From positions 1 to 53,655 of the IMG/VR virus record IMGVR_UViG_3300017971_000063: 53,655 nt of DNA; one strand, 5' to 3'. A program made the translations under genes and the position numbers. Shown piece after piece: positions 1 to 53,655 of the stretch (positions within the stretch are counted from its first letter, which is position 1; each line of letters opens with the position of its first letter). Below the pieces are notes generated by a model. The model had not been told where the DNA came from. It made no database searches and saw only the letters and a program-made list of their open reading frames with translations. Origin of the DNA: a virus (taxonomy: Duplodnaviria; Caudoviricetes).

Positions 1-123
1 AGGACAAGAAGGTCGACGAGGCCGTCGATATGTTACAATCCATGCTCACCGCCTACGCCGCCGGAAAGAACGGCAAGACCGACGACGGCGCGAGCAAGGA
101 ATCGGACGATGACGCGACGGCCG
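1..123. repeat. Terminal direct repeat (circular assembly overlap), left copy
   Basis: 1-123 is identical to 53533-53655, and the capsid reading frame continues across the junction. Confidence 0.97.
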
Positions 124-1547
124 TGCCGAAAGCGGAGCCGAAGAAGGACGACGAACCCGCCGCCGAACCGAAGAAGGACGGCGAACCCGCGAAAGACCCG
201 GAGAAGGTCGCCGAGGCGATCGCCGAGAAGAAAGTCAAGAAGCTCCGATGCGAGATGAAGCTCGAACGCCGCCTCAACTCGTGCAAGCTTCCCGAACTTT
301 CGAAGAAGCGGATCGCGAAGATGTTCGAGTCGCGGATTTTCGAATCCGCCGAACTCGATCAGGCGATCGCGGACGAGAAAGACTATCTCGCGGCGCTCGA
401 CAAGAGCGGCGAGGTCGTCGGTCTCGGGGAATCCGCGAGCGTCACGCTCGACGAGAGCGATCGGCGTCAACGCGCTTTCGACCTCATGATCGGCTACGAG
501 CCGACCGAGGAAGAGAAGAGCGACTACGCCGGGATCACGCCGTTCGAGGGACTCCGGCAAGCATACGAGTCTTTCACCGGCGACAAGCAGGTCCGGGGGA
601 AACTCTCGGAGTCGCGGATTCGCGAAGGCGCGACGACCTCCGACTTCCCCTACACGCTCGGAACTTCGATGTACCGGAAGATGGTACGCGAATACGGGCG
701 TGTCAAGCCGGGGTGGAAACCCTTCGTGTCGATCGAGCGCCTTGACAACTTCAAGACGCAAGAGTTGATTCGGTGGGGCGGGTTGAACGACCTCGCGGCA
801 GTCGCGGAAGCGGCGGCATATACGGAGTTTACGACTCCGTCCGAGGAACGCGCGACCTACAACGCCGCGAAGAAGGGCCGGATTTTCAAGATCACGCGCG
901 AGATGATCTTGAACGACGACCTCCGGCAACTCCGCAAGATTCCCGTCATGATCGCCCGGGCCGCACAACGGACCCTCGATCAGTTCGTTTGGGACCTCGT
1001 GACGAACTACACGACGGCGGGAGGGATCAACGGCGGGACCGTCTACACCGGCGGCGCGCTCTACACGAGCGGTCAAGGGAACCTCGGTTCGACCGCGCTC
1101 GGGTACGACGCAGTCAACACGGCGATCGACGCGATGATGCAGTTCACCGAGGCGGATTCCTCGGAAGTTCTCGGGATCATGCCGAAGTATCTCGTCCATC
1201 CGATCGGTCTCCGGTCGACGGTCATGTCGCTCCTCGAAAGCAAGTGGAAACCCGGGGCGACGAACGAGGAGAACAACACTCTTTACAAGGCACTCGAACC
1301 GATCATCGTTCCCGGCTTCCTCCGGGACTCGAACAACTGGTTCGTGATCGCCGATCCCGCGACGTGCGAAACGATCGAGATCGGTTTCGTGAACGGGCGG
1401 GAGACTCCGGAAATCCTGCTTCAAGACGGCCCGACGAACGGTGAGGTGTTCACGAACGACATCATCACCTACAAGGTCCGTCACGAGTACGGCGGAGCAC
1501 AAGCCGACTATCGGGGCTTCTACGGCTCGATCGTCGCCGGTTCGTAA
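1..1547 (+). CDS. Scaffold + major capsid protein (Mu gpT-like, HK97 fold), 3' part of the fusion gene
   Basis: Charged Pro/Lys/Glu linker, then TTSDFP..ITREMILNDDL..PKYLVHP..WFVIADP..IEIGFVNGRETPEI..YKVRHEYGG..DYRGFY. Confidence 0.9.
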   Translation, partial: DKKVDEAVDMLQSMLTAYAAGKNGKTDDGASKESDDDATAVPKAEPKKDDEPAAEPKKDGEPAKDPEKVAEAIAEKKVKKLRCEMKLERRLNSCKLPELSKKRIAKMFESRIFESAELDQAIADEKDYLAALDKSGEVVGLGESASVTLDESDRRQRAFDLMIGYEPTEEEKSDYAGITPFEGLRQAYESFTGDKQVRGKLSESRIREGATTSDFPYTLGTSMYRKMVREYGRVKPGWKPFVSIERLDNFKTQELIRWGGLNDLAAVAEAAAYTEFTTPSEERATYNAAKKGRIFKITREMILNDDLRQLRKIPVMIARAAQRTLDQFVWDLVTNYTTAGGINGGTVYTGGALYTSGQGNLGSTALGYDAVNTAIDAMMQFTEADSSEVLGIMPKYLVHPIGLRSTVMSLLESKWKPGATNEENNTLYKALEPIIVPGFLRDSNNWFVIADPATCETIEIGFVNGRETPEILLQDGPTNGEVFTNDIITYKVRHEYGGAQADYRGFYGSIVAGS

Positions 1548-1576
1548 AGAACCGAGATCGTGGAGAGTTGAAATCA

Positions 1577-1609
1577 AAGGGGAGAGTTTCGCGACTCTCC
1601 CCTTTTCTT
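1577..1609 (+). terminator. Rho-independent terminator after the capsid gene
   Basis: AAGGGGAGAGT-ttcgcg-ACTCTCCCCTT followed by TTCTT. Confidence 0.7.
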
Positions 1610-1630
1610 GAACTCTCGACGGAGTAAACA

Positions 1631-2305
1631 ATGAGCGATGTCTCAACCTTTCGAACGATCGTCAACTCGTTATTGAAGGGCGACGAAGTCCTCGATAACG
1701 ACGACAAGGATCGAAACATTCAACGAGCCGTCGAAGAATATCAACGACGGCGTCCGCTTCGAAAAACGGTTCAGCTCACGGGAGACGGAACGAGATTCTT
1801 CTCGGTCCCTTCGGATTGGAAGGAAGGGTTTTCATTCGTCCCGAAGGAGTTCGTCGAATATCCGCTCGGAGAACAGCCGTCGACCTACATCGATGAGAAC
1901 TACGTCCGCTTGAAGAATACGCCGTCCGGGATTCAATTCGAGTTTACCGAAGGAACGTATCCCGCGAACGGCGACAATTTCTATTTCACATACTACACGA
2001 TACATACCGTCGGCGCTTCAAGTTCGACGGTTTACGCGCAGGACGAACGCGCGGTCGCGACGCTCGCGGCGTCGTATTGTTGCGAATCACTCGCCGCGTA
2101 TTACGGCAAAACAATGGACTCTACAATCGCGGCGGACGCCGTCGCCTACCGTGACAAGGCGGCGCGCTATCTCGAACTTTCCGAAGATTACAAAGAGGAT
2201 TTCGAAGAAGCGGTCCCGGATACCGGCGACACCGAGATGGGGGATCACGACGTCACGACGTCGATCGGGACTCAAACCATGTTTCACGAACGATACAGGA
2301 GATAG
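1631..2305 (+). CDS. Putative head-tail adaptor/connector
   Basis: First gene after capsid, 224 aa, GGAG SD, C-terminal helical segment ending Y..LSEDY. Confidence 0.6.
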   Translation: MSDVSTFRTIVNSLLKGDEVLDNDDKDRNIQRAVEEYQRRRPLRKTVQLTGDGTRFFSVPSDWKEGFSFVPKEFVEYPLGEQPSTYIDENYVRLKNTPSGIQFEFTEGTYPANGDNFYFTYYTIHTVGASSSTVYAQDERAVATLAASYCCESLAAYYGKTMDSTIAADAVAYRDKAARYLELSEDYKEDFEEAVPDTGDTEMGDHDVTTSIGTQTMFHERYRR

Positions 2306-2308
2306 ACG

Positions 2309-2653
2309 ATGAGACAAACACTTCATTCGACCGTCGACGTCGCGCTTTCGTCGGCGGCAAGAACGGCGAGCGCAACGTCAAACGTTTTCAAGGTCGAAGG
2401 GGCCGAAACGTTAATGATGTTCCTCGACATCACCGCGAAGTCGGGGAGTCCGACGCTCGACGTCAAGCTTCAAACGTCGCCGGATCAGGTTCAATGGTTC
2501 GACGCCTCGGCGTTCCCGCAACAAACAGATGTTTTCGCCGACTACAACGCGCTCACGTTGAGACAGTACGGAAAGTACGTTCGAGTCGTAGGGACGTTCG
2601 GCGGTTCGGGTTCGATCACCTACTCGGTGAAGCTCGAACGAAAGGAGAGATAA
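2309..2653 (+). CDS. Virion structural protein (small beta-sandwich)
   Basis: 114 aa with LDVKLQTSPD..WFD..YVRVV pattern; lies in the structural module. Confidence 0.5.
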   Translation: MRQTLHSTVDVALSSAARTASATSNVFKVEGAETLMMFLDITAKSGSPTLDVKLQTSPDQVQWFDASAFPQQTDVFADYNALTLRQYGKYVRVVGTFGGSGSITYSVKLERKER

Positions 2654-2654
2654 C

Positions 2655-3650
2655 ATGCCCGATCAAAAAGTAAAAGGACAGCCGGTCGCGATCGTCGACG
2701 TCGAAGGCGATCCGGTTGATATAATTGCCGGGAAACTTCAAGTCGGAGCGACGTTCGCCGCCGGATCGACGGTCGGACTTGACAACGTCGGCGGAACTCA
2801 AATCAATCCGGCGACGGAGGACACGCTCGCCGCCATGAGCGCGAAACTCCCGGCGACGCTCGGACAGACAACCGCCGCCGCTTCAATCTCGATCGTCGAG
2901 GCGTCGGACTCCGGACTCGGGACCGAGGCGACTCTCGCTTCGATCCTCGCGAAAATTATCGCGGCTCCGGCGACCGAGGCGACGCTCGCTTCGGTCCTCG
3001 CGGATACGACGGCGATCCTCGCGAAGTTGATCGCCGATCCCGCAACGGAAGCGACACTCGCGGCGCAGTCGGCGAAGTTACCGGCAACGCTCGGACAGAA
3101 AGCCGGGGCCGCGTCGCTGTCAATCATTGAGGCGTCGGATTCAGGTCTCGCGCAAGAAAGCGGAGGGAACCTCGACACGATCGCGGCGGACACGACTTCG
3201 ATTGACGGGAAAGTCCCTTCCGATCCCGCGAAGGAATCCGGGAAGTTATCCGACATTGACGGGAAGCTTCCGGCGACGATCGGACAGAAAGCGAAGGCCG
3301 CGTCGCTCGCGGTGACGCTCGCGTCCGACGAGGATGCGATTGAGTCGAAGGCGCAGGACGGAGCCGGTAACGCGCTCACGTCGAATAATTGGATGGGTCG
3401 CGGAGAAGCGCAGTCGATCGACGTCAACGTCCGAACCGGACCGAATATGTCGACCGTGATCGTCCTCGTTCAAGCCGGAGACGTCGGCGCTGATTACGTC
3501 GCCGGAAGTGTCGGACAGGTCAAGACCATGAAGGAATATCCGACCGGCGCGTCGGGCGGGACGAACGCGAAGTTGACGACATTCAAATATGCGGACGCGG
3601 CAGGAGCGACGGTCCCGACTTCGATCGTCGAAACGACGACGACCGTCTAA
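2655..3650 (+). CDS. Putative fibre/collar protein with internal repeats
   Basis: Repeated ATEATLA and (SA/DG)KLPAT(L/I)GQ..AAS units; Ala/Thr-rich. Confidence 0.55.
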   Translation: MPDQKVKGQPVAIVDVEGDPVDIIAGKLQVGATFAAGSTVGLDNVGGTQINPATEDTLAAMSAKLPATLGQTTAAASISIVEASDSGLGTEATLASILAKIIAAPATEATLASVLADTTAILAKLIADPATEATLAAQSAKLPATLGQKAGAASLSIIEASDSGLAQESGGNLDTIAADTTSIDGKVPSDPAKESGKLSDIDGKLPATIGQKAKAASLAVTLASDEDAIESKAQDGAGNALTSNNWMGRGEAQSIDVNVRTGPNMSTVIVLVQAGDVGADYVAGSVGQVKTMKEYPTGASGGTNAKLTTFKYADAAGATVPTSIVETTTTV

Positions 3651-3662
3651 CAGGAGCGAACA

Positions 3663-5852
3663 ATGAATTTGATCGCGATGATAAAAGCATTCGCCGGGAA
3701 TGTCTACGGACCGGCGTCCGGAACCGATAATCAAATCGTTCGCCTCGACGGGACGAGCGGGAAGAAGATTCAGGGAACGACCGGACTCACCGCCGACGAT
3801 TCCGGGAATCTCACCGCGAACGCTTTCCTCGGTGACGGATCGGACTTGACGAATATCGGAGAAGGCGCCGAGACAGTCTTGACGCTTCTCGCGAAGGTCA
3901 ACGAGGCGGCGGGAATCTCGATCGGACAGGCCGTCTATATTTCCGGCGCGACCGGACAATTCCCGCAAGTGTCATTGACGGACAACACGAACTCGGCGAA
4001 ATACGAATGGGTTGGTCTCGCGGCGGAGACGAAGGCGAACAGTCAAAATATTTTGATCCGCATTCGCGGGATCGTTCAAGGAATGGACACGTCACAAGGC
4101 GGATCGTGGTCCGACGGCGACAAGCTCTACTTGACGACGGGCGGAAACTTGACGAACGTCCGTCCGACTTCCGGGACCGTTCAACACGTCGGTCATGTCG
4201 CATACGCTCACGCTTCACAAGGGAAGATTCACGTCGCGATTCACAACGAGAATTACATCGCGGCGGCGGCGAGCGAGGACATTGATCTTCGAATGGGAGA
4301 CGCGGCGGGAGCGACAAAGGTCGCGTTCGAGGACTACGCCGACAACGAGATCGGATCGGTCGACTCAAACGGAAACGCGACGTTCGAGACCGTTCAAGTC
4401 AACGGACGAAAAGTCATGCCGAAAACGCTCGACACCGCCGGGATCAACGCGGCGATCGACGCGCTTGGCGCGACCGGCGGCGAACTCTATCTCCCGCCGG
4501 GAGACTACGACATCACGGCGGCATCGCCGATTGACTACGATCGAACGAAGGTCAAGGGCGGAGGTTCGGGAACAAGAATCCTTTGTACCGGTCGGCTCGT
4601 TTTCGACGCCTCGGCGGGAACACTTTCCGAGGGAGACACCGTCACCGGAAGTATTGGAGCAGGGACGGCGGTCGTCGTCAAGATTGACTACACGAACGGC
4701 ATCCTTTGGTACAACGAAAGGAGCGGAACCGATTTCGTCGACGACGAAGTTCTTTCGTCCGGAGGAAACACGGTCACGGTCAACGGCTCACCGACGGACG
4801 GAACCGGATTTCTCAATATCGGATCAATGAATGACGTTGAAGTTTCCGATCTCATGATCATCGGCGGATCGTCCGATCAATCCGGGACGGCGATCGCAGT
4901 CAACGGCGGCGATCGTCCCTCGATTCACGATATAATTTTTAAGGAACCGAACGGATATGTCGTTGATTTTCAGAACTCGGAGAGCTTCAAGTTCAAGAAC
5001 AACACGCTCAACAAAACGATCGCGAACGCTTCTGTCAACGTGAGATTCAGTTCTGATACGAATTGTTTCGGAGTGATCGAGGGGAACGTCCTTCGACATT
5101 CCGGTCTCGGAGACGTGATCGTATTGGATTCCGAATCGCATTATGTTGTCGTCGCGGATAACACGATCGAGGGCGGTCGGTGGCCGATCTGGGCGCAAGG
5201 CGATCATGCGGTGATCTCAAATAATAATTGTTATAACTCGAACAATGCGATCACCGTCGAGGGCGATCATTGCGTCGTTGAAGGGAACACGAACGACTCG
5301 GACGCGAACGAAGGAATCAAGATCACCGGTTCGCATTGCACCGTCTCCGACAACGTTCTCTTTAATTGCGGGAAATATGCGATCTATGTCACGGGAGCGG
5401 GGGCGACGTATTGCGCGATCACGGGAAACACGATCTACGATACCGGCGCGACTTATTCCGACATCCTTGTCTCCGGCGGCGCTCACTTCGCATCGATTGT
5501 CGGGAACGTTTGCCACGGTGACGAGGTCGGAACGGCGGGATATTCTGGAATTTCGGTCTCGTCGTCGAATCACGTCTTGATCGACGGGAATATTTGTGAC
5601 AATCATAACACGACGGGAATCGAGATCGCGAACTCCGCCGACGTCATGCTCGGTCACAATAACGTTGAGTCGGAGTCGACGCCTTACACGCTCACGAGTC
5701 CGACCGATCTTCAAGAGACCGTCTTGATCGATGGTCGCACAGCACCGGCGGCGACCGTTGGACTCGTGAAGCTCTTCGTCGATTCCGCCGACGGTGATTT
5801 GAAAGTGATCTTCGGAGACGGGACGACGAAAACGATCGTCACCGATGCGTGA
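3663..5852 (+). CDS. Tailspike/depolymerase-like protein with right-handed parallel beta-helix
   Basis: INAAIDAL...GGELYLPPGDYDI start, then repeated I.GN/V.DN beta-helix coils. Confidence 0.75.
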   Translation: MNLIAMIKAFAGNVYGPASGTDNQIVRLDGTSGKKIQGTTGLTADDSGNLTANAFLGDGSDLTNIGEGAETVLTLLAKVNEAAGISIGQAVYISGATGQFPQVSLTDNTNSAKYEWVGLAAETKANSQNILIRIRGIVQGMDTSQGGSWSDGDKLYLTTGGNLTNVRPTSGTVQHVGHVAYAHASQGKIHVAIHNENYIAAAASEDIDLRMGDAAGATKVAFEDYADNEIGSVDSNGNATFETVQVNGRKVMPKTLDTAGINAAIDALGATGGELYLPPGDYDITAASPIDYDRTKVKGGGSGTRILCTGRLVFDASAGTLSEGDTVTGSIGAGTAVVVKIDYTNGILWYNERSGTDFVDDEVLSSGGNTVTVNGSPTDGTGFLNIGSMNDVEVSDLMIIGGSSDQSGTAIAVNGGDRPSIHDIIFKEPNGYVVDFQNSESFKFKNNTLNKTIANASVNVRFSSDTNCFGVIEGNVLRHSGLGDVIVLDSESHYVVVADNTIEGGRWPIWAQGDHAVISNNNCYNSNNAITVEGDHCVVEGNTNDSDANEGIKITGSHCTVSDNVLFNCGKYAIYVTGAGATYCAITGNTIYDTGATYSDILVSGGAHFASIVGNVCHGDEVGTAGYSGISVSSSNHVLIDGNICDNHNTTGIEIANSADVMLGHNNVESESTPYTLTSPTDLQETVLIDGRTAPAATVGLVKLFVDSADGDLKVIFGDGTTKTIVTDA

Positions 5853-5867
5853 GAAATAGAGGGGAGG

Positions 5868-6359
5868 ATGCTCCGACTCGAAGTCACGATCCCGAGGACG
5901 AAGCTTCACGACGACGCGAAGGCGGAGAAGGTTTTCAAGGACAACTTGAAGGCCGCGATCACAGAAGCGTCGACGGTGGCATGGGAAGCGATCGTCGTCA
6001 AGGCGCCGAGGGTCACAGGACGGCTCGCGACTTCAATCGAGTTGAAGATCATCGAGACCTCGGACGGAACGAACGCGAGGATCGGAACTTCGCTCCTCTA
6101 TTTCCTTCCGGTCGAACTCGGACAAAAGCCGCATTGGGCGCCGGTCGAGCCGTTTATATTGTGGGCGAAGCGGAAGTTCGGCGCGACCGAGGAGCAAGCG
6201 GAGCGGATCGGATACGCGGTTCGAGCGTCGGTCCGGAAGAAAGGGACGAAGGGGAAACACTTCACGAAGAACGCGATCCTCTTCTCGCTCGAACGGATTG
6301 AAAAGATTCTTGAAGGCGCCGGAATCAAGGTCGTCGGTGGATTATTGGAGAGTCAATGA
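5868..6359 (+). CDS. HK97 gp10-like neck/tail completion protein
   Basis: APRVTGRLATSI..Y..PVELG..PH..GTKGKHF motif. Confidence 0.75.
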   Translation: MLRLEVTIPRTKLHDDAKAEKVFKDNLKAAITEASTVAWEAIVVKAPRVTGRLATSIELKIIETSDGTNARIGTSLLYFLPVELGQKPHWAPVEPFILWAKRKFGATEEQAERIGYAVRASVRKKGTKGKHFTKNAILFSLERIEKILEGAGIKVVGGLLESQ

Positions 6360-6808
6360 GCGTTGCAACGACACGCGCGAAGTTGAAAACGGAACTCGAA
6401 GCGGTTTCGGGAATCGGAACCGTTCACGACTACGTCCGATGGTCGACGAATTGGTCGGACTACGTCGCAAAATTCAAGTCGGGAGGGAAGATCAACGCCG
6501 CATGGATTGAATATCGAACGGACGTCGGCGATCGCGAGACGATCGCGAACGCAACGGTCCGGAACAGGAGGTTCAAGATATTCATGATCATGTCGCTCGA
6601 CGATTCGGCGGCAACTCAAAAGACTTTCGACGAGTTGATCGACCGAGTCTTGACGGCAATGAGTCCGGGCGACGAACACTTCGAGTTGACGGTCCAGAAA
6701 GCCGAACCCGCCGAACTCGTTGACAACTCAATGCTCATGCACGGCGAGACACTCGTCCACAAGGCGGAGATCGACGTCGTAGTTCAGGATATAATCGACG
6801 ATGAATAA
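6356..6808 (+). CDS. Putative tail terminator protein
   Basis: 150 aa between the gp10-like gene and the tail tube. Confidence 0.55.
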   Translation: MSVATTRAKLKTELEAVSGIGTVHDYVRWSTNWSDYVAKFKSGGKINAAWIEYRTDVGDRETIANATVRNRRFKIFMIMSLDDSAATQKTFDELIDRVLTAMSPGDEHFELTVQKAEPAELVDNSMLMHGETLVHKAEIDVVVQDIIDDE

Positions 6809-8069
6809 CGGTCACTATATATATTTTAACGGACCCGAGAAGAAGGCGATCGAGAAGATGGTCGGCAAGGAGACCGTTCGATTCGCGCGGTTCGTGCCGA
6901 CTCCCGTCACCGAGAAGATCGCGAAATTCTTCGCGTCTCATTACAGATTCGCGAAGGTCGATGGCGATCCGATCGAGTTCGCGAAGAAGAACGGAACCTA
7001 CAAGACCGAGAGAATCGTGATCGAGACGAACACGTCGATGGGCGACACGATCCTTTCGCTTCCCGCGATCAACGAGTTCGCGAAAAAATATTCGTGGTAT
7101 AAAATAACGATGTGCGGACACCCACGAAACGAGGGACTCGTCCGCGATCTTCCGTTCGTCGACGAATACCTTTCGACTTGGGAATTTCACCCCTACCGAC
7201 AACGCTATCCGTTCGCGCGATATATCAAGTTGAAGGACTTCGCCGAGGTCTCTCCGCTTCGCGACAAGATTCACCGCTCGGAGATTTACGCTCGCAAGCT
7301 CGGCGTCAGGATCACGAAGGCGTCGGTCCCGCGTCTCCGACCGAATCCGAAGCTCGCGGAAGGGTTCGGGATTCCCTTCCGGGAAGGCGCGAAGTTCATT
7401 ATCGTTCAGGTCCGATCGGTTTCGGCGCTCCGATCGTGGGACATGGGATGGAGAGCGGATCGGCAATTCCCGAAGGCGACGTTCTTGATCCACATGCTCG
7501 CGAACAACGGCTACAACGTGATCGTGACGGACGTCGAGCGCCTCGATCAATTCAGAGGCGAGCGGATTTTCAACATCACCGGACGGACGAGGACGCCGGA
7601 GGAACTCGCGGCGATCGCGGAGCGGTGCGACGCCTCGGTCACTTGCGGAGATTCCGGATTGATTCATGTCACGGCATCGGTCGGTTGTCCTTCTCTCGGA
7701 ATCTACGGACCGATCGCCTCGAAGAATCGGCTCGCGTTCTACTCGGCGCCGACGATCGCGCTCACGAAGCCGATCGATTGCTCGCCTTGCGAGGAGCACA
7801 CCGGAGGTTGTAAACGACCATGCATGAATTTCTCGGTCGAAGAAGTATATAAAAAGGTCGCCGAACTCGTCGACCTGAAAAAAACGGAGGCGAAACAATG
7901 TTCAGTTCAAAGGACAAGGAAGCTTTCTTCCTCGGAGACCTCGATCTCTACATCGACGGAGACACGAGTCCCTCGGCCTACACGCGAGCCGAAAAAGGAA
8001 TCTCGTTCTCGGCGGAGTTCGCGGAGTTCCTCGAAGGAATCCCGCAAGTTCTCGTCCGCAAGGACTTGA
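6801..8069 (+). CDS. Glycosyltransferase family 9 (heptosyltransferase-like); 3' end overlaps the tail tube gene
   Basis: SMGDTILSLPAI and DSGLIHVTASVGCPSLGIYGP..CSPC..C motifs. Confidence 0.85.
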   Translation: MNNGHYIYFNGPEKKAIEKMVGKETVRFARFVPTPVTEKIAKFFASHYRFAKVDGDPIEFAKKNGTYKTERIVIETNTSMGDTILSLPAINEFAKKYSWYKITMCGHPRNEGLVRDLPFVDEYLSTWEFHPYRQRYPFARYIKLKDFAEVSPLRDKIHRSEIYARKLGVRITKASVPRLRPNPKLAEGFGIPFREGAKFIIVQVRSVSALRSWDMGWRADRQFPKATFLIHMLANNGYNVIVTDVERLDQFRGERIFNITGRTRTPEELAAIAERCDASVTCGDSGLIHVTASVGCPSLGIYGPIASKNRLAFYSAPTIALTKPIDCSPCEEHTGGCKRPCMNFSVEEVYKKVAELVDLKKTEAKQCSVQRTRKLSSSETSISTSTETRVPRPTREPKKESRSRRSSRSSSKESRKFSSART

Positions 8070-8422
8070 TCCGGTTCGGTCTCTCGATCTCGTTCGAGGT
8101 CATGCAATGGACGGCGAAACTCCTCAACCTCGCGAGAGGCGGAGAACTCGTCACGTCCGGCGCCGACTACGACTTCAACTACTTCGGGACCGACTACCCG
8201 GACCCGCCCGTCGTTGAGTTCCGGTTCGTCGGAGAACTGCGATCCGGAAACTCGGTCGAGTTCGTGATCCCGCAAGGGAAGGTGTCAGAGATGGGGGAAA
8301 TCCCGACCGGCGGGACCGACTACGCCGGGATTCCGATGGTAGTCGAGGCGCAGAAGGACGAGAGCGAATCCGACGAGAGCCGGAACCTCGGTTACTTCAA
8401 GATCGCGAAAACTGCGAGCTAA
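7898..8422 (+). CDS. Major tail (tube) protein
   Basis: 174 aa, acidic and beta-rich, GGAGG SD, directly upstream of chaperone and tape measure genes. Confidence 0.7.
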   Translation: MFSSKDKEAFFLGDLDLYIDGDTSPSAYTRAEKGISFSAEFAEFLEGIPQVLVRKDLIRFGLSISFEVMQWTAKLLNLARGGELVTSGADYDFNYFGTDYPDPPVVEFRFVGELRSGNSVEFVIPQGKVSEMGEIPTGGTDYAGIPMVVEAQKDESESDESRNLGYFKIAKTAS

Positions 8423-8442
8423 CCTCGCAAGCGAGATCAACC

Positions 8443-9147
8443 ATGCTTCGAGTCGAGATTGAGGACACCGACATTCTCAACGAGCGACCGATCGAATTGA
8501 CGATCGGACCGAGGAAGAAGAAGATCGTTCTTCGATACCTTTCGCCGTCGGAATATTTCGATCGATTCGTTCCCGACTTCACGGCATGGTTGATCTCGTT
8601 CGGCGGGTTGATCGGGAACCTCGCGTTCCCGGATTCCGAAAAGGAATGGAAGGACCCGAAAGTCCTCGAAGCGTTCCGCCGGAATCTCCTCGCGCGGTTT
8701 CAGTCGAAGAAGCTTCGGACTTCCTATCTCCGGATATTGAAGCGCGCCGGGGTTCTCAAAATGTCGGTCCGATATTTCGAGAAATACGCGACCGTCGTCG
8801 ACCTCGTGCGAATCTTCGTCATGGTTTATCGCTTCAACGTCGATGGGTATAAAAAAAAAGTCCTGTCGCTTCTTCAAGAGATTCAGGATCGGGGTTCGTC
8901 GACTTCTACGCGGAAGTCGTCAAGCGAGGATGGGTTCAGGGTCGGGCAAGTCGAGAAGTTACGTCCGCGCTTCCGCGTATTGACGAACTCACCGTCCCGC
9001 TCGTCAAAATCAATCTCCTCTTCCGGCGAGAAAAAGAAGCCGCGTATCGAGCCGAAAAAGAAGCGAAGCGACGAGCCGACGAAGCAAGACGAAAAGCCGA
9101 AGCAGGATCAAGAGGTCGAGGTCGTAGGAATTGGAGAAGTCGGATAA
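8443..9147 (+). CDS. Tail assembly chaperone (gpG-like, zero frame)
   Basis: Between tail tube and tape measure; contains an A9 slippery run at 8851-8859. Confidence 0.7.
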   Translation: MLRVEIEDTDILNERPIELTIGPRKKKIVLRYLSPSEYFDRFVPDFTAWLISFGGLIGNLAFPDSEKEWKDPKVLEAFRRNLLARFQSKKLRTSYLRILKRAGVLKMSVRYFEKYATVVDLVRIFVMVYRFNVDGYKKKVLSLLQEIQDRGSSTSTRKSSSEDGFRVGQVEKLRPRFRVLTNSPSRSSKSISSSGEKKKPRIEPKKKRSDEPTKQDEKPKQDQEVEVVGIGEVG

Positions 9148-9152
9148 TATAG
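8853..9152 (+). CDS. -1 frameshift extension of tail chaperone (gpGT-like)
   Basis: -1 frame is open from the A run (KKSPVASS..FVDFYAEVVKRGW..IDELTVPLVK..) to TAG 9150-9152, abutting the tape measure ATG. Confidence 0.75.
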   Translation, partial: KKSPVASSRDSGSGFVDFYAEVVKRGWVQGRASREVTSALPRIDELTVPLVKINLLFRREKEAAYRAEKEAKRRADEARRKAEAGSRGRGRRNWRSRII

Positions 9153-11621
9153 ATGGCCGCGAATAAAGAACAGATCATTCTCGAATTTATCAGCGACGCA
9201 AAAGGCGCCGTTAAAGACGTCCGCGTCCTCAACAAATCCATGAAGGACTTCGACGATCAGGCGAAGAAGGGAACGAAGTCCTCGACCGGTCTATTTCAAT
9301 CGCTGAAAAAAATCAGGGCCGGATGGCTCGCGGGAGCGGCGGCGCTAACCGGATTGATCGCGGGAATGACGAAGGCCGTTCGCCTCGCGGGAGCGCAAGA
9401 ACTCGCCGAGAAGAAACTCGCCGCCGCCTTGAAGAACGTCAAGACCGCGACCGAGGGCGGCGCTCAATCTTTGATAAAGCTCGCGGCGGCTCTCCAAAAA
9501 ACGACGAGCTACGCGGACGACAATATCATCAACGCGCAAGCGATGCTTGCGACGTTCCAACTTAACGAGAAGCAAATCGCCGAACTCACTCCCCGGCTCC
9601 TCGACATGGCCGCGTCCGTCTCGCAGTTGACCGGCGCACAAGCGGACCTTCAATCAATCGCGATCGCGCTCGGGAAAGGGATCACCGGACAGACCGGAGT
9701 TCTCGCTCGATACGGCGTCGTATTGGCCGAGGATACGAAGGAGACGAAGGACTTCAACCTCATTCTTCGCGACCTCGACAACAACTTCAAGGGGATCGCC
9801 GAGGAGAGCGCTCAATCAATACTCGGAACGCTTCGGACGCTCGGGAACGTCGTCGGAGACACGCTCGAAAAGACCGGAAAGTTCGCGTTCGAGGGACTTC
9901 GTCCTCTCGCCGAAGGCGCGATCGCGCTATTGACTCCGACGGAGGAATTGATCGACAAGTCCGTCCGGCTCGGTGCGACGCAACTCAACGCGGCGGACAA
10001 TACGTTCAAGCTCATTGATCGGTACGAGGAACTCGCCACGAATACGAATCGAACGGCGGCGGAGAACGCGGAGTTCGTGAAAGTATCGAAGGCGCTCGCG
10101 ATGGCAGTTCCGGAAGCGGCGGAAAGCGTCGACGAGCTAACCGGCGCCTATAAGATCAACACGACCGAGGCACGAAAAGCGGCGAGCGCGAACAGGGATT
10201 TTGCCGAGGCGACTCTCGAAATCGAAGCGGGAAAACTCACGAGCGAGATCGACGGATTGACGAGAGCGATCGCGAAGAACAAGGATCGACAAGCGGCATT
10301 GACGAATCAAGTCCGGGCGCTCAACGATATATCGCAACGCTTGAAGGACGGAACGGTCTCGGCGTCAACGGCTTTTATCGAGATGAACGTCGCCGTCGGA
10401 AGAATGACGGGAGAGTTCGCAGGAGCGGCATTCGAGGGTTCGACTCTTCAAAAACAGTTGAAACGGCTCGCGGGAGAGAAGGCGAATCTTCAGGGCCGCG
10501 CGACCGCGCTCGCGACCGAAGAGGAGAAACTTAACGCGAAGATCGAGACCTTGATCGGAACCTACGATCGACTCGTTGAGGCCGGAATCGAGGTCGAGGA
10601 TTCAACGCGACGAATGATCGAACTCAAAAAAGAACAGGCGGAAGAGGCGGCGATCTACGCGGAATGGTTGAGGATTCAATCGGGCGAAGAGGTCGCGATC
10701 GACGAAGCGGCGGCGGCTCGGCAGGAAGAGAAGCTTCTCAAAATGTCGGAATACTATGCTTATATCGGACAAGAGGAGTTCGCCGCGCTTCAAACGTCGA
10801 TCGAGAATCAAGAAGAGTTGCTCGCCTCGACGAATCTCACCGAGGAACAACGGCTCGAAATCATGCGAGCCGGGGAACTCGAACGCGAGACGATCGAGGA
10901 AGCGTTCGCGACGAAACAACGAGAGCTTGCGACCGCGTCGTTCGATATGTTCAACAAGACCTTCGACGAACTCACGAAGTCCGAACGGAAATCGGTCCTC
11001 GAACGGATCAGCGCCGAAGAGGAATGGGCGAAGGCCGTCGACGGATTCGTCAAGCAGTTCGGAAGTGAGTTCGGAAAAACAATCGGCGCGACGATCGGCG
11101 CCTTGATTTCCGGAACCGAGGAAGCGAAGAAGTCGTTCAAAGAGATGGTTGACGACATGGTCAAGCAAATGACGAAGAAGGCGTTCGTCGAAGGTCTCTC
11201 AATGATCGCGAACGTTCTTCTCCCCGGGTCGGGTTCGTTCTTCGGAGGGATCGCGCAAGGATTGACGGGCGGGTTCGCCGAGGGCGGCTACACCGGAGAC
11301 AAGGGAAGGAACGAAGTCGCGGGAGTCGTTCACGGCGGAGAATACGTCATGAAGGCCGACGTCGTCAATGCTCAATCGAAGAAGTTCTTCGACATGATCA
11401 ACTACGGAAAATTACTTCCGAGTCGCGGTCGGGCCGGTTATCAAGACGGCGGTCTCGTCGCTCCGTCGGTTGGCGGCGGATCGGTCGGCGTGACGGTCAA
11501 TGTCTCGGGTCTCGACAAGGCACAATGGGACGAGTTGACGCGCGATCAGATTGTCCCGGCGCTTGAAAGGACGTTGAACGATCTCAACCGCTCGATCTTC
11601 ACGGCGGAGGACATAGCATGA
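9153..11621 (+). CDS. Tail tape measure protein
   Basis: 822 aa, Ala-rich and helical; C-terminal FAEGGYTG..AGVVHGGEYV motif. Confidence 0.92.
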   Translation: MAANKEQIILEFISDAKGAVKDVRVLNKSMKDFDDQAKKGTKSSTGLFQSLKKIRAGWLAGAAALTGLIAGMTKAVRLAGAQELAEKKLAAALKNVKTATEGGAQSLIKLAAALQKTTSYADDNIINAQAMLATFQLNEKQIAELTPRLLDMAASVSQLTGAQADLQSIAIALGKGITGQTGVLARYGVVLAEDTKETKDFNLILRDLDNNFKGIAEESAQSILGTLRTLGNVVGDTLEKTGKFAFEGLRPLAEGAIALLTPTEELIDKSVRLGATQLNAADNTFKLIDRYEELATNTNRTAAENAEFVKVSKALAMAVPEAAESVDELTGAYKINTTEARKAASANRDFAEATLEIEAGKLTSEIDGLTRAIAKNKDRQAALTNQVRALNDISQRLKDGTVSASTAFIEMNVAVGRMTGEFAGAAFEGSTLQKQLKRLAGEKANLQGRATALATEEEKLNAKIETLIGTYDRLVEAGIEVEDSTRRMIELKKEQAEEAAIYAEWLRIQSGEEVAIDEAAAARQEEKLLKMSEYYAYIGQEEFAALQTSIENQEELLASTNLTEEQRLEIMRAGELERETIEEAFATKQRELATASFDMFNKTFDELTKSERKSVLERISAEEEWAKAVDGFVKQFGSEFGKTIGATIGALISGTEEAKKSFKEMVDDMVKQMTKKAFVEGLSMIANVLLPGSGSFFGGIAQGLTGGFAEGGYTGDKGRNEVAGVVHGGEYVMKADVVNAQSKKFFDMINYGKLLPSRGRAGYQDGGLVAPSVGGGSVGVTVNVSGLDKAQWDELTRDQIVPALERTLNDLNRSIFTAEDIA

Positions 11622-14296
11622 TTGCCCCGAAAATGCGCCTCGATTACGATCCGGTCGACGGTCGAACGGAATCGGACTCGAATCACATCGGGAACGGGAC
11701 GGGTTACGCTCACGGCTACACGGTGAACGACACGAACGCGCGTTTCTGGTCGAAGAGCGGGAGCGATACGAACGCCGGTACACAAGCCGCACCTTTCCGG
11801 ACCTACTACAAGGCCGTCGTGACGATCAACGCGAGCGCAACTCTTCACTACGCCGTTTGTCTCGACTCCGGAATATATGACGAAGATTTCATCGAACCCT
11901 ATAACGCGAGCTATCAAAAGTATGCGCTCGCGGCGGACGGTCAATCTCCGACGCTCACAAGGTCGATCGGCGCGCGGACGTCGTTCGTCCCTACCGGAAA
12001 ATATCTCGTGTCGGGAACGGAATATTTCGTCGACGGCGTGAACGGAAACGATTCATGGGACGGAACGGCGGAGGTTTACGGAGGAGGAACGACCGGACCG
12101 AAGAAAACGATTCAAGCCGGAGTCAATCTCCTCACGGTCGCCGGTGACGGACTTCAAATCGCCGAAGGCGAATACGACGAGAACGTCACGCTCTACAACG
12201 ACGCGCTCGTTCGGTATTACTACGCGAAGGAAGGCGAGATTCCGATCCTCACGAACACCGGCGCCGGGGGAGAAGTAATTCAAACGGCGGCGAACGTTCA
12301 AGCGAGGATCGAAGGACTTTATATCAACGGAACGCATACGGTATCGAACAATAACGGAATCGTTTTCAACGGAGGCGTGACGGGCGGAGCTTCAAATATA
12401 ATATGGGATTGCACGTTTATAAATTGCGCGATCGGGATCGCCGACTACGCGAACAACGGAAACACTCGATTCGATCGGAACTACTTCAAGGATTGCGGAA
12501 CTGGAATCGCTTTCACTCAAACCGGAGCGGTTGCGAATACGATATATATTCGGAAGAATCGTTTTATCGACATGGTCGTATGGTCGATCGACGCGGTTCT
12601 CTCCCCGGCGTCGCGGACTTGCTCGATCGAAATAACGGACAACGTGAGTCAAGGTCTAAATGGTTATCGATTCTGGCTCGACGGAACGACACCGACTCCG
12701 CCGGATTGGACGATTCACCGAAACACGTCCTATGCCTACAACGGAACGAATGATCAATGTTATTATTTTCAGATCGTCGGGAGCTATTCGATTTCGGTTC
12801 GGAACAATCTCGCGAAGAATGACGAGAGCGGCGGTTCGGCATATTGTTTTTATTCGAACGCCGCGTCGATTCCGCTCGTGAATTGTCTCTCGGATCAGTC
12901 GATGGACAACAATGTCACCTATTCGAATTGCGTCGACTCAACCGACCCGGGATTCGTCCGAACATACGGAGAAGAGGTCGACTATCTCCTCGGGATCAGG
13001 CCGGACGGCGACGCTTTCTCGCAAGCCGACGACGGATACAGAGATATAGGCGCCGAGTTGAACTTGATCGACATTGCTCACACTTGCGAGATTGACGGTT
13101 TCACAATGGACGGACAGGATCAATATTTTTGCGCTCTCCGTCAAGTCTCGGGAGTGATCGGCGGTCCGTTCTTCAAATATAACGAGATCGAGAACTTCGC
13201 TTCTCACGCGATGGTCGTCAAGGGCGGATCAACTTTCAATTACCGATATAACTTCCTGCGCCGAAACGGAAACGGAATTTATTTCACCGGAACGGTCGAG
13301 CGGAATCGAAACAATATTTTCCATGACAACGTTCACTACGGACGATACAAGGACACGCTCAACGCGACGACCTACGATCAGAAGTGTATTTACTTCCGGA
13401 ACCGTATCGGAATATATTTCTCGAACAACGTCCTCGGCGCGACGGTTCTCGATTCGATCACGCAGGGAAACCGCGAATACGGAATTTATTCGGCGGGAGG
13501 GATAACGAGGATCGCGGACAACTGTTTGCTCGCCGACCCTTACTTCGACATGGACGTCTCGGACGCCGGGAATATATTCACGTCTCCGCTTTTCGTCAAT
13601 ATCGAGGAATACTCCGAGGACTTCCATATTCGCACGAACTACGGCGGCTATCCTTTCAATTCGCCTTGCAAGGACGCCGCGAGCGGCGGAGACGACATCG
13701 GCGCGTGGCAAGTCTCGCGGTCCGGGTCGATCAGTTATTCGAGTTTCACGTTCCTCGCGAATCCGTTCCGGATGGTCGAGCGTTGGGAGAAGGTCCGTCC
13801 GGTCGAAAGCACGGCTCAAAGTGGAAAGGTCCGGACCTCGGTCCCGGCGTCGAACAAGGTTTTCGAACTTGTATGGACCGACGATTATTATTCGCCGGAT
13901 GCTCAATCGGAACTATTCGATCGACTCGCGAGCGAGGACAACGACATGCGATTCTGGCCGCGCGGCGCGAGCGGAATCGTTTCCGGAACCGGAACGGTCA
14001 ACGGGACGAATAAGACTCTCACCGACGCAACGTTGAGCGGGAATATCCGAAAGGACCGCTTCAAGACGTATCAGGTTTTAATCAATTCGGTCTACTACCG
14101 AATATCGGCGAACACGACGACCGGCGTTTTCACTTTGGAGGACCCGGACGGTTCACTCCCGACCGGATCGTATGCCTATTCGATCGATCACGTCCTCGTT
14201 CGCGTTCGAGCAGGGAATAGATTCCGCGCCGCCGCGCCGTATCTCCGGGACAACATTCCCCGGACCGGTTACAACTTGGAGTTGATCGAGGTCTAA
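11618..14296 (+). CDS. Large tail-tip protein with beta-helix domains and possible C-terminal distal-tail domain
   Basis: Follows tape measure; YFVDGVNGNDSWDGT..PKKTIQAG motif and Asn-rich beta-helix coils. Confidence 0.65.
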   Translation: MIAPKMRLDYDPVDGRTESDSNHIGNGTGYAHGYTVNDTNARFWSKSGSDTNAGTQAAPFRTYYKAVVTINASATLHYAVCLDSGIYDEDFIEPYNASYQKYALAADGQSPTLTRSIGARTSFVPTGKYLVSGTEYFVDGVNGNDSWDGTAEVYGGGTTGPKKTIQAGVNLLTVAGDGLQIAEGEYDENVTLYNDALVRYYYAKEGEIPILTNTGAGGEVIQTAANVQARIEGLYINGTHTVSNNNGIVFNGGVTGGASNIIWDCTFINCAIGIADYANNGNTRFDRNYFKDCGTGIAFTQTGAVANTIYIRKNRFIDMVVWSIDAVLSPASRTCSIEITDNVSQGLNGYRFWLDGTTPTPPDWTIHRNTSYAYNGTNDQCYYFQIVGSYSISVRNNLAKNDESGGSAYCFYSNAASIPLVNCLSDQSMDNNVTYSNCVDSTDPGFVRTYGEEVDYLLGIRPDGDAFSQADDGYRDIGAELNLIDIAHTCEIDGFTMDGQDQYFCALRQVSGVIGGPFFKYNEIENFASHAMVVKGGSTFNYRYNFLRRNGNGIYFTGTVERNRNNIFHDNVHYGRYKDTLNATTYDQKCIYFRNRIGIYFSNNVLGATVLDSITQGNREYGIYSAGGITRIADNCLLADPYFDMDVSDAGNIFTSPLFVNIEEYSEDFHIRTNYGGYPFNSPCKDAASGGDDIGAWQVSRSGSISYSSFTFLANPFRMVERWEKVRPVESTAQSGKVRTSVPASNKVFELVWTDDYYSPDAQSELFDRLASEDNDMRFWPRGASGIVSGTGTVNGTNKTLTDATLSGNIRKDRFKTYQVLINSVYYRISANTTTGVFTLEDPDGSLPTGSYAYSIDHVLVRVRAGNRFRAAAPYLRDNIPRTGYNLELIEV

Positions 14297-14298
14297 CC

Positions 14299-15348
14299 GT
14301 GACGGTTCAAATCCTACTCGGCGGGTTCGATATAACGGACTACTTGAAAAGTGGGTTCACCTATAAAGAATATCGCTCTCTCGATCGCGATCAATTCATC
14401 ATCAACGATCTCAATCTCCGACTCGAAAATCTCGACGGTCTCTTCTCTCCGGGAAACGGAAATTACTTATTCGAGGGCGGGAATATCCGGGGGAAGTCGC
14501 TCGAAGTTCTCGCCGACGGTGTCTCATTTTGGAAAGGCGTCGCGGAAAAGTTCGACGAAGCCGAGGACTCTCAAATCTCGACCTTGAAGGCGAAGAACTC
14601 CCTCGCGCTTCTCCGGAATACTCCGATCAATCGAACGGAGACCGGCGTCAATCCGGCGACGCTCGCGCTCGATATTCTACGGACGGAAGTCGGACTCGAC
14701 GATTCGGAGATCGACATTCCTTCCTTCGAACGATCGGCGACGGTCCTATCACAAGGCGGACTACTCGTCAACGCGACGTGGACGACGGACAAGAGAAAAA
14801 CGGTATCGAAGGCGCTCGAAGAACTTGCTCGTGTTTCCTGCGCGGACTTCTTCACGACACGCGGGAAACTCGCGTTCCTCGTCTACGAAGAGGGACTCGG
14901 CGCCTATTCGGTATTGATCGACAACACGGTCGGCGAAGGATTCAAGAGGACAGGTCAAGAGACTCGGTATATCAAGAACGACTACGTCCTCGACTATTCA
15001 GGGTCGACCGGAGAGACGGACTCCGACAATAACAACTCCGGGGAGGAGAGCCGGATCAACTTCGGGACCGATTCAATCTCCTTGAAATACGGTTCGAGCG
15101 ATCTCCTCACGATCACGACGCAAGCCGGAGGCGTTTTCCTCGGCGATCAATATATCGCGAGACAAGCTTTCCCGAAGGATTGGATTTATTTCTCCCTTCC
15201 GATGTCGGTCGAGCCGAATCTCTCACTCAAAACGCCGATCGGCGTCACGTTTCCGAAGTACGGATATTCCGGGAAGGCGTTCGACGTCATGTCAATTCAA
15301 TATGATTTCGGTCGTCAATATTACACGGTAGGAGCGATCGAGCAATGA
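14299..15348 (+). CDS. Putative baseplate hub/tail tip protein
   Basis: 349 aa; L.LENLDGLFSP and NPATLALDIL..ID..SF patterns; last gene of the tail module. Confidence 0.6.
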   Translation: MTVQILLGGFDITDYLKSGFTYKEYRSLDRDQFIINDLNLRLENLDGLFSPGNGNYLFEGGNIRGKSLEVLADGVSFWKGVAEKFDEAEDSQISTLKAKNSLALLRNTPINRTETGVNPATLALDILRTEVGLDDSEIDIPSFERSATVLSQGGLLVNATWTTDKRKTVSKALEELARVSCADFFTTRGKLAFLVYEEGLGAYSVLIDNTVGEGFKRTGQETRYIKNDYVLDYSGSTGETDSDNNNSGEESRINFGTDSISLKYGSSDLLTITTQAGGVFLGDQYIARQAFPKDWIYFSLPMSVEPNLSLKTPIGVTFPKYGYSGKAFDVMSIQYDFGRQYYTVGAIEQ

Positions 15349-15710
15349 GCGATCAAGTCGAACAACTCCGAGATCACTTCAACGAGACCTTCTCCGACTT
15401 CCGGAAGGAACAACGGGAACGAGATGGGAAGATTTTCGACAAGATCGACGCGCTCGTCGAACACGATCACGAGCAAGACCTCGCGATTCAAAGGAACGAG
15501 AACAAGATCGAGAACGTTGACAAGAAGGCGGATGAAATCGCCGGGGACCTCGACGACACTCGGAAGTATTGGAGCCGGAAGTTTCACTTCCGATGGTCGA
15601 CGCTCTACAAGGTTCTCGGATGGGTATTCGGGCCGAGTGGGTTGATCGCGCTCGCGTGGTTTATTTGGAGGACGCTCTCGGCGGAAGGACCGTCGAACGG
15701 AATCGGATGA
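15345..15710 (+). CDS. Coiled-coil membrane protein (holin/antiholin candidate)
   Basis: N-terminal coiled coil and C-terminal hydrophobic helix; first gene of the lysis cassette. Confidence 0.5.
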   Translation: MSDQVEQLRDHFNETFSDFRKEQRERDGKIFDKIDALVEHDHEQDLAIQRNENKIENVDKKADEIAGDLDDTRKYWSRKFHFRWSTLYKVLGWVFGPSGLIALAWFIWRTLSAEGPSNGIG

Positions 15711-16462
15711 ACGATAAATTCGACAACTTGATCGAGAAGTTCTCGAAAGCGTATTCGGTGAACCCGACTCTCGTCAAGGCCGTTATCTGGCAGGAGTCGA
15801 ACGGCGATCCGGACGCGGTCTCCTATTGTGACGCTCGCGGTCTCATGCAAATCATGCCGACGACCGGCGAGGGTCTCGGAGTGAAGAAGGCCGACGATCT
15901 CTTCAAGCCCGAAGTGAATATCGAAGCCGGGACTCGCTATCTCGCGCAACTCTTCGATCGCTTCCCGGAGATTCCCGGGATTGCCGAACGTTGGAAGTTC
16001 GCGCTCGCTTCCTACAACGGAGGTCGGGGTCACATAAACAAGGCGCTCCGCGCGGCGCGTGAAGCGAAGGTCCGCTTTTGGTATAAGTGGGAGAACGCGA
16101 AGAAGTTCCTCGTCAAATGTGACGTCAATCAAATCGTTCACTACGTCGACGGCGTCACAACGAAAATGCTCGAATACTTCTTGAAGCCGAAACCTCCGAA
16201 AGTCGGCGGACTCTTCTCGGTGATCCGGGGATTCGCCGGGATCGGCGCGTTGATCCTCGCGGTCGTGTTGAGTTGCGCTCAAAAACCGATGCTTCGAACC
16301 GATCAGGTCGAGCTTGTCCCGCCCGGGTCGGAACTTTGGATTCACCGAGATATAACGGGCGACCCGATCGTCGTCAACTCGGATGATTGGATCGCGGTCT
16401 CGTTCATTGAGAACGAGGAACGAAAACACCTTGTTTTAAAGGAGTCGGAAGATGTGGAATGA
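15707..16462 (+). CDS. Endolysin, SLT lytic transglycosylase with C-terminal hydrophobic/lipobox-like extension
   Basis: AVIWQESNG..ARGLMQIMPTT..NIEAGTRYL..ALASYNGG; ATG 15707 overlaps the previous stop. Confidence 0.9.
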   Translation: MNDKFDNLIEKFSKAYSVNPTLVKAVIWQESNGDPDAVSYCDARGLMQIMPTTGEGLGVKKADDLFKPEVNIEAGTRYLAQLFDRFPEIPGIAERWKFALASYNGGRGHINKALRAAREAKVRFWYKWENAKKFLVKCDVNQIVHYVDGVTTKMLEYFLKPKPPKVGGLFSVIRGFAGIGALILAVVLSCAQKPMLRTDQVELVPPGSELWIHRDITGDPIVVNSDDWIAVSFIENEERKHLVLKESEDVE

Positions 16463-16646
16463 AATCAAACGGAAACTCTCTTCCCGGAAATTCTGGTTCG
16501 CGGCGGTCGCGGAACTCTGTATCCTCGGCGCGGCGATCTCCGGGAAAATCACATGGGACGCCGCCGCGCAACTTTCGGTGATCGACGCAGGAGTCTACGG
16601 CGTGATCGAAGGCATCGTTGACGCGATCAGGAAAAAAGAGAAGTAA
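16452..16646 (+). CDS. Holin
   Basis: 64 aa, LSSRKFW start, two hydrophobic helices, basic C-terminus. Confidence 0.7.
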   Translation: MWNEIKRKLSSRKFWFAAVAELCILGAAISGKITWDAAAQLSVIDAGVYGVIEGIVDAIRKKEK

Positions 16647-17394
16647 AAAGTTCGTTCTCTTCGTCCTTGCATTCCTTCTCTCAATTCGATCTTGCGGTCC
16701 CCGGAATCAAGAGCCGGGGATCGGGGATCGGTTCGCTCAATTACTCCGCGAGGTCCCTTCGAATATCGAGAAGAATGTTCGGGAGAAGTGGATCGTCGAG
16801 GGCGGCGAGGCGTTCGAGAAATATTCCCGGGACTTCAAGATCGACCCGGATTTTTTGGAACGGATGATCCGGGAAGAATCGCGCTTGAAGGTCTACGCTT
16901 GCAATACGAACACGATGGCGCGAGGTCTCATGCAACTAACGTATATTGCGCTCGTCGAGTTTTGTCTCCACAATCCGGGATATTGGAAAATCCTTTTTTA
17001 CTACGATTACAAGGGCGAACTCATGCGAGACGAGAACGGTCGACTCCTCGTCAACAAGTATTCGGTTTACTGCCCGAAGATCAATATCCTCGTCGGAGGA
17101 TGGCTCTTCCGTCACCTTCGGAAGAAATACAAGGGAGACGAGGGCGACGCGCTCGTCGCATATTGCGCGGGAGAAGGAAACCTGAACTCGGTTCGATTCG
17201 CCGAATCACGTTATCGCGATCGGATTATACCACCGAAGAAGATGATCGAGGTCGACGCGATGGTGAAAGCGATCATCGCCGCGTTCGCGCTTTTCTTCCT
17301 GCTTTCAGTCGTCAACCTTTATCTCGCTTGGAGGATCAATGGACGTCGGAATATTGTCGGACCTACACGAGACGGACGGATCGCGAACGGATAA
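16618..17394 (+). CDS. Second SLT-family lytic transglycosylase with N- and C-terminal hydrophobic segments
   Basis: IREESR..ARGLMQL..NILVGGWLF..ALVAYCAG. Confidence 0.75.
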   Translation: MTRSGKKRSKKFVLFVLAFLLSIRSCGPRNQEPGIGDRFAQLLREVPSNIEKNVREKWIVEGGEAFEKYSRDFKIDPDFLERMIREESRLKVYACNTNTMARGLMQLTYIALVEFCLHNPGYWKILFYYDYKGELMRDENGRLLVNKYSVYCPKINILVGGWLFRHLRKKYKGDEGDALVAYCAGEGNLNSVRFAESRYRDRIIPPKKMIEVDAMVKAIIAAFALFFLLSVVNLYLAWRINGRRNIVGPTRDGRIANG

Positions 17395-18067
17395 TTTCAA
17401 GAACGTCGAGAAGCTATTCGTCGAGACCGGAGAAGAACTCGTCGCGAAGTGCGATCTCGTCGTATTGGACGGAGACCTTCGATGTCCTCGACAATCAGAG
17501 GGCCGGAACTTCCGGGAGAAGTTCGCCGCGATCAGGAAAGCTCACAAGAGAACGGAGAACTTCTTCGAACGGCGCCGCGCTCGGCTTCGGATGTTGAAAG
17601 GGAATCACGATAATATGTTCCCGATGCCGAGGCGGTTCGAGGTCGTCTATCCGAATTGCGCGCTCGTCGTGACTCACGGTCACGAGTTCGACAAGTGGAA
17701 CTCGAAATATAAGTTCGTCGGAGAGGCGGCGACGGTCCTCGCGGGATTGATCGAGCGCGTCGGATGGCCGAACGCCGAGACCGTTCTCGGATCATTCGCC
17801 GAACGGATCGTCGGATCAGATTCCCGGGCCGAACGATCGATCTATTCGGAGGGAATGAAACGCGACGTCCTTCGATTTCGATCGAGGACGGCTTTCGAAG
17901 ATCACGTCATTCGAGTGATCGGTCACACTCACGACCTCGGCGTCCGGGAGGAGCCGACGATCGACGCGACGCTCGTTCAATCCGGTCGTTGCTGTCACGG
18001 TCGAGTTGACTTCGTGATCGTCAACCTCGACGCGCGGTCGGTCCGGACCGAGTCCCGGAGACCGTGA
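17339..18067 (+). CDS. Calcineurin-like metallophosphoesterase
   Basis: SDLH, DGD, GNHD, HGH and GHTH motifs. Confidence 0.88.
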   Translation: MDVGILSDLHETDGSRTDNFKNVEKLFVETGEELVAKCDLVVLDGDLRCPRQSEGRNFREKFAAIRKAHKRTENFFERRRARLRMLKGNHDNMFPMPRRFEVVYPNCALVVTHGHEFDKWNSKYKFVGEAATVLAGLIERVGWPNAETVLGSFAERIVGSDSRAERSIYSEGMKRDVLRFRSRTAFEDHVIRVIGHTHDLGVREEPTIDATLVQSGRCCHGRVDFVIVNLDARSVRTESRRP

Positions 18068-18240
18068 TCCGGGCCGTTTTCAAAACTCGCTAATAGCGGC
18101 CCGGAGAGAGGGTCCGATCAGATAAATGGTACAAGGACACCGGAAGGCGTGAAAGTCCTCTCCTACGCACCGTGACGCTTCAAATTCGGGCATCCTACGA
18201 CACCTTTTCCGCCAATAACCCCTTTCTTCTATATATAACG

Positions 18241-18327
18241 TGACACGCTGTCAAACCCCTATTTTCGACCCCTGCCAGAATGTCATTTTTTTTCTATTTC
18301 GGGGAAAAAGTGCTTGACAAATTGGCA
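18241..18327. promoter_or_regulatory. Three 13-bp palindromic operator-like sites TG(A/C)CA-N3-TG(T/G)CA
   Basis: TGACACGCTGTCA 18241, TGCCAGAATGTCA 18273, TGACAAATTGGCA 18315. Confidence 0.6.
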
Positions 18328-18342
18328 TCCCCGGACTATGAT
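18314..18342 (+). promoter_or_regulatory. Sigma70-type early promoter
   Basis: TTGACA-17 nt-TATGAT with an upstream A tract. Confidence 0.8.
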
Positions 18343-18391
18343 GTAATTGTCAATTGAGAGTGAGTTCGAATCAACCTCTTGATTGTACACC

Positions 18392-18404
18392 GATCTTTGA
18401 CAAC
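18392..18404 (+). promoter_or_regulatory. boxA-like antitermination element
   Basis: GATCTTTGACAAC in the early leader resembles rrn boxA. Confidence 0.5.
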
Positions 18405-18586
18405 GGGAAGTTCGAAGGACAAAAGGTTTCAGGGCAGGGGCGGGGGACGCGGAAAGTGGTCCCCGGGAAAGCACCGCAAGTCGGCCACCTTGAAACACTC
18501 GGGCAACAAGACCGTCGGAACTATCTCAACCCGGAACCCGACAACGAAATCTCCGGGGGCGACACGACGGCAACCTCTCCCCTTTT
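18405..18586 (+). ncRNA. Structured untranslated leader RNA (unidentified)
   Basis: Nested helices GTTTCAGGG/CCTTGAAAC, GGGGAC/GTCCCC and AGTTC/GAACT; no credible ORF. Confidence 0.45.
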
Positions 18587-18588
18587 AA

Positions 18589-18668
18589 TCAGGTATCAAG
18601 GCGGAGTCGAAGCGAGAGTTTCGGCTCCGAGTTGATCCTTGACGGATCACAACAAACGAAGGGGAGGT
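18589..18668 (+). repeat. Structured intergenic element copy 1
   Basis: TCAGGTATCAA / inner stem / TTGATCCTTGA / GGATC / AAGGGGAGG. Confidence 0.85.
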
Positions 18669-18673
18669 CGAAC

Positions 18674-18856
18674 ATGGACGACAAGAAATTCGCAGTTTAT
18701 CAGGGGATCAGGGATACGGTTATTTCCGCGATGTATCGCGCGGACTACAACCGGAAGGACATCGAGGACGCGCTTCGGATGTTACGTGAGGACATCAACG
18801 AAGAGTTCGACGATCCGAAACCGGAACCGAAGAAATTCTCTCCTCACAACAAGTAG
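18674..18856 (+). CDS. Early hypothetical protein (60 aa)
   Basis: SD AAGGGGAGG; stop abuts copy 2. Confidence 0.75.
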   Translation: MDDKKFAVYQGIRDTVISAMYRADYNRKDIEDALRMLREDINEEFDDPKPEPKKFSPHNK

Positions 18857-18933
18857 TCGAGGTTTCAACAAAGGGTCGGAGCGATCCGGCCCTTGATTGA
18901 ACCCTTGAAGGGTTCTCAACAACGAAGGGGAGG
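18857..18933 (+). repeat. Structured intergenic element copy 2
   Basis: TCGAGGTTTCAA-CA-AAGGGTCGGA-GCGA-TCCGGCCCTT-GA-TTGAACCCTTGA-AGGGTTC..SD. Confidence 0.92.
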
Positions 18934-18938
18934 TTCAC

Positions 18939-19238
18939 ATGAAAAAGTATTCGAGCGAGAAACATCTGGAGCAAGTCGAGAAACAGATCGAGCGCGAGGC
19001 GAAGGGAATCGTCTACGAGAATTTACAGAAAGCGGTTCACGCTCTCGTCGAACTTCACGACGACGCTTCGAAGTCCTATCACAAGGGCGGCGATTCTCTC
19101 GACGACAAGCGCGGATACAACGTTCGGTGTTTGATCTATCTCGACTTGATCCAGAAGATCAAGAAGATCGAAGGTAAATTCGACCCGAATGAGATTATCG
19201 AAGAGCCGGAAGTCCGGATCGTTCGAGTCGTCAAATAG
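18939..19238 (+). CDS. Early hypothetical protein (99 aa)
   Basis: SD; flanked by element copies. Confidence 0.75.
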   Translation: MKKYSSEKHLEQVEKQIEREAKGIVYENLQKAVHALVELHDDASKSYHKGGDSLDDKRGYNVRCLIYLDLIQKIKKIEGKFDPNEIIEEPEVRIVRVVK

Positions 19239-19322
19239 TCGAGGTTTCAACAAGAGATCGGACTTCGGTCCGGTCTCTGATTGAACCCTTGCGGTTCAAA
19301 AACAAAACATCGAAGGGGAGGT
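19239..19322 (+). repeat. Structured intergenic element copy 3
   Basis: Inner stem GAGATCGGAC-TTCG-GTCCGGTCTC. Confidence 0.92.
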
Positions 19323-19327
19323 TTACA

Positions 19328-19594
19328 ATGAACAAGATCAAAGTTTCCTACGATTTGGCGAACGTGGTCGATGCGGCGAAGTGGATCAAGGGCGACGTCG
19401 AGAAGATCGTCGACGAGGCGACGTTCCGGACGCGGGAACTCGTCGAGATCGGCGACGATCGGGTCGAGGACGTCGTCGAGAGCTTCAAAGAACGAGCGCT
19501 CTCGGAAATTACCGACGCAAAGAAACACCTTGAAGCGCTTCACTCATGGATCGAGCGCGTAGGAAATCGCAAGAGCAAGGATCAGGAGAAATAG
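19328..19594 (+). CDS. Early hypothetical protein (88 aa)
   Basis: SD; flanked by element copies. Confidence 0.75.
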   Translation: MNKIKVSYDLANVVDAAKWIKGDVEKIVDEATFRTRELVEIGDDRVEDVVESFKERALSEITDAKKHLEALHSWIERVGNRKSKDQEK

Positions 19595-19673
19595 TCGAGG
19601 TTTCAACAAAGGGTCGGAGCGATCCGGCCCTTGATTGAACCCTTGAAGGGTTCTCAATTCAAGAAGGGGAGGT
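19595..19673 (+). repeat. Structured intergenic element copy 4 (core identical to copy 2)
   Basis: About 63 nt identical to copy 2. Confidence 0.92.
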
Positions 19674-19678
19674 TCACC

Positions 19679-19828
19679 ATGAAGATGTATCAAGTTTATA
19701 TTCTCAACGCGGACGGGACGACTCAATATACAAACGTATATACAGCGAACAGAAAGTTCGCCGACGATTACGCCGCTTCGATGACAAGTCTCGGATATTG
19801 CGCGGTTGTGGAAACAGTCGAGAAATAA
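19679..19828 (+). CDS. Early hypothetical protein (49 aa)
   Basis: SD; flanked by element copies. Confidence 0.65.
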   Translation: MKMYQVYILNADGTTQYTNVYTANRKFADDYAASMTSLGYCAVVETVEK

Positions 19829-19908
19829 TCGAGGTTTCAACAAGAGATCGGACTTCGGTCCGGTCTCTGATTGAACCCTTGCGGTTCAACAACAAGGAAA
19901 GGGGAGGT
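19829..19908 (+). repeat. Structured intergenic element copy 5 (core identical to copy 3)
   Basis: About 61 nt identical to copy 3. Confidence 0.92.
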
Positions 19909-19913
19909 TCACC

Positions 19914-20264
19914 ATGAAGCTTGCAAAGTTCGAGGAAAAGGTTTTCGTCGAGATCGTTCGCGGACAGTACAGCGGCGAGACGGGATTCTCCGACGTGATC
20001 CCGGAGGACATCTACAAGAATCTCGGATGTTCACCGAAGGCCGTCGGCGGCGCTCTTTCTTCTCTCGATAAAAAGGGACTCGTTTTCGTGGAAGATTTGA
20101 GCGGCCAACTCGACAACGGGATTCGAACGATTATCTATCTCACAACTAAAGCGTGGAAGATGGTCGGCGTCACCGACGAGGAGATCGGAAACGGTTATTA
20201 CGACCGCGAGACGATCGGCAAGTTCATGCGGTCGGCGATCGAGAAAGGGATCGTCGCAGAGTGA
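19914..20264 (+). CDS. Early protein, possible winged-helix domain
   Basis: IYKNLGCSPKAVGGALSSLDKKGLV..IIYLT pattern. Confidence 0.6.
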   Translation: MKLAKFEEKVFVEIVRGQYSGETGFSDVIPEDIYKNLGCSPKAVGGALSSLDKKGLVFVEDLSGQLDNGIRTIIYLTTKAWKMVGVTDEEIGNGYYDRETIGKFMRSAIEKGIVAE

Positions 20265-20342
20265 GGTTTCAACGAAGGATCGGAACGAAAGTTCCGGTCC
20301 TTGATTGAACCTTCACGGTTCAAAATCAAGGAAAGGGGAGGT
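20261..20342 (+). repeat. Structured intergenic element copy 6
   Basis: GTGAGGTTTCAA..GGATCGGAAC-GAAA-GTTCCGGTCC..TTGAACCTTCAC-GGTTCAA. Confidence 0.9.
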
Positions 20343-20347
20343 TGAGA

Positions 20348-20602
20348 ATGAAAACGATCACGACTCACAAGTTCGCAACGACGACGGAGTTCGACATCAA
20401 CAAGCGGATCGAACTCGGGATTCCGCTCACCCGGAAACAAGTCAAGGCGAAGAAACAACGGAAAGCGAATCCGCCGACCGCTCTCGGCTATCAACGGAAA
20501 CACGGCGTCGAGTGCGTTCCGGTCTACACTTCCGACGGTCATTGCTTCATCGCTCGGAAGGACGTCGCCGATCGCCTTCGGAGGAACGGCGAGTCAAGTT
20601 GA
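20348..20602 (+). CDS. Early hypothetical basic protein (84 aa)
   Basis: SD; flanked by element copies. Confidence 0.7.
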   Translation: MKTITTHKFATTTEFDINKRIELGIPLTRKQVKAKKQRKANPPTALGYQRKHGVECVPVYTSDGHCFIARKDVADRLRRNGESS

Positions 20603-20679
20603 CGTTTCAACAACGGCGCCGGACTTCGGTCCGGCTCCGGATTGAACCGTCAAGGTTCAACAATTCAGGAAGGGGAGGT
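20599..20679 (+). repeat. Structured intergenic element copy 7
   Basis: TTGACGTTTCAA..GCCGGAC-TTCG-GTCCGGC..TTGAACCGTCAA-GGTTCAA. Confidence 0.9.
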
Positions 20680-20685
20680 TTCAAA

Positions 20686-21126
20686 ATGGTCAAAAATATA
20701 ACGGTAGGAACGCGCGGAAACAAGAAGGTCAAGATCACGCTCCGTCGCAAGACTCACATGCGCCACCCGAACGGATGGTCAATCAAGGTCTACGATCCGG
20801 AGACGAAGATCACGACGGAAGGTTATACGAACCGTCTCGAACAACACGTCGCTCTCGAAAAGGCGATCGCTCTCGCTCACAAGATCGAGAATCGGAACGA
20901 GCTTCTCAACGCTCTCCGGACGATCACCGGCGACGCGGACATTCGCGGCTTTTGCTTCTCGCAAAATGACGCGGCGATCCGCGATCAGATCGCGAAGGGC
21001 GAAAAGGTCTCGGACGCCGAACTCGCGCGACACGCTCGGGCGAAGAAGGAATACTACGAGATCGTTCGACCGCTTTTTAAGACGGCGTTCGCGGCGTTCA
21101 AACACTTCCGCGACAAACAACTTTGA
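20686..21126 (+). CDS. Early hypothetical protein (146 aa)
   Basis: SD; flanked by element copies. Confidence 0.75.
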   Translation: MVKNITVGTRGNKKVKITLRRKTHMRHPNGWSIKVYDPETKITTEGYTNRLEQHVALEKAIALAHKIENRNELLNALRTITGDADIRGFCFSQNDAAIRDQIAKGEKVSDAELARHARAKKEYYEIVRPLFKTAFAAFKHFRDKQL

Positions 21127-21210
21127 TCGAGGTTTCAAGTCCGAGGTCGAATTTCGGTTCGGCCTCGTGTTGAATCTTCGGAGCAAGGTTCAAAAAATAG
21201 AAGGGGAGGT
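21127..21210 (+). repeat. Structured intergenic element copy 8
   Basis: TCGAGGTTTCAA..CGAGGTCGAAT-TTCG-GTTCGGCCTCG..TTGAATCTTCGG..GGTTCAA. Confidence 0.88.
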
Positions 21211-21214
21211 CAAC

Positions 21215-21478
21215 ATGGAATACGACGAGATTTTAAGTTTCGCGTCCGAGGCCGATCGGTTACGGTCGAGCGCTTCGGAGATCAGCAGGAAAGCGGGACG
21301 GGTCGCCGGAGAGATCAACGAGTTCGTGACTACGCTCGCGCTCAAGAAGGACGATCCGGGTCGGTGTCTCAAGGCGTCGCGAGTAATGTTGAAAAATATC
21401 GTCACGCGATCGCTCGAACTATCGGACGAGATCGAGGAACTTCTCGGACGCTTCGAGATCGAAGAAAGCAAAAAGTAA
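21215..21478 (+). CDS. Early hypothetical helical protein (87 aa)
   Basis: SD; flanked by element copies. Confidence 0.7.
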   Translation: MEYDEILSFASEADRLRSSASEISRKAGRVAGEINEFVTTLALKKDDPGRCLKASRVMLKNIVTRSLELSDEIEELLGRFEIEESKK

Positions 21479-21480
21479 AG

Positions 21481-21560
21481 TCGACGCTTCAACGTGGGGA
21501 TCGAAGTTCGCTTCGGTCTCCGATTGAGTCGTCGAGACTCAACAACAAAGAAGGGGAGGT
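21481..21560 (+). repeat. Structured intergenic element copy 9
   Basis: TCGACGCTTCAA..GGGGATCGAAG-TTCG-CTTCGGTCTCC..TTGAGTCGTCGA-GACTCAA. Confidence 0.88.
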
Positions 21561-21564
21561 CGTT

Positions 21565-21936
21565 ATGAAAAATAGAATGTTGTATAACGAGGACGGCTCG
21601 ATTGCGATTCCGTTTTCGAAAGTGAGTTTCTTCGCCGTCGATCAACCTCGCGGGAAGAAGTTCACGATCGAAGCGTATTTCGTCCCGGGACACTCCGACG
21701 AGGAACGCTCCTTCACGATCAGCAAACACGAGACCGAGGAAGAAGCGAAGTCCGCGTTGAAGGCGATCCGGGAAGCGGAATCGCGGAACGATCTCGCGCT
21801 CGCGGTGAGTATCCTCAAGAACGCTCGCCGCGCAATGCGTTTGACGGAAGCGGAAGATTCTCCCGTCAAGGAACTCCGGCTCGAAGGGTTCGACGCCGCG
21901 ATCGACGTTCTCTCGAAAGTGTCAAGCGGTTCGTGA
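21565..21936 (+). CDS. Early hypothetical protein (123 aa)
   Basis: SD from copy 9. Confidence 0.7.
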   Translation: MKNRMLYNEDGSIAIPFSKVSFFAVDQPRGKKFTIEAYFVPGHSDEERSFTISKHETEEEAKSALKAIREAESRNDLALAVSILKNARRAMRLTEAEDSPVKELRLEGFDAAIDVLSKVSSGS

Positions 21937-22073
21937 CGAACGATCACCGCGACGAGACAAGGGCGATCTCGGAGGGACGGTCTCTCGGGGCCGTCCCTCG
22001 AAACCCTCAACAAACGGCCTCTCCCGACCTTGTCACGCCGAGAAAAAAAAGCGCAAAAAAAAGAAAAAAGTGC

Positions 22074-22103
22074 TTGACAATTTGGCATACATGACCCTAT
22101 AAT
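22074..22103 (+). promoter_or_regulatory. Sigma70-type promoter with overlapping palindromic operator
   Basis: TTGACA-18 nt-TATAAT, A-tract UP element, TGACAATTTGGCA over the -35 box. Confidence 0.8.
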
Positions 22104-22158
22104 ATAGTTACGTTGAGAGTCAAGCTTGACTCTCGAAATTCAGGAAGGGGAGGACAGA

Positions 22159-22989
22159 ATGGCCTACACGAAGAAGAGCAAGGAGTTTTACGAAAACCGG
22201 AAAAAGGAGATCGAAGGGAAGCTCGACAAGGTTCTCCGCGAGTCGTTCACCGACGCCGAGAAGATGCGGAAACTCTCGCTTCACTTCCGGATCACCGGTC
22301 TTTACAACTATTCGTTCATCAATTCGATCTTGATCGCTTCGCAGGGCGGGAAGCTCGCGCAGTCGTTCAAGGCGTGGAAGAAACTCGAACGTCACGTCAA
22401 GAAGGGCGAGCGCTCGAAGATTTTTATCTTCATTCCCTATTTCAAGAACGTCGACGAGAAGAACGCGATCACCGGCAAGACCGAGACGATCAAGAAGCTC
22501 GTCGGGTTCGGGACCGGTCCGGTTTTCGACATCGATCAGACGGACGGAAAGCCGCTCGAATACGATCACAACTCCGAGGACGTGATCGACGTCGACTATA
22601 CCGAACTAAAAGTCAAGGTCGAGAAAGGATTCGACGTCGAGATCACCGAGAAGTACACGGGAAGCGCTCGCGGATACACCGACGGGAAGCGGATCGCGAT
22701 CTCCGAGATGTCGAACAATACGGACAAGGTCAAGACGCTCGTCCATGAACTCGCTCACGTCGTCCTCGAACATTGCGGGAAGGGTCGCAAGGCGCGGAAC
22801 GTGGTCGAGGTCGAAGCGGAAGCGGCGACGCTCTTCGTCGAATCGTTCCTCGGCTACGACGTCGAACTCTCCGAGACCTACATTGCGAATTGGAAGTCGT
22901 CGGAGATCGGGCGGGACAGCTACAAGAACGTAATCCGCGCGGCGGACAAGATCATCAAGTCGCTTTTCATCGAGAAAAAAGCGGCGTAG
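22159..22989 (+). CDS. ArdC-like antirestriction/ssDNA-binding protein with zincin-like domain
   Basis: YNYSFINSILI..SFKAWKKLERHVKKGE..VFDIDQTDG; HELAH..EVEAE. Confidence 0.85.
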   Translation: MAYTKKSKEFYENRKKEIEGKLDKVLRESFTDAEKMRKLSLHFRITGLYNYSFINSILIASQGGKLAQSFKAWKKLERHVKKGERSKIFIFIPYFKNVDEKNAITGKTETIKKLVGFGTGPVFDIDQTDGKPLEYDHNSEDVIDVDYTELKVKVEKGFDVEITEKYTGSARGYTDGKRIAISEMSNNTDKVKTLVHELAHVVLEHCGKGRKARNVVEVEAEAATLFVESFLGYDVELSETYIANWKSSEIGRDSYKNVIRAADKIIKSLFIEKKAA

Positions 22990-22992
22990 GTT

Positions 22993-23072
22993 GCGAGGTT
23001 TCAACGACGAGGTCGGAGCGAAAGTTCCGGCCTCGGATTGAACCCTTGCGGTTCAAATCAAGGAAGGGGAGG
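22993..23072 (+). repeat. Structured intergenic element copy 10
   Basis: GCGAGGTTTCAA..GAGGTCGGAGC-GAAA-GTTCCGGCCTC..TTGAACCCTTGC-GGTTCAA. Confidence 0.9.
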
Positions 23073-23078
23073 TCGAGA

Positions 23079-23510
23079 ATGAAAAAAAAGTTGTGGAGCG
23101 AGTTTCGGAAGTCCCTCGAAGGGATCGCCGACCGATACACCGCGAAAGCGGAACGGATCGAACAGTCCGACGACATCGCCGACGGTGACTCCTTCCTTTC
23201 CGGAGCGGAGAAGGCCGCGCTCGCCGCGAAATATTACGGCAAGGCCGAAGCGGTCGAGATGGTCGACGAGTTCGTCGACGAAGCTCGGTCGGAAAGTGAA
23301 GAGGTCAAACGCTCGATCGTTGCTCCGATCGTTCTCTCGAAGGTGAATGATTTGATCGTCGCGGAATCGGCGGAGTTGGAAAGTGCGAAGCGGAAGAATC
23401 TCTCGACGAGTGCGATCGTCGCTCGTCTCACCGCCGAAGTCGATCAACTCGGTCGGCTCAAAAAACAAGTCGAGGGATTCGTCAACCGGCCAGTCGACAA
23501 AGAGAATTGA
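23079..23510 (+). CDS. Early hypothetical helical protein (143 aa)
   Basis: SD; flanked by element copies. Confidence 0.7.
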   Translation: MKKKLWSEFRKSLEGIADRYTAKAERIEQSDDIADGDSFLSGAEKAALAAKYYGKAEAVEMVDEFVDEARSESEEVKRSIVAPIVLSKVNDLIVAESAELESAKRKNLSTSAIVARLTAEVDQLGRLKKQVEGFVNRPVDKEN

Positions 23511-23590
23511 TCGACGCTTCAAGGCGTGATCGGACTCCGGTCCGGTCACGAGTTGAGTCGTCGAGACTCGCAGGATCAAGGAAGGGGAGG
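23511..23590 (+). repeat. Structured intergenic element copy 11
   Basis: TCGACGCTTCAA..CGTGATCGGAC-TCCG-GTCCGGTCACG..TTGAGTCGTCGA-GACTC. Confidence 0.88.
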
Positions 23591-23597
23591 TTTCAAA

Positions 23598-23864
23598 ATG
23601 GAAACGCCGGATATTTACAGCGACGAGAATTTGGGGAAACTCAAATTCAAGAAGGACCGACCTCTCAAATCGTGGAAGGTCATGCGGTTCTTTCGCGCGC
23701 GAGGATGGTCGTTGATCCTCACCGTCTACGAGGCCGAGATCGCGAAGCGACACGTCGAGACGTTGATCGCGAATGGCGTCGCCGTCTCCGATCTCATGAT
23801 CGTCGAAACGATCGAGATCGAAACGCGGGTCGAAGTAGATCGAGAGTCGGAGGTTTCAAAATGA
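23598..23864 (+). CDS. Early hypothetical protein (88 aa)
   Basis: SD from copy 11. Confidence 0.7.
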   Translation: METPDIYSDENLGKLKFKKDRPLKSWKVMRFFRARGWSLILTVYEAEIAKRHVETLIANGVAVSDLMIVETIEIETRVEVDRESEVSK

Positions 23865-24049
23865 GAAAACTCGAAAAGGAAGAATTGAAGGACGCGCTCG
23901 GCGTCGTCGCTTGCTCGTTTTCCTTGAAAGGGAAAGCGAAGCGTTGCGCGAAGTGCGAGTTCGTCGAGGCGTGTCGGCGGATCGCGTCCCGGGTCAAGTC
24001 GATCGTTGAGTCGGTCGAGAAGTCCGGACGAAGAAGGAAAACGGAATAG
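23861..24049 (+). CDS. Small Cys-rich hypothetical protein
   Basis: ATGA overlap with previous gene; C..CAKC..C. Confidence 0.6.
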   Translation: MRKLEKEELKDALGVVACSFSLKGKAKRCAKCEFVEACRRIASRVKSIVESVEKSGRRRKTE

Positions 24050-24139
24050 AATGACCTCATGGGGAGGGACCGGCGGTGATCGTATTGACTCCGCTTGATC
24101 CCTCCCCGACCCTTCCTTCCGGGTCGAAGAAAAAAACGC

Positions 24140-24174
24140 TTGACAAAACGTCAAGACAATGAGACAACTCGTCA
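24140..24174 (+). promoter_or_regulatory. Promoter -35 box with two operator-like palindromes
   Basis: TTGACA at 24140; TGACAAAACGTCA 24141 and AGACAACTCGTCA 24162; -10 box weak. Confidence 0.5.
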
Positions 24175-24202
24175 ATCGAATCTACCAAAAGGGAGGACGT
24201 GA

Positions 24203-24490
24203 ATGACAGAATCGAAGAAGAGCAAGGGAACGGTTCGTCCGGATATTCGGACGATCCGACTCCGCCTTGAAACGAGGAAGCGGCTCGAAACGTTCGCGCA
24301 CCTACAAGCGCGGTCCGTTTGGAGGGTCGCCGATCACATTCTTTCTCAATACCTTGACGAGAAGATCGGATGTCAGTTCTACTCGTCCGAGGGCCGCAAG
24401 TGCAACTTAAAACAATGCGGCGTGAAGTGCGGCGGGATCAAGGCCGCTTGCGAACACCCGACATATAAGTCGGGAGAACTCTACGTTTGA
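24203..24490 (+). CDS. Ribbon-helix-helix DNA-binding protein with Cys-rich tail
   Basis: RTIRLRLETRKRLETFAHLQARSVWRVADHILSQYL has RHH periodicity. Confidence 0.65.
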   Translation: MTESKKSKGTVRPDIRTIRLRLETRKRLETFAHLQARSVWRVADHILSQYLDEKIGCQFYSSEGRKCNLKQCGVKCGGIKAACEHPTYKSGELYV

Positions 24491-24502
24491 TCGGAGGGAA
24501 CA

Positions 24503-25759
24503 ATGGGAAAGCAGGAAGGAAAGGCGAAAGGAAATTCGGAATCGGAAAATCCCGATAATCTCCCGGCCACCGCCGGAGGTCGCGACGTTTCGAACGTCCG
24601 GCAAGGAGCGGGACCGAGAATCGAGATCGATCCGGTCGAGACTCTTCAACGGCAAATCGCTATTGTCGAGGACGTCTATAAAAAGATCATGCGGAAGGAT
24701 CACCACTATGGCGTGATCCCTCGCACGAAAAAACCGACGCTCCTGAAACCGGGGGCGGAGAAGTTGATCTCGACCTTCCGACTCGCTCCGAAGTTCCGCG
24801 AGTCGAAGGAATGGCTTCCGGACGGACACCTTTCCGTTGACTACGTTTGCGAGTTGTATCGGATCGAGGACGGAAAATTCGTCGGCGAGGGAGTCGGTTC
24901 GTGTTCGACGCTCGAAAGCCGCTATCGTTATCGGTGGCAAAACTGCGGTCGTCCGAGTCAAGAATATTGGAATAACCGGAACGCCTATCCCGATTATAGA
25001 CACTTCAAGGACGGAAAGGGCGGCTACTGGTTGAAGAAGCGGATCGAAAACAAGGACATTGCCGATCAATATAACACCGTGAAGAAGATCGGAAAGAAGC
25101 GAGCGGAGATCGATGCCGTCCTCACCGTGACGGGAGTCTCCGACGTATTCACACAGGACGCCGAAGATTTTCACGACTACGACGCCGATCCCGGCGGAGA
25201 GAATGTCAATTCGGCCCCTCCGTCAAATTCCGGGTCGCCTAAACCGGCGTCGAACTCCGGGAATGGTCGACCTCTCAATTCTGGCGGCGGTTATCAACGA
25301 CCGTCCGGGTCGCAGTACGTTCCGCCGTCTCCCCGGGGATCACAGGCGCCGGGAGATCACCGTCGCGAGGGATTGAAGCGCGGAGACGTCGCGAAGGACC
25401 CGCGTCACATTGAACGAGTCGCGGAAATCGTCATGAGCGCGAACGAGAAGGGAATCGACGCGGGAACGTTGATCGCGTGTCTCCGGGACTCCCGGGTCGC
25501 GGTCCCGAACTACGTCAAGGGATTCGATCAGTTCCGTTATTTCTACGACGACGAACTTGACATCGTCGACGCCTATATTCATGAAGGCGAGGTCAAGACC
25601 GGCAGGGAACCGGCTCCGTCGTCGGGACAATCTCTCGACGCCTCGGGACCTCCGTCGACGACTCCTCCTCCGGCGCCGCCGACCGAGGCGCCGCCGATTC
25701 AGGAGAAGAAGTTCGACGACGTGATCCCGCCGACCGAACCGCCTCCGCCGGTCGAATAG
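24503..25759 (+). CDS. Putative single-strand annealing/recombination protein
   Basis: HYGVIP..KKPTLLKPGAEKL..GEGVGSCST.E.RY..NTVKKIGKKRA.IDAVL; Pro-rich C-terminus; near a Gam-like gene. Confidence 0.6.
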   Translation: MGKQEGKAKGNSESENPDNLPATAGGRDVSNVRQGAGPRIEIDPVETLQRQIAIVEDVYKKIMRKDHHYGVIPRTKKPTLLKPGAEKLISTFRLAPKFRESKEWLPDGHLSVDYVCELYRIEDGKFVGEGVGSCSTLESRYRYRWQNCGRPSQEYWNNRNAYPDYRHFKDGKGGYWLKKRIENKDIADQYNTVKKIGKKRAEIDAVLTVTGVSDVFTQDAEDFHDYDADPGGENVNSAPPSNSGSPKPASNSGNGRPLNSGGGYQRPSGSQYVPPSPRGSQAPGDHRREGLKRGDVAKDPRHIERVAEIVMSANEKGIDAGTLIACLRDSRVAVPNYVKGFDQFRYFYDDELDIVDAYIHEGEVKTGREPAPSSGQSLDASGPPSTTPPPAPPTEAPPIQEKKFDDVIPPTEPPPPVE

Positions 25760-25768
25760 GAGACGAAA

Positions 25769-26161
25769 ATGTCGGACGACTCGATGCGGACGGTCGAGGT
25801 TCTCGGCGTCAAGTATAAACTCTTCAAGCTTCCGGCGACCTTCGACGAGACGCTCTTCACTCGGCTCGACGAATATATCGTCAAGAGTCAACACAACTTC
25901 GAGCAGTTCACGCTAATGCTTGCGGCGGCTCGGGAACACTACGTCGAGACGGTCAACGCTCGCGATCGTCGTCTCTATCAATTCATGAAATCGAAAGCTC
26001 ACTCGACCCGGGCGACGACGCTCAAAGACCTTGCCCGGGCCGACGCGATCGAGGAAATATCGGCGGCGAACACCGCCGAGGCGATCTTCAAACGATATGA
26101 GGATTGGAAGGAAGTCGGACTCGAACGACTTCAAACGTTCAAGAAACTCAAAAAGGAATAG
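25769..26161 (+). CDS. Hypothetical helical protein
   Basis: 130 aa ORF with GGAG SD. Confidence 0.65.
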   Translation: MSDDSMRTVEVLGVKYKLFKLPATFDETLFTRLDEYIVKSQHNFEQFTLMLAAAREHYVETVNARDRRLYQFMKSKAHSTRATTLKDLARADAIEEISAANTAEAIFKRYEDWKEVGLERLQTFKKLKKE

Positions 26162-26173
26162 GAGGAAAGGCGA

Positions 26174-26746
26174 ATGGACGGAAAAGATTTGATTCCCGGA
26201 AAGGTTGAGATCACTCCGCCGACACTCGCGGAGATTGTTGACGCGGTCCTCGAAGCGGAGAAGATGATCCTCCCGGCGATCGAGAAGGTCGAAACGGTCG
26301 TCGAGGCGAACAACGCGGGACGGAAGGTTCTCTTGATCCGCAAGGTCCGCGACGAAGTGAAGGAGAAAGTCAAGATTCTCAAACGCGAGATCGACAAGCG
26401 GATCAAGGAAGCGGAAGCGAAGTTCGTCGAGGCCGAGGAAGCGATGCTCGGTTCGGTCGAGACGTGGGCGAAACACAATCGCGAACTCGTCGCCGACAAG
26501 CGCGGCGTGAAGTCGATCAAGCTCGACGATTGCAAGCTCGGATGGCGAAAGGGTCAAGGAATGTTGAACGTCCTCGACGACGATCGCGCCGTCAAGTGGG
26601 CCGAGGATCGCGGACTTCCGATCAAGGTCAAGAAGATCGTCGACAAGAAAGCGATCAAGGAATTTTTCAAAGAGGAACCCGGGGAGATCGACGAGGAAAT
26701 CTTCGAGTTCAAACGCGGCGAGAATAAATTCTTCGTGCAGGGATAA
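26174..26746 (+). CDS. Mu Gam-like DNA end-protection protein
   Basis: Coiled coil then W...NR.EL..KSIKL..CKLGWRK..IKVKKIVDKKAIK..FFV. Confidence 0.7.
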   Translation: MDGKDLIPGKVEITPPTLAEIVDAVLEAEKMILPAIEKVETVVEANNAGRKVLLIRKVRDEVKEKVKILKREIDKRIKEAEAKFVEAEEAMLGSVETWAKHNRELVADKRGVKSIKLDDCKLGWRKGQGMLNVLDDDRAVKWAEDRGLPIKVKKIVDKKAIKEFFKEEPGEIDEEIFEFKRGENKFFVQG

Positions 26747-26751
26747 AGAAG

Positions 26752-26988
26752 ATGCCCGATGAAAAGAAAGCGGACGAATCGTTCGACAAGCTCGGATTGA
26801 CGGCGAAGTTGTGTCCCGCGACAATGAAGATTTGCGTTGCGAAGAACTGTCAACTTTGGAATCCGGCGGCGGGAAATTGCGCGGTCTTGTTAATCGACTC
26901 GCGACTCGCCTTGATCGAAAAATCTCTCGTCGGGATCGCGACGAAACTCGGAGAATTGAAGTCCGTTCTCTCGGAGATTCCACAATGA
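26752..26988 (+). CDS. Cys-rich hypothetical protein
   Basis: CP....C....C.LW....C. Confidence 0.6.
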   Translation: MPDEKKADESFDKLGLTAKLCPATMKICVAKNCQLWNPAAGNCAVLLIDSRLALIEKSLVGIATKLGELKSVLSEIPQ

Positions 26989-27332
26989 AAAAAGCGAAGA
27001 AGAAAACGATCTCCGTTCCGCCGGACTACGTCGTCTCGTTCCGCGTCGATCCGAAGAAGATCGGACCGAATAAGAAGCGGACGTTCGAGAAGGTTCTCGC
27101 CTCGATCGACGCTCGGATCAACTGCGAGGAAGTCCCGATCAGGACAAAGGAGCCGAAGGCGATCGTCGGCTCGAAGGTCGTCGGATCACAACGACACATG
27201 ACTTTTGAGGCGCTTCTTCCCGAAGGGACGAAGATCGAGATCGAGCCGGGATTCGTGATCTATCTCGGAGCGACATTCCGTCTCGTCGGTGGGCGCCTCG
27301 ACGACGTCAAGTTCGAAGAGGATTTATTTTGA
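26985..27332 (+). CDS. Hypothetical protein (115 aa)
   Basis: ATGA translational coupling. Confidence 0.6.
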   Translation: MKKAKKKTISVPPDYVVSFRVDPKKIGPNKKRTFEKVLASIDARINCEEVPIRTKEPKAIVGSKVVGSQRHMTFEALLPEGTKIEIEPGFVIYLGATFRLVGGRLDDVKFEEDLF

Positions 27333-28183
27333 AAATCCTCGTCACGGTCGGCGAAGGCGTCGGGAACATGGTCGAGACGACGCCGTTGATCTCGAAGCTC
27401 GCGTCGCGGTGCAGGGTTGACGTCCTCGCGAAACCGACGGTCCGTGGAACCGAACAAATCCTCGACGATCGGAGATTCGTCAACGAGCTTTTCACGATCG
27501 ACGACCCGCCGCCGGACGTCTACGACTTCGTCTTTCAAACATTTTCGGCGAATACGCACAAGGACCCGGAGTTCGGCGCCTTTGATCGCGTGATCGAGTT
27601 CACGGCGGACGATACGCGATACGCTCACGCCTACGGCGAAGCGAAGGCGAATAATCGCTTGATACAGCGTGTAGGAGAGGACTTTCCGGGCGACATGGTC
27701 TCATGGGTCGCTCGGAGCGGGAGAGTCCCGCAGGACGCGAGTTTCGAGCATATAGACGTAGTCCTTCACCCCGGCGCGTATAACGCTTCGAAAAGGTGGC
27801 CGTTTTTCCGGGAATTGGACGAATATATCCGGAGTCGCGGTCTCTCGACCTTCCTATTCCGGGAGAATCCGCCGGATATTCGAGACGCGGCGGAAGTGAT
27901 CTCCCGGGGATCGGTTTTCGTCGGGAACGATTCGGGGCAGTCTCACGTCGCGGCGGCGCTCGGAGTCGAGACGGTCATGATCTTCGGGCCGACGCCGATC
28001 GAGAAGAACGTCCCGTTCAACTACAAAGTCGTTCACGTCGTCCGCGTCCCGACCCATTGCCGACCTTGTTTCTACCAAAAGGCGACGTTCGAGAATTGCT
28101 CGTTCGCGTGTCAACACAAGATCACGACCGAAGAAGTCCTCAAAATCACGCTCGAAGCGCTCGGAGATCGGAGGAAAACATGA
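27329..28183 (+). CDS. Glycosyltransferase family 9
   Basis: GVGNMVETTPLI; LHPGA..SKRWP; FVGNDSGQSHVAAALGVETVMIFGPT. Confidence 0.88.
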   Translation: MKILVTVGEGVGNMVETTPLISKLASRCRVDVLAKPTVRGTEQILDDRRFVNELFTIDDPPPDVYDFVFQTFSANTHKDPEFGAFDRVIEFTADDTRYAHAYGEAKANNRLIQRVGEDFPGDMVSWVARSGRVPQDASFEHIDVVLHPGAYNASKRWPFFRELDEYIRSRGLSTFLFRENPPDIRDAAEVISRGSVFVGNDSGQSHVAAALGVETVMIFGPTPIEKNVPFNYKVVHVVRVPTHCRPCFYQKATFENCSFACQHKITTEEVLKITLEALGDRRKT

Positions 28184-28641
28184 AGCTTCAACTCGGATGC
28201 GGAACGAAATCAAGGCCGGATTGGACGAACCTCGACGTCCGTCACCTTCCCGGGGTCGACATCGTTCACGATCTCAACGACTCGCTTCCGTTCAAGGACG
28301 AAACGGTCGACGAGATTCTCGCCGAGGATATTCTCGAACACTTTCCGCTCGCCGCGACCGAAAGGATTTTCAACGATTGGATTCGCGTCCTCAAACGCGG
28401 AGGAGAGATCGAGATTCTCGTTCCGAACCTCGACAAGCACATCGAATTATACACCGCCGGAAAGGTCACGCTCGAACGAATGAGTCAAATGATTTACGGC
28501 GGGCAGGATTACGCGGAGAACTTTCACTTCCGATCGTTCAATCCGCGATCGGTCTCCGAACTCTTCAAGCGATACGGATTGAAAGTCGTTTCACTATTCA
28601 CGCCGGGACGAGGAATCCGGGCGAAGGGGAAGAAACTATGA
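28180..28641 (+). CDS. Class I SAM-dependent methyltransferase
   Basis: LQLGCG..W.NLD..D..LPF.DETVDEI...LEH..RVLKRGG. Confidence 0.85.
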   Translation: MKLQLGCGTKSRPDWTNLDVRHLPGVDIVHDLNDSLPFKDETVDEILAEDILEHFPLAATERIFNDWIRVLKRGGEIEILVPNLDKHIELYTAGKVTLERMSQMIYGGQDYAENFHFRSFNPRSVSELFKRYGLKVVSLFTPGRGIRAKGKKL

Positions 28642-29216
28642 CGGATATGTTTTCTGAAAAATACTGGAACGGCAAATGGTCGGAAGTGATCTCGAAACTT
28701 CCGAACGGCGGGAAGTATTTCTTCAATCACCGCCAACATGGATATAATATAATCAAGTCCGCAGTCGCGAGAAATTCCTCTGTTTTTGATTACGCTTGCG
28801 GATTGGCGATTATTGACGCGCAACTCCGAAAAGAAAAGGCGTGTCGGGTCAACGGTTGCGATCTCTCGTCGATCGCGGTTGAATACGCGAAGAAGGAGAC
28901 GGGCGGAGACTTTCGAAAAGGATCAGAGATTTTCGGCGGTCCCTATGATTATATCCTCGCGATTTATTTCCTCGAACACATCACGAATCCCGCTTCGTGG
29001 TGCGCGAAAGCCCTGAAACACGGCAAGCGAATAATTGCCGCGCTTCCGAATAACTTCAAGCGAGCGGGAGAACATACGAAAATGGCATGGACTTCGTGGA
29101 AAAGCTTCTACGAGATTTTTTCGGAGTTCAAGATCGAGCGAATCGACGAAGGGAAATATCCGACAACGGGACTTCACGACGCTTTCAAACATCCTATTTT
29201 GGAGATTCGAAATTGA
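28638..29216 (+). CDS. Class I SAM-dependent methyltransferase
   Basis: VFDYACGLA..GCDLS..YDYI...LEHI. Confidence 0.8.
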   Translation: MTDMFSEKYWNGKWSEVISKLPNGGKYFFNHRQHGYNIIKSAVARNSSVFDYACGLAIIDAQLRKEKACRVNGCDLSSIAVEYAKKETGGDFRKGSEIFGGPYDYILAIYFLEHITNPASWCAKALKHGKRIIAALPNNFKRAGEHTKMAWTSWKSFYEIFSEFKIERIDEGKYPTTGLHDAFKHPILEIRN

Positions 29217-29917
29217 TTCTCTATACCGTCGCGTCCGGGGAACGATTTATAAACGCCGCGATAATTTGTCGGCGGTCTTTCTTGCGGCACAATCCCGGGA
29301 TCAAATTCAAAATCTTCGTACCGTCCGAAGAGTTCGACGAATCCGTCGCCGGTTCTCAACCATTCGATCTTCCGGAGTTTCCAAAGAAGGCGAAGGAAAA
29401 AAAGCCGTTGATCTCTCTCCTCTTCTCGAAGTTCGGACTCGTCAATAATTTTGTCGACGACGATATTGTCGGATTTGTTGACGCCGATTCGTATTGTCAA
29501 CATAAACTTCCGATCGAAATATTGCGCGAGATATTGGATCGAAGTTCAATCGGAGCCGCAAGTGATCCGAAAGCCGCGATTCGAAAAATCGAAATCCGAA
29601 AATGTGGATGGTCTATACCGTGGCCGCTCTACTTCAATTCGGGCGTCGTTTTCTGGTCGAGGAAAGGCGGGAAGATTATTTCCGGATTCGGAAAATGGTT
29701 CGAGGATAATCTCGATCGAATGATTCGTCTCCCGTTCGGCGATCAAACATGGCTTAATATATATCTCGCCTTGTGCGCGACGCCGGAGGACATCGGCTAT
29801 TTCTGGAATCACCGAGGGATCAATCCGGACCCGAGAGCGTTGATCTGGCATCCCGGCGGTCGCGATTCGGTAGGAATCGAGAAGATCAAATCGGTCGAGG
29901 ATTCGATCAAAAAATAA
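29213..29917 (+). CDS. Glycosyltransferase, GT8-like (GT-A fold)
   Basis: FVDAD, YFNSGVV, GDQTWLN, WN..IWHPG. Confidence 0.8.
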   Translation: MILYTVASGERFINAAIICRRSFLRHNPGIKFKIFVPSEEFDESVAGSQPFDLPEFPKKAKEKKPLISLLFSKFGLVNNFVDDDIVGFVDADSYCQHKLPIEILREILDRSSIGAASDPKAAIRKIEIRKCGWSIPWPLYFNSGVVFWSRKGGKIISGFGKWFEDNLDRMIRLPFGDQTWLNIYLALCATPEDIGYFWNHRGINPDPRALIWHPGGRDSVGIEKIKSVEDSIKK

Positions 29918-29933
29918 TAACAGGAGGCATGGA

Positions 29934-30878
29934 ATGAAATTGATTGGTTGTTACACGGTTCTCAACGAACACGATTATTTCGAGACGTCGTTCCGGTCAA
30001 TGATTCCGGTCGTCGACGAGGTCGTCGTCGTTCACGGCTCGACGAAATTCGCTCCGCTAACCCGGGCGGGATTCTCGGTCGATGATACGGAAACGATCTT
30101 CGATCGGCTCTCGAAAGAGTTCCCGGGCAAGCTCCGCGTGATCGAACTCGGACAGGTCCGCGAACGGTGCGAGCTTCAAAACACCTTCGTCGACGCCGTC
30201 CCGGAAGGGAACTTCGTTCTCTTCTCCGGCGCCGATGAGATATGGGACACCGAGGAACTCGCGCGGACCCGGGAGAAATATCTCGGCTCCGATCACTACG
30301 TCGAACTCTACGTCAAACAAATGGAACTCCGGCACGATTGGAGTCACCGTCTACCGATCGAGATTCAAAAGGATTCGATCTTCTACGACGAGACGGGCGC
30401 GGTGTTCTCAAACGGATTCATTCAGGAACGGATATATCAACGAATCAAGAAGCTCGACGTCCGATACAGGAACGAGAATCACACTCACGTCAAGGACGAC
30501 GCCGGTCGCGCTCTCTACGCGCATAAGTATTACGAGAAGCGGCGCCTCGGGATTCCGCTTCGGTTCTGGCACGTCCCGCGCTTCTGTTCGATCGACAAGT
30601 TCCGATTGAAGTTCGTCCACATTCGCCTACAAAATCACTACGGGCGGACGTGGGCCGAACTCACGAACAAGGAACGGGAGTTCGAGATCGAGGCGGCGGA
30701 CAATATGTATAACATGACGCTTCGGATTCCGGAGAAGAGAGCCGAACTCCTCGCCGATTTCAAGGAGAAGGAGATTCCGAAACTCCTCCGCGATCACGAG
30801 TTTTTCGGGAAAAAGGTCGGAGAGTTCCCTCGAAACCTCACCTACGCGGTCAGCGCGGTCGCGTCGAGCGACGCATGA
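29934..30878 (+). CDS. Glycosyltransferase, GT2-like
   Basis: VLNEHDY..VDEVVVVHGS..SVDDT..GADEIW. Confidence 0.7.
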   Translation: MKLIGCYTVLNEHDYFETSFRSMIPVVDEVVVVHGSTKFAPLTRAGFSVDDTETIFDRLSKEFPGKLRVIELGQVRERCELQNTFVDAVPEGNFVLFSGADEIWDTEELARTREKYLGSDHYVELYVKQMELRHDWSHRLPIEIQKDSIFYDETGAVFSNGFIQERIYQRIKKLDVRYRNENHTHVKDDAGRALYAHKYYEKRRLGIPLRFWHVPRFCSIDKFRLKFVHIRLQNHYGRTWAELTNKEREFEIEAADNMYNMTLRIPEKRAELLADFKEKEIPKLLRDHEFFGKKVGEFPRNLTYAVSAVASSDA

Positions 30879-30931
30879 CAAAGTAAAATACCCGACGTAG
30901 GTCGGGATCAATTCGATCGAGGAGGAAAGGC

Positions 30932-31375
30932 ATGGAAATCGCGGAAATCGAAAAGCTCTTGAATTGCGGAATCTTCGTAGAGGGAAGATGTGACACCGAA
31001 AAGAGAAAGGCGCTCGTCGAGGAAGCGATCACAACGATTCAGGACTCGACCTCTATCCCATTCGAGAAGTCCTATCTCGGGGTCAAGAATTACGCGGCTT
31101 TCGGCGATCAGCGCGAGGATCACAAATACGGATACGGTCCGAGACACGGCTCGATCATTTTCTCGATCGGAACGAAAGTTTCGGCTCGAAGCGATTCATC
31201 GAAGATCGACAAGGAATCCGCCGTCCGTCTCCTTCTCTACGTTCTCGAAAACCCGGAGTACGACGTCATGAAATCCTTGAAGAACTTCGAGGATTCCCGG
31301 GACAACTTCGAGCGATCCCGAGACTTCATTCACGGTCTCAAATTCCCGATCGAGTTCGAGTCGGTCGCAAAGTAA
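30932..31375 (+). CDS. Hypothetical phage protein
   Basis: GGAGG SD; GVKNYA.FGDQREDH.YGYGPRHGSI.F motif-like segment. Confidence 0.7.
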   Translation: MEIAEIEKLLNCGIFVEGRCDTEKRKALVEEAITTIQDSTSIPFEKSYLGVKNYAAFGDQREDHKYGYGPRHGSIIFSIGTKVSARSDSSKIDKESAVRLLLYVLENPEYDVMKSLKNFEDSRDNFERSRDFIHGLKFPIEFESVAK

Positions 31376-31418
31376 ACGTCACCGTCGGGCGACGTAATTT
31401 CAACGCGGGAGGAAAGGC

Positions 31419-31886
31419 ATGGAAGAACAGCAAAGCAAGAAAATAATCGAGGTCAACGGAATCAAGATGGAGGTCGATCTCCGGACGGCGAAGATCGCAA
31501 CGGTCGAAACCTTCAAGGTCGGCGACAACGTTCGCGTTCTCGTCAAATCGAGATACGGAGACAGTTCGTTCGAGAGTTTCCCCGGCGTGATCATTAACTT
31601 CACGCCGTTCCGGAATCGACCGACGATCACCGTCGCATACGTCTCGCGGGACTTCGACGGACAGATTCACTTCGTCGAGATCACGCCGGACTCGAAGGAT
31701 ACCGAGATCGCTTACGTCGACAAGAAGGAATTTCTCTCGCTCGATCGCGAATACGTTCTCGATCTCATGAACCGGAAGATCGCAAAAAAGGAGATGGAGA
31801 TCGAGGAGATCAAGGAGAAGCGGAAATTCTTCGTCAAGGAGTTCGGGAACTACTTCAAGGCCGAGGAAGAAGAAAAGACCGCGTAG
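31419..31886 (+). CDS. Hypothetical phage protein
   Basis: GGAGG SD; IEVNGIKMEVDLR..FKVGDNVRVL. Confidence 0.7.
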   Translation: MEEQQSKKIIEVNGIKMEVDLRTAKIATVETFKVGDNVRVLVKSRYGDSSFESFPGVIINFTPFRNRPTITVAYVSRDFDGQIHFVEITPDSKDTEIAYVDKKEFLSLDREYVLDLMNRKIAKKEMEIEEIKEKRKFFVKEFGNYFKAEEEEKTA

Positions 31887-31893
31887 ATGGTCC

Positions 31894-31965
31894 GACTCCG
31901 TCGTCTAACGGACAGGACGCCGCCCTTTCAAGGCGGGAACGCGGGTTCAATTCCCGCCGGAGTCG
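31894..31965 (+). tRNA. tRNA-Glu (TTC)
   Basis: Acceptor GACTCCG/CGGAGTC, anticodon arm CCGCC-CT-TTC-AA-GGCGG, T arm GCGGG-TTCAATT-CCCGC; CCA not encoded. Confidence 0.9.
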
Positions 31966-32066
31966 AACGGGTATAGCCATGCCGAAGTCGGCCAGAGGAA
32001 CCTTTGTAAAGGAGCGAATCTGTCGTCCGACAAAAGCTATTGACAGCCGGGAAAGACCGGCACAAC

Positions 32067-32148
32067 GAGCGGCGGCGATATTATACGACGGTTCAATCCG
32101 GAGACCGTCGTCGGCGTGATCTTCCGGGTTCGATTCCCGGGCCGCTCA
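32067..32148 (+). ncRNA. tRNA-like RNA lacking a D stem and canonical anticodon loop
   Basis: Acceptor GAGCGGC/GCCGCTC, T arm CCGGG-TTCGATT-CCCGG, central 8-bp helix ACGACGGT/ACCGTCGT with 11-nt loop. Confidence 0.65.
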
Positions 32149-32159
32149 AAAAAAATTGC

Positions 32160-32331
32160 TTGACAAAAGAATGGCATGCGAGTATGACAAAGACGGACGA
32201 TCACTTCCTCGGGAGGGGAGATCAATGATTCAAGAGATCAACTCGAAATCTAAAACTCGCCGACTCGGGACTCCCCTTCCCGTGATCGTCCGACTCGGAA
32301 AGCTACTTCCCGAAGTCGGCGGGTTCTTTTA
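32160..32331 (+). promoter_or_regulatory. Promoter and attenuator-like leader of the replication gene
   Basis: TTGACA-17-TATGAC; mutually exclusive long helices ending in a U-rich tract. Confidence 0.55.
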
Positions 32332-32355
32332 TCTCAACGGGAAAGGCGGGAAAGG

Positions 32356-33297
32356 ATGGCGCGGAGACGAATGATTGACCCCAAATTTTGGGCGAGTGAG
32401 AAGGTCGGGAAACTCACGTTTCGACAACGGTTGTTTTTGATCGGACTTTTCAGCAACGCGGACGACGAGGGAAGGTTGATCGGAGCGCCGACGCTTCTTC
32501 GGTCGACGATCTTCCCATACGACGATATTCCGATCGAGGAAATCGAAAAAGACCTTGCCGCTCTCGAAAGAACGAAGGACCGCCCGGGTTCTCTCGTTCG
32601 ATACGAAATTGACGGATCGAAGTTTATCGCGTTGACGAATTGGAAGAAATATCAAACGATCAATCGACCTCAAAAGAGCTTACTTCCCGAACCCAAAGGA
32701 ATTGCGCGTTCATTGATTGATTCAATGAATGATTCAGTGAACGGATCAGTGAATGATTCACGGGGTCATTCATTGAACGATTCACGAGCAAAGGAAAGGA
32801 AAGGAAAGGAAAAGAAAGGAAGTACGTCCGAGAAAAATCCCTCGGACCCGATCCCCGAAGTCGCTCCGCTCCTTGAAAAACTCGAACTTCACATTCGTAC
32901 GATAATCCCGGGGAAGAACTTCAAGGCGAATTGGAGATCGAAGCAGGGCCGCGCGTTCCGGCTCCTCCGCGACGCCGACGGAATAGATTTCCCGGCTCAA
33001 CTGAAAACGCTCGAATGGGTACGGACCGGATCGTCACGCGACGCGATATTCTGGCGCAAGAATATCCTTTCCGCCGAGAAGTTCCGGATTCAATACGAGA
33101 AACTCGAAGCGGCGAGGACGGTCGAATCTCGTGCTTCTGGAAACGTGACGCGGCTCTCGACGTGGACTTGCCCGAAGTGCGGGAAGAAGGTCGAGGTCGG
33201 GAACGGTCGTCACCATGCGACGTGTACGAAGTGCGGCGAAGAATTATGGTCGTCCGATCCGAAGGTCCGAAAGGAGTCCCGGGTTGTCGTTAGCTAA
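32356..33297 (+). CDS. Phage replication initiator protein
   Basis: MARRRMIDPKFW..LFLIGL.SNADDEGR..TIFPYD..NWKKYQ.I; C-terminal FWRKNILSAEKFR.QYEKL and Zn ribbon. Confidence 0.85.
   Translation: MARRRMIDPKFWASEKVGKLTFRQRLFLIGLFSNADDEGRLIGAPTLLRSTIFPYDDIPIEEIEKDLAALERTKDRPGSLVRYEIDGSKFIALTNWKKYQTINRPQKSLLPEPKGIARSLIDSMNDSVNGSVNDSRGHSLNDSRAKERKGKEKKGSTSEKNPSDPIPEVAPLLEKLELHIRTIIPGKNFKANWRSKQGRAFRLLRDADGIDFPAQLKTLEWVRTGSSRDAIFWRKNILSAEKFRIQYEKLEAARTVESRASGNVTRLSTWTCPKCGKKVEVGNGRHHATCTKCGEELWSSDPKVRKESRVVVS
32710..32822. repeat. Iteron-like 12-bp tandem repeats plus purine tract (putative replication origin)
   Basis: TCATTGATTGAT TCAATGAATGAT TCAGTGAACGGA TCAGTGAATGAT TCACGGGGTCAT TCATTGAACGAT, then repeated AAAGG. 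Confidence 0.75.
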
Positions 33298-33664
33298 ACC
33301 GTGGCCGTCGAAGATCAAAGACCCGAAACTCGTCCGGGAATACAAGCGGCGCTTCCCGTATTGTGAATTGACGTTTCACTTGACGGGAATCAGAAACGAA
33401 ATCCCGATCGAAACCCATCACGTTCTCCCCGGTTCGTATCGTTCGGACGAGATCGAATTGATCGTCAATCTTCGGAAATATTTTCACGATCTACAAACGG
33501 AGAATAGGGTTTCACCGATTCAGCTTTTCGGATTGAAGTGCCTCAAAGGAGAGGTCGGCGTCGACCGCTTCCTCGAATACGCTCAACTCGTTTATCGGCG
33601 AGCGATCAAACAGAAAACGAAGGACAACTATTTCAGGCCCGAAAATTGGGGAAAGGTGAAATAA
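33284..33664 (+). CDS. Degenerate HNH-like protein
   Basis: PYCEL..ETHHVL..RSD..IVNL...H; several Cys ligands missing. Confidence 0.45.
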   Translation: MSLAKPWPSKIKDPKLVREYKRRFPYCELTFHLTGIRNEIPIETHHVLPGSYRSDEIELIVNLRKYFHDLQTENRVSPIQLFGLKCLKGEVGVDRFLEYAQLVYRRAIKQKTKDNYFRPENWGKVK

Positions 33665-33665
33665 A

Positions 33666-34298
33666 ATGGACGAACTCAAAGATCGAAACAAGGCGTTGAC
33701 GATGCTCGCGCTCACGAAATATATCACCGACGGAAACGACCCGAAGGAGTTCTTCGCTCTCGACGATCGCGGGTTCTCCTCGCAGGAGCAAGCTCACTTG
33801 ATCGAGTTCTCGACGCTCGCCGCGAAATCTTTTCTCGAACGCAAGGCGAAGGTCGAAGCAATGCGGATCGATCTTCCGACCGCGCGGAATCAGGTCGACG
33901 GACTTTCCGTTTTCCTTCTCGCTAATTTCCCGGCGGCGGTCGAAGCGAGGAAAAAGGATCAAGGCGCATGCGAGATCGCGGAGAAAATAATTCAGGACTA
34001 CCAAAGAAAGGATCACGCTTCGAGAATAATAACGCAGGGATTAATGGCAGTTCTCGAAGCGAAGGGAGAAGGGAAGTTTCGCGTTTGTCAAACGGGACTC
34101 GATTCAATATCCGACGCTGGAAAATATATTCGAATCACGCGCGACGAAAAAGGACTCTTGACATTCGAGGTCGTGACGAAAAAGGAAGTGGTCGAAGAGC
34201 AGGGAGAGAAGGGCGGGGAGGGAAACGATGCCGATCCTCAAAGAGAATCTGGCAAGGTATCCGAAAAATTGGAAGGAGATCAGGGCCGCGAAGCTTGA
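33666..34298 (+). CDS. Hypothetical protein (210 aa)
   Basis: Co-directional ORF with genome-typical codon usage. Confidence 0.65.
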   Translation: MDELKDRNKALTMLALTKYITDGNDPKEFFALDDRGFSSQEQAHLIEFSTLAAKSFLERKAKVEAMRIDLPTARNQVDGLSVFLLANFPAAVEARKKDQGACEIAEKIIQDYQRKDHASRIITQGLMAVLEAKGEGKFRVCQTGLDSISDAGKYIRITRDEKGLLTFEVVTKKEVVEEQGEKGGEGNDADPQRESGKVSEKLEGDQGREA

Positions 34299-34626
34299 AG
34301 CGGTCAACTATCAATGCGAACGGTGCGGATTGAAGGATCGAATAATCGGCGCGCGGGATCGTCAGGGTTATTTTTGGACGCCGGACGAGATCGCGTTCAT
34401 GGATCACAAGGAGAACTTCGTCCGGTTCGGGGCGAAGGGGCCGCGCCTCTTCAAGATCGTCTTGACGATCGCGCATTTGGATCATACTCCGGAAAACAAC
34501 GATCCGAAGAATCTCCGGGCGTGGTGTCAAAAGTGTCACAACACTCACGACAACGGGAAGCGATCGCGGAATCGGGAACGTCGAAGGAAGATCAAACGAG
34601 GACAACTCCCGCTTATCAACGTATAG
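34228..34626 (+). CDS. HNH endonuclease
   Basis: YPKNWKEIR..CERCG..VLTIAHLDHTPENN..NLRAWCQKCHNTHD. Confidence 0.85.
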   Translation: MPILKENLARYPKNWKEIRAAKLEAVNYQCERCGLKDRIIGARDRQGYFWTPDEIAFMDHKENFVRFGAKGPRLFKIVLTIAHLDHTPENNDPKNLRAWCQKCHNTHDNGKRSRNRERRRKIKRGQLPLINV

Positions 34627-34768
34627 GCGACGAGTTCGTTTGCTTTCTTTGCGGAAAGAGAATCAAGAAGGGACAGGAAGTCCGGATGGGACTCCGGCTC
34701 CTCCCGGCGCATTGCGAGTGCGCGAACGAGGAAGAGAAGGCCGGAAAAAGAGAAGGGAGAAAACGAGA

Positions 34769-35044
34769 ATGGGATTGACGACGATCGGTCGTGTCGGCGA
34801 ATCGGGAATTTATATCGGGCGCGGATCGAAGTTCGGGAATCCGTATCGGATCGGGAAGGACGGAACGCGCGAAGAAGTGATCGAGAAGTTCCGCGTCTAC
34901 TTCTACAAACGGTTGAACGCCGATCCGGTTTTCCTTCAAGACGTCGCCGATCTTCAAGGTTGTCACCTTCTTTGCTACTGTAAACCGGAAGCATGTCACG
35001 GCGACGTGATCGCCGAATATCTTAATAAAGGGAGGAAGGCATGA
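34769..35044 (+). CDS. DUF4326-like protein
   Basis: IYIGRGSKFGNPY..REEVIEKF..L.G..LLCYCKPEACHGDVI. Confidence 0.8.
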   Translation: MGLTTIGRVGESGIYIGRGSKFGNPYRIGKDGTREEVIEKFRVYFYKRLNADPVFLQDVADLQGCHLLCYCKPEACHGDVIAEYLNKGRKA

Positions 35045-35406
35045 AAACCTACTACGCAAAAAGAAGTGATTCGGTCGGAGGTCAAACGGTTTACGTTTGC
35101 GAGGAAGGCGGAGTCCCGCGCGAGCTTGCGATCGGTCCGTCGCTTGGAATCGCGCATCATTCTCCGGACGGTTTTAACTGGGGATACCCCGGGAGCGGCG
35201 CCGCACAACTCGCGCTTGCGATCCTCCTCGATTCACTTGGACGGAAGATCGCGGTCGCTTTTTATCAAACATTCAAGTTCAAGATCGTCGCGGATTGGGG
35301 CGACTCGTGGAAGATCACCGACGACGAGATCGACCGCTTCGTCGGCGAGGAAGCTCGGAAGGCGAGAGAAGGTCTCCCGAAGAGAGCGGAGAGAGTCGAA
35401 TCGTGA
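35041..35406 (+). CDS. DUF6166-like protein
   Basis: HSPDGFNWGY.GSGAAQLALAIL..YQ.FK..IVA. Confidence 0.75.
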   Translation: MKTYYAKRSDSVGGQTVYVCEEGGVPRELAIGPSLGIAHHSPDGFNWGYPGSGAAQLALAILLDSLGRKIAVAFYQTFKFKIVADWGDSWKITDDEIDRFVGEEARKAREGLPKRAERVES

Positions 35407-38400
35407 AGCGGAACTTTATTTTCGACGGAACGGTTGTCCTTCTCGTCGTTGCAATGGGCGTCTACCTTTTCGGAAGTGTATTCGAAAAGGAAGTCGTTCA
35501 GGGGATCGCGACCGGACTCGCGGTCCTCGCGGTCGTCGGAGTTGTCGCGTGTCTCGTCGTGACGATTATCGCGATCAGGAAGGACGAGAAGGAACTCCGG
35601 AAGCGAGGAATCTATAATTGATCGAGATCGAACTCGGCGAAGGAAAGATCGGGATCGGATACGGCGTTCAAGAAAAGCCGGAGAAGATCGGCGCGATCGT
35701 TTTCGAGAAACTCGGGAAAGCTCACAAGATCGGCATCCCGTTGGAAGGATACAAGCCGAGAACGATCGAAGAGATCGGAGTTGACAAAATACTCTCGATT
35801 ATTACCTTCACGAACGCCGAGTCGATTCGGGCGCTTCAAAAGGCGGTCGAGAAACTTCTCGCCGCGTTCGAAGAAAAGAAAGGAGTCGAGAATTGAGAGA
35901 GATCAAGGACCGACTCGGAATCATTCGGTTGACAGAGGACGAGATCAATAAATTTTTGCGCGGTCGATTGAGATTCGCGATTGACGACGCGAAATTCCTC
36001 CGCGCTTTTCGGGACTCGGAAAGCGATCAATTCAAGATCGTCGTTCAATCGATGGCGTTTCCGATCACCTATGAGGGGGCGGTGATCGTCGACGTGACGG
36101 ACGACATGATCGAACGCGACGGAGTCCTCCGTTATCAACCGCACGTCGAGCCGACCGTTCCGAAGAAGGACGTCGAAGCAATGATCGCGGACGTCAACAA
36201 TTTGCTCGACGTGGAGAAGGAAAAGAACAGAGCGCTTCTCGCCGGAGTCGGGGAGAAGTTGAAGGAGAAGAAGGGATGCGGACGAAAAAAGAAAAGTCGC
36301 AAGTGACGTTGACGCCGGGAATCTGGATCGGAAAGAGTCAGTCCTACGGCGTCGAGCTTGCTTGCTTCGAAGGCGCGAGGAGATTCACGCGATCGAAAGG
36401 ATTCCTCGCGTTCCCGGACGAAGCGATTCTCATTCAATCAACTACGGTCCGCCGAATACAGAATCAACTCGGATTCAAGCTCAACGTCGGAGACGCGGTT
36501 CGCCTCGACGTGGTCCCGACGGCGAAGGTTCACGTCACGGCGAAACCTCGGACCGTGATCCCGCCGAAGAAGAAACGGAGGTTGAAGAAGTGATCCCAGA
36601 ACACCTTAAAGAAGGGATCGACGCATGGGTCGAGTCGGGTCGTCCGACCGGAAGTTTCCTCCGCGCGGTCCTCGAAAATGATTTACTCGAAGCGGTCAAT
36701 CGGGCCGACGAAATCAGCTTCGCGAACCTCCGCTATATTGTCGGCTACCTTTGGAGCAAATGTCCTTGTGAATGTTGGGGATCGAAGAAAGCCGTCAAGG
36801 AGTGGAGAGAGAGGAAGGAGCGCGAACGATTCGAGAAGGATCAACCGAAATTACCGATCGAGGTCAAGGATTGAAAGCGATCTACAACGGTAAACCGTAT
36901 CAAGTCAACACGCTTTTTTTACAAGACGGCGACGGCGAGATCGAGGTCGCCGCGTCCGAGGTCAAAGTGATCGTCGAGGAAGGCGTGATCCTCGAAAAGA
37001 ATCCGGACGTCGAAAATATTGATCCGGACGGACTTCCGACTCCGAACGTGGAGAAGATTCGGGACGTTGCTCGCGATCTTTTATCCGAACCCGGGGAACC
37101 GCCGACGATTCACGTCGGGATCAATCCGAGGAAGATCAACGCTCCGACGGTCCCGGGGAAGTGGAAGAATTGGAAGTCGACCGACCTAAATCCGGAGGGC
37201 GAGAATTGAATTTCGTCACGCTCAACAAAGAGGATATTGAAACGATCGGTCGAGCGTTGAAGGTCTCGATCAACGGCGCGATCGATTCCGGGATACGGGA
37301 AGAACTCACGATCGGAACGATTCAATGGCTCGAAGATCGAACCGGCGTTCGGATCGAGGACCCGGAGATCAGGGATATTCGAGAGCAAATAGTTTCACGA
37401 CTCCGCCGAGAACTCGCCGAGGCGAAAGCGGAGATCAGAAAATTAAAAGGAGAGTAAAAAATGAAGTGCGATATTTGCGGAGAAGAGAAGCTCGACGTCA
37501 AGACTCACCATTACAAAGGCGAGTCGAAGGAATACGAGTTCAACGCTTGCGACTCGTGTTTCGAGAAGGAGATCAATCCGGAGACCGACGCCTTTATCGA
37601 CGCGGTCAAGACCCGGGTCGACGCGAAGAAAGCTCTTCACGGCGAGGGATAATGTCGACCGATCCGAAGTGTCGATCGTGTTTCCTCTTCGAGACCGATC
37701 CGGAGATCACTCGACTCGTCTCCCGGGTTCAGGCGTCATGCTCGCGGAAGGCCGAAGGGAAGTGTCCTCTCTTCCCGGGACAAATAGACGACGTCGGCGC
37801 GGACGCGAGGCAAGAAGCACGATGGGAAAGAGAAGACGCGGAGAACAGCGCGGAACGAGAGCGCGTCGAGCGCGATCGAGAATATAAAGAGGCGGCGTTC
37901 GATTGGGGCCGTCGGAAAGGTTGAAACATGGCGATCAAACGATCGGAGTTCAAGTTCGAGTACGTTCGTTTTTGGGCGGCGAGGATTCTCGGGATATACT
38001 TCGTCGTGACTTTTCTCCTCGGCGGATTTATATTCGGTTCCGTTCGGGCGCTTGGAATGAATATTGATTCGGGGGCGATCGGCGCGTTCTCTTTACTCTC
38101 ATCGCTTCTCGGAATAATCGCAACGGCGGCGATCATCGGTCTCGCGATCGACACGAAGAACGGCGACTCGAAGAGGAAGCGGAGACGCAAATGAAGAAGG
38201 AGCCGATCGATCCGAAGGAATTTATTCGCGCGATCGTCTATCACGCGGGAGCGTTCGCGATCTCGTTCGCGGCGGTCGCCGGAGTTGGCGTCGGTCTTTG
38301 TCAAGCGTTCGTCGCTCTCGGAGGTCTCTCGCGATCGACGGCGTTCAACGACGGATCGCTCACCGTGATATATTTCTTCTCGGTGTTAATTGCGATCGGA

Positions 38401-38523
38401 TTGACGGTCGGGATCATGTGGCGCGTCGCACCGAAGGAACCGCCCGACATCGTGAAGCTCAAAAAGGATCGAGAGAATCTTCGTGAGATCGTAAACAAGT
38501 TGACCGGCGGAGACGAGGAATAA
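35403..38523 (+). CDS. Run of translationally coupled small hypothetical ORFs: 35403-35621, 35618-35896, 35893-36306, 36303-36593, 36590-36874, 36871-37209, 37206-37457, 37461-37652, 37652-37924, 37928-38194, 38191-38523
   Basis: Mostly 4-nt start/stop overlaps; 35403, 37928 and 38191 encode two hydrophobic helices each. Confidence 0.65.
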
Positions 38524-38528
38524 AATAT

Positions 38529-38599
38529 TCCCGGGTCGTTCAACGGCAGGACTCCGCTCTTTGGAAGCGGAAACGGAGGTTCGAATCCTTCCCCGGGAG
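38529..38599 (+). tRNA. tRNA-Gln (TTG)
   Basis: Acceptor TCCCGGG/CCCGGGA, anticodon arm CCGCT-CT-TTG-GA-AGCGG, T loop TTCGAAT; CCA not encoded. Confidence 0.9.
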
Positions 38600-38614
38600 A
38601 ACAAGGAGGAAACA

Positions 38615-39290
38615 ATGTCGACCGAACTTTATATTCTCGGAGTGATTTTCGTTTTCGCGCTCGCCTACGTCCTCGGTTTATATGCAGGAGAAAACAAGGG
38701 ACGCGCGGACGTCTACGAGTTTATGTCTCAAACGGACGCGGAACGCGAGGAAGAAGAACGGGAGAAGGTCAAATGAAGCGCGGCGACATCGTCCGAAGCA
38801 AGGATCACGGCGGAGTCTACGAAGTGATCGCTGTCACGCCGGACAAGATTCACGTCAAGGCGTGTTACGCGACGCTCGATCACGACGAGGCCGAACTACT
38901 CATGAAAGGACCGCCGGTCCCGGAACTCGATCTCACCGATCGGCTCGCGATCTCGGCGGTGAAGAACGGAGAGTCAGAATGAGCGACGAACTCACTCTCA
39001 AAGAACTTGAAGAGGAAGCGCGAGTCTTGAAGGAACGATGTTTCGGAAAGGACGGAGAGCTTCTCCCGGGATACGACGGAGAGATCAAGGCGCTCGTCGA
39101 GACGCTCGAAACGATGATCCTCCGACTCGTGAAGGACGGCGCGGTCGTCGAGGCGCTCCGAACCGTCGAAAGCCGATTGAAAGTCAAGTCCGATACGTTG
39201 ATCGACGTCGGCGATCAGGAACACGCGGCAGGGATCGACCTCGCGAATCGGGAAGTCCGCCGCGAGATCAAACGGAGATCGTCGAAGTGA
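38615..39290 (+). CDS. Three small hypothetical ORFs: 38615-38776 (membrane), 38773-38982, 38979-39290
   Basis: SD motifs and ATGA overlaps. Confidence 0.6.
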
Positions 39291-40114
39291 GGATTCTTCG
39301 GGTATTTCAAGAACGAACACCGCTAACACCGAATGATAATTTCGTTCGGATCGGTCAACCGACTTTGTTTGACCCGATCCCGGATATTGACGAAGTCCAC
39401 GTCTCATGCGTTTTTATTTGGAATCGAAAGGCATGCGAAGGATTTGTCGTCGCGTATCAAAATGTTTACGACGTTCCGGTTCGGATCGGAGGTCCCGGTC
39501 TACTTACGAACGCCGAGGATTTTATACCGGGACGTTATATTTCGAAGGACGTCGTTTTCTTCACCAGAGGATGTCCGGGGAATTGTCGTTTCTGTATCGT
39601 ACCAAAAATCGAAGGCCGAAAAATTCGCGAGCTTGAACCGCGAGGGGAAGGAAATATCGTTCAAGACAATAATATTTTCGCCGCGTCGAGATCACACTTC
39701 GAAAAGGTGATCGCGTTCCTACGCGGAAGAAGGAATATACAATTCAAGGGAGGACTTGACGCCGCGAGGTTGAAGGACTATCACATCGAAGGATTCCGTT
39801 CCCTGAATATTAAAGAACTATGGTTCGCTTGTGATTCCGATTCACGGTTGAAGATCGCCGAGAAAGCGATTCGTAAAGTACGAAAGGCGGGTTTCACGCG
39901 ACACCAAGTCCGCGCCTATTGCTTGATCGGATTCGAGGGAACGATCGAAGAAAACCGCGAACGGTGTCAAAGGATCGTTGACGCCGGAGCGGATACTTTC
40001 GCCATGTTATACCAACCGATCGAAGGAAAGCCGATCGTTCACTCGCGGGAATGGAAAAATCTACAACGACACTATTCGCGACCGGCGCTCTATCGGACGA
40101 AGAAGGGGAAGTGA
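39287..40114 (+). CDS. Radical SAM protein
   Basis: FFTRGCPGNCRFCIVP (CX3CX2C), DNNIFA, GGLDAARL. Confidence 0.85.
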   Translation: MRILRVFQERTPLTPNDNFVRIGQPTLFDPIPDIDEVHVSCVFIWNRKACEGFVVAYQNVYDVPVRIGGPGLLTNAEDFIPGRYISKDVVFFTRGCPGNCRFCIVPKIEGRKIRELEPRGEGNIVQDNNIFAASRSHFEKVIAFLRGRRNIQFKGGLDAARLKDYHIEGFRSLNIKELWFACDSDSRLKIAEKAIRKVRKAGFTRHQVRAYCLIGFEGTIEENRERCQRIVDAGADTFAMLYQPIEGKPIVHSREWKNLQRHYSRPALYRTKKGK

Positions 40115-41723
40115 GAATAAAATTGAGACCGTTGATTCAAGGCGTGACGTTCAAGGTGAAGAACAGAATCCCGACTCCCGGGTTCGTGACGCATCAAATG
40201 ACGGATGACCGAGAGGAGGAAATAAATCCGTATATCGATGTTAGGAATTGCACGTTCAAAATCGTCAAATCGAGATGGTTCAAGATCGTCGAGAAGATCG
40301 GACTCGGATTCTTTTTCCGATCGGAGCCGATCGTCCGCTCGATCACTTATCGAGGGAGGCCGAAGCCATGAGACTCTCGGAAATTATCGAACTGAAACGA
40401 GATCGAAAACCGAATGAAGTCGAGTTGACGCAACACGGCGCTCCGTCCGGAAGAGTGAGGACGGTCTACGCGAAGATCGGAAAGGAACTCGCGGACAAGG
40501 CGGTCGCCGCCGACCTCCGTCTCTCTTGCGAGATTCTCCGGACGAACGAAGTCGCGATCTACGGTCGACTCCCTTCGTGGAACGAGGACGACGAGATCGT
40601 CGAGATCGCCGTCAATGGTCCGGCGAATCCGGAAGAACTCACACCGATTCAAGCAACCGAGAAAATCGTCAAGGAACTACTCCGGATCAAGGGAGAATCG
40701 TGAACTCCTACGGACTCGGAGCGATCAACGGTCGGCGGATTTATTGCTTCTATCGGATTCAGGCGAGGAACGAATCGTCGGCGATCAAGAAACTCAAACG
40801 CGATCGGATCGGATTCGCGAACTGGAATCGCGACGGTTGGAAGCTCCGCGAGGTCCGGCAATATCACGGTGACGGAATGTTCGACTTGAAGCTCTTCGAC
40901 GTCAAGTCGGAATTATCGTTCGACAAGATTCGGCTTGAAGATTTGATCTTGAAAATAATCTTGAACGATTGAGGAGAGAAGTTGACCGATCAGTTGAAAC
41001 AAAAAAGAAGATCGATCGGAATCTATGATCTTCTCGAAAGGACCGTCGAATATTTGACGAGTCCGTATATACCCGAGTGTCGAGGTCGTTGCAGTAACAA
41101 CATGCATAATTGCTCGCCGGAGTGGAGAGGCGGCGAGTGTCCTCACTTGAAACGACGGGCGATCGTGAGAGACGCGAAAAGGATATTGAGTCGGCGGGAA
41201 CGGTGGAAAGGAGATAAACATGGAATTTGAGATCACGAGGAAGCACATCGTCAAGGTCAACGAATCGGACACGAGGCGTTGCGATCCGGATTGCAAGGGC
41301 TATCTTTATACGGATGATAATTCGGACACTTGCCTTTTCTACGACAACGCGGAGATCGAGCGAGAAGGAGACGAATTTACCGGATTCCGTTGCGAGGCGT
41401 GTCTCCGGGAACAGCAAGGGAAGAAGTACGAACCGATCCGGATATTCCCGCCGAACAGACCGGACCTCCCGGACGGAATCCCGGTCACGAACAGGATCGA
41501 CTACTTCAACGGCGTCGAGGTCGGGAAGGTCGAAGGACGTCGGGAAATATCCGAGGAGATCAAGGCGCGGTTGAGGAAGAAGGCCGACGATCTTCAAACC
41601 GTCATGGATATTTGTCGATCGGTCGGGCGTTCGAAGATGAGGGAGGAGGATTTTCGGAGTTTCGTTCACACGAGGCCGGAGCCGAGAAGCGCTCCACCGA
41701 CGTCGAGGAGCCGAAGGAAATAA
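40111..41723 (+). CDS. Run of small hypothetical ORFs: 40111-40371, 40368-40703, 40700-40972, 40982-41230, 41220-41723
   Basis: Overlapping starts/stops and SD motifs. Confidence 0.6.
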
Positions 41724-41732
41724 TTTTCGGAC

Positions 41733-41762
41733 TTGACACGAGCCATGCCGACGTGGTATTGT
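41733..41762 (+). promoter_or_regulatory. Promoter of the packaging operon
   Basis: TTGACA-18 nt-TATTGT with an extended -10 TG. Confidence 0.55.
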
Positions 41763-41787
41763 TAAACAATCCGGAAAACAATAGACG

Positions 41788-42144
41788 ATGCCGTTTGCTA
41801 AAGGTCAATCAGGGAACCCGAAAGGGAGACCGAAGAAAGGCGGAGCGATCGCGGAGTTGATCCGGGCCGAGTTATTCCGGACCCTTCGCGAAGGGAAGTA
41901 CGACTTGAAGCTTTTGAAGCGGCGAGGACTCACCGGAAACCTCACCGTCAAGGAAGCTTTCATTCGCTCGCTCTTCACGTTCGCGTTTCGCGGCGAAGGA
42001 TGGGCGGCGAAGTTGATCGCGAGCTACGAGTCCGGTCTCCCGAAGCAGTTGATCGAAATCGAAGGAGACCTCGAACACGGTATTTCCGACAAGCTCTACA
42101 ACGCTATCACCTCGGGGCGATATGGGAAGAAGGGTCGGAAGTAA
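41788..42144 (+). CDS. terS: Terminase small subunit (DUF5681-like)
   Basis: MPFAKGQSGNPKGRPK; upstream of the large subunit. Confidence 0.75.
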   Translation: MPFAKGQSGNPKGRPKKGGAIAELIRAELFRTLREGKYDLKLLKRRGLTGNLTVKEAFIRSLFTFAFRGEGWAAKLIASYESGLPKQLIEIEGDLEHGISDKLYNAITSGRYGKKGRK

Positions 42145-43639
42145 AGGGAAGCGGAAGAAGAAAGCAACGAAGCGGAAATCGACAAGGACGTCGACAAAGA
42201 AAGTCAAGGCAACGAGGGCGGCTCCGCAACGCAGAACAGCCATGCCCTCACGATCAGAGGTTCTCGAAGCGGCGAGAAGGAAGGGCCGGGAGAACCTTTT
42301 CTTTTTGGCGAAGGAAGTTCTCGGTTATCGGGAACTCGCCGACTTTCACGCGGATATTTGCGCGGACGTCGTGAAGCATCCTCGATCGCTCTACCTTCTC
42401 CCGCGCGGTCACTTCAAGACGACGATCCTCACGGTCGCGCTTTCGATCTACGATATTATCAACGACCCGAACACTCGGATTCTTATCAACAGCGATATTC
42501 TAGGGAACTCCCGCGCGTTTCTCCGCGAGATCAAAGGACACATCGAAAGGAACGACGACTTCCGGACTCTATACGGCGATCTCGTCGGTGACTACTGGCA
42601 GTCGGACGGAATCACGATCTCGACCCGGACCGCGAATCACAAGGAGCCGACGATCTCCCTCGGCGCGATCGGGAACGAAAAGACTTCCGGTCACTACAAG
42701 CGAATTATCAACGACGATCTCGTCGGGTTGAAGGACATGATCTCGGAAGCGAAGCGGAGATCGACCCGTTTTTATTACGACACTTTCGAGGACTTGATCC
42801 TTCCCGGCGGCGCGATCACTTCGAACGGAACACGTTGGCACACTCACGATCTATATAAACATATTATCGACAACTTCCGCGACTACGTCGTCAACGATAA
42901 ATACCGACGCGCGATCCTCGCGAACGGTCGTCCGCTATTCCCGGAACGGTTCGCGCTCGTCGACCTACTTGAAAAGCAACGGAAGAACCCGATCATGTTC
43001 TCGGCTCAAAACTTCAACGAACCGCTTCCGCTCGAAGGTCAACTCTATTCTCACGACGAGTTGAAGTTCTTCGATCCGCTTGACGTGGAACGGGAAGGAA
43101 TGTACATGATCGGAGTCACCGATCCGGCTCTCGGAAAGTCGAAGAAGTCCGACTACGTTTGCATCCTCACGCTCGGCGTCGACGAGGCCGGGACCATTTA
43201 CGTTTGGGATTGCTACCTTGAACGAGCGAAACCCGACGAGGCGTGTCGCGTCGCGGCGATCCACAATAAAACGTGGAAGTGGGATCGGGCCGGGGGAGAG
43301 GCGAACGGCTTTCAAGAATTGTTTGTCGAGAAGTTCGAAGCCGCGATCGGGATGCACGTCGAACGGATAATCACGCGCGGAAACAAGGACATGAGGATTC
43401 GCGGCATGCGCTCGTGGGTTCTCGACAACGTCCGATTCCGGAAAGATTGGGCGAGGAAGTATCCGACGTTGATCGAACAGTTGACTCTTTATCCGCAAGC
43501 AGAGAATGACGACGGACCCGACACGCTCGAACTCGGGTTGAATATGGTCAAGGGCGGAACGGCGACGGCGGAGGATTCTGGGTTCGTCGCTCCGCCGAAG
43601 GATCACTACAAGGCAAATCGAAGGAGCGTTCTCTCATGA
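42122..43639 (+). CDS. terL: Terminase large subunit (start may be ATG 42242)
   Basis: PRGHFKTT Walker A, IINDDL Walker B, GTRW...DLY, DPA..SDY, DDGPD nuclease motifs. Confidence 0.95.
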   Translation: MGRRVGSKGKRKKKATKRKSTRTSTKKVKATRAAPQRRTAMPSRSEVLEAARRKGRENLFFLAKEVLGYRELADFHADICADVVKHPRSLYLLPRGHFKTTILTVALSIYDIINDPNTRILINSDILGNSRAFLREIKGHIERNDDFRTLYGDLVGDYWQSDGITISTRTANHKEPTISLGAIGNEKTSGHYKRIINDDLVGLKDMISEAKRRSTRFYYDTFEDLILPGGAITSNGTRWHTHDLYKHIIDNFRDYVVNDKYRRAILANGRPLFPERFALVDLLEKQRKNPIMFSAQNFNEPLPLEGQLYSHDELKFFDPLDVEREGMYMIGVTDPALGKSKKSDYVCILTLGVDEAGTIYVWDCYLERAKPDEACRVAAIHNKTWKWDRAGGEANGFQELFVEKFEAAIGMHVERIITRGNKDMRIRGMRSWVLDNVRFRKDWARKYPTLIEQLTLYPQAENDDGPDTLELGLNMVKGGTATAEDSGFVAPPKDHYKANRRSVLS

Positions 43640-45114
43640 AAGCACCGAAAATGAAACCGAAGTTGACGGACCGAATATTCGAGAGCGTATTCGGAGAACG
43701 GATCGAGAAGCTCGCCGATGACAAATTGAAGTCGGTCCTCGAATCGCTCGTTCAGGAAACCGGCGTCGAGCTTGAACGAAAAGAGGACGCGGGATTCAGG
43801 AGTCTCGGAGAATCGCGGCGCGATCTCTCGCCGAGTAAACAAGAGCGAATGATCGTTCTCGCCGAGGAACTCGTTCTCCGGAATCCGCTCGCCGAACGAA
43901 TGATCGAGACGTTCAAAAACTACGTCCTCGGCGACGGTATAACGTGGACGGCGGAGGATGCGCGGGTCAAGAGCGTTCTCGAAAAGCATTGGAACGACCC
44001 TATCAACGATTGGGAGAACAAGCAGTTCGTCCGCGTCCGCGAGCTTTCGATTCACGGCGAGTTGATCTTGAAGGCGTTCGTCAACAAGGAGAACGGACAC
44101 GTCCGCCTCGGCGCGATCGATCCGGGTTCGATCGAGAACGTGATCCGGAACAAGGAAAACGCCGAGATTCTCGAATCAATCGTCTTGAAGCCCGGGGAGG
44201 GAGTCGAGTATTCGAGCGACGAAGAGCGCAAGTTGAAGATTATCGCCGTCAACGATGACGCGCTCGACGACGAAGGCGGATACGGGAAACTCGAAGGCGA
44301 CGTTTTCTTCGTCACGATCAACCGGACGACGTTTCAAAAGCGCGGTCACTCCGACTTGCTCTCCGTCATGGATTGGCTCGACGGATACGATCGATTTCTC
44401 TTCACGGCGCTCGAACGTGCGGAATTGCTCCGCGCGATCTTCTGGCATTACATCATGGAGGGCGCGAAGTCGGGCGAGCTTCAAAAGAAGCGTCAGGAGT
44501 TCAAGAAGGGACCGCCGCTCGCCGGATCGTTCCTCGTCACCGACGAGAAGATCAAGATCAACGCGGTCTCCCCGGACCTCAAATCCGGACAGGTCGCCGA
44601 GGACGCGAAAACGTTCAAGGCGCAAATAATCGCAGGGGCCGGATTGCCCGAACACTTCTTCGGTATCGGCGGAGACGTCAATCGTGCAACCGCGTTGGAG
44701 ATGGGATCGCCGGTCCTCCGGATGATCGAAGCGCGTCAAGGCGTTATCCGCGCGGCATTGACGTTGATCTTCAACTTCCAAATTGATCAAGCGATCAAGG
44801 CCGGGAAGTTGCCGAACGACGTCGACCGGACCTTCACGATCATTTTCCCGAATCCTTCGCCGAAGGAAGCGAAGGAGATCGCGACGATGCTCGATTCGGT
44901 TACGCGGTCGCTCGCGCTCGCGCAGGAATCCGGATGGATCGCGACCGAGACGGCGAAGAAGATTTTCGTCTCGCTCGCTTCGAACCTCGGCGTCGAGATC
45001 ACCGAGGAGGAAGTCGACGAGGACGAAGAGAAGGACGAGACGCCGAAAGGCGCGGACGACTACGAGAAGGTCGAATACCCGGGAGGAGAAAAGGACGGCG
45101 ATGTGGAAGAATAA
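43636..45114 (+). CDS. Portal protein
   Basis: Follows terL; NPLAERMIE..VLGDG, RGHSDL, AGLPEHFFG..DVNRATA. Confidence 0.9.
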   Translation: MKAPKMKPKLTDRIFESVFGERIEKLADDKLKSVLESLVQETGVELERKEDAGFRSLGESRRDLSPSKQERMIVLAEELVLRNPLAERMIETFKNYVLGDGITWTAEDARVKSVLEKHWNDPINDWENKQFVRVRELSIHGELILKAFVNKENGHVRLGAIDPGSIENVIRNKENAEILESIVLKPGEGVEYSSDEERKLKIIAVNDDALDDEGGYGKLEGDVFFVTINRTTFQKRGHSDLLSVMDWLDGYDRFLFTALERAELLRAIFWHYIMEGAKSGELQKKRQEFKKGPPLAGSFLVTDEKIKINAVSPDLKSGQVAEDAKTFKAQIIAGAGLPEHFFGIGGDVNRATALEMGSPVLRMIEARQGVIRAALTLIFNFQIDQAIKAGKLPNDVDRTFTIIFPNPSPKEAKEIATMLDSVTRSLALAQESGWIATETAKKIFVSLASNLGVEITEEEVDEDEEKDETPKGADDYEKVEYPGGEKDGDVEE

Positions 45115-45316
45115 CGATCACCTACGCGATCCCGACGAGTGGTATCTCCCGCCCAAGGCGGACAAGACGACGAGGAAAGTTTCGGTCGACGAGTGTCGCG
45201 CTCGGTTCTTGAAAGCGATTCGACGGAAGAGGTTCACGAATACGGACTTCTCCGGCGCTCAATCGTTCTATCGGTACGACGCTTTCATTCAGCACGACGG
45301 AGGCCGTAGGAATTGA
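45101..45316 (+). CDS. Small hypothetical protein
   Basis: Fills the portal-MuF gap; preceded by AAGGA. Confidence 0.5.
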   Translation: MWKNNDHLRDPDEWYLPPKADKTTRKVSVDECRARFLKAIRRKRFTNTDFSGAQSFYRYDAFIQHDGGRRN

Positions 45317-46800
45317 CGATCCTCGAACACTTGAAGGCCCGGGTTCGCAGGAATCCCCGGACGTTCTACGTTCGCATGCCGAAGGCGATCCGCGAGGCGT
45401 GGTCGGCGGAATATCGTCGTCAATACGCGGCGCGTATCCTGAAACAAGTCAAGGACTCGATCGCGATGGAGGAAGAGACGATCCGCGCGGCGATCGCGGC
45501 GATCCGATCGGCTCAAAAGGAAGTCGCGGGAATAATCGCGGTCACGGCGCCGGAGAAATTCAAGGCGTTTCACGCTCGCGAGATTCAGGCCGCGCTTGAA
45601 GAGCCGCTCCGCGATCTACAAGACAAGCTCACGAAGAACTTGACGGGAGCGCAAGCGCTCGCGGCGGAACGCGGGATCGACGATACGCAAGAGCTTTTAA
45701 AGATGGTCGGGATCGACGTTCCCCGGGCGTTCGTCTCCGAGGAGATGGCCGCGATCACGTCGCAGTTCTCCGCCGACTTGATAACGAACTTGACGAGCAA
45801 CGCTCGCGGACGGATCAACACGATTCTCAACACGGCGTCGATCACCGGAGAGCCGACGTTCGAAGTGATCCAGAAGATCGGCGCGAACCTCACGAGTCCG
45901 TCGGTATTCAAGAATATATTCACGAGAGCCGAGACGATCGCCCGAACCGAATTAAATCGCGTCGGCGCGATGGTCCGTCAATCCCAAATGTCACAAGCCG
46001 CGCAAGCCGTTCCGAAGCTCCGCAAATATTGGATGGCGATAATCGACGACCGGACGAGGCCGTCTCACTTCGACGCCGACAACGACTACAATCCCGAGGG
46101 CGGAACGATCGGACCGATCCCGATTGACGAACCGTTCGTCGTCGGTGGCGAGCCGCTCATGTTCCCGCGCGATCCCGCAGGATCAGCGGCGAACACGATA
46201 AATTGTCGATGCGTCTCCGTTCCGTTCACGCCGGACGCCGAGGAAGAGATCAAGCAGGAAGAGGAGAAGAAAGACCCGAATCGCGAGTCGATCCTTCGAT
46301 CGAGGGAAGAGATCAGGAATAAGTCGGTCGAATACGCTCACGTTATACGACCGGACGGATCGGTCGCGCTCAACAAAACGTCGAACCTCCCGAACGCCGT
46401 CGAGTTCACGAGGGAAGAAGTTCGGCTCATGCGCGGGAACGACGTCCTTCACAATCACCCGACGGGACGATCGTTCTCTCCGGAGGACGTGTTCCTCGGA
46501 ATCGAATCGGGAGCGCGGTCGATGCAAACAGTCGGACGCGGGAGCGGGATTGATTATATTCTTCGAGGGACGGGCGGGAGAACTCTCGCGTTGAACAGAG
46601 CGGAATATATGACGTTCCTCGACGTCGCCGAGAAAACGGAGAACGAACTCCGCCGCGAGTTCCGAGGTCGTATCCTACAAGGGACGATGACGAAAGCCGA
46701 GGCGAACTACAAACATCCGCAAGAACTTTGGAAACGGATATTCGACAATCCGACGATCAAGAATCTCCCGATCGAATATCTCTCGGAGGTCTCACGATGA
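45313..46800 (+). CDS. MuF/SPP1 gp7-like minor head protein with C-terminal JAB/MPN-like domain
   Basis: RAETIARTE..KYW....DDRTRPSH..PF.VGGE.LMFPRDP..INCRC; C-terminal LHNHPTGRSFSPED. Confidence 0.85.
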   Translation: MTILEHLKARVRRNPRTFYVRMPKAIREAWSAEYRRQYAARILKQVKDSIAMEEETIRAAIAAIRSAQKEVAGIIAVTAPEKFKAFHAREIQAALEEPLRDLQDKLTKNLTGAQALAAERGIDDTQELLKMVGIDVPRAFVSEEMAAITSQFSADLITNLTSNARGRINTILNTASITGEPTFEVIQKIGANLTSPSVFKNIFTRAETIARTELNRVGAMVRQSQMSQAAQAVPKLRKYWMAIIDDRTRPSHFDADNDYNPEGGTIGPIPIDEPFVVGGEPLMFPRDPAGSAANTINCRCVSVPFTPDAEEEIKQEEEKKDPNRESILRSREEIRNKSVEYAHVIRPDGSVALNKTSNLPNAVEFTREEVRLMRGNDVLHNHPTGRSFSPEDVFLGIESGARSMQTVGRGSGIDYILRGTGGRTLALNRAEYMTFLDVAEKTENELRREFRGRILQGTMTKAEANYKHPQELWKRIFDNPTIKNLPIEYLSEVSR

Positions 46801-47036
46801 TTCTCGTCGATCTGAAAACGAAGATCAATCAATACAACATCGAAGAGGAACTCGCGAAGAAGTTGACGAAGATATTCAAGATCGAGGTCGCGGACGAATA
46901 CGTCCGGAAGTTCAAGGACAAATACAACTCTCTCAAAGGCGACACGCGGAGAGCGGAGTTCCTCGTCTCCTACGACGAGGCGAAGAACAAGGTTCAATGG
47001 TTGAAGGATAATCTCGGGGAGGGGATGATCGCTTGA
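46797..47036 (+). CDS. Small protein, candidate immunity partner of the MuF extension
   Basis: 79 aa, ATGA-coupled to MuF. Confidence 0.45.
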   Translation: MILVDLKTKINQYNIEEELAKKLTKIFKIEVADEYVRKFKDKYNSLKGDTRRAEFLVSYDEAKNKVQWLKDNLGEGMIA

Positions 47037-47407
47037 AATATCTCCGGACAATTGAGAAGGAATGGGGGTTCGAATATTGGATCAACAACGACGCGGATTA
47101 TTGCATGAAGGAGTTGTCGATCCGCCCGGACTATCAATGCTCGCTTCACTACCACCTACTCAAAACAGAAACGTTCTACGTCGTGCAGGGCCGAGTCAAG
47201 ATCGAGGTCTATCCAAAGATCACGAGTCTTATAAAAGACGGTCCGGTCGAATACGCTCTTCGATTCGGTGACTACTTGAAGATCGAGAAGGGAACGCCGC
47301 ACCGATTCAGCACACCGAACGGCTCCGCGCTCTTGATCGAATGTTCGACGCAACACTTCGAAGAAGATAGTTATCGGACGATCCCGTCCGGTCGAATAAC
47401 AAAGTAA
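47033..47407 (+). CDS. Cupin-domain protein (sugar isomerase-like)
   Basis: KEWG.E.W..YC.K.L..CSLHYH..KTETFYV..G..HRF..E.ST.H...DSYR. Confidence 0.85.
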   Translation: MKYLRTIEKEWGFEYWINNDADYCMKELSIRPDYQCSLHYHLLKTETFYVVQGRVKIEVYPKITSLIKDGPVEYALRFGDYLKIEKGTPHRFSTPNGSALLIECSTQHFEEDSYRTIPSGRITK

Positions 47408-47415
47408 AGGGAGGA

Positions 47416-47790
47416 ATGATGTCACCGAAGAAGAAGGGAACGAAGAAAAAGAAGAAGGAAGAACCGAAGGACCCGGGACTTTCGTCGGAGCCGACTGCCG
47501 CCGCGCCGGAACCGAATGTCGAACCGAAACCGGCACCGAAGCCGGAACCGCCGAAGAAGGCCGCACCGCCGCCTCCGCCGCCTCCTCCGCCGCGCCGGAC
47601 GATCAAGGACGCGCTCGGCGCGCCGAAGCAAGTCGTCAATCCGAACGACGCGCGGTTCGCTGTCTCCGACGCGCGAGACCTCCCGCCTCTTCCGGACGAC
47701 TACGACGTAAACATGGCGGAGCGCGTGACGAAGAAGGACGGCGTTCGAATCTATCACTTCGCCGACGGGACGAAGTTCCGCGATCGGTAG
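47416..47790 (+). CDS. Lys/Pro-rich hypothetical protein
   Basis: GGGAGG SD; poly-Pro tract. Confidence 0.65.
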   Translation: MMSPKKKGTKKKKKEEPKDPGLSSEPTAAAPEPNVEPKPAPKPEPPKKAAPPPPPPPPPRRTIKDALGAPKQVVNPNDARFAVSDARDLPPLPDDYDVNMAERVTKKDGVRIYHFADGTKFRDR

Positions 47791-47823
47791 TAATAACGGG
47801 AAGGAAATCGAGGGAGGGAAACG

Positions 47824-49998
47824 ATGTTCGACTTTTCAGAATCGAGACAACTATTCGGATCGCCGGGAGGGAAGTCACGTCTCGCGTCGCTCATCGTTTC
47901 CTACTTCCCGGATCACGATCTTTACGTCGAGGCGTTCGCCGGGGGCGCGGCGGTGTTCTTCGCGAAGAAGGAGAGCAAGGCCGAAGTTCTCAACGACGCC
48001 GACCCGGAGATCATGAACGCCTATCGAGCGTTTCAGGACAACGACCTCGCGGCGATCGAGAAGGCGATCGAGGCGTTCGATTGGAACCTCAAAAGCCGGG
48101 AGCAATGGGAGAAGATCAGGGACAAGAAGAAGGAAGGTCTCGTCGGCGCGTTGGAGTTCCTCTTCTCTCTTCGATCGTCGTTCGCGTGGAACCGCCGGGA
48201 CTTCGCTCCGTATTTGATCGGGACGTCGAGGAAACCGAGGATCAAGGCCGCGTCGCTCGAACGCTTGCAAGCCGCGAAGCTCGTCAACAAGTCATGGGAG
48301 AAGATCGTCGAGGAATACGACTCACCGCGAACGCTATTCTATTTCGACCCGCCCTACTCGTCGAAGTGGACCGGAAAGACGAACCCGAATCCGGACGGAA
48401 GCAAACGGGAAGGATTCGACTTCTGGAAATTCGCGTCGTCGATCAAGGGAATCAAGGGGAAGTGGATTCTCTCTTGTCAAAAGGACGTGACGACCGAGGC
48501 GTTCTTCAAGAAGTTCGAGAAGCGCGACGTCGTTCAACGGAACAGCTTCAAGACCTACGATCCGGGAATGAAGAAACAACGAGTCGAACTCCTCGTCGCG
48601 AACTTCCCGCTCAAAACGAACGAGGCGTTCGTCGAGGCGATCGACTTCAAGATCGATCAATACGATCCGACGAAGGTCAACGACAAGCAACTCGCCGATG
48701 ATTGGAAGCTCCTCGTCGCGAAATATGCGGCGTTGCAAAAAGGGGAGGAGACCGAGTTCGATTCGATTCCCGATCTACTCGATTTCGCCGACGACGTGTT
48801 CAACGAGATTCGGCGGCGCGGGAAGATCAAGCTCGACTTCGACGGCGCGGAGGTTTATAAACAATTCCTCCGCGCGATGTTGCGGCGCAACGTGAATGAA
48901 GGTCCGGTCCTCCCGGCGATCGACGCCGAGTTGATCTTCAAGGGAGAGAAGAAGGCGATCACGAAGGGCGAGCGCGTTCCGTATCTCGAAGCGCTCGGAC
49001 TCCTTTCCTCGGCGCGGATCGCATGGGGATGGCTCCGCGCGAAGGCGCCGGTCGAGGTCGACGTCGAGGAGTTCGACAAGCGATTCGAGGAACACAAGGT
49101 CACGGCCCGGGCGAGGGAGATTCGATTCCCGGGAGCGCGGAAGCTCTTCCTCTACGAGATCGACGGCTTTCTTCCATTGCTGAAACCCGAGAAGGTCAAG
49201 GGAATCGAGAAGGATGAGCCGTTCGCGAGAGACGTCCGGTTCGCGAAGGAGTCGCTCGTCCCGGAGAGCGCGGACCTCGAACAACTCTCGGACCTCGATC
49301 TCGTCACACTTCACGGCTCAATACACGAAGAGGCGTTCGAGTTCATGTCGTCGAATCCGCCGGACAAGGGATTCCCGGAGACGATGGTCGATCGTCACTT
49401 CCTCGTCGTCAAGGAATACGAGCGGCGCGAGATCGAACATCCCGTTTTCTCCGCGCTCGATCTCGCGACGAACAAGTTCGAAAAGAAGTCCGCAGTCGCG
49501 AAGGAGCGGATCGAGGTCGCCGAATGTTTGAAGTTGTGGGGCCGGGAGTTCACGATCAGAAGTCCGCTCCTCTCGATCGTCGATGGTGCGATCGACTCCG
49601 GGTTCGCCGAGACGCTTCAAGTTCAAGTCAATGCGCCGGAACACGACCGCGAGTTCTACGATACGCTCGCCGGAAAACTCGTCGAATCACTTCCGGGGAT
49701 AATGAAGGACCGAATCGAGTTCGTCGTCGATCAGGGACGCGAGGTCCGGTCGCGCTATCTCCCGATCGCCGATCTCGTCGTTCGATTCCGTCGACCCGAG
49801 GACCGGAAGATCGTCAACGAATCAACGCAGTCGATCAAGGAACGACGTCAAGCGATCGCAAGAACGAGACATCAGGGAGAACAAACGCGGAGAGCCGACA
49901 AGATCGAGGTCGGTCGGTATTTCGTACCGATCAAACGACGGAAACTACATGCAAAGGAGAGCGCGTCGGAATGGGCGAACGAAATCAAGGCGGAGTGA
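47824..49998 (+). CDS. Dam-like (D12 class) DNA adenine methyltransferase fused to about 450 aa of unknown domains
   Basis: SPGGKSRLA, YVEAFAGGAAVF, EVLND, FYFDPPY, ELLVANF. Confidence 0.88.
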   Translation: MFDFSESRQLFGSPGGKSRLASLIVSYFPDHDLYVEAFAGGAAVFFAKKESKAEVLNDADPEIMNAYRAFQDNDLAAIEKAIEAFDWNLKSREQWEKIRDKKKEGLVGALEFLFSLRSSFAWNRRDFAPYLIGTSRKPRIKAASLERLQAAKLVNKSWEKIVEEYDSPRTLFYFDPPYSSKWTGKTNPNPDGSKREGFDFWKFASSIKGIKGKWILSCQKDVTTEAFFKKFEKRDVVQRNSFKTYDPGMKKQRVELLVANFPLKTNEAFVEAIDFKIDQYDPTKVNDKQLADDWKLLVAKYAALQKGEETEFDSIPDLLDFADDVFNEIRRRGKIKLDFDGAEVYKQFLRAMLRRNVNEGPVLPAIDAELIFKGEKKAITKGERVPYLEALGLLSSARIAWGWLRAKAPVEVDVEEFDKRFEEHKVTARAREIRFPGARKLFLYEIDGFLPLLKPEKVKGIEKDEPFARDVRFAKESLVPESADLEQLSDLDLVTLHGSIHEEAFEFMSSNPPDKGFPETMVDRHFLVVKEYERREIEHPVFSALDLATNKFEKKSAVAKERIEVAECLKLWGREFTIRSPLLSIVDGAIDSGFAETLQVQVNAPEHDREFYDTLAGKLVESLPGIMKDRIEFVVDQGREVRSRYLPIADLVVRFRRPEDRKIVNESTQSIKERRQAIARTRHQGEQTRRADKIEVGRYFVPIKRRKLHAKESASEWANEIKAE

Positions 49999-51090
49999 AA
50001 AAGAAGATCAGGATCGAGAAGGTCGTCTCGACGATCAGCGCGATCTTGTATCCCGGCGCCGAGTGCGACGTTCTATCAGAGACCGCCGATCATTATATCG
50101 TCCCGATCTCGAAGGCCGGTCACGGCGCGATCACCGTTCCCAAAAGCATGGCGACGGTCGTTGAGAAAAATCGTTTTTGAAAGGAGCCAATAATGGCGAC
50201 AACGAAGGAAATTTTCGAACAGAAATACGGGAAGATCGTCAACTACGGAGGGAAGGACGGACACGGCAAGGGGAAGGGGATGCCCGGGGGCGGACGGAGG
50301 AATCAGAATACCGGACCCGGGAAGGCCGACGGTCCCGGCTACGGACAGGGAAAGGGAAGAGGGAAAGGACTCAATCGTTGAAGTGGATCGAAACTATCGT
50401 CGTGATCTTCCTCGTGAGTCAAATCATCGAGAGCGCGGCGATCCTCGTTTTCGTGATCCGGACCTATACGAAGGCCGGACCATTCGAATGTCTCACGAAA
50501 AAGAAAGGAGATCGAATTGTTGAGAAGTGAGAAGAGGGCGATCCGCGAACTCGCGCGATGCTTCAAGCTCGACTACGCTCACGTCAAGGGAGTCTACTTG
50601 ATCGCGAAGAGACGAATGATCAAAGCCGGGATCGACGACGAGTCGGATTTCCCGAAACGAGCGATCGATCTCATGCGTCGGAATCGACCGATGGTCACTC
50701 GCGGGATTCACGATAAAGGAGTTCCGTCGCATCCTATAACGAGGACGTTCAGTTGATCGGAGGTTTCAGATGGCGAGAACTTTTGATTCTCACGGTCGGA
50801 ATATTTCTTCTCGCGGCGATCGCGCTTCGAAAGCCGAGGTTCATTTTGCGACTTCCGTCGGTCCCGCCGCCGGAGGACAACTATCCGAGGATCGGAGGAG
50901 TCAGGATTTGAGCGACTATCGAAAGAACTTTCAACTCGTCGGAGCGATCGCGCTCGCGTTCCTATTCGTGATCGGTGGTATCGTTGGATGGTACGTTCGA
51001 GATATAGTCGAAGCGAAGAAGTCGGAACGCCGTTCGGAAATCTACACTCCGAATATACCGAAGGAGAAACTCTATGCCTTACCCAAATGA
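49995..51090 (+). CDS. Small ORFs: 49995-50180, 50193-50381 (Gly/Lys-rich), 50378-50530 (membrane), 50517-50756, 50770-51090 (membrane)
   Basis: SD motifs and overlapping starts/stops. Confidence 0.55.
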
Positions 51091-52306
51091 ACACGCGGCG
51101 CGGATCAATCTCCCGGGCAAGTTCGAACAAATGCGTCGGAAGAACGACGAGTTCGGAGACGGAATCGACGTGATCTTCGGGATCACGCGCGACGGCAAGA
51201 CGGAGGTTCAGGCGATCCGCTTCGACAAGACGAAGTTCACGGTCGAGCAAGCGCGGAAGTGGTTGAAGGATCACAACTATAAACCGATCGAGTTCGAGAA
51301 GGCGAAGGAGTCCGAGGCGCTTCCGGTTGCGATCGAGGCGACGCCGATCCGGCGCGGCGTCCGGGTTCAAGTCCATTGCGAGAACACCGAGTCGATCAAG
51401 CTACTCACGACCGATGGGATCGACCGCGCGTCCTCCGAACCGGAGATCGTCGCCGAGTTGAAGAAGAACTCGCGGAACTTCCCGCTCGCCGCCGACGGCG
51501 TGATCGTCGAGGGCCGTCTCTACATCGACGACATTCTCGTTTTCGCCGCCGAGGATATTCACAACGAGCCGCTCTCGCTTCGCAGGGACCGAAGAGCAAT
51601 TCCGGCGGGATCGGAGACCGTGATCTTCGAGGCCGGAGTCGTCGCGGAAACCGATTCGAAACTTGCCGAGGCGATCGAGGAAGTCTCGAAGAATGAATAC
51701 AGCGAAGGCGCGAGGTTGAGGTTGTTGAACTCCGGATATTCACTCAACGGAGAGACGGAAGCGGAGATCGAGATCGGAGATCAACTCTCGTTGAAGGCCG
51801 AGGTTCTCGAAGCGACGCGCGCGGCGGATTCCCCGGCGTTAAATTATACCTTGAACCTACGCTCCGAAGATGGTCGAATCGTTCCTCTCGGGAAGTTCTA
51901 CAACGTTCTCACCGATCAACAAATCCCGATCGGCGGAATCGTCCGCGTTTGTTTCGAGAGCTTGAAGGTCTACAACGATACGCGGACAGGCGAGACATGG
52001 TTCTCGGCGCGGAATCCTCGATCGATCAAGTATCTCCCGGAAGAACAAAGACCGGACACCGAGACGACCGCGAGAACTCTCGCGCGAGAGATCGAGGAAT
52101 CGATCGAGTCGAAGAATCTACCGAAGCGATACGCGCTCGCGATTCGTCGGCGCCGCGATCTCTATAAACGGATCGAAACCGAGGCCGAATATCTCGCGGA
52201 GAACTTCGAGCCGATTGCGGACTTGAACGAGGCCGAAGGTTATCGTTTACGATGCGGGGCGGTCGAGGAAGATATAATCGAGAGCCGGAAGGCGGCGAAG
52301 AATTGA
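51074..52306 (+). CDS. Head-module protein with degenerate ATP-dependent DNA ligase-like domain
   Basis: N-terminal PYPNEHAAR domain; G.RVQVH, ADG.I, IDDIL..EDIHNEPL..R, EGARLR...SGY, OB-fold-like tail; KxDG lysine absent. Confidence 0.6.
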   Translation: MPYPNEHAARINLPGKFEQMRRKNDEFGDGIDVIFGITRDGKTEVQAIRFDKTKFTVEQARKWLKDHNYKPIEFEKAKESEALPVAIEATPIRRGVRVQVHCENTESIKLLTTDGIDRASSEPEIVAELKKNSRNFPLAADGVIVEGRLYIDDILVFAAEDIHNEPLSLRRDRRAIPAGSETVIFEAGVVAETDSKLAEAIEEVSKNEYSEGARLRLLNSGYSLNGETEAEIEIGDQLSLKAEVLEATRAADSPALNYTLNLRSEDGRIVPLGKFYNVLTDQQIPIGGIVRVCFESLKVYNDTRTGETWFSARNPRSIKYLPEEQRPDTETTARTLAREIEESIESKNLPKRYALAIRRRRDLYKRIETEAEYLAENFEPIADLNEAEGYRLRCGAVEEDIIESRKAAKN

Positions 52307-52509
52307 GAGACGTCCTCGAACGTGAAGGATTCCTCGAACTCAACCGAGACGATCTTCCGCTCACGATCCGCGTCCGGGGTCGCGAGGTCCGCGACTACGT
52401 TATCCGACCGACCGCGAGCGGCGGCGTCGTCATGAACAGGATTCACGAAACGGACCGGACGCAAAAGAAAAAACGCTTGACAGAAAATAGAGTCGATGGT
52501 ATTTTATAG
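52303..52509 (+). CDS. Small HemP-like beta protein
   Basis: LPLTIRVRG...YVIRPTASGGVVMN. Confidence 0.45.
   Translation: MRDVLEREGFLELNRDDLPLTIRVRGREVRDYVIRPTASGGVVMNRIHETDRTQKKKRLTENRVDGIL
52477..52505 (+). promoter_or_regulatory. Late promoter for the capsid operon
   Basis: A tract, then TTGACA-17 nt-TATTTT with an extended -10 TG. Confidence 0.6.
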
Positions 52510-52682
52510 ACGCCTTTCCTCCTTGTTTCCGCATGGGGGAGCGAGGGCGGGAACTTAACTTCCTTCTCTCGCTTTTTTGAAAATGATCCGGCAGGGGCCG
52601 GGGATATATAGACACCGAGGATCGATGGCCGGAAACGGAGCGCGGACCTCGGACAGTCGCGACCATTAGCAAGCGAAAGCAA

Positions 52683-52718
52683 GCGGACGTCGGGCAAGAC
52701 CTCGACGTCCGTTTTTTT
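52683..52718 (+). terminator. Intrinsic terminator just upstream of the protease-capsid gene
   Basis: GCGGACGTCGGG-caaga-CCTCGACGTCCG followed by a T run. Confidence 0.75.
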
Positions 52719-52733
52719 ATGCAGGGAGGCCGA

Positions 52734-53655
52734 ATGAATTTCGGCAGTTTCACAACGGAAGGAATCGGGTCAATTAGTTTCCTCGAATCGAAGGACTCGC
52801 AGGGTCGAAAGTGGCGCGTCGTCGTGATCGAGGAAGGATGGTCGAAGAACGAACGGTTCTACTCGAAGGAGTTGCTCAAAGACTCCGCGAAGCTTTTCGA
52901 GAACGCGAGAGTCAACGCTTTCGAGATGAAGCCGGAATATTACGATCACCTTCCCGACTCGGCGAGAGCCGTCCCGCAAGGTTTCGCGAAAAACCTCGTG
53001 GGCGTTCTCGAAAACGTGCGCTATCAATCACTCCCGGGAAATTCGGAAGGATTGACGGCGGACTTTATCGTCACCGACTCGCAAATGCGGGACACCTTCA
53101 AGAACGCTTGGAACGCCGGGAAGAAAAATCTTCTCGGCTTTTCAATCGACGTCGAGGGAGAGGTCAAGGCCGGAGTCGCGGAAGGACGTCAAGGTCAAAT
53201 CGTCACCGCGATCGAGAAGGTCAATTCGGTCGACGTCGTCTCTCTTCCGGCGGCAGGAGGAAGGTTTCTCCGACTCGTTGCTTCTTACACTTTCAAGGGA
53301 GGAAAAAACAACATGAACCCTCTGGAAAAACTGATTGCGGCTCTCCGGAAGAATCCGGAGATGCTGAAACTCGGTGAGGACGTCAAGATCGAGGAACTCG
53401 ACGACGCGAAGATCGTCGAGATGGTTCTCGCCGCGCTGAAAGGGAAGGACAAGAAGGAATCGGTCGACGAGGCGACGCTCGCCGAAATCCTCGTTCAACC
53501 GAACATCATCGAAAAGGTGATCTCCTTCTTGAAGGACAAGAAGGTCGACGAGGCCGTCGATATGTTACAATCCATGCTCACCGCCTACGCCGCCGGAAAG
53601 AACGGCAAGACCGACGACGGCGCGAGCAAGGAATCGGACGATGACGCGACGGCCG
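52734..53655 (+). CDS. Prohead protease-scaffold-major capsid fusion, 5' part (continues to 1547; about 781 aa in total)
   Basis: ATG 52734 follows GGGAGG. Manual translation gives MNFGSF..KWRVVVIEEGWSKNERFYSKELL..DHLP..GFSID..SVDVVSLPAAGGRF, resembling T4 gp21-type prohead proteases. The frame is open to the window end and matches the ATG at 30. Confidence 0.85.
   Translation, partial: MNFGSFTTEGIGSISFLESKDSQGRKWRVVVIEEGWSKNERFYSKELLKDSAKLFENARVNAFEMKPEYYDHLPDSARAVPQGFAKNLVGVLENVRYQSLPGNSEGLTADFIVTDSQMRDTFKNAWNAGKKNLLGFSIDVEGEVKAGVAEGRQGQIVTAIEKVNSVDVVSLPAAGGRFLRLVASYTFKGGKNNMNPLEKLIAALRKNPEMLKLGEDVKIEELDDAKIVEMVLAALKGKDKKESVDEATLAEILVQPNIIEKVISFLKDKKVDEAVDMLQSMLTAYAAGKNGKTDDGASKESDDDATA
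53533..53655. repeat. Terminal direct repeat (circular assembly overlap), right copy
   Basis: Identical to 1-123. Confidence 0.97.

What the first reader, a model, noticed from the sequence alone, without database searches (positions are those of the whole stretch)
18589..23597. Array of 11 covarying structured elements that divide the early region into single-gene cassettes
Seen: copies start at 18589, 18857, 19239, 19595, 19829, 20261, 20599, 21127, 21481, 22993 and 23511. Copies 2-11 begin at or within a few nt of the upstream stop codon; copy 1 follows the non-coding leader. All end in AAGGGGAGG followed by an ATG. Layout: strand A (e.g. TCGAGGTTTCAA), small internal loop, 7-12 bp inner stem with a short loop (TTCG, GAAA, GCGA, GAGA, TCCG), strand B (e.g. 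TTGAACCCTTGA), strand C, A/C-rich linker, SD. A and B covary: TCGAGG/CCTTGA, GTGAGG/CTTCAC, TTGACG/CGTCAA, TCGACG/CGTCGA, ATCAA/TTGAT. A pyrimidine-pyrimidine mismatch stays at a fixed position, and the inner stem keeps a U-G wobble in 10 of 11 copies. That wobble argues for selection on single-stranded + strand nucleic acid, most likely RNA. Inference: an unrecognised cis-acting RNA motif that cuts or protects the polycistronic early transcript into monocistronic units. The stem-internal loop-stem geometry resembles the RNase III sites between T7 early genes, but self-cleavage or a phage-protein binding site is also possible. The cargo (mostly 49-146 aa orphans, plus an ArdC-like gene) looks like an anti-defence or host-takeover island.
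Basis: partly seen in the sequence, partly recalled or inferred. Interest (0 to 1): 0.92.

Follow-up and report, generated by a model that had tools for sequence, protein, structure and literature searches.

The report
Repeated RNA hairpin modules between phage early genes
An uncultured phage separates its early genes with eleven copies of a structured RNA module (a long hairpin, a refolding strand and a strong ribosome-binding site) that sits where phage T7 has its RNase III cutting sites, so it is probably a new sequence family of that known kind of signal.

Summary
A covariance model finds exactly 11 + strand copies (77-99 bits), and the minus strand scores at most 34 bits. Each copy runs from the upstream stop codon to the next ATG. 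It holds a 21-23 bp irregular hairpin capped by a UNCG or GNRA tetraloop, an A/C-rich linker and the ribosome-binding site AAGGGGAGG.

Covariation is strong: 96.5% of cells are paired, 10 of 21 pairs show compensatory changes, and G.U outnumbers A.C by 22 cells to 1. This points to + strand RNA.

- Strand C is complementary to strand B and covaries with it, giving a mutually exclusive B:C hairpin in 11 of 11 copies.
- A Y.Y mismatch and a U.G wobble lie about 12 helix steps apart.

Both features recur in the only relative found. That phage fragment shares nothing with this phage except the ArdC-like gene that its element follows.

No Rfam family, recombinase or phage RNase III was found. No RNA reads exist for this stretch.

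Best reading (0.45): these are host RNase III-type processing sites placed like those of T7. After cutting, B refolds onto C and leaves a 5' hairpin plus a strong SD on each mRNA. The 5' UTR of the transcript from the second promoter looks like that product. Cleavage itself is not shown.

Verdict: a new variant of a known kind, of moderate to high interest.

The parts
18314..18342 (+). Promoter P1 (TTGACA-17-TATGAT) of the first early operon
   Evidence: 11 of 12 consensus matches. It shares a 24-nt block with P2 (family D13).
18577..18585 (+). Anti-SD-like stretch in the leader, predicted to pair with the SD of gene 1 (18658-18666) across e1
   Evidence: Minimum-energy fold of 18349-18690. 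Mean probability that the SD is unpaired is 0.06 with the leader and 0.84 without it.
18589..18676 (+). Element e1 (hairpin 18589-18642, strand C, linker, SD, ATG of g1)
   Evidence: R1 77.8 bits. Hairpin -31.4 kcal/mol, z -7.0. GAGA loop, 22 bp.
18857..18941 (+). Element e2 (hairpin identical to e4)
   Evidence: R1 82.6 bits. -30.9 kcal/mol, z -6.6. GCGA loop.
19239..19330 (+). Element e3 (hairpin identical to e5)
   Evidence: R1 93.8 bits. UUCG loop.
19595..19681 (+). Element e4
   Evidence: R1 85.6 bits. GCGA loop.
19829..19916 (+). Element e5
   Evidence: R1 98.6 bits. UUCG loop.
20261..20350 (+). Element e6 (the upstream TGA lies inside strand A)
   Evidence: R1 90.1 bits. -33 kcal/mol, z -7.8. 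GAAA loop.
20599..20688 (+). Element e7 (the upstream TGA lies inside strand A; C-G in place of the U.G wobble)
   Evidence: R1 91.3 bits. Pair table.
21127..21217 (+). Element e8 (U.U mismatch; 9-bp B:C hairpin)
   Evidence: R1 77.3 bits..
21481..21567 (+). Element e9 (B changed to UUGAGUC, C changed to GACUCAA, mismatch C.U)
   Evidence: R1 80.3 bits..
22074..22103 (+). Promoter P2 (TTGACA-18-TATAAT) of the second early operon
   Evidence: 12 of 12 consensus matches.
22113..22158 (+). 5' UTR of the P2 transcript: 10-bp hairpin (22113-22136), linker and AAGGGGAGG. It looks like an element lacking strand A and the inner stem.
   Evidence: Hairpin -13.6 kcal/mol. R1 partial hit 22110-22162, 19.2 bits. 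The 17 nt of linker plus SD are identical to e7.
22159..22989 (+). ArdC-like anti-restriction gene (276 aa)
   Evidence: ArdcN 4.8e-7 and Peptidase_M78 1.1e-4. PHROG 7245 anti-restriction, 2e-13.
22993..23081 (+). Element e10, directly after the ArdC-like gene. It is the counterpart of the element after the ArdC-like gene of the related fragment G001.
   Evidence: R1 84.8 bits. -36.6 kcal/mol, z -7.1. G001 counterpart 34 bits, E 8.5e-6.
23511..23600 (+). Element e11 (UCCG loop; mismatch C.U)
   Evidence: R1 84 bits..
18674..21936 (+). Nine small early genes, one per element: g1-g9 of 60, 99, 88, 49, 116, 84, 146, 87 and 123 aa
   Evidence: ORFs starting at the ATG after each SD. No Pfam family above its cut-off in any of the 9. 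PHROG hits of unknown function only for g3 and g5.
23079..24049 (+). g10 (143 aa), g11 (88 aa) and g12 (62 aa). g12 overlaps the g11 stop (ATGA) and has no element before it.

Best explanation
Each spacer in the two host-polymerase early operons is an RNA module of about 88 nt. In order, it contains:
- the stop codon of the upstream gene;
- a 21-23 bp irregular hairpin (strands A and B around an inner stem) capped by a UNCG or GNRA tetraloop;
- strand C;
- an unstructured A/C-rich linker;
- a very strong Shine-Dalgarno sequence;
- the ATG of the next gene.

The hairpin is most likely a recognition and cutting site for a double-strand-specific endoribonuclease, most simply the host's RNase III. 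This is what happens at the five sites between the T7 early genes. Cutting would turn the polycistronic early transcript into single-gene mRNAs.

Once strand A is cut away or loosened, strand B refolds onto strand C. Each downstream mRNA would then begin with a small 5'-terminal hairpin followed by the strong SD, which is a known recipe for a stable and well translated mRNA. The upstream mRNA would keep a hairpin at its 3' end. At e1 the cut would also remove a leader segment that masks the SD of gene 1.

Shown: the sequence, the fold, covariation of both helices, strand specificity, placement, and conservation in one unrelated phage.

Inferred: that the genes are co-transcribed, that the RNA is cut, which enzyme cuts it, and that the products are stabilised.
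For: 1. Real, selected + strand RNA structure:
- 11 of 11 copies fold alike.
- 96.5% of cells are paired, 10 of 21 pairs are compensatory, and 0 of 500 shuffles reach the score.
- 22 G.U cells against 1 A.C cell.
- 11 of 11 loops are UNCG or GNRA.
- Minus-strand folds are 6-12 kcal/mol weaker.

2. Size and shape of a double-strand RNase substrate:
- Helix length stays at 21-23 bp although the inner stem varies between 10 and 12 bp.
- A Y.Y mismatch (11 of 11) and a U.G wobble (10 of 11) lie about 12 helix steps apart. The G001 element shows the same two features 11-12 steps apart.

3. Same placement as the T7 early RNase III sites:
- The T7 intergenic regions fold into paralogous irregular hairpins whose lower stem starts at the upstream stop codon (genes 0.4 and 0.7), in 63-81 nt spacers, 15-30 nt before the next SD.
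- The T7 early precursor is cut at five such sites, and R1.1 RNA is cut once into 47- and 13-nt products (passages read in PMC4858673).

4. The B:C helix is selected:
- It forms in 11 of 11 copies, 6-9 bp, -7.2 to -9.5 kcal/mol.
- 97% of cells are paired, and 2 of 6 pairs are compensatory in 5 cells.
- In e1, strands A, B and C all changed together at one position. In e9 and e11, B and C changed together while A:B kept its mismatch.
- With A blocked, B:C is the predicted fold in 6 of 11 copies (e1, e2, e3, e4, e7, e9), and in e11 it is 6 bp. The cost is only 3-10 kcal/mol.

5. A natural look-alike of the proposed product. The P2 transcript starts 2-4 nt before a 10-bp hairpin, followed by the same linker and SD.

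6. The operons have strong promoters and no + strand intrinsic terminator inside the array.

7. Precedent in a Gram-positive phage. SP82 early RNA has B. subtilis RNase III sites (reference list and text of PMC4838370). Mutating its ribosome-binding site shortens the mRNA half-life (passage in PMC7509114).

8. The leader anti-SD masks the SD of g1 only while the leader is attached.
Against: - No cleavage data of any kind exist. No RNA run holds the stretch.
- The host is unknown, so the specificity of its RNase III cannot be judged.
- The phage encodes no RNase III of its own. That is neutral.
- There is no sequence relation to the T7 sites (R1 scores at most 6.5 bits, E above 1, on the T7 early region).
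- SD accessibility is not predicted to change on 'processing' in e2-e11, so no translational gain is visible except at e1.
- With strand A blocked, B pairs with the SD-proximal region instead of C in 4 of 11 copies (e5, e6, e8, e10).
- In G001 the first promoter's 5' UTR has no hairpin.
- A terminating ribosome would also free strand B, so B:C does not require a cut.
- The covariation comes from paralogues in one genome plus a single outside copy. Two pairs of copies are identical.
Confidence: 0.45

Rival explanations
1. An uncut intercistronic insulator and translation-initiation module. The hairpin starts at the stop codon, so every terminating ribosome melts strand A. Strand C then captures the freed strand B so that it cannot pair with the SD region. 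With or without upstream translation, each orphan gene sees the same open linker and strong SD. The stable hairpin also blocks 3' exonucleases.
For: - The stop codon abuts or lies inside strand A in 8 of 10 downstream copies, and is 2-3 nt away in the other 2.
- With A blocked, B pairs either with C or with the GGUUCA just after the SD (e5, e6, e8, e10), so B is a potential SD-masking strand that C could neutralise.
- SD accessibility is broadly similar in all predicted states of e2-e11.
- The linker is A/C-rich and unstructured.
Against: - It does not explain why helix length (21-23 bp), a Y.Y mismatch and a U.G wobble one turn apart are conserved, even in G001.
- It does not explain why a primary transcript (P2) that has no strand A still carries a B:C-like 5' hairpin.
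- Complementarity of B to the post-SD region does not covary: it is absent in e1, e9 and e11.
Confidence: 0.25
2. An operator for a dedicated RNA-binding protein or endoribonuclease, either phage-encoded (one of the orphan early proteins) or from the host. Possible analogues are a Cas6-like or RegB-like nuclease or a translational repressor. It would time or shut off all early genes together.
For: - Sequence, not only structure, is conserved at two places: UUCAA/UUGAA and the apical UCGG(A)/(U)CCGG with its U.G wobble. The apical motif recurs in G001.
- The two helix irregularities lie one turn apart, on one face of the helix.
- The uniform AAGGGGAGG in 12 of the 13 early genes resembles the SD-targeted control by T4 RegB (abstract of PMC1702504 in the listing).
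Against: - No candidate protein was found. None of the 12 small early proteins has a family above threshold.
- G001 shares only the ArdC-like gene with this phage, so a shared phage-encoded partner would have to be ArdC itself or a host factor.
- The apical loops switch freely between UNCG and GNRA.
Confidence: 0.12
3. Chiefly a DNA-level feature. The repeated ~90-bp boundaries serve as homology for swapping single-gene cassettes between co-infecting phages (as PeSL motifs do in T4-like phages), or as folded single-strand recombination sites like integron attC.
For: - e2=e4 and e3=e5 are identical over 65-80 nt but flank unrelated genes (families D10 and D11).
- Assemblies of two runs break exactly at these repeats.
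- The ArdC-like gene with its downstream element is the only thing shared with G001.
- PeSL-mediated shuffling is documented (abstract of PMC4122927).
Against: - Strand asymmetry of 22 G.U to 1 A.C, and RNA-type tetraloops.
- Compensatory changes preserve pairing rather than identity.
- The complete genome has no tyrosine recombinase and none lies beside the array.
- The attC R' consensus GTTRRRY fits only 2 of 11 copies (read).
- The elements carry no promoter, unlike PeSLs.
- Recombination at the repeats is more likely a side effect than the selected function.
Confidence: 0.08
4. A self-cleaving ribozyme, or a mimic of a host CRISPR repeat (an RNA anti-CRISPR) placed in an anti-defence island.
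For: - The inner hairpin followed by GAUUGAAC loosely recalls CRISPR repeats that end in AUUGAAAC (recalled, not tested).
- The neighbourhood holds an anti-restriction gene.
Against: - No ribozyme or other Rfam family appears even at E up to 5.
- A simple continuous hairpin has no catalytic core.
- The stem sequence varies freely among copies, whereas a mimic must keep one sequence.
- The G001 element lacks the GAUUGAAC motif.
Confidence: 0.04

Closest known systems
RNase III processing sites between the early genes of phage T7 (R0.3, R0.5, R1, R1.1, R1.3)
   Same: - Several paralogous irregular hairpins lie in 60-90 nt spacers of a host-polymerase early operon.
- The lower stem starts at the upstream stop codon, and the next SD follows 15-30 nt later.
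- The first gene product is an anti-restriction protein in T7 (annotated gene 0.3). An ArdC-like gene sits in the array here.
- The T7 early precursor is cut at five sites (PMC4858673, passages).
   Different: - No sequence similarity.
- 11 copies here, not 5.
- The helix here is longer and more regular: 21-23 bp and -28 to -37 kcal/mol, against about 16-19 bp and -18 to -26 kcal/mol for whole T7 spacers.
- The irregularities here are a 1x1 Y.Y mismatch and a small symmetric loop, not one large asymmetric loop.
- A covarying third strand C gives an alternative hairpin.
- The SD is uniform.
- Cleavage is not shown here.
- The T7 site positions used for folding were recalled from memory.
B. subtilis RNase III sites and the polypurine 5' stabiliser in phage SP82 early mRNA
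   Same: An early phage transcript with conserved hairpin processing sites, followed by a strong SD-like purine tract that stabilises the downstream RNA. This is the two-part logic proposed here.
   Different: - No sequence was compared.
- I saw only the citations and one sentence on the ribosome-binding-site mutations (PMC4838370; PMC7509114).
- The original papers (Panganiban and Whiteley 1983; Hue et al. 1995) were not held. Details of their architecture are recalled.
[quoted passage not shown]
   Same: - An SD-containing repeat precedes the start codons of a subset of non-structural genes, all in one orientation.
- About half of them are preceded by imperfect inverted repeats with a short spacer.
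- The function is still unknown (PMC3203893 passages; PMC12699233 passages).
   Different: - The SAS consensus GGGATAGGAGCCC is absent here.
- ESAS arms are 17 bp with a 4-13 bp spacer.
- No third strand, no tetraloops and no covariation analysis are reported in the passages read.
- The supplementary motif tables of those papers could not be seen.
PeSL (promoter-early stem-loop) cassettes of T4-like phages
   Same: Repeated regulatory motifs flank single novel genes in plastic regions and act as points of exchange (abstract of PMC4122927). Here, identical copies flank unrelated genes.
   Different: PeSLs are composite terminator and promoter units. The elements here have no promoter and no U-tract terminator, and they lie inside operons.
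Integron attC sites and gene cassettes
   Same: Promoterless single-gene cassettes are separated by imperfect palindromes with conserved unpaired bases. Structure is conserved more than sequence.
   Different: - No integrase anywhere in the complete genome.
- The R' consensus fits 2 of 11 copies.
- Selection here is on the + (mRNA) strand with G.U pairs and RNA tetraloops.
- The SD is part of the repeat.
- The attC features are recalled, not looked up.

Membership tests
Phage early-operon RNase III processing sites (T7 type) | Lies between cistrons of an early transcript made by the host RNA polymerase | tested here: met
   - Two consensus sigma-70 promoters score 11 of 12 and 12 of 12, and no + strand intrinsic terminator lies inside the array.
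- Every element sits between a stop codon and the next SD.
- Co-transcription itself is inferred.
Phage early-operon RNase III processing sites (T7 type) | About two turns of double-stranded RNA interrupted by a mismatch or internal loop | tested here: met
   21-23 bp in 11 of 11 copies, with a 1x1 Y.Y mismatch and a 2x2 or 3x2 loop. T7 spacers folded for comparison.
Phage early-operon RNase III processing sites (T7 type) | Cut by RNase III in vivo or in vitro | not testable with these tools
   No RNA run holds the stretch. No biochemical tool is available.
Phage early-operon RNase III processing sites (T7 type) | Sequence homology to the T7 sites | tested here: not met
   Model R1 on the T7 early region gives a best score of 6.5 bits, E 1.3.
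Any Rfam family (including self-cleaving ribozymes) | Covariance-model match at gathering score | tested here: not met
   - Only two tRNAs in the whole window at gathering score.
- In 18200-24300 at E up to 5, 8 weak hits, all far below their gathering scores, and none a ribozyme apart from a 14.7-bit archaeal RNase P hit (gathering score 84).
Cluster K SAS/ESAS | 13-bp SAS consensus GGGATAGGAGCCC 3-8 bp before the start codon | tested here: not met
   The conserved motif here is AAGGGGAGG(T). The consensus was taken from PMC3203893.
Cluster K SAS/ESAS | Imperfect inverted repeats just upstream of the start-associated motif, in non-structural genes, in one orientation | tested here: met
   This is a likeness of layout only, not homology.
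Integron (attC cassettes) | IntI-type tyrosine recombinase with attI next to the array | tested here: not met
   PF00589 has no match in the complete genome at E up to 0.1, while the control rings in 14 of 14 genomes. The flanking genes are a transglycosylase, a phosphoesterase and proteins of unknown function.
Integron (attC cassettes) | R'' RYYYAAC and R' GTTRRRY core sites (recalled consensus) | tested here: not met
   GTTRRRY fits e8 and e11 only, 2 of 11 copies, read from the alignment.
PeSL cassettes | Early promoter joined to a terminator stem-loop | tested here: not met
   No promoter-like site lies in any hairpin, strand C or linker. The one weak site (9 of 12 matches, 19673-19702) begins in the last bases of e4 and runs into g4. 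There is no + strand terminator with a U tract.
ArdC anti-restriction proteins (the one named cargo gene) | ArdC N-terminal domain plus a metalloprotease-like C-terminal domain | tested here: met
   ArdcN 30.4 bits (cut-off 22.6). Peptidase_M78 22.4 bits (cut-off 22) at residues 164-208. PHROG 7245, 2e-13.

The most novel reading that the evidence does not exclude
The module is a three-strand RNA switch (A:B against B:C). It would be flipped either by the ribosome that terminates on strand A or by a cut, and it would define portable, self-sufficient single-gene expression cassettes. Because the boundary travels with its gene, such cassettes could be exchanged between otherwise unrelated phages without any integrase. 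The ArdC-like gene and its element are the only thing shared with G001, and identical boundaries flank unrelated orphan genes. This would be an RNA-defined counterpart of integron cassettes for anti-defence and host-takeover genes.
Probability: 0.15. Interest if true: 0.8.

Novelty: new variant of a known kind. Interest (0 to 1): 0.58.

Why it matters
Intercistronic processing hairpins are textbook for T7, but few phage families have been examined. Start-associated repeats in other phages (SAS/ESAS) are still unexplained, according to the passages read in a 2025 paper.

This element is an unusually clean case:
- It has 11 copies with rich covariation.
- It has two fixed helix irregularities one turn apart.
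- It has a covarying third strand that predicts a defined refolding step.

These features give sharp, cheap tests: RNase III cleavage in vitro, mismatch and wobble mutants, and reporters in rnc-plus and rnc-minus cells.

If it works as proposed, it is a compact natural part that turns any gene into an independently stable, strongly translated unit inside an operon. That would be useful for operon design. It would also be a marker for finding early or anti-defence gene arrays in uncultured phages.

Tried and rejected
**Search for relatives**
- 'phages' collection, distant mode, with 18300-24200: no match.
- IMG/VR pattern GGTTTCAAC..GATTGAACC: 22 single chance hits, 0 hits with model R1.
- Protein anchors in IMG/VR: the 418-aa downstream protein and the large terminase found nothing.
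- The ArdC-like protein gave L031 (G001, 58% identity) and L032 (40% identity). L032 has no element.
- Metagenome scan with the two-protein ArdC alignment: only the same G001 contig and one 24%-identity locus.
- Genome contigs with the same alignment: nothing.
One 24-bit hit in L078 turned out to be a promoter inside a short hairpin of a different phage type.
- G001 shares only the ArdC-like gene with the window by tblastn.

**RNA evidence**
- No RNA holder is listed for the stretch.
- Contigs of two DNA runs were laid on the stretch. They were identical to the window and had equal contig lengths in both runs, so they may be one data set filed twice.
- The contigs break at the identical repeats and show no variants in the elements. 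They are therefore uninformative on covariation or cassette turnover.
- One low-depth joint (20187 to 22805, side 20) was not interpretable.

**Ideas considered and dropped**
- Strand B as a conserved anti-SD: its complementarity to the SD region is absent in e1, e7, e9 and e11.
- The elements as promoters or terminators.
- A phage-encoded RNase III.
- An integron.
- The weak R1 hit at 32719-32812 is an iteron-like repeat, not an element.
- The sliding-window hairpin scans of the window and of G001 were too noisy in coding sequence to count hairpins.
- MAFFT put the G001 inner stem one column out of register, so no pair count was made on alignment A4. The comparison was made from fold ladders instead.
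- Alignment A3 holds only the 11 window copies and adds nothing to A1.
- Supplementary files of the SAS/ESAS papers were not seen.

Full report
**What the window is.** The window is a complete 53,655-bp virus record with direct terminal repeats. It is a tailed phage:
- a capsid-protease fusion, tape measure, large terminase, portal and head-morphogenesis proteins;
- a transglycosylase, two family-9 glycosyltransferases and a methyltransferase;
- two tRNA genes.

Its GC content is 55%. Near-identical DNA occurs in one sediment and one seawater data set. No other phage in the 'phages' collection or in IMG/VR resembles it at the DNA level, nor through its terminase or the 418-aa protein next to the array.

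**The observation.**
- A covariance model of the 11 copies (alignment A1, model R1), run over the whole window with filters off, returns exactly these 11 on the + strand at 77-99 bits. Their reverse complements reach at most 34 bits, and nothing else exceeds 20 bits.
- The module spans the whole spacer from stop codon to ATG (85-92 nt).
- RNAfold gives one architecture in 11 of 11 copies. From the base upwards it has:
  - an outer stem of 5-6 bp;
  - a 1x1 pyrimidine-pyrimidine mismatch;
  - a 5-bp UUCAA/UUGAA stem (AUCAA/UUGAU in e1);
  - a small purine-rich internal loop;
  - an inner stem of 10-12 bp;
  - a tetraloop.
- The total is 21-23 bp.
- Ten hairpins were folded on their own (e4 was omitted because it is identical to e2). 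Energies are -27.8 to -36.6 kcal/mol, with z-scores of -4.3 to -7.8 against dinucleotide shuffles.

**Covariation and strand.**
- On A1, 96.5% of 230 cells form standard pairs, against 86.1% in column shuffles.
- 10 of 21 pairs change on both sides, in 28 cells. 0 of 500 shuffles reach the covariation score.
- Sliding the 3' partner by one to three columns collapses pairing to 24-61% (RNAalifold agrees).
- A caveat applies. The copies are paralogues in one genome, and e2=e4 and e3=e5 are identical hairpins. The number of independent events is therefore smaller than the cell counts suggest.
- Three results say the selected molecule is + strand RNA:
  - G.U or U.G fills 22 cells, while A.C or C.A fills 1 cell.
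  - All 11 apical loops belong to the two RNA-specific stable classes: 6 UNCG and 5 GNRA.
  - The five minus strands that were folded are 6-12 kcal/mol weaker than their + strands.

- 'Strand C' is the complement of the 5' half of strand B. A 6-9 bp B:C hairpin (-7.2 to -9.5 kcal/mol) can form in 11 of 11 copies.
- C tracks B: UUGAACC/GGUUCAA in most copies, UGAUCC/GGAUCA in e1, UUGAGUC/GACUCAA in e9, and UGAGUC/GACUCG in e11.
- On A1 the six central B:C pairs are 97% paired. Two pairs are compensatory in five cells. 0 of 500 shuffles reach the score, and the slid controls fall to 6-55%.
- At alignment column 53, all three strands changed together in e1 (A-U with strand A, U-A with strand C).
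- In e9 and e11, B became G-U there, C followed to restore Watson-Crick pairs, and strand A tolerated a wobble.
- The neighbouring B position (column 54) always pairs with C (CG 8, UA 2, UG 1) and never with A. The opposing letters are U.C in 8 copies, U.U in 1 and C.U in 2. The mismatch therefore survived even when both of its letters changed.
- A:B and B:C are thus two mutually exclusive helices, and both appear to be under selection.
- The long hairpin wins thermodynamically. Blocking strand A costs only 3-10 kcal/mol. It yields the inner hairpin plus B:C in 7 of 11 predictions. In the other four (e5, e6, e8, e10), B pairs with the GGUUCA just after the SD.

**A fixed geometry.** Reading the fold ladders, the Y.Y mismatch and the conserved U.G wobble (10 of 11 copies, C-G in e7) are separated by about 12 helix steps in every copy. 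This holds although the internal loop (2x2, 3x2 or 2x1) and the inner-stem length vary. Two irregularities about one turn apart lie on one face of the helix, which is what a bound protein would read.

**One outside relative.**
- The ArdC-like protein has a 57-58% identical homologue on a 32.6-kb, 43% GC, roughly 45%-complete phage fragment (G001, locus L031).
- By tblastn this fragment shares nothing else with the window.
- Directly after its ArdC-like stop codon lies a 25-bp hairpin of -33 to -35 kcal/mol, which R1 detects at 34 bits, E 8.5e-6.
- Most of its stem letters differ from the window copies. It nevertheless keeps several features:
  - the UCGAG start;
  - a C.U mismatch at the same place;
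  - an AUCA/UGAU stem like that of e1;
  - the apical UCGGA...UCCGG with its U.G wobble, 11-12 steps from the mismatch;
  - a downstream strand complementary to B (an 8-bp alternative hairpin, predicted once A is blocked);
  - an A-rich linker and an SD.
- It also has the same promoter 15-mer as P1 and P2.
- The module is therefore older than either phage, and its odd features are maintained. This is still a single comparison.
- All other searches for relatives were blank (see Tried and rejected).

**Operon context.**
- P1 (18314-18342) and P2 (22074-22103) are near-perfect sigma-70 promoters. There is no + strand intrinsic terminator inside the array.
- The first unit is P1, a 240-nt leader, then e1-g1 through e9-g9.
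- The second unit is P2, the ArdC-like gene, e10-g10, e11-g11, and g12 overlapping the g11 stop.
- The P2 transcript should start 2-4 nt before a 10-bp hairpin (22113-22136, -13.6 kcal/mol). That hairpin is followed by a linker and SD whose 17 nt are identical to those of e7. It looks like an element without strand A and the inner stem.
- In the leader, CUCCCCUUU (18577-18585) is predicted to pair with the SD of g1 across e1. The SD is 6% unpaired with the leader attached and 84% unpaired without it.
- No comparable masking is predicted for e2-e11.

**Cargo.**
- None of g1-g12 (49-146 aa) reaches a Pfam cut-off.
- PHROG hits exist only for g3 and g5, and both are of unknown function.
- g5 has no homologue but itself in the 5.8-billion-protein index.
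- 'Early' and 'anti-defence' are inferences from the promoters and from ArdC alone.

**Comparison with what is known.**
- No Rfam family matches.
- The closest system is the T7 early region. [quoted passage not shown]
- I folded the five T7 spacers, using site positions recalled from memory and coordinates from the annotated record. They are paralogous irregular hairpins. In two of them the lower stem begins at the upstream stop codon. They lie in 63-81 nt spacers, 15-30 nt before the next SD. That is the same placement as here.
- There is no sequence relation to T7. The hairpins here are longer and more regular, and T7 shows no obvious third strand.
- SP82 of B. subtilis offers the second half of the logic: RNase III sites in early RNA, and dependence of RNA half-life on a strong ribosome-binding site (PMC4838370; PMC7509114). 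The original papers were not available.
- The layout also parallels the SAS/ESAS repeats of Cluster K mycobacteriophages, whose function is still open. The identical copies flanking unrelated genes recall PeSL-mediated shuffling.
- Integron, PeSL, ribozyme and CRISPR-repeat readings each fail a defining test or lack support (membership table).

**Verdict.**
- The element is real and RNA-level. It is not in Rfam release 15, and my paper searches, which sought analogues rather than this sequence, turned up no description of it.
- I rate 'cis-acting intercistronic RNA module controlling mRNA processing, stability or translation' at about 0.85.
- Within that, an RNase III-type cut followed by B:C refolding into a 5' hairpin plus strong SD is the best single mechanism, at 0.45.
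- Next comes an uncut insulator flipped by the terminating ribosome (0.25), then a dedicated protein operator (0.12), then a primarily recombinational role (0.08).
- None of these is excluded by the data. The decisive experiments are simple and are listed separately.
- It is a new variant of a known kind. The three-strand design and the fixed mismatch-wobble geometry are the parts that would surprise a specialist.

Noticed in passing
window 32710-32821: About six copies of a 12-bp unit spaced 12 bp apart, which also form 28-nt inverted arms. They are followed by an (AAGGA)n purine tract. All of this lies inside a 308-aa ORF (32371-33297) with a weak zinc-ribbon match. It looks like an iteron-type replication origin inside an initiator gene.
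   Followed up: partly
window 18577-18585 with 18658-18666: An anti-SD-like stretch at the end of the 240-nt P1 leader is predicted to sequester the SD of the first early gene across element e1. The SD is 6% unpaired with the leader and 84% unpaired without it.
   Followed up: partly
L031 5129-5196 (record G001): A second very stable intergenic hairpin (27 bp, -38 kcal/mol) lies between a stop codon and an SD in the related fragment. Model R1 does not detect it, and its relation to the element family is unclear.
   Followed up: partly
L032 about 4280-4316, 5890-5935 and 7010-7055: The phage carrying the 40%-identical ArdC-like gene has a different repeat of about 25 nt (CAAACAGGCAAAAYCAYYAAAA-like) just upstream of three SD and start sites. 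This is another start-associated repeat, seen by eye only.
   Followed up: no
window 18854-19858: e2=e4 and e3=e5 are identical over 65-80 nt and alternate (X, Y, X, Y) around unrelated genes. Public assemblies break exactly at these repeats, so the order of cassettes g2-g4 in the record rests on reads that span the repeats.
   Followed up: partly
window 18305-18328, 22065-22088, 24131-24154; L031 52-66: A shared A-rich upstream block plus -35 region (AAAAAGTGCTTGACA) heads the early promoters of this phage and of G001, which is otherwise unrelated.
   Followed up: partly
window 21972-21999 and about 24060-24110: G+C-rich hairpins without a U tract follow the last gene of each early operon, just before the next promoter. 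They could be factor-dependent or non-canonical terminators. Seen in the sequence only.
   Followed up: no
L078 1500-4500 (minus strand): An unrelated low-GC phage fragment carries a consensus promoter, often inside or beside a short hairpin, in front of nearly every small gene. It is the opposite strategy to the processed operon proposed here.
   Followed up: no

Follow-up and report, generated by a model that had tools for sequence, protein, structure and literature searches.

The early operon of this complete phage record of 53.7 kb (the window, i.e., the whole 53,655-nt stretch of DNA analysed) contains 11 intergenic elements, spanning positions 18585–23600, which are characterised by two structures, covariation, energetics and a common layout. 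Each element forms a hairpin of 20–25 bp, and in each the 3' strand of that hairpin (B) can leave its 5' partner (A) for a third strand just downstream (C). The reading we favour, tentatively, is that the 11 elements are RNase III-type punctuation sites of a polycistronic, T7-like early transcript and that the B:C pairing then provides a 5'-terminal protective hairpin; from these features we infer cleavage, the enzyme responsible and an effect on RNA stability.

The positions considered in the original prediction, 18857–18938, correspond to the second of the 11 copies (E2). A covariance model built from the copies yielded exactly 11 matches, all on the + strand (71–90 bits), whereas the reverse complements of the same copies scored only 22–36 bits. 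The paired unit of the element measures 52–57 nt. Ten copies occupy the gap from a stop codon to the following ribosome-binding site, behind one of two predicted promoters (P1 and P2); E1 has kept A, B, and C, and no convincing translated open reading frame (ORF) was found upstream of it. The features were located as follows.

18314–18342, + strand: predicted promoter P1 (TTGACA-17-TATGAT), which starts the early operon
18588–18643, + strand: long hairpin of E1; B:C hairpin at 18633–18649
18854–18856, + strand: stop codon TAG of the 60-aa gene upstream of E2, directly adjoining the E2 stem
18857–18908, + strand: long hairpin of E2
18857–18862 (A1), 18863 (mismatched U), and 18864–18868 (A2), + strand: lower parts of E2, with loop CA
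18871–18894, + strand: upper stem of E2 with a GCGA tetraloop
18897–18901 (B2), 18902 (mismatched C), and 18903–18908 (B1), + strand: 3' parts of E2, with loop GA
18899–18915, + strand: alternative B:C hairpin of E2, GAACCCU-uga-AGGGUUC (-9.5 kcal/mol)
18924–18941, + strand: extended Shine–Dalgarno sequence GAAGGGGAGGT and ATG (18939) of the 99-aa gene downstream of E2
19239–19299, + strand: E3; long hairpin 19239–19292, B:C hairpin 19281–19299
19595–19653, + strand: E4, 95% identical to E2; long hairpin 19595–19646, B:C hairpin 19637–19653
19829–19889, + strand: E5, 95% identical to E3; long hairpin 19829–19882, B:C hairpin 19871–19889
20261–20323, + strand: E6; long hairpin 20261–20316 with the stop codon TGA within the stem, B:C hairpin 20305–20323
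20599–20660, + strand: E7; long hairpin 20599–20653 with the stop codon TGA within the stem, B:C hairpin 20642–20660
21127–21193, + strand: E8; long hairpin 21127–21181, B:C hairpin 21170–21193 with a longer loop
21481–21542, + strand: E9; long hairpin 21481–21535, B:C hairpin 21524–21542 (UUGAGUC/GACUCAA variant)
22074–22103, + strand: predicted promoter P2 (TTGACA-18-TATAAT)
22993–23056, + strand: E10; long hairpin 22993–23049, B:C hairpin 23038–23056
23511–23570, + strand: E11; long hairpin 23511–23564, B:C hairpin 23554–23570

The long hairpin was built alike in all copies. Its lower stem (A1:B1) is followed by a pyrimidine–pyrimidine mismatch kept in 11/11 copies, a 1 × 1 mismatch that lies 5 bp below the internal loop. 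Above it come a middle stem, UUCAA:UUGAA, a purine-rich internal loop (2 × 2 or 3 × 2), and an upper stem of 10–12 bp, which separates the internal loop from the apical loop. All 11 apical loops are tetraloops, of the GNRA type in five copies and of the UNCG type in six. The arms measure 22–25 nt, and the folds were predicted at -30 to -39 kcal/mol. Covariation of this hairpin is strong: 97% of the 231 cells in the alignment were paired, 11 of the 21 pairs had changed on both sides, a count reached by 0/500 shuffles, and sliding the partner columns lowered pairing to 25–60%. A U.G wobble was kept in 10/11 copies, and in the core (UCGGA/UCCGG) and the middle stem the sequence was conserved as well as the pairing. 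That the element acts as RNA, on the + strand, is supported by its G.U pairs, its RNA-type tetraloops and the unequal model scores of the two strands. The A:B helix of the original prediction was present, but it is longer than described, with TCGAGG pairing with CCTTGA into what would be the loop of the B:C hairpin; in E10, it extends as far as the start of C.

The alternative 7-bp B:C hairpin was present in 11/11 copies. Each of the four versions quoted in the original prediction was found: TTGAACC-cttgc-GGTTCAA in E3, E5, and E10; GAACCCT-tga-AGGGTTC in E2 and E4; GATCC-ttgac-GGATC in E1, which carries a private A2/B2/C variant (AUCAA/UUGAU/GGAUCA); and TTGAGTC-gtcga-GACTCAA in E9, with a 6-pair form in E11. 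Pairs were counted on a structural alignment and on a separate short alignment because a MAFFT alignment misplaced strand C in E2, E4, E8, and E11. On the structural alignment, 71 of the 77 possible pairs formed, which was reached in 36 of 20,000 shuffles when the C strands were dealt among the copies. For the eight distinct rows, 89.3% of the cells were paired vs. 81.7% after shuffling (0/500 shuffles), and the covariation score was 0.342 vs. 0.157 (0/500). The number of pairs with changes on both sides was two of seven in these rows, a result matched by 167/500 shuffles. When folded alone, the B:C hairpins had energies of -7.2 to -9.5 kcal/mol (z -1.9 to -4.1), and 0–13 of 200 shuffles per copy folded as well.

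Only two columns of B were variable. Position 5 forms A:U in eight copies, G:C in two and U:A in one; position 6 forms C:G in eight, U:A in two and U.G in one. As E9 and E11 are sister copies, these changes amount to two or three independent events rather than eleven, and the B:C covariation, with two columns in two or three lineages, is thin. Strand C tracks B by Watson–Crick changes even where A merely tolerates the change, and in E9 and E11 it follows B, not A. The original proposal that two exclusive folds, A:B and B:C, are maintained agrees with these data, both being kept by compensatory change.

Folding predictions were next compared between RNAs with and without A. The minimum free energies with A free and with A masked differed by 2.7–8.4 kcal/mol. 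Masking A gave a probability of B:C of 0.55–0.94 in 10/11 copies, and cutting A off (RNA truncated just before B) gave 0.57–0.95 in 9/11. The exceptions were E10, where B:C did not win after removal of A (0.03–0.07), and the truncated form of E8 (0.11). Loss of A, which had been proposed to free B for the B:C hairpin, or its masking is predicted to do so in 9–10 of 11 copies.

Under RNase III-type punctuation, A would hold B within the 20–25 bp hairpin of the uncut RNA, with the internal loops at fixed places. An endonuclease, most likely the host RNase III, would cut the 3' side at or near the central 2 × 2 loop. The upstream cistron would retain the tetraloop-capped upper hairpin as a 3' shield, and the freed B would snap onto C, so that the downstream cistron would carry a hairpin at its 5' end, then an A/C-rich spacer and then a very strong Shine–Dalgarno sequence. 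Each small early gene could in this way become a separately stabilised, independently translated message. In anatomy, which is the level at which the comparison was made, the elements have three marks of an RNase III signal, namely about two helical turns, a mismatch or internal loop and an intercistronic position. According to the available part of PMC3867540, an idealised RNase III substrate measures 22 bp, cutting can be confined to a single strand by a loop or mismatch at the target, and such single-strand cleavage leaves RNA-stabilising 3' hairpins. A one-strand cut would leave A and B joined by 10–11 intermolecular pairs, and the release of B would thus need another step. A terminator scan detected no terminator-like site on the + strand between the array genes, nor at any of the elements. 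The three strands of E1, compensating changes of its own included, have been retained in the absence of a credible ORF upstream, which fits a cleavage trigger better than a ribosome trigger.

The predicted leaders of the two promoters resemble the form that cleavage would produce. The P1 transcript is predicted to begin with a hairpin (~18349–18388). The predicted P2 transcript consists of 3 nt, a 10-bp hairpin that begins with UUGAG (22113–22136, -13.6 kcal/mol), 12 nt and GGAGG; it has neither an A strand nor an upper hairpin, and its layout matches that of the B:C form, in which the hairpin sits 11–17 nt before GGAGG. Both transcription start sites are themselves predictions. In the available part of PMC7509114, 5'-terminal stem-loops and strong ribosome-binding sites are described as known mRNA stabilisers. 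The earlier suggestion that B:C caps the 5' end of the downstream message after cleavage gains indirect support from these leaders, with the cleavage itself putative.

A possible but less probable reading is that the element is a self-refolding punctuation device of a kind not yet described, in which either a terminating ribosome or a double-strand-specific nuclease passes the shared strand from A to C. A single exchange would then separate the cistrons, leave a 3' tetraloop hairpin upstream and build a 5' hairpin downstream while the ribosome-binding site stays free. If true, a dozen tiny early genes would each obtain a protected, independently translated message from a single promoter by means of a compact element (~85 nt) with two folds tuned within a few kcal/mol, and a refolding step would be added to the classical picture of T7-type RNase III punctuation. 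Such a device would be nature's equivalent of the insulator parts that are engineered to keep the genes of synthetic operons independent of one another, and the array would represent a ready-made, naturally diversified set of 11 of them. If the element were merely a stability hairpin, it would be nothing unusual in a phage lineage that has been poorly sampled. The element would be a candidate new RNA family, with covariation that is clean for one fold and thinner for the other, and it is absent from Rfam: positions 18250–23700 gave no match at E ≤ 5, CRISPR repeats included, beyond eight weak, unrelated ones, and only two tRNAs reached the gathering threshold of Rfam 15 in the whole window.

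A switch operated by the ribosome alone, which on terminating would melt the base of the hairpin and pass B to C, thereby coupling expression or easing unwinding, we consider unlikely. Its attraction is positional. Strand A had been placed within about 16 nt of the upstream stop codon in copies 2–11, and the measured distance was even shorter: in each of the 10 copies located behind a gene the stem adjoins the stop codon, pairing of A beginning at a point that ranges from 1 nt ahead of the stop codon (E6 and E7) to 3 nt past its last base (E10), and the distance was +1 nt in a related contig (see below). This spacing may be partly inherited, because the similarity between copies reaches 6–9 nt into the end of the coding sequence. 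The energetics would also suit such a switch, with states 2.7–8.4 kcal/mol apart and with E7, E8, and E9 already near balance in the full-length RNA (probability of A:B 0.15, 0.17, and 0.51, respectively). When the stop codon and the bases up to +9, +12, or +15 nt were held single-stranded, the probability of B:C was at least 0.5 in 5, 8, and 10 of 11 copies, respectively.

The predicted accessibility of the Shine–Dalgarno sequence does not follow the switch. Mean accessibility of GGAGG was 0.50 in the full-length RNA and 0.59 with A masked, rising in three copies, falling in three and staying flat in five. Gating of the Shine–Dalgarno sequence was dropped because of this inconsistency, as was a conserved pairing of B with the Shine–Dalgarno region, which was appreciable in just 2/11 truncated RNAs. 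Every downstream gene has a long Shine–Dalgarno sequence of its own (GAAGGGGAGGT, with the ATG 5–7 nt behind), and the intergenic spacers measure 82–89 nt; coupled genes elsewhere in this genome overlap. Together with the retention of the design in E1, these data speak against the coupling of downstream expression to upstream translation that had been proposed, and a translational relay through the array finds no support given the inconsistent accessibility and the very strong ribosome-binding site of every downstream gene.

Rather improbable, in our view, is a passive barrier and insulator that acts without cleavage, in which the hairpin would stop 3' exonucleases and keep the cistrons structurally apart, with C as a decoy that takes up B when the hairpin base opens and so keeps this pyrimidine-rich strand off the next ribosome-binding site. 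The stable tetraloops and the energies of the long hairpin suit a barrier, and stabilising intercistronic hairpins are known, e.g., those of the puf operon and REP elements (PMC7509114, available part). The decoy function was consistent with the prediction that, once A is removed, masking C lowers the mean accessibility of GGAGG from 0.58 to 0.40, with a fall of at least 0.2 in 5/11 copies; however, the effect was small or absent in the other 6/11. A plain barrier to 3' exonucleases would require neither cleavage nor C. The idea also fails to explain why the mismatch and the internal loop are fixed, why the U.G and the UUCAA:UUGAA stem are conserved, and why hairpins are present in the promoter-proximal leaders.

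We regard it as somewhat less probable still that the hairpin core is an operator for a phage or host RNA-binding protein, which could regulate translation or, like Cas6/Csy4, be an endonuclease dedicated to the hairpin. Sequence conservation in the core and the middle stem would fit a protein contact, the more so as the AUCGGA...UCCGGU core with its U.G recurs in the related contig, and the binder could be among the array genes, which carry no family assignment, 11 of the 12 tested having no Pfam match. On the other hand, no candidate RNase (RNase III included), Cas6 or RNA-binding protein was recognised among the 59 proteins scanned with Pfam (of ~85 predicted genes) and the 31 scanned with PHROGs, and a protein operator by itself does not explain strand C.

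An element acting at the level of DNA, such as a cassette recombination site (attC-like or T4 PeSL-like), a MITE-like insertion, a tail-less terminator or a CRISPR-repeat mimic, is very improbable: the succession of small ORFan genes on one strand, with an imperfect palindrome after each, has the look of a cassette array, the alternating 95% identical pairs E2/E4 and E3/E5 suggest duplication or gene conversion, and GTTTCAAC...GATTGAAC resembles the ends of many CRISPR repeats, but the marks of action as RNA given above, the lack of any recognised integrase in the Pfam scan (59 proteins) or the PHROGs scan (31 proteins), the lack of an Rfam match and the C strands of E9 and E11, which a target-site duplication would not cause to follow B, all argue against it. 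The consensus of the attC boxes is RYYYAAC for R'' and GTTRRRY for R'; the former occurred in 0/11 of the 5' arms and the latter in 2/11 of the 3' arms, and an attC site was rejected. So was an attenuator or intrinsic terminator, as the 8 nt after either hairpin contain only 1–3 T (11/11 copies for the long hairpin). A CRISPR repeat or an RNA anti-CRISPR mimic was rejected based on the length of the paired unit, compared with 23–50 nt for repeats, and on the Rfam result. A promoter scan found no promoter consensus inside the elements.

A related phage contig (L033/L035), whose ArdC-like protein was 58% identical, contains a single hairpin in the position corresponding to E10. This hairpin has 25 bp (z -5.44), starts 1 nt after the stop codon and scored 34.7 bits with the covariance model (E 2e-6). 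Its downstream alternative helix was weak (-4.1 kcal/mol, z -1.32, 17/200 shuffles folding as well). Two viral relatives of the ArdC-like protein were found, and the one with 40% identity, a complete genome, is without the element. The search with this protein also matched one 1.3-kb metagenome contig, where the hairpin after the gene looks different. A blastn search of positions 17001–25000 against the phage collection gave no match. A gapped pattern of A and B matched 26 IMG/VR loci, none of which had the element (best 15.8 bits, E 0.3), and a pattern of B:C plus Shine–Dalgarno sequence matched nothing in IMG/VR. The common promoter 15-mer occurred at at least 120 loci, with no element detected by the covariance model among the 80 matches listed, and scans of genome contigs likewise revealed none. 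No viral relatives were retrieved with the 349-aa protein, the 418-aa protein or TerL. The best TerL match to an isolated or named phage was ANMV-1, which at 32.7% identity is too distant for a host to be assigned from it.

Concerning known systems, the open-access literature searched held nothing specific on repeated intergenic stem-loops in phage early regions. The closest likeness was to the early operon of T7, in which mutually similar bipartite hairpins are also repeated between the cistrons of an early transcript made by the host polymerase. When folded, the T7 spacers 0.4/0.5 and 0.7/1, which we take to be RNase III-site spacers, formed a bipartite hairpin from the stop codon UGA to ~20 nt before the next Shine–Dalgarno sequence. 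In both systems the hairpin starts from the stop codon of the preceding gene and stops ~20–30 nt short of the next Shine–Dalgarno sequence, and in both it spans about two helical turns, interrupted near the middle by an internal loop; this likeness was read from the folds. The internal loops are symmetric here, whereas those of T7 RNase III sites are asymmetric. A third strand that can take the 3' arm, present here, was not seen in the minimum free energy folds of the T7 spacers, as read by eye. T7 has five RNase III signals in an early precursor of ~7000 nt (PMC3867540, available part), compared with eleven copies here, which are also distinguished by tetraloop caps and by cleavage that is putative. 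The early RNA of the Bacillus phage SP82, which carries RNase III sites according to the available part of PMC4838370, is a second case of such processing signals in early RNA.

The SAS of Cluster K mycobacteriophages is a motif containing a ribosome-binding site that occurs, in one orientation, before the starts of some non-structural genes. About half of the SAS are immediately preceded by an imperfect 17-bp inverted repeat with a 4–13 bp spacer (ESAS), for which the available parts of PMC3203893 and PMC12699233 describe no alternative third strand; the function of SAS and ESAS was still not known as of 2025 (same sources). The 13-bp SAS consensus, GGGATAGGAGCCC, is located close to the start codon on its 5' side and allows 2 mismatches at most; it is absent here, where the motif is GAAGGGGAGGT. 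Searched at ≤3 mismatches, the consensus had 5 matches vs. 10.6 expected by chance, with none in the array. An inverted repeat is present here too, but its arms measure 22–25 nt around a 4-nt apex, it lies 25–30 nt from the ribosome-binding site, and it is tied to the upstream stop codon.

In trp-type attenuators, pairing alternates between strands 1:2 and 2:3, and the mRNA of lambda cIII adopts two folds influenced by RNase III. As in the trp-type leaders, one strand is common to two exclusive helices here, and its partner upstream is placed so that a ribosome would cover that partner. Unlike in these leaders, there is no 3:4 terminator, no T-run and no conserved masking of the ribosome-binding site, and the element, repeated 11 times, comes after a full-length gene and not after a leader peptide.

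Finally, ompA, aprE, ermC, and SP82 provide examples of stabilisation by 5'-terminal hairpins or strong ribosome-binding sites (PMC7509114, available part). The same arrangement, a hairpin a few nucleotides from the 5' end and then a strong Shine–Dalgarno sequence, is predicted for the P1 and P2 leaders and for every B:C form; unlike those stabilisers, the B:C hairpin would appear only once the RNA is cut or opened.

The stretch at 18857-18938 (E2) was one of 11 intergenic elements (E1-E11) located within 18585-23600. A covariance model built from the copies recovered these 11 and no others on the + strand, at 71-90 bits, and their reverse complements scored 22-36 bits in the same model. The array occupies a run of small genes that lack family assignments, immediately 3' of the lysis genes. 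The virus record, of 53,655 bp and flanked by direct terminal repeats, is complete, and its + strand carries every long ORF. PHROGs and Pfam matches included a head protease/capsid fusion, terminase, portal, tape measure and SLT-type lysins, as well as a Mu Gam-like protein, a replication initiator and methyltransferases. The features of the window were as follows:

1-1547 and 52719-53654: head protease/capsid fusion gene, divided between the two window ends
15569-16462 and 16618-17394: SLT lysins
18314-18342, + strand: P1, predicted sigma-70-type promoter (11 of 12 consensus positions)
22074-22103, + strand: P2, predicted sigma-70-type promoter (12 of 12 consensus positions)
22159-22989: gene of a protein with ArdC-N and M78-type metallopeptidase (HExxH) domains, the first gene 3' of P2
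27329-28183: family 9 glycosyltransferase
31893-31966: tRNA-Glu (UUC) gene
38528-38600: tRNA-Gln (UUG) gene
42122-43639: terminase

The division of the fusion gene is expected of a circularly permuted or terminally repeated record. The SLT-domain lysins, the family 9 glycosyltransferase and the sigma-70-type promoters point to a bacterial host; the closest terminase among named phages was that of ANMV-1 (32.7% identity), whose record has "uncultured archaeon" in its host field. The ArdC-N/M78 protein, likely anti-restriction in function, is encoded by the sole array gene for which the searched collections contained relatives. The 59 proteins scanned with Pfam yielded no recognisable RNase III, Cas6, integrase or RNA-binding domain.

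The minimum-energy fold of every copy was a single long hairpin (-29.6 to -39.1 kcal/mol); for E2 the z-score was -4.5, and none of 200 shuffles folded equally well. The hairpin, formed by strands A and B, totals 20-25 bp and is longer than the A:B helix of the original prediction. Its lower stem, A1:B1, comprises 5-8 bp (TCGAGG with CCTTGA in E2) and starts between 1 nt before the first base of the upstream stop codon and 3 nt after its last. Above it lie a 1x1 pyrimidine-pyrimidine mismatch (U.C in eight copies, C.U in two, U.U in one), a 5-bp middle stem (UUCAA:UUGAA), a purine-rich internal loop (2x2, in one copy 3x2) and a 10-12 bp upper stem, in which ten of the 11 copies retain a U.G wobble. 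The apical tetraloops are GNRA (5/11) or UNCG (6/11). Along the array, two pairs of 95% identical copies alternate, E2/E4 (18844-18919 and 19582-19657) and E3/E5 (19226-19305 and 19816-19895), which suggests that a two-element unit was duplicated or gene-converted. The similarity extends 6-9 nt into the upstream coding end (GAGAAATAR), and the genes between the pairs appear unrelated.

Pairing and covariation in the alignment of copies establish the A:B helix as real. On a MAFFT alignment, 97% of 231 cells were paired, 11 of 21 pairs had changed on both sides, and the covariation score was 0.436 versus 0.202 for shuffled alignments (reached by 0/500 shuffles). Sliding the partner columns by 1-3 positions lowered pairing to 25-60%. 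That the element acts as a + strand RNA is shown by its G.U pairs and RNA tetraloops and by the difference in model score between the strands.

Strand B had also been proposed to pair with a strand C just downstream, and all four B:C helices quoted in support were found in the sequence. The seven B positions consist of UUGAA, the mismatch base and the first base of B1; B1 itself would be the loop of B:C. A complementary strand C lies 5-10 nt 3' of B in all 11 copies, and 71 of 77 pairs form, a total reached in 36 of 20,000 trials when C strands were shuffled among copies. Counted on eight distinct rows, B:C was 89.3% paired versus 81.7% when shuffled, with covariation of 0.342 versus 0.157 (0/500 shuffles reached either value); two of seven pairs had a change on both sides, which 167 of 500 shuffles matched. 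In E9 and E11, where B reads GAGUC instead of GAACC, A only tolerates the change, via a U.G wobble and a position already mismatched, whereas C alters both bases and preserves Watson-Crick pairing. C thus tracks B and not A, and B:C complementarity is therefore no by-product of A and C repeating one another. A single B change in E1 is compensated in both A and C, and in E2 and E4 the B:C helix is re-formed in a shifted register. Because E9 and E11 are sister copies, the independent events number two or three. Isolated B:C hairpins had energies of -7.2 to -9.5 kcal/mol (z -1.9 to -4.1). The B:C helix is probably real, on thinner evidence than A:B; that selection keeps two competing helices is well supported for A:B and reasonably so for B:C.

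Comparative evidence for the element was scarce. A related phage contig (L033/L035), which is 45% complete and ends where the array would be, encodes an ArdC-like protein 58% identical to that of the window and shares the promoter 15-mer AAAAAGTGCTTGACA. Directly 3' of its ArdC-like gene, the counterpart of the E10 position, lies a single element (25 bp, 34.7 bits) that starts with AUCGAG one base past the stop and retains the core AUCGGA...UCCGGU, including the U.G wobble. Its 3' arm and downstream strand form eight weak, A/U-rich pairs (-4.1 kcal/mol, z -1.32, 17/200 shuffles). No element was present in a complete genome whose ArdC-like protein is 40% identical, and other sequence, pattern and protein searches of the phage collection, IMG/VR and contigs found no further one. 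A 1.3-kb metagenome contig (L036) has an ArdC-like gene 55% identical, followed at 700-810 by a different, shorter hairpin 3' of the stop and a AAAGGAGGAGG ribosome-binding site, without a match to the covariance model.

The states with A:B and B:C differ by only 2.7-8.4 kcal/mol, because they share the upper hairpin. In full-length RNA, the predicted probability of A:B was at least 0.75 in eight of 11 copies, with E7, E8 and E9 near balance. In E7 (20589-20612), pairing is possible between the upstream coding end GUCAAG and strand A (UUGAC), and this already tips the full-length fold to B:C (probability 0.80). Masking A gave predicted B:C probabilities of 0.55-0.94 in all copies except E10, and cutting the RNA two bases 5' of B gave 0.57-0.95 in all except E8 and E10. 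When the RNA from the stop codon through +9, +12 or +15 nt was held single-stranded, mimicking a terminating ribosome, 5, 8 and 10 of 11 copies shifted, respectively. Thus, the proposed bistable switch is thermodynamically sound in these folding predictions, and a ribosome could operate it.

The translational relay through the array that had been attached to this switch was not supported, because accessibility of GGAGG changed inconsistently, the downstream genes have a long Shine-Dalgarno of their own (ATG following after 5-7 nt), the spacers span 82-89 nt, and coupled genes in other genome regions show plain overlap. Mean predicted GGAGG accessibility was 0.50 for full-length RNA, compared with 0.59 after masking of A and 0.58 after truncation; on switching it rose in E2, E4 and E9, fell in E6, E8 and E10, and was flat in five copies. 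Appreciable pairing of B with the ribosome-binding region was predicted in E8 and E10 only. When C was masked in truncated RNAs, mean accessibility went from 0.58 down to 0.40 and dropped clearly in 5/11, so C may help to hold B off the ribosome-binding site, a modest effect in silico.

Cleavage of the long hairpin, with B:C then capping the downstream RNA, is the best current reading, which we hold tentatively. Processing is favoured because of the hairpin shape, its placement, the 5' ends and E1. In length the long hairpin matches an RNase III substrate, and its loops are at fixed places. The part of PMC3867540 available to us gives 22 bp for the idealised substrate, describes loops or mismatches able to confine cleavage to one strand and one-strand cuts that leave stabilising 3' hairpins, and lists five RNase III signals in the T7 early precursor. 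When folded, the T7 spacers 0.4/0.5 and 0.7/1, which we take to hold the RNase III sites, gave a bipartite hairpin running from the stop codon UGA to about 20 nt before the next ribosome-binding site, and this layout is common to the T7 spacers and the elements of the window. The B:C hairpins lie 11-17 nt 5' of GGAGG. The P1 transcript starts with a predicted hairpin, and that of P2 with 3 nt, a 10-bp hairpin beginning UUGAG (-13.6 kcal/mol, z -4.7), 12 nt and GGAGG. These predicted leaders imply that a hairpin, an A/C-rich spacer and a strong ribosome-binding site form the true 5'-end layout here, which B:C would rebuild at internal RNA ends. Excerpts and the reference list of PMC7509114 describe stabilisation of bacterial mRNAs, SP82 phage RNA included, by 5' stem-loops and strong ribosome-binding sites, and the reference list of PMC4838370 points to RNase III sites in SP82 early RNA. 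All three strands are retained in E1, where they carry compensating changes of their own, and the sole ORF to end exactly at the E1 stem (18379-18588) starts with TTG, lacks a ribosome-binding site and encodes a very basic product. The leader from P1 to E1 (18349-18585, about 240 nt) is G-rich (GGGCAGGGGCGGGGGACGCGG) and structurally unremarkable (z 0.73).

P1 and P2, the two early promoters, share the upstream string AAAAAGTGCTTGACA, which also precedes early genes in the related contig (L033 52-66); of at least 120 IMG/VR matches to it, the 80 other loci listed showed no element. The elements terminate in AGGGGAGG, itself part of GAAGGGGAGGT. The window has 14 occurrences of AGGGGAGG on its + strand and none on its - strand; 12 of them fall in the element block, 5' of early array genes. 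Genes outside the array have ordinary GGAGG/AGGAG sites; in the related contig, genes are preceded by AAGGGGA/AAGGGGG and some have TTG starts.

A reading as attC sites fails on the box consensus, present in 0/11 and 2/11 copies for the two boxes; no T-run follows the hairpins in any of the 11, and no Rfam family matched the elements. In the sources as excerpted, the SAS/ESAS of Cluster K mycobacteriophages are the closest described layout whose function remains open; the SAS consensus is absent here. The element is a candidate new RNA family with a very narrow known distribution and would represent a variant, not described before, of phage intercistronic processing or stability signals.
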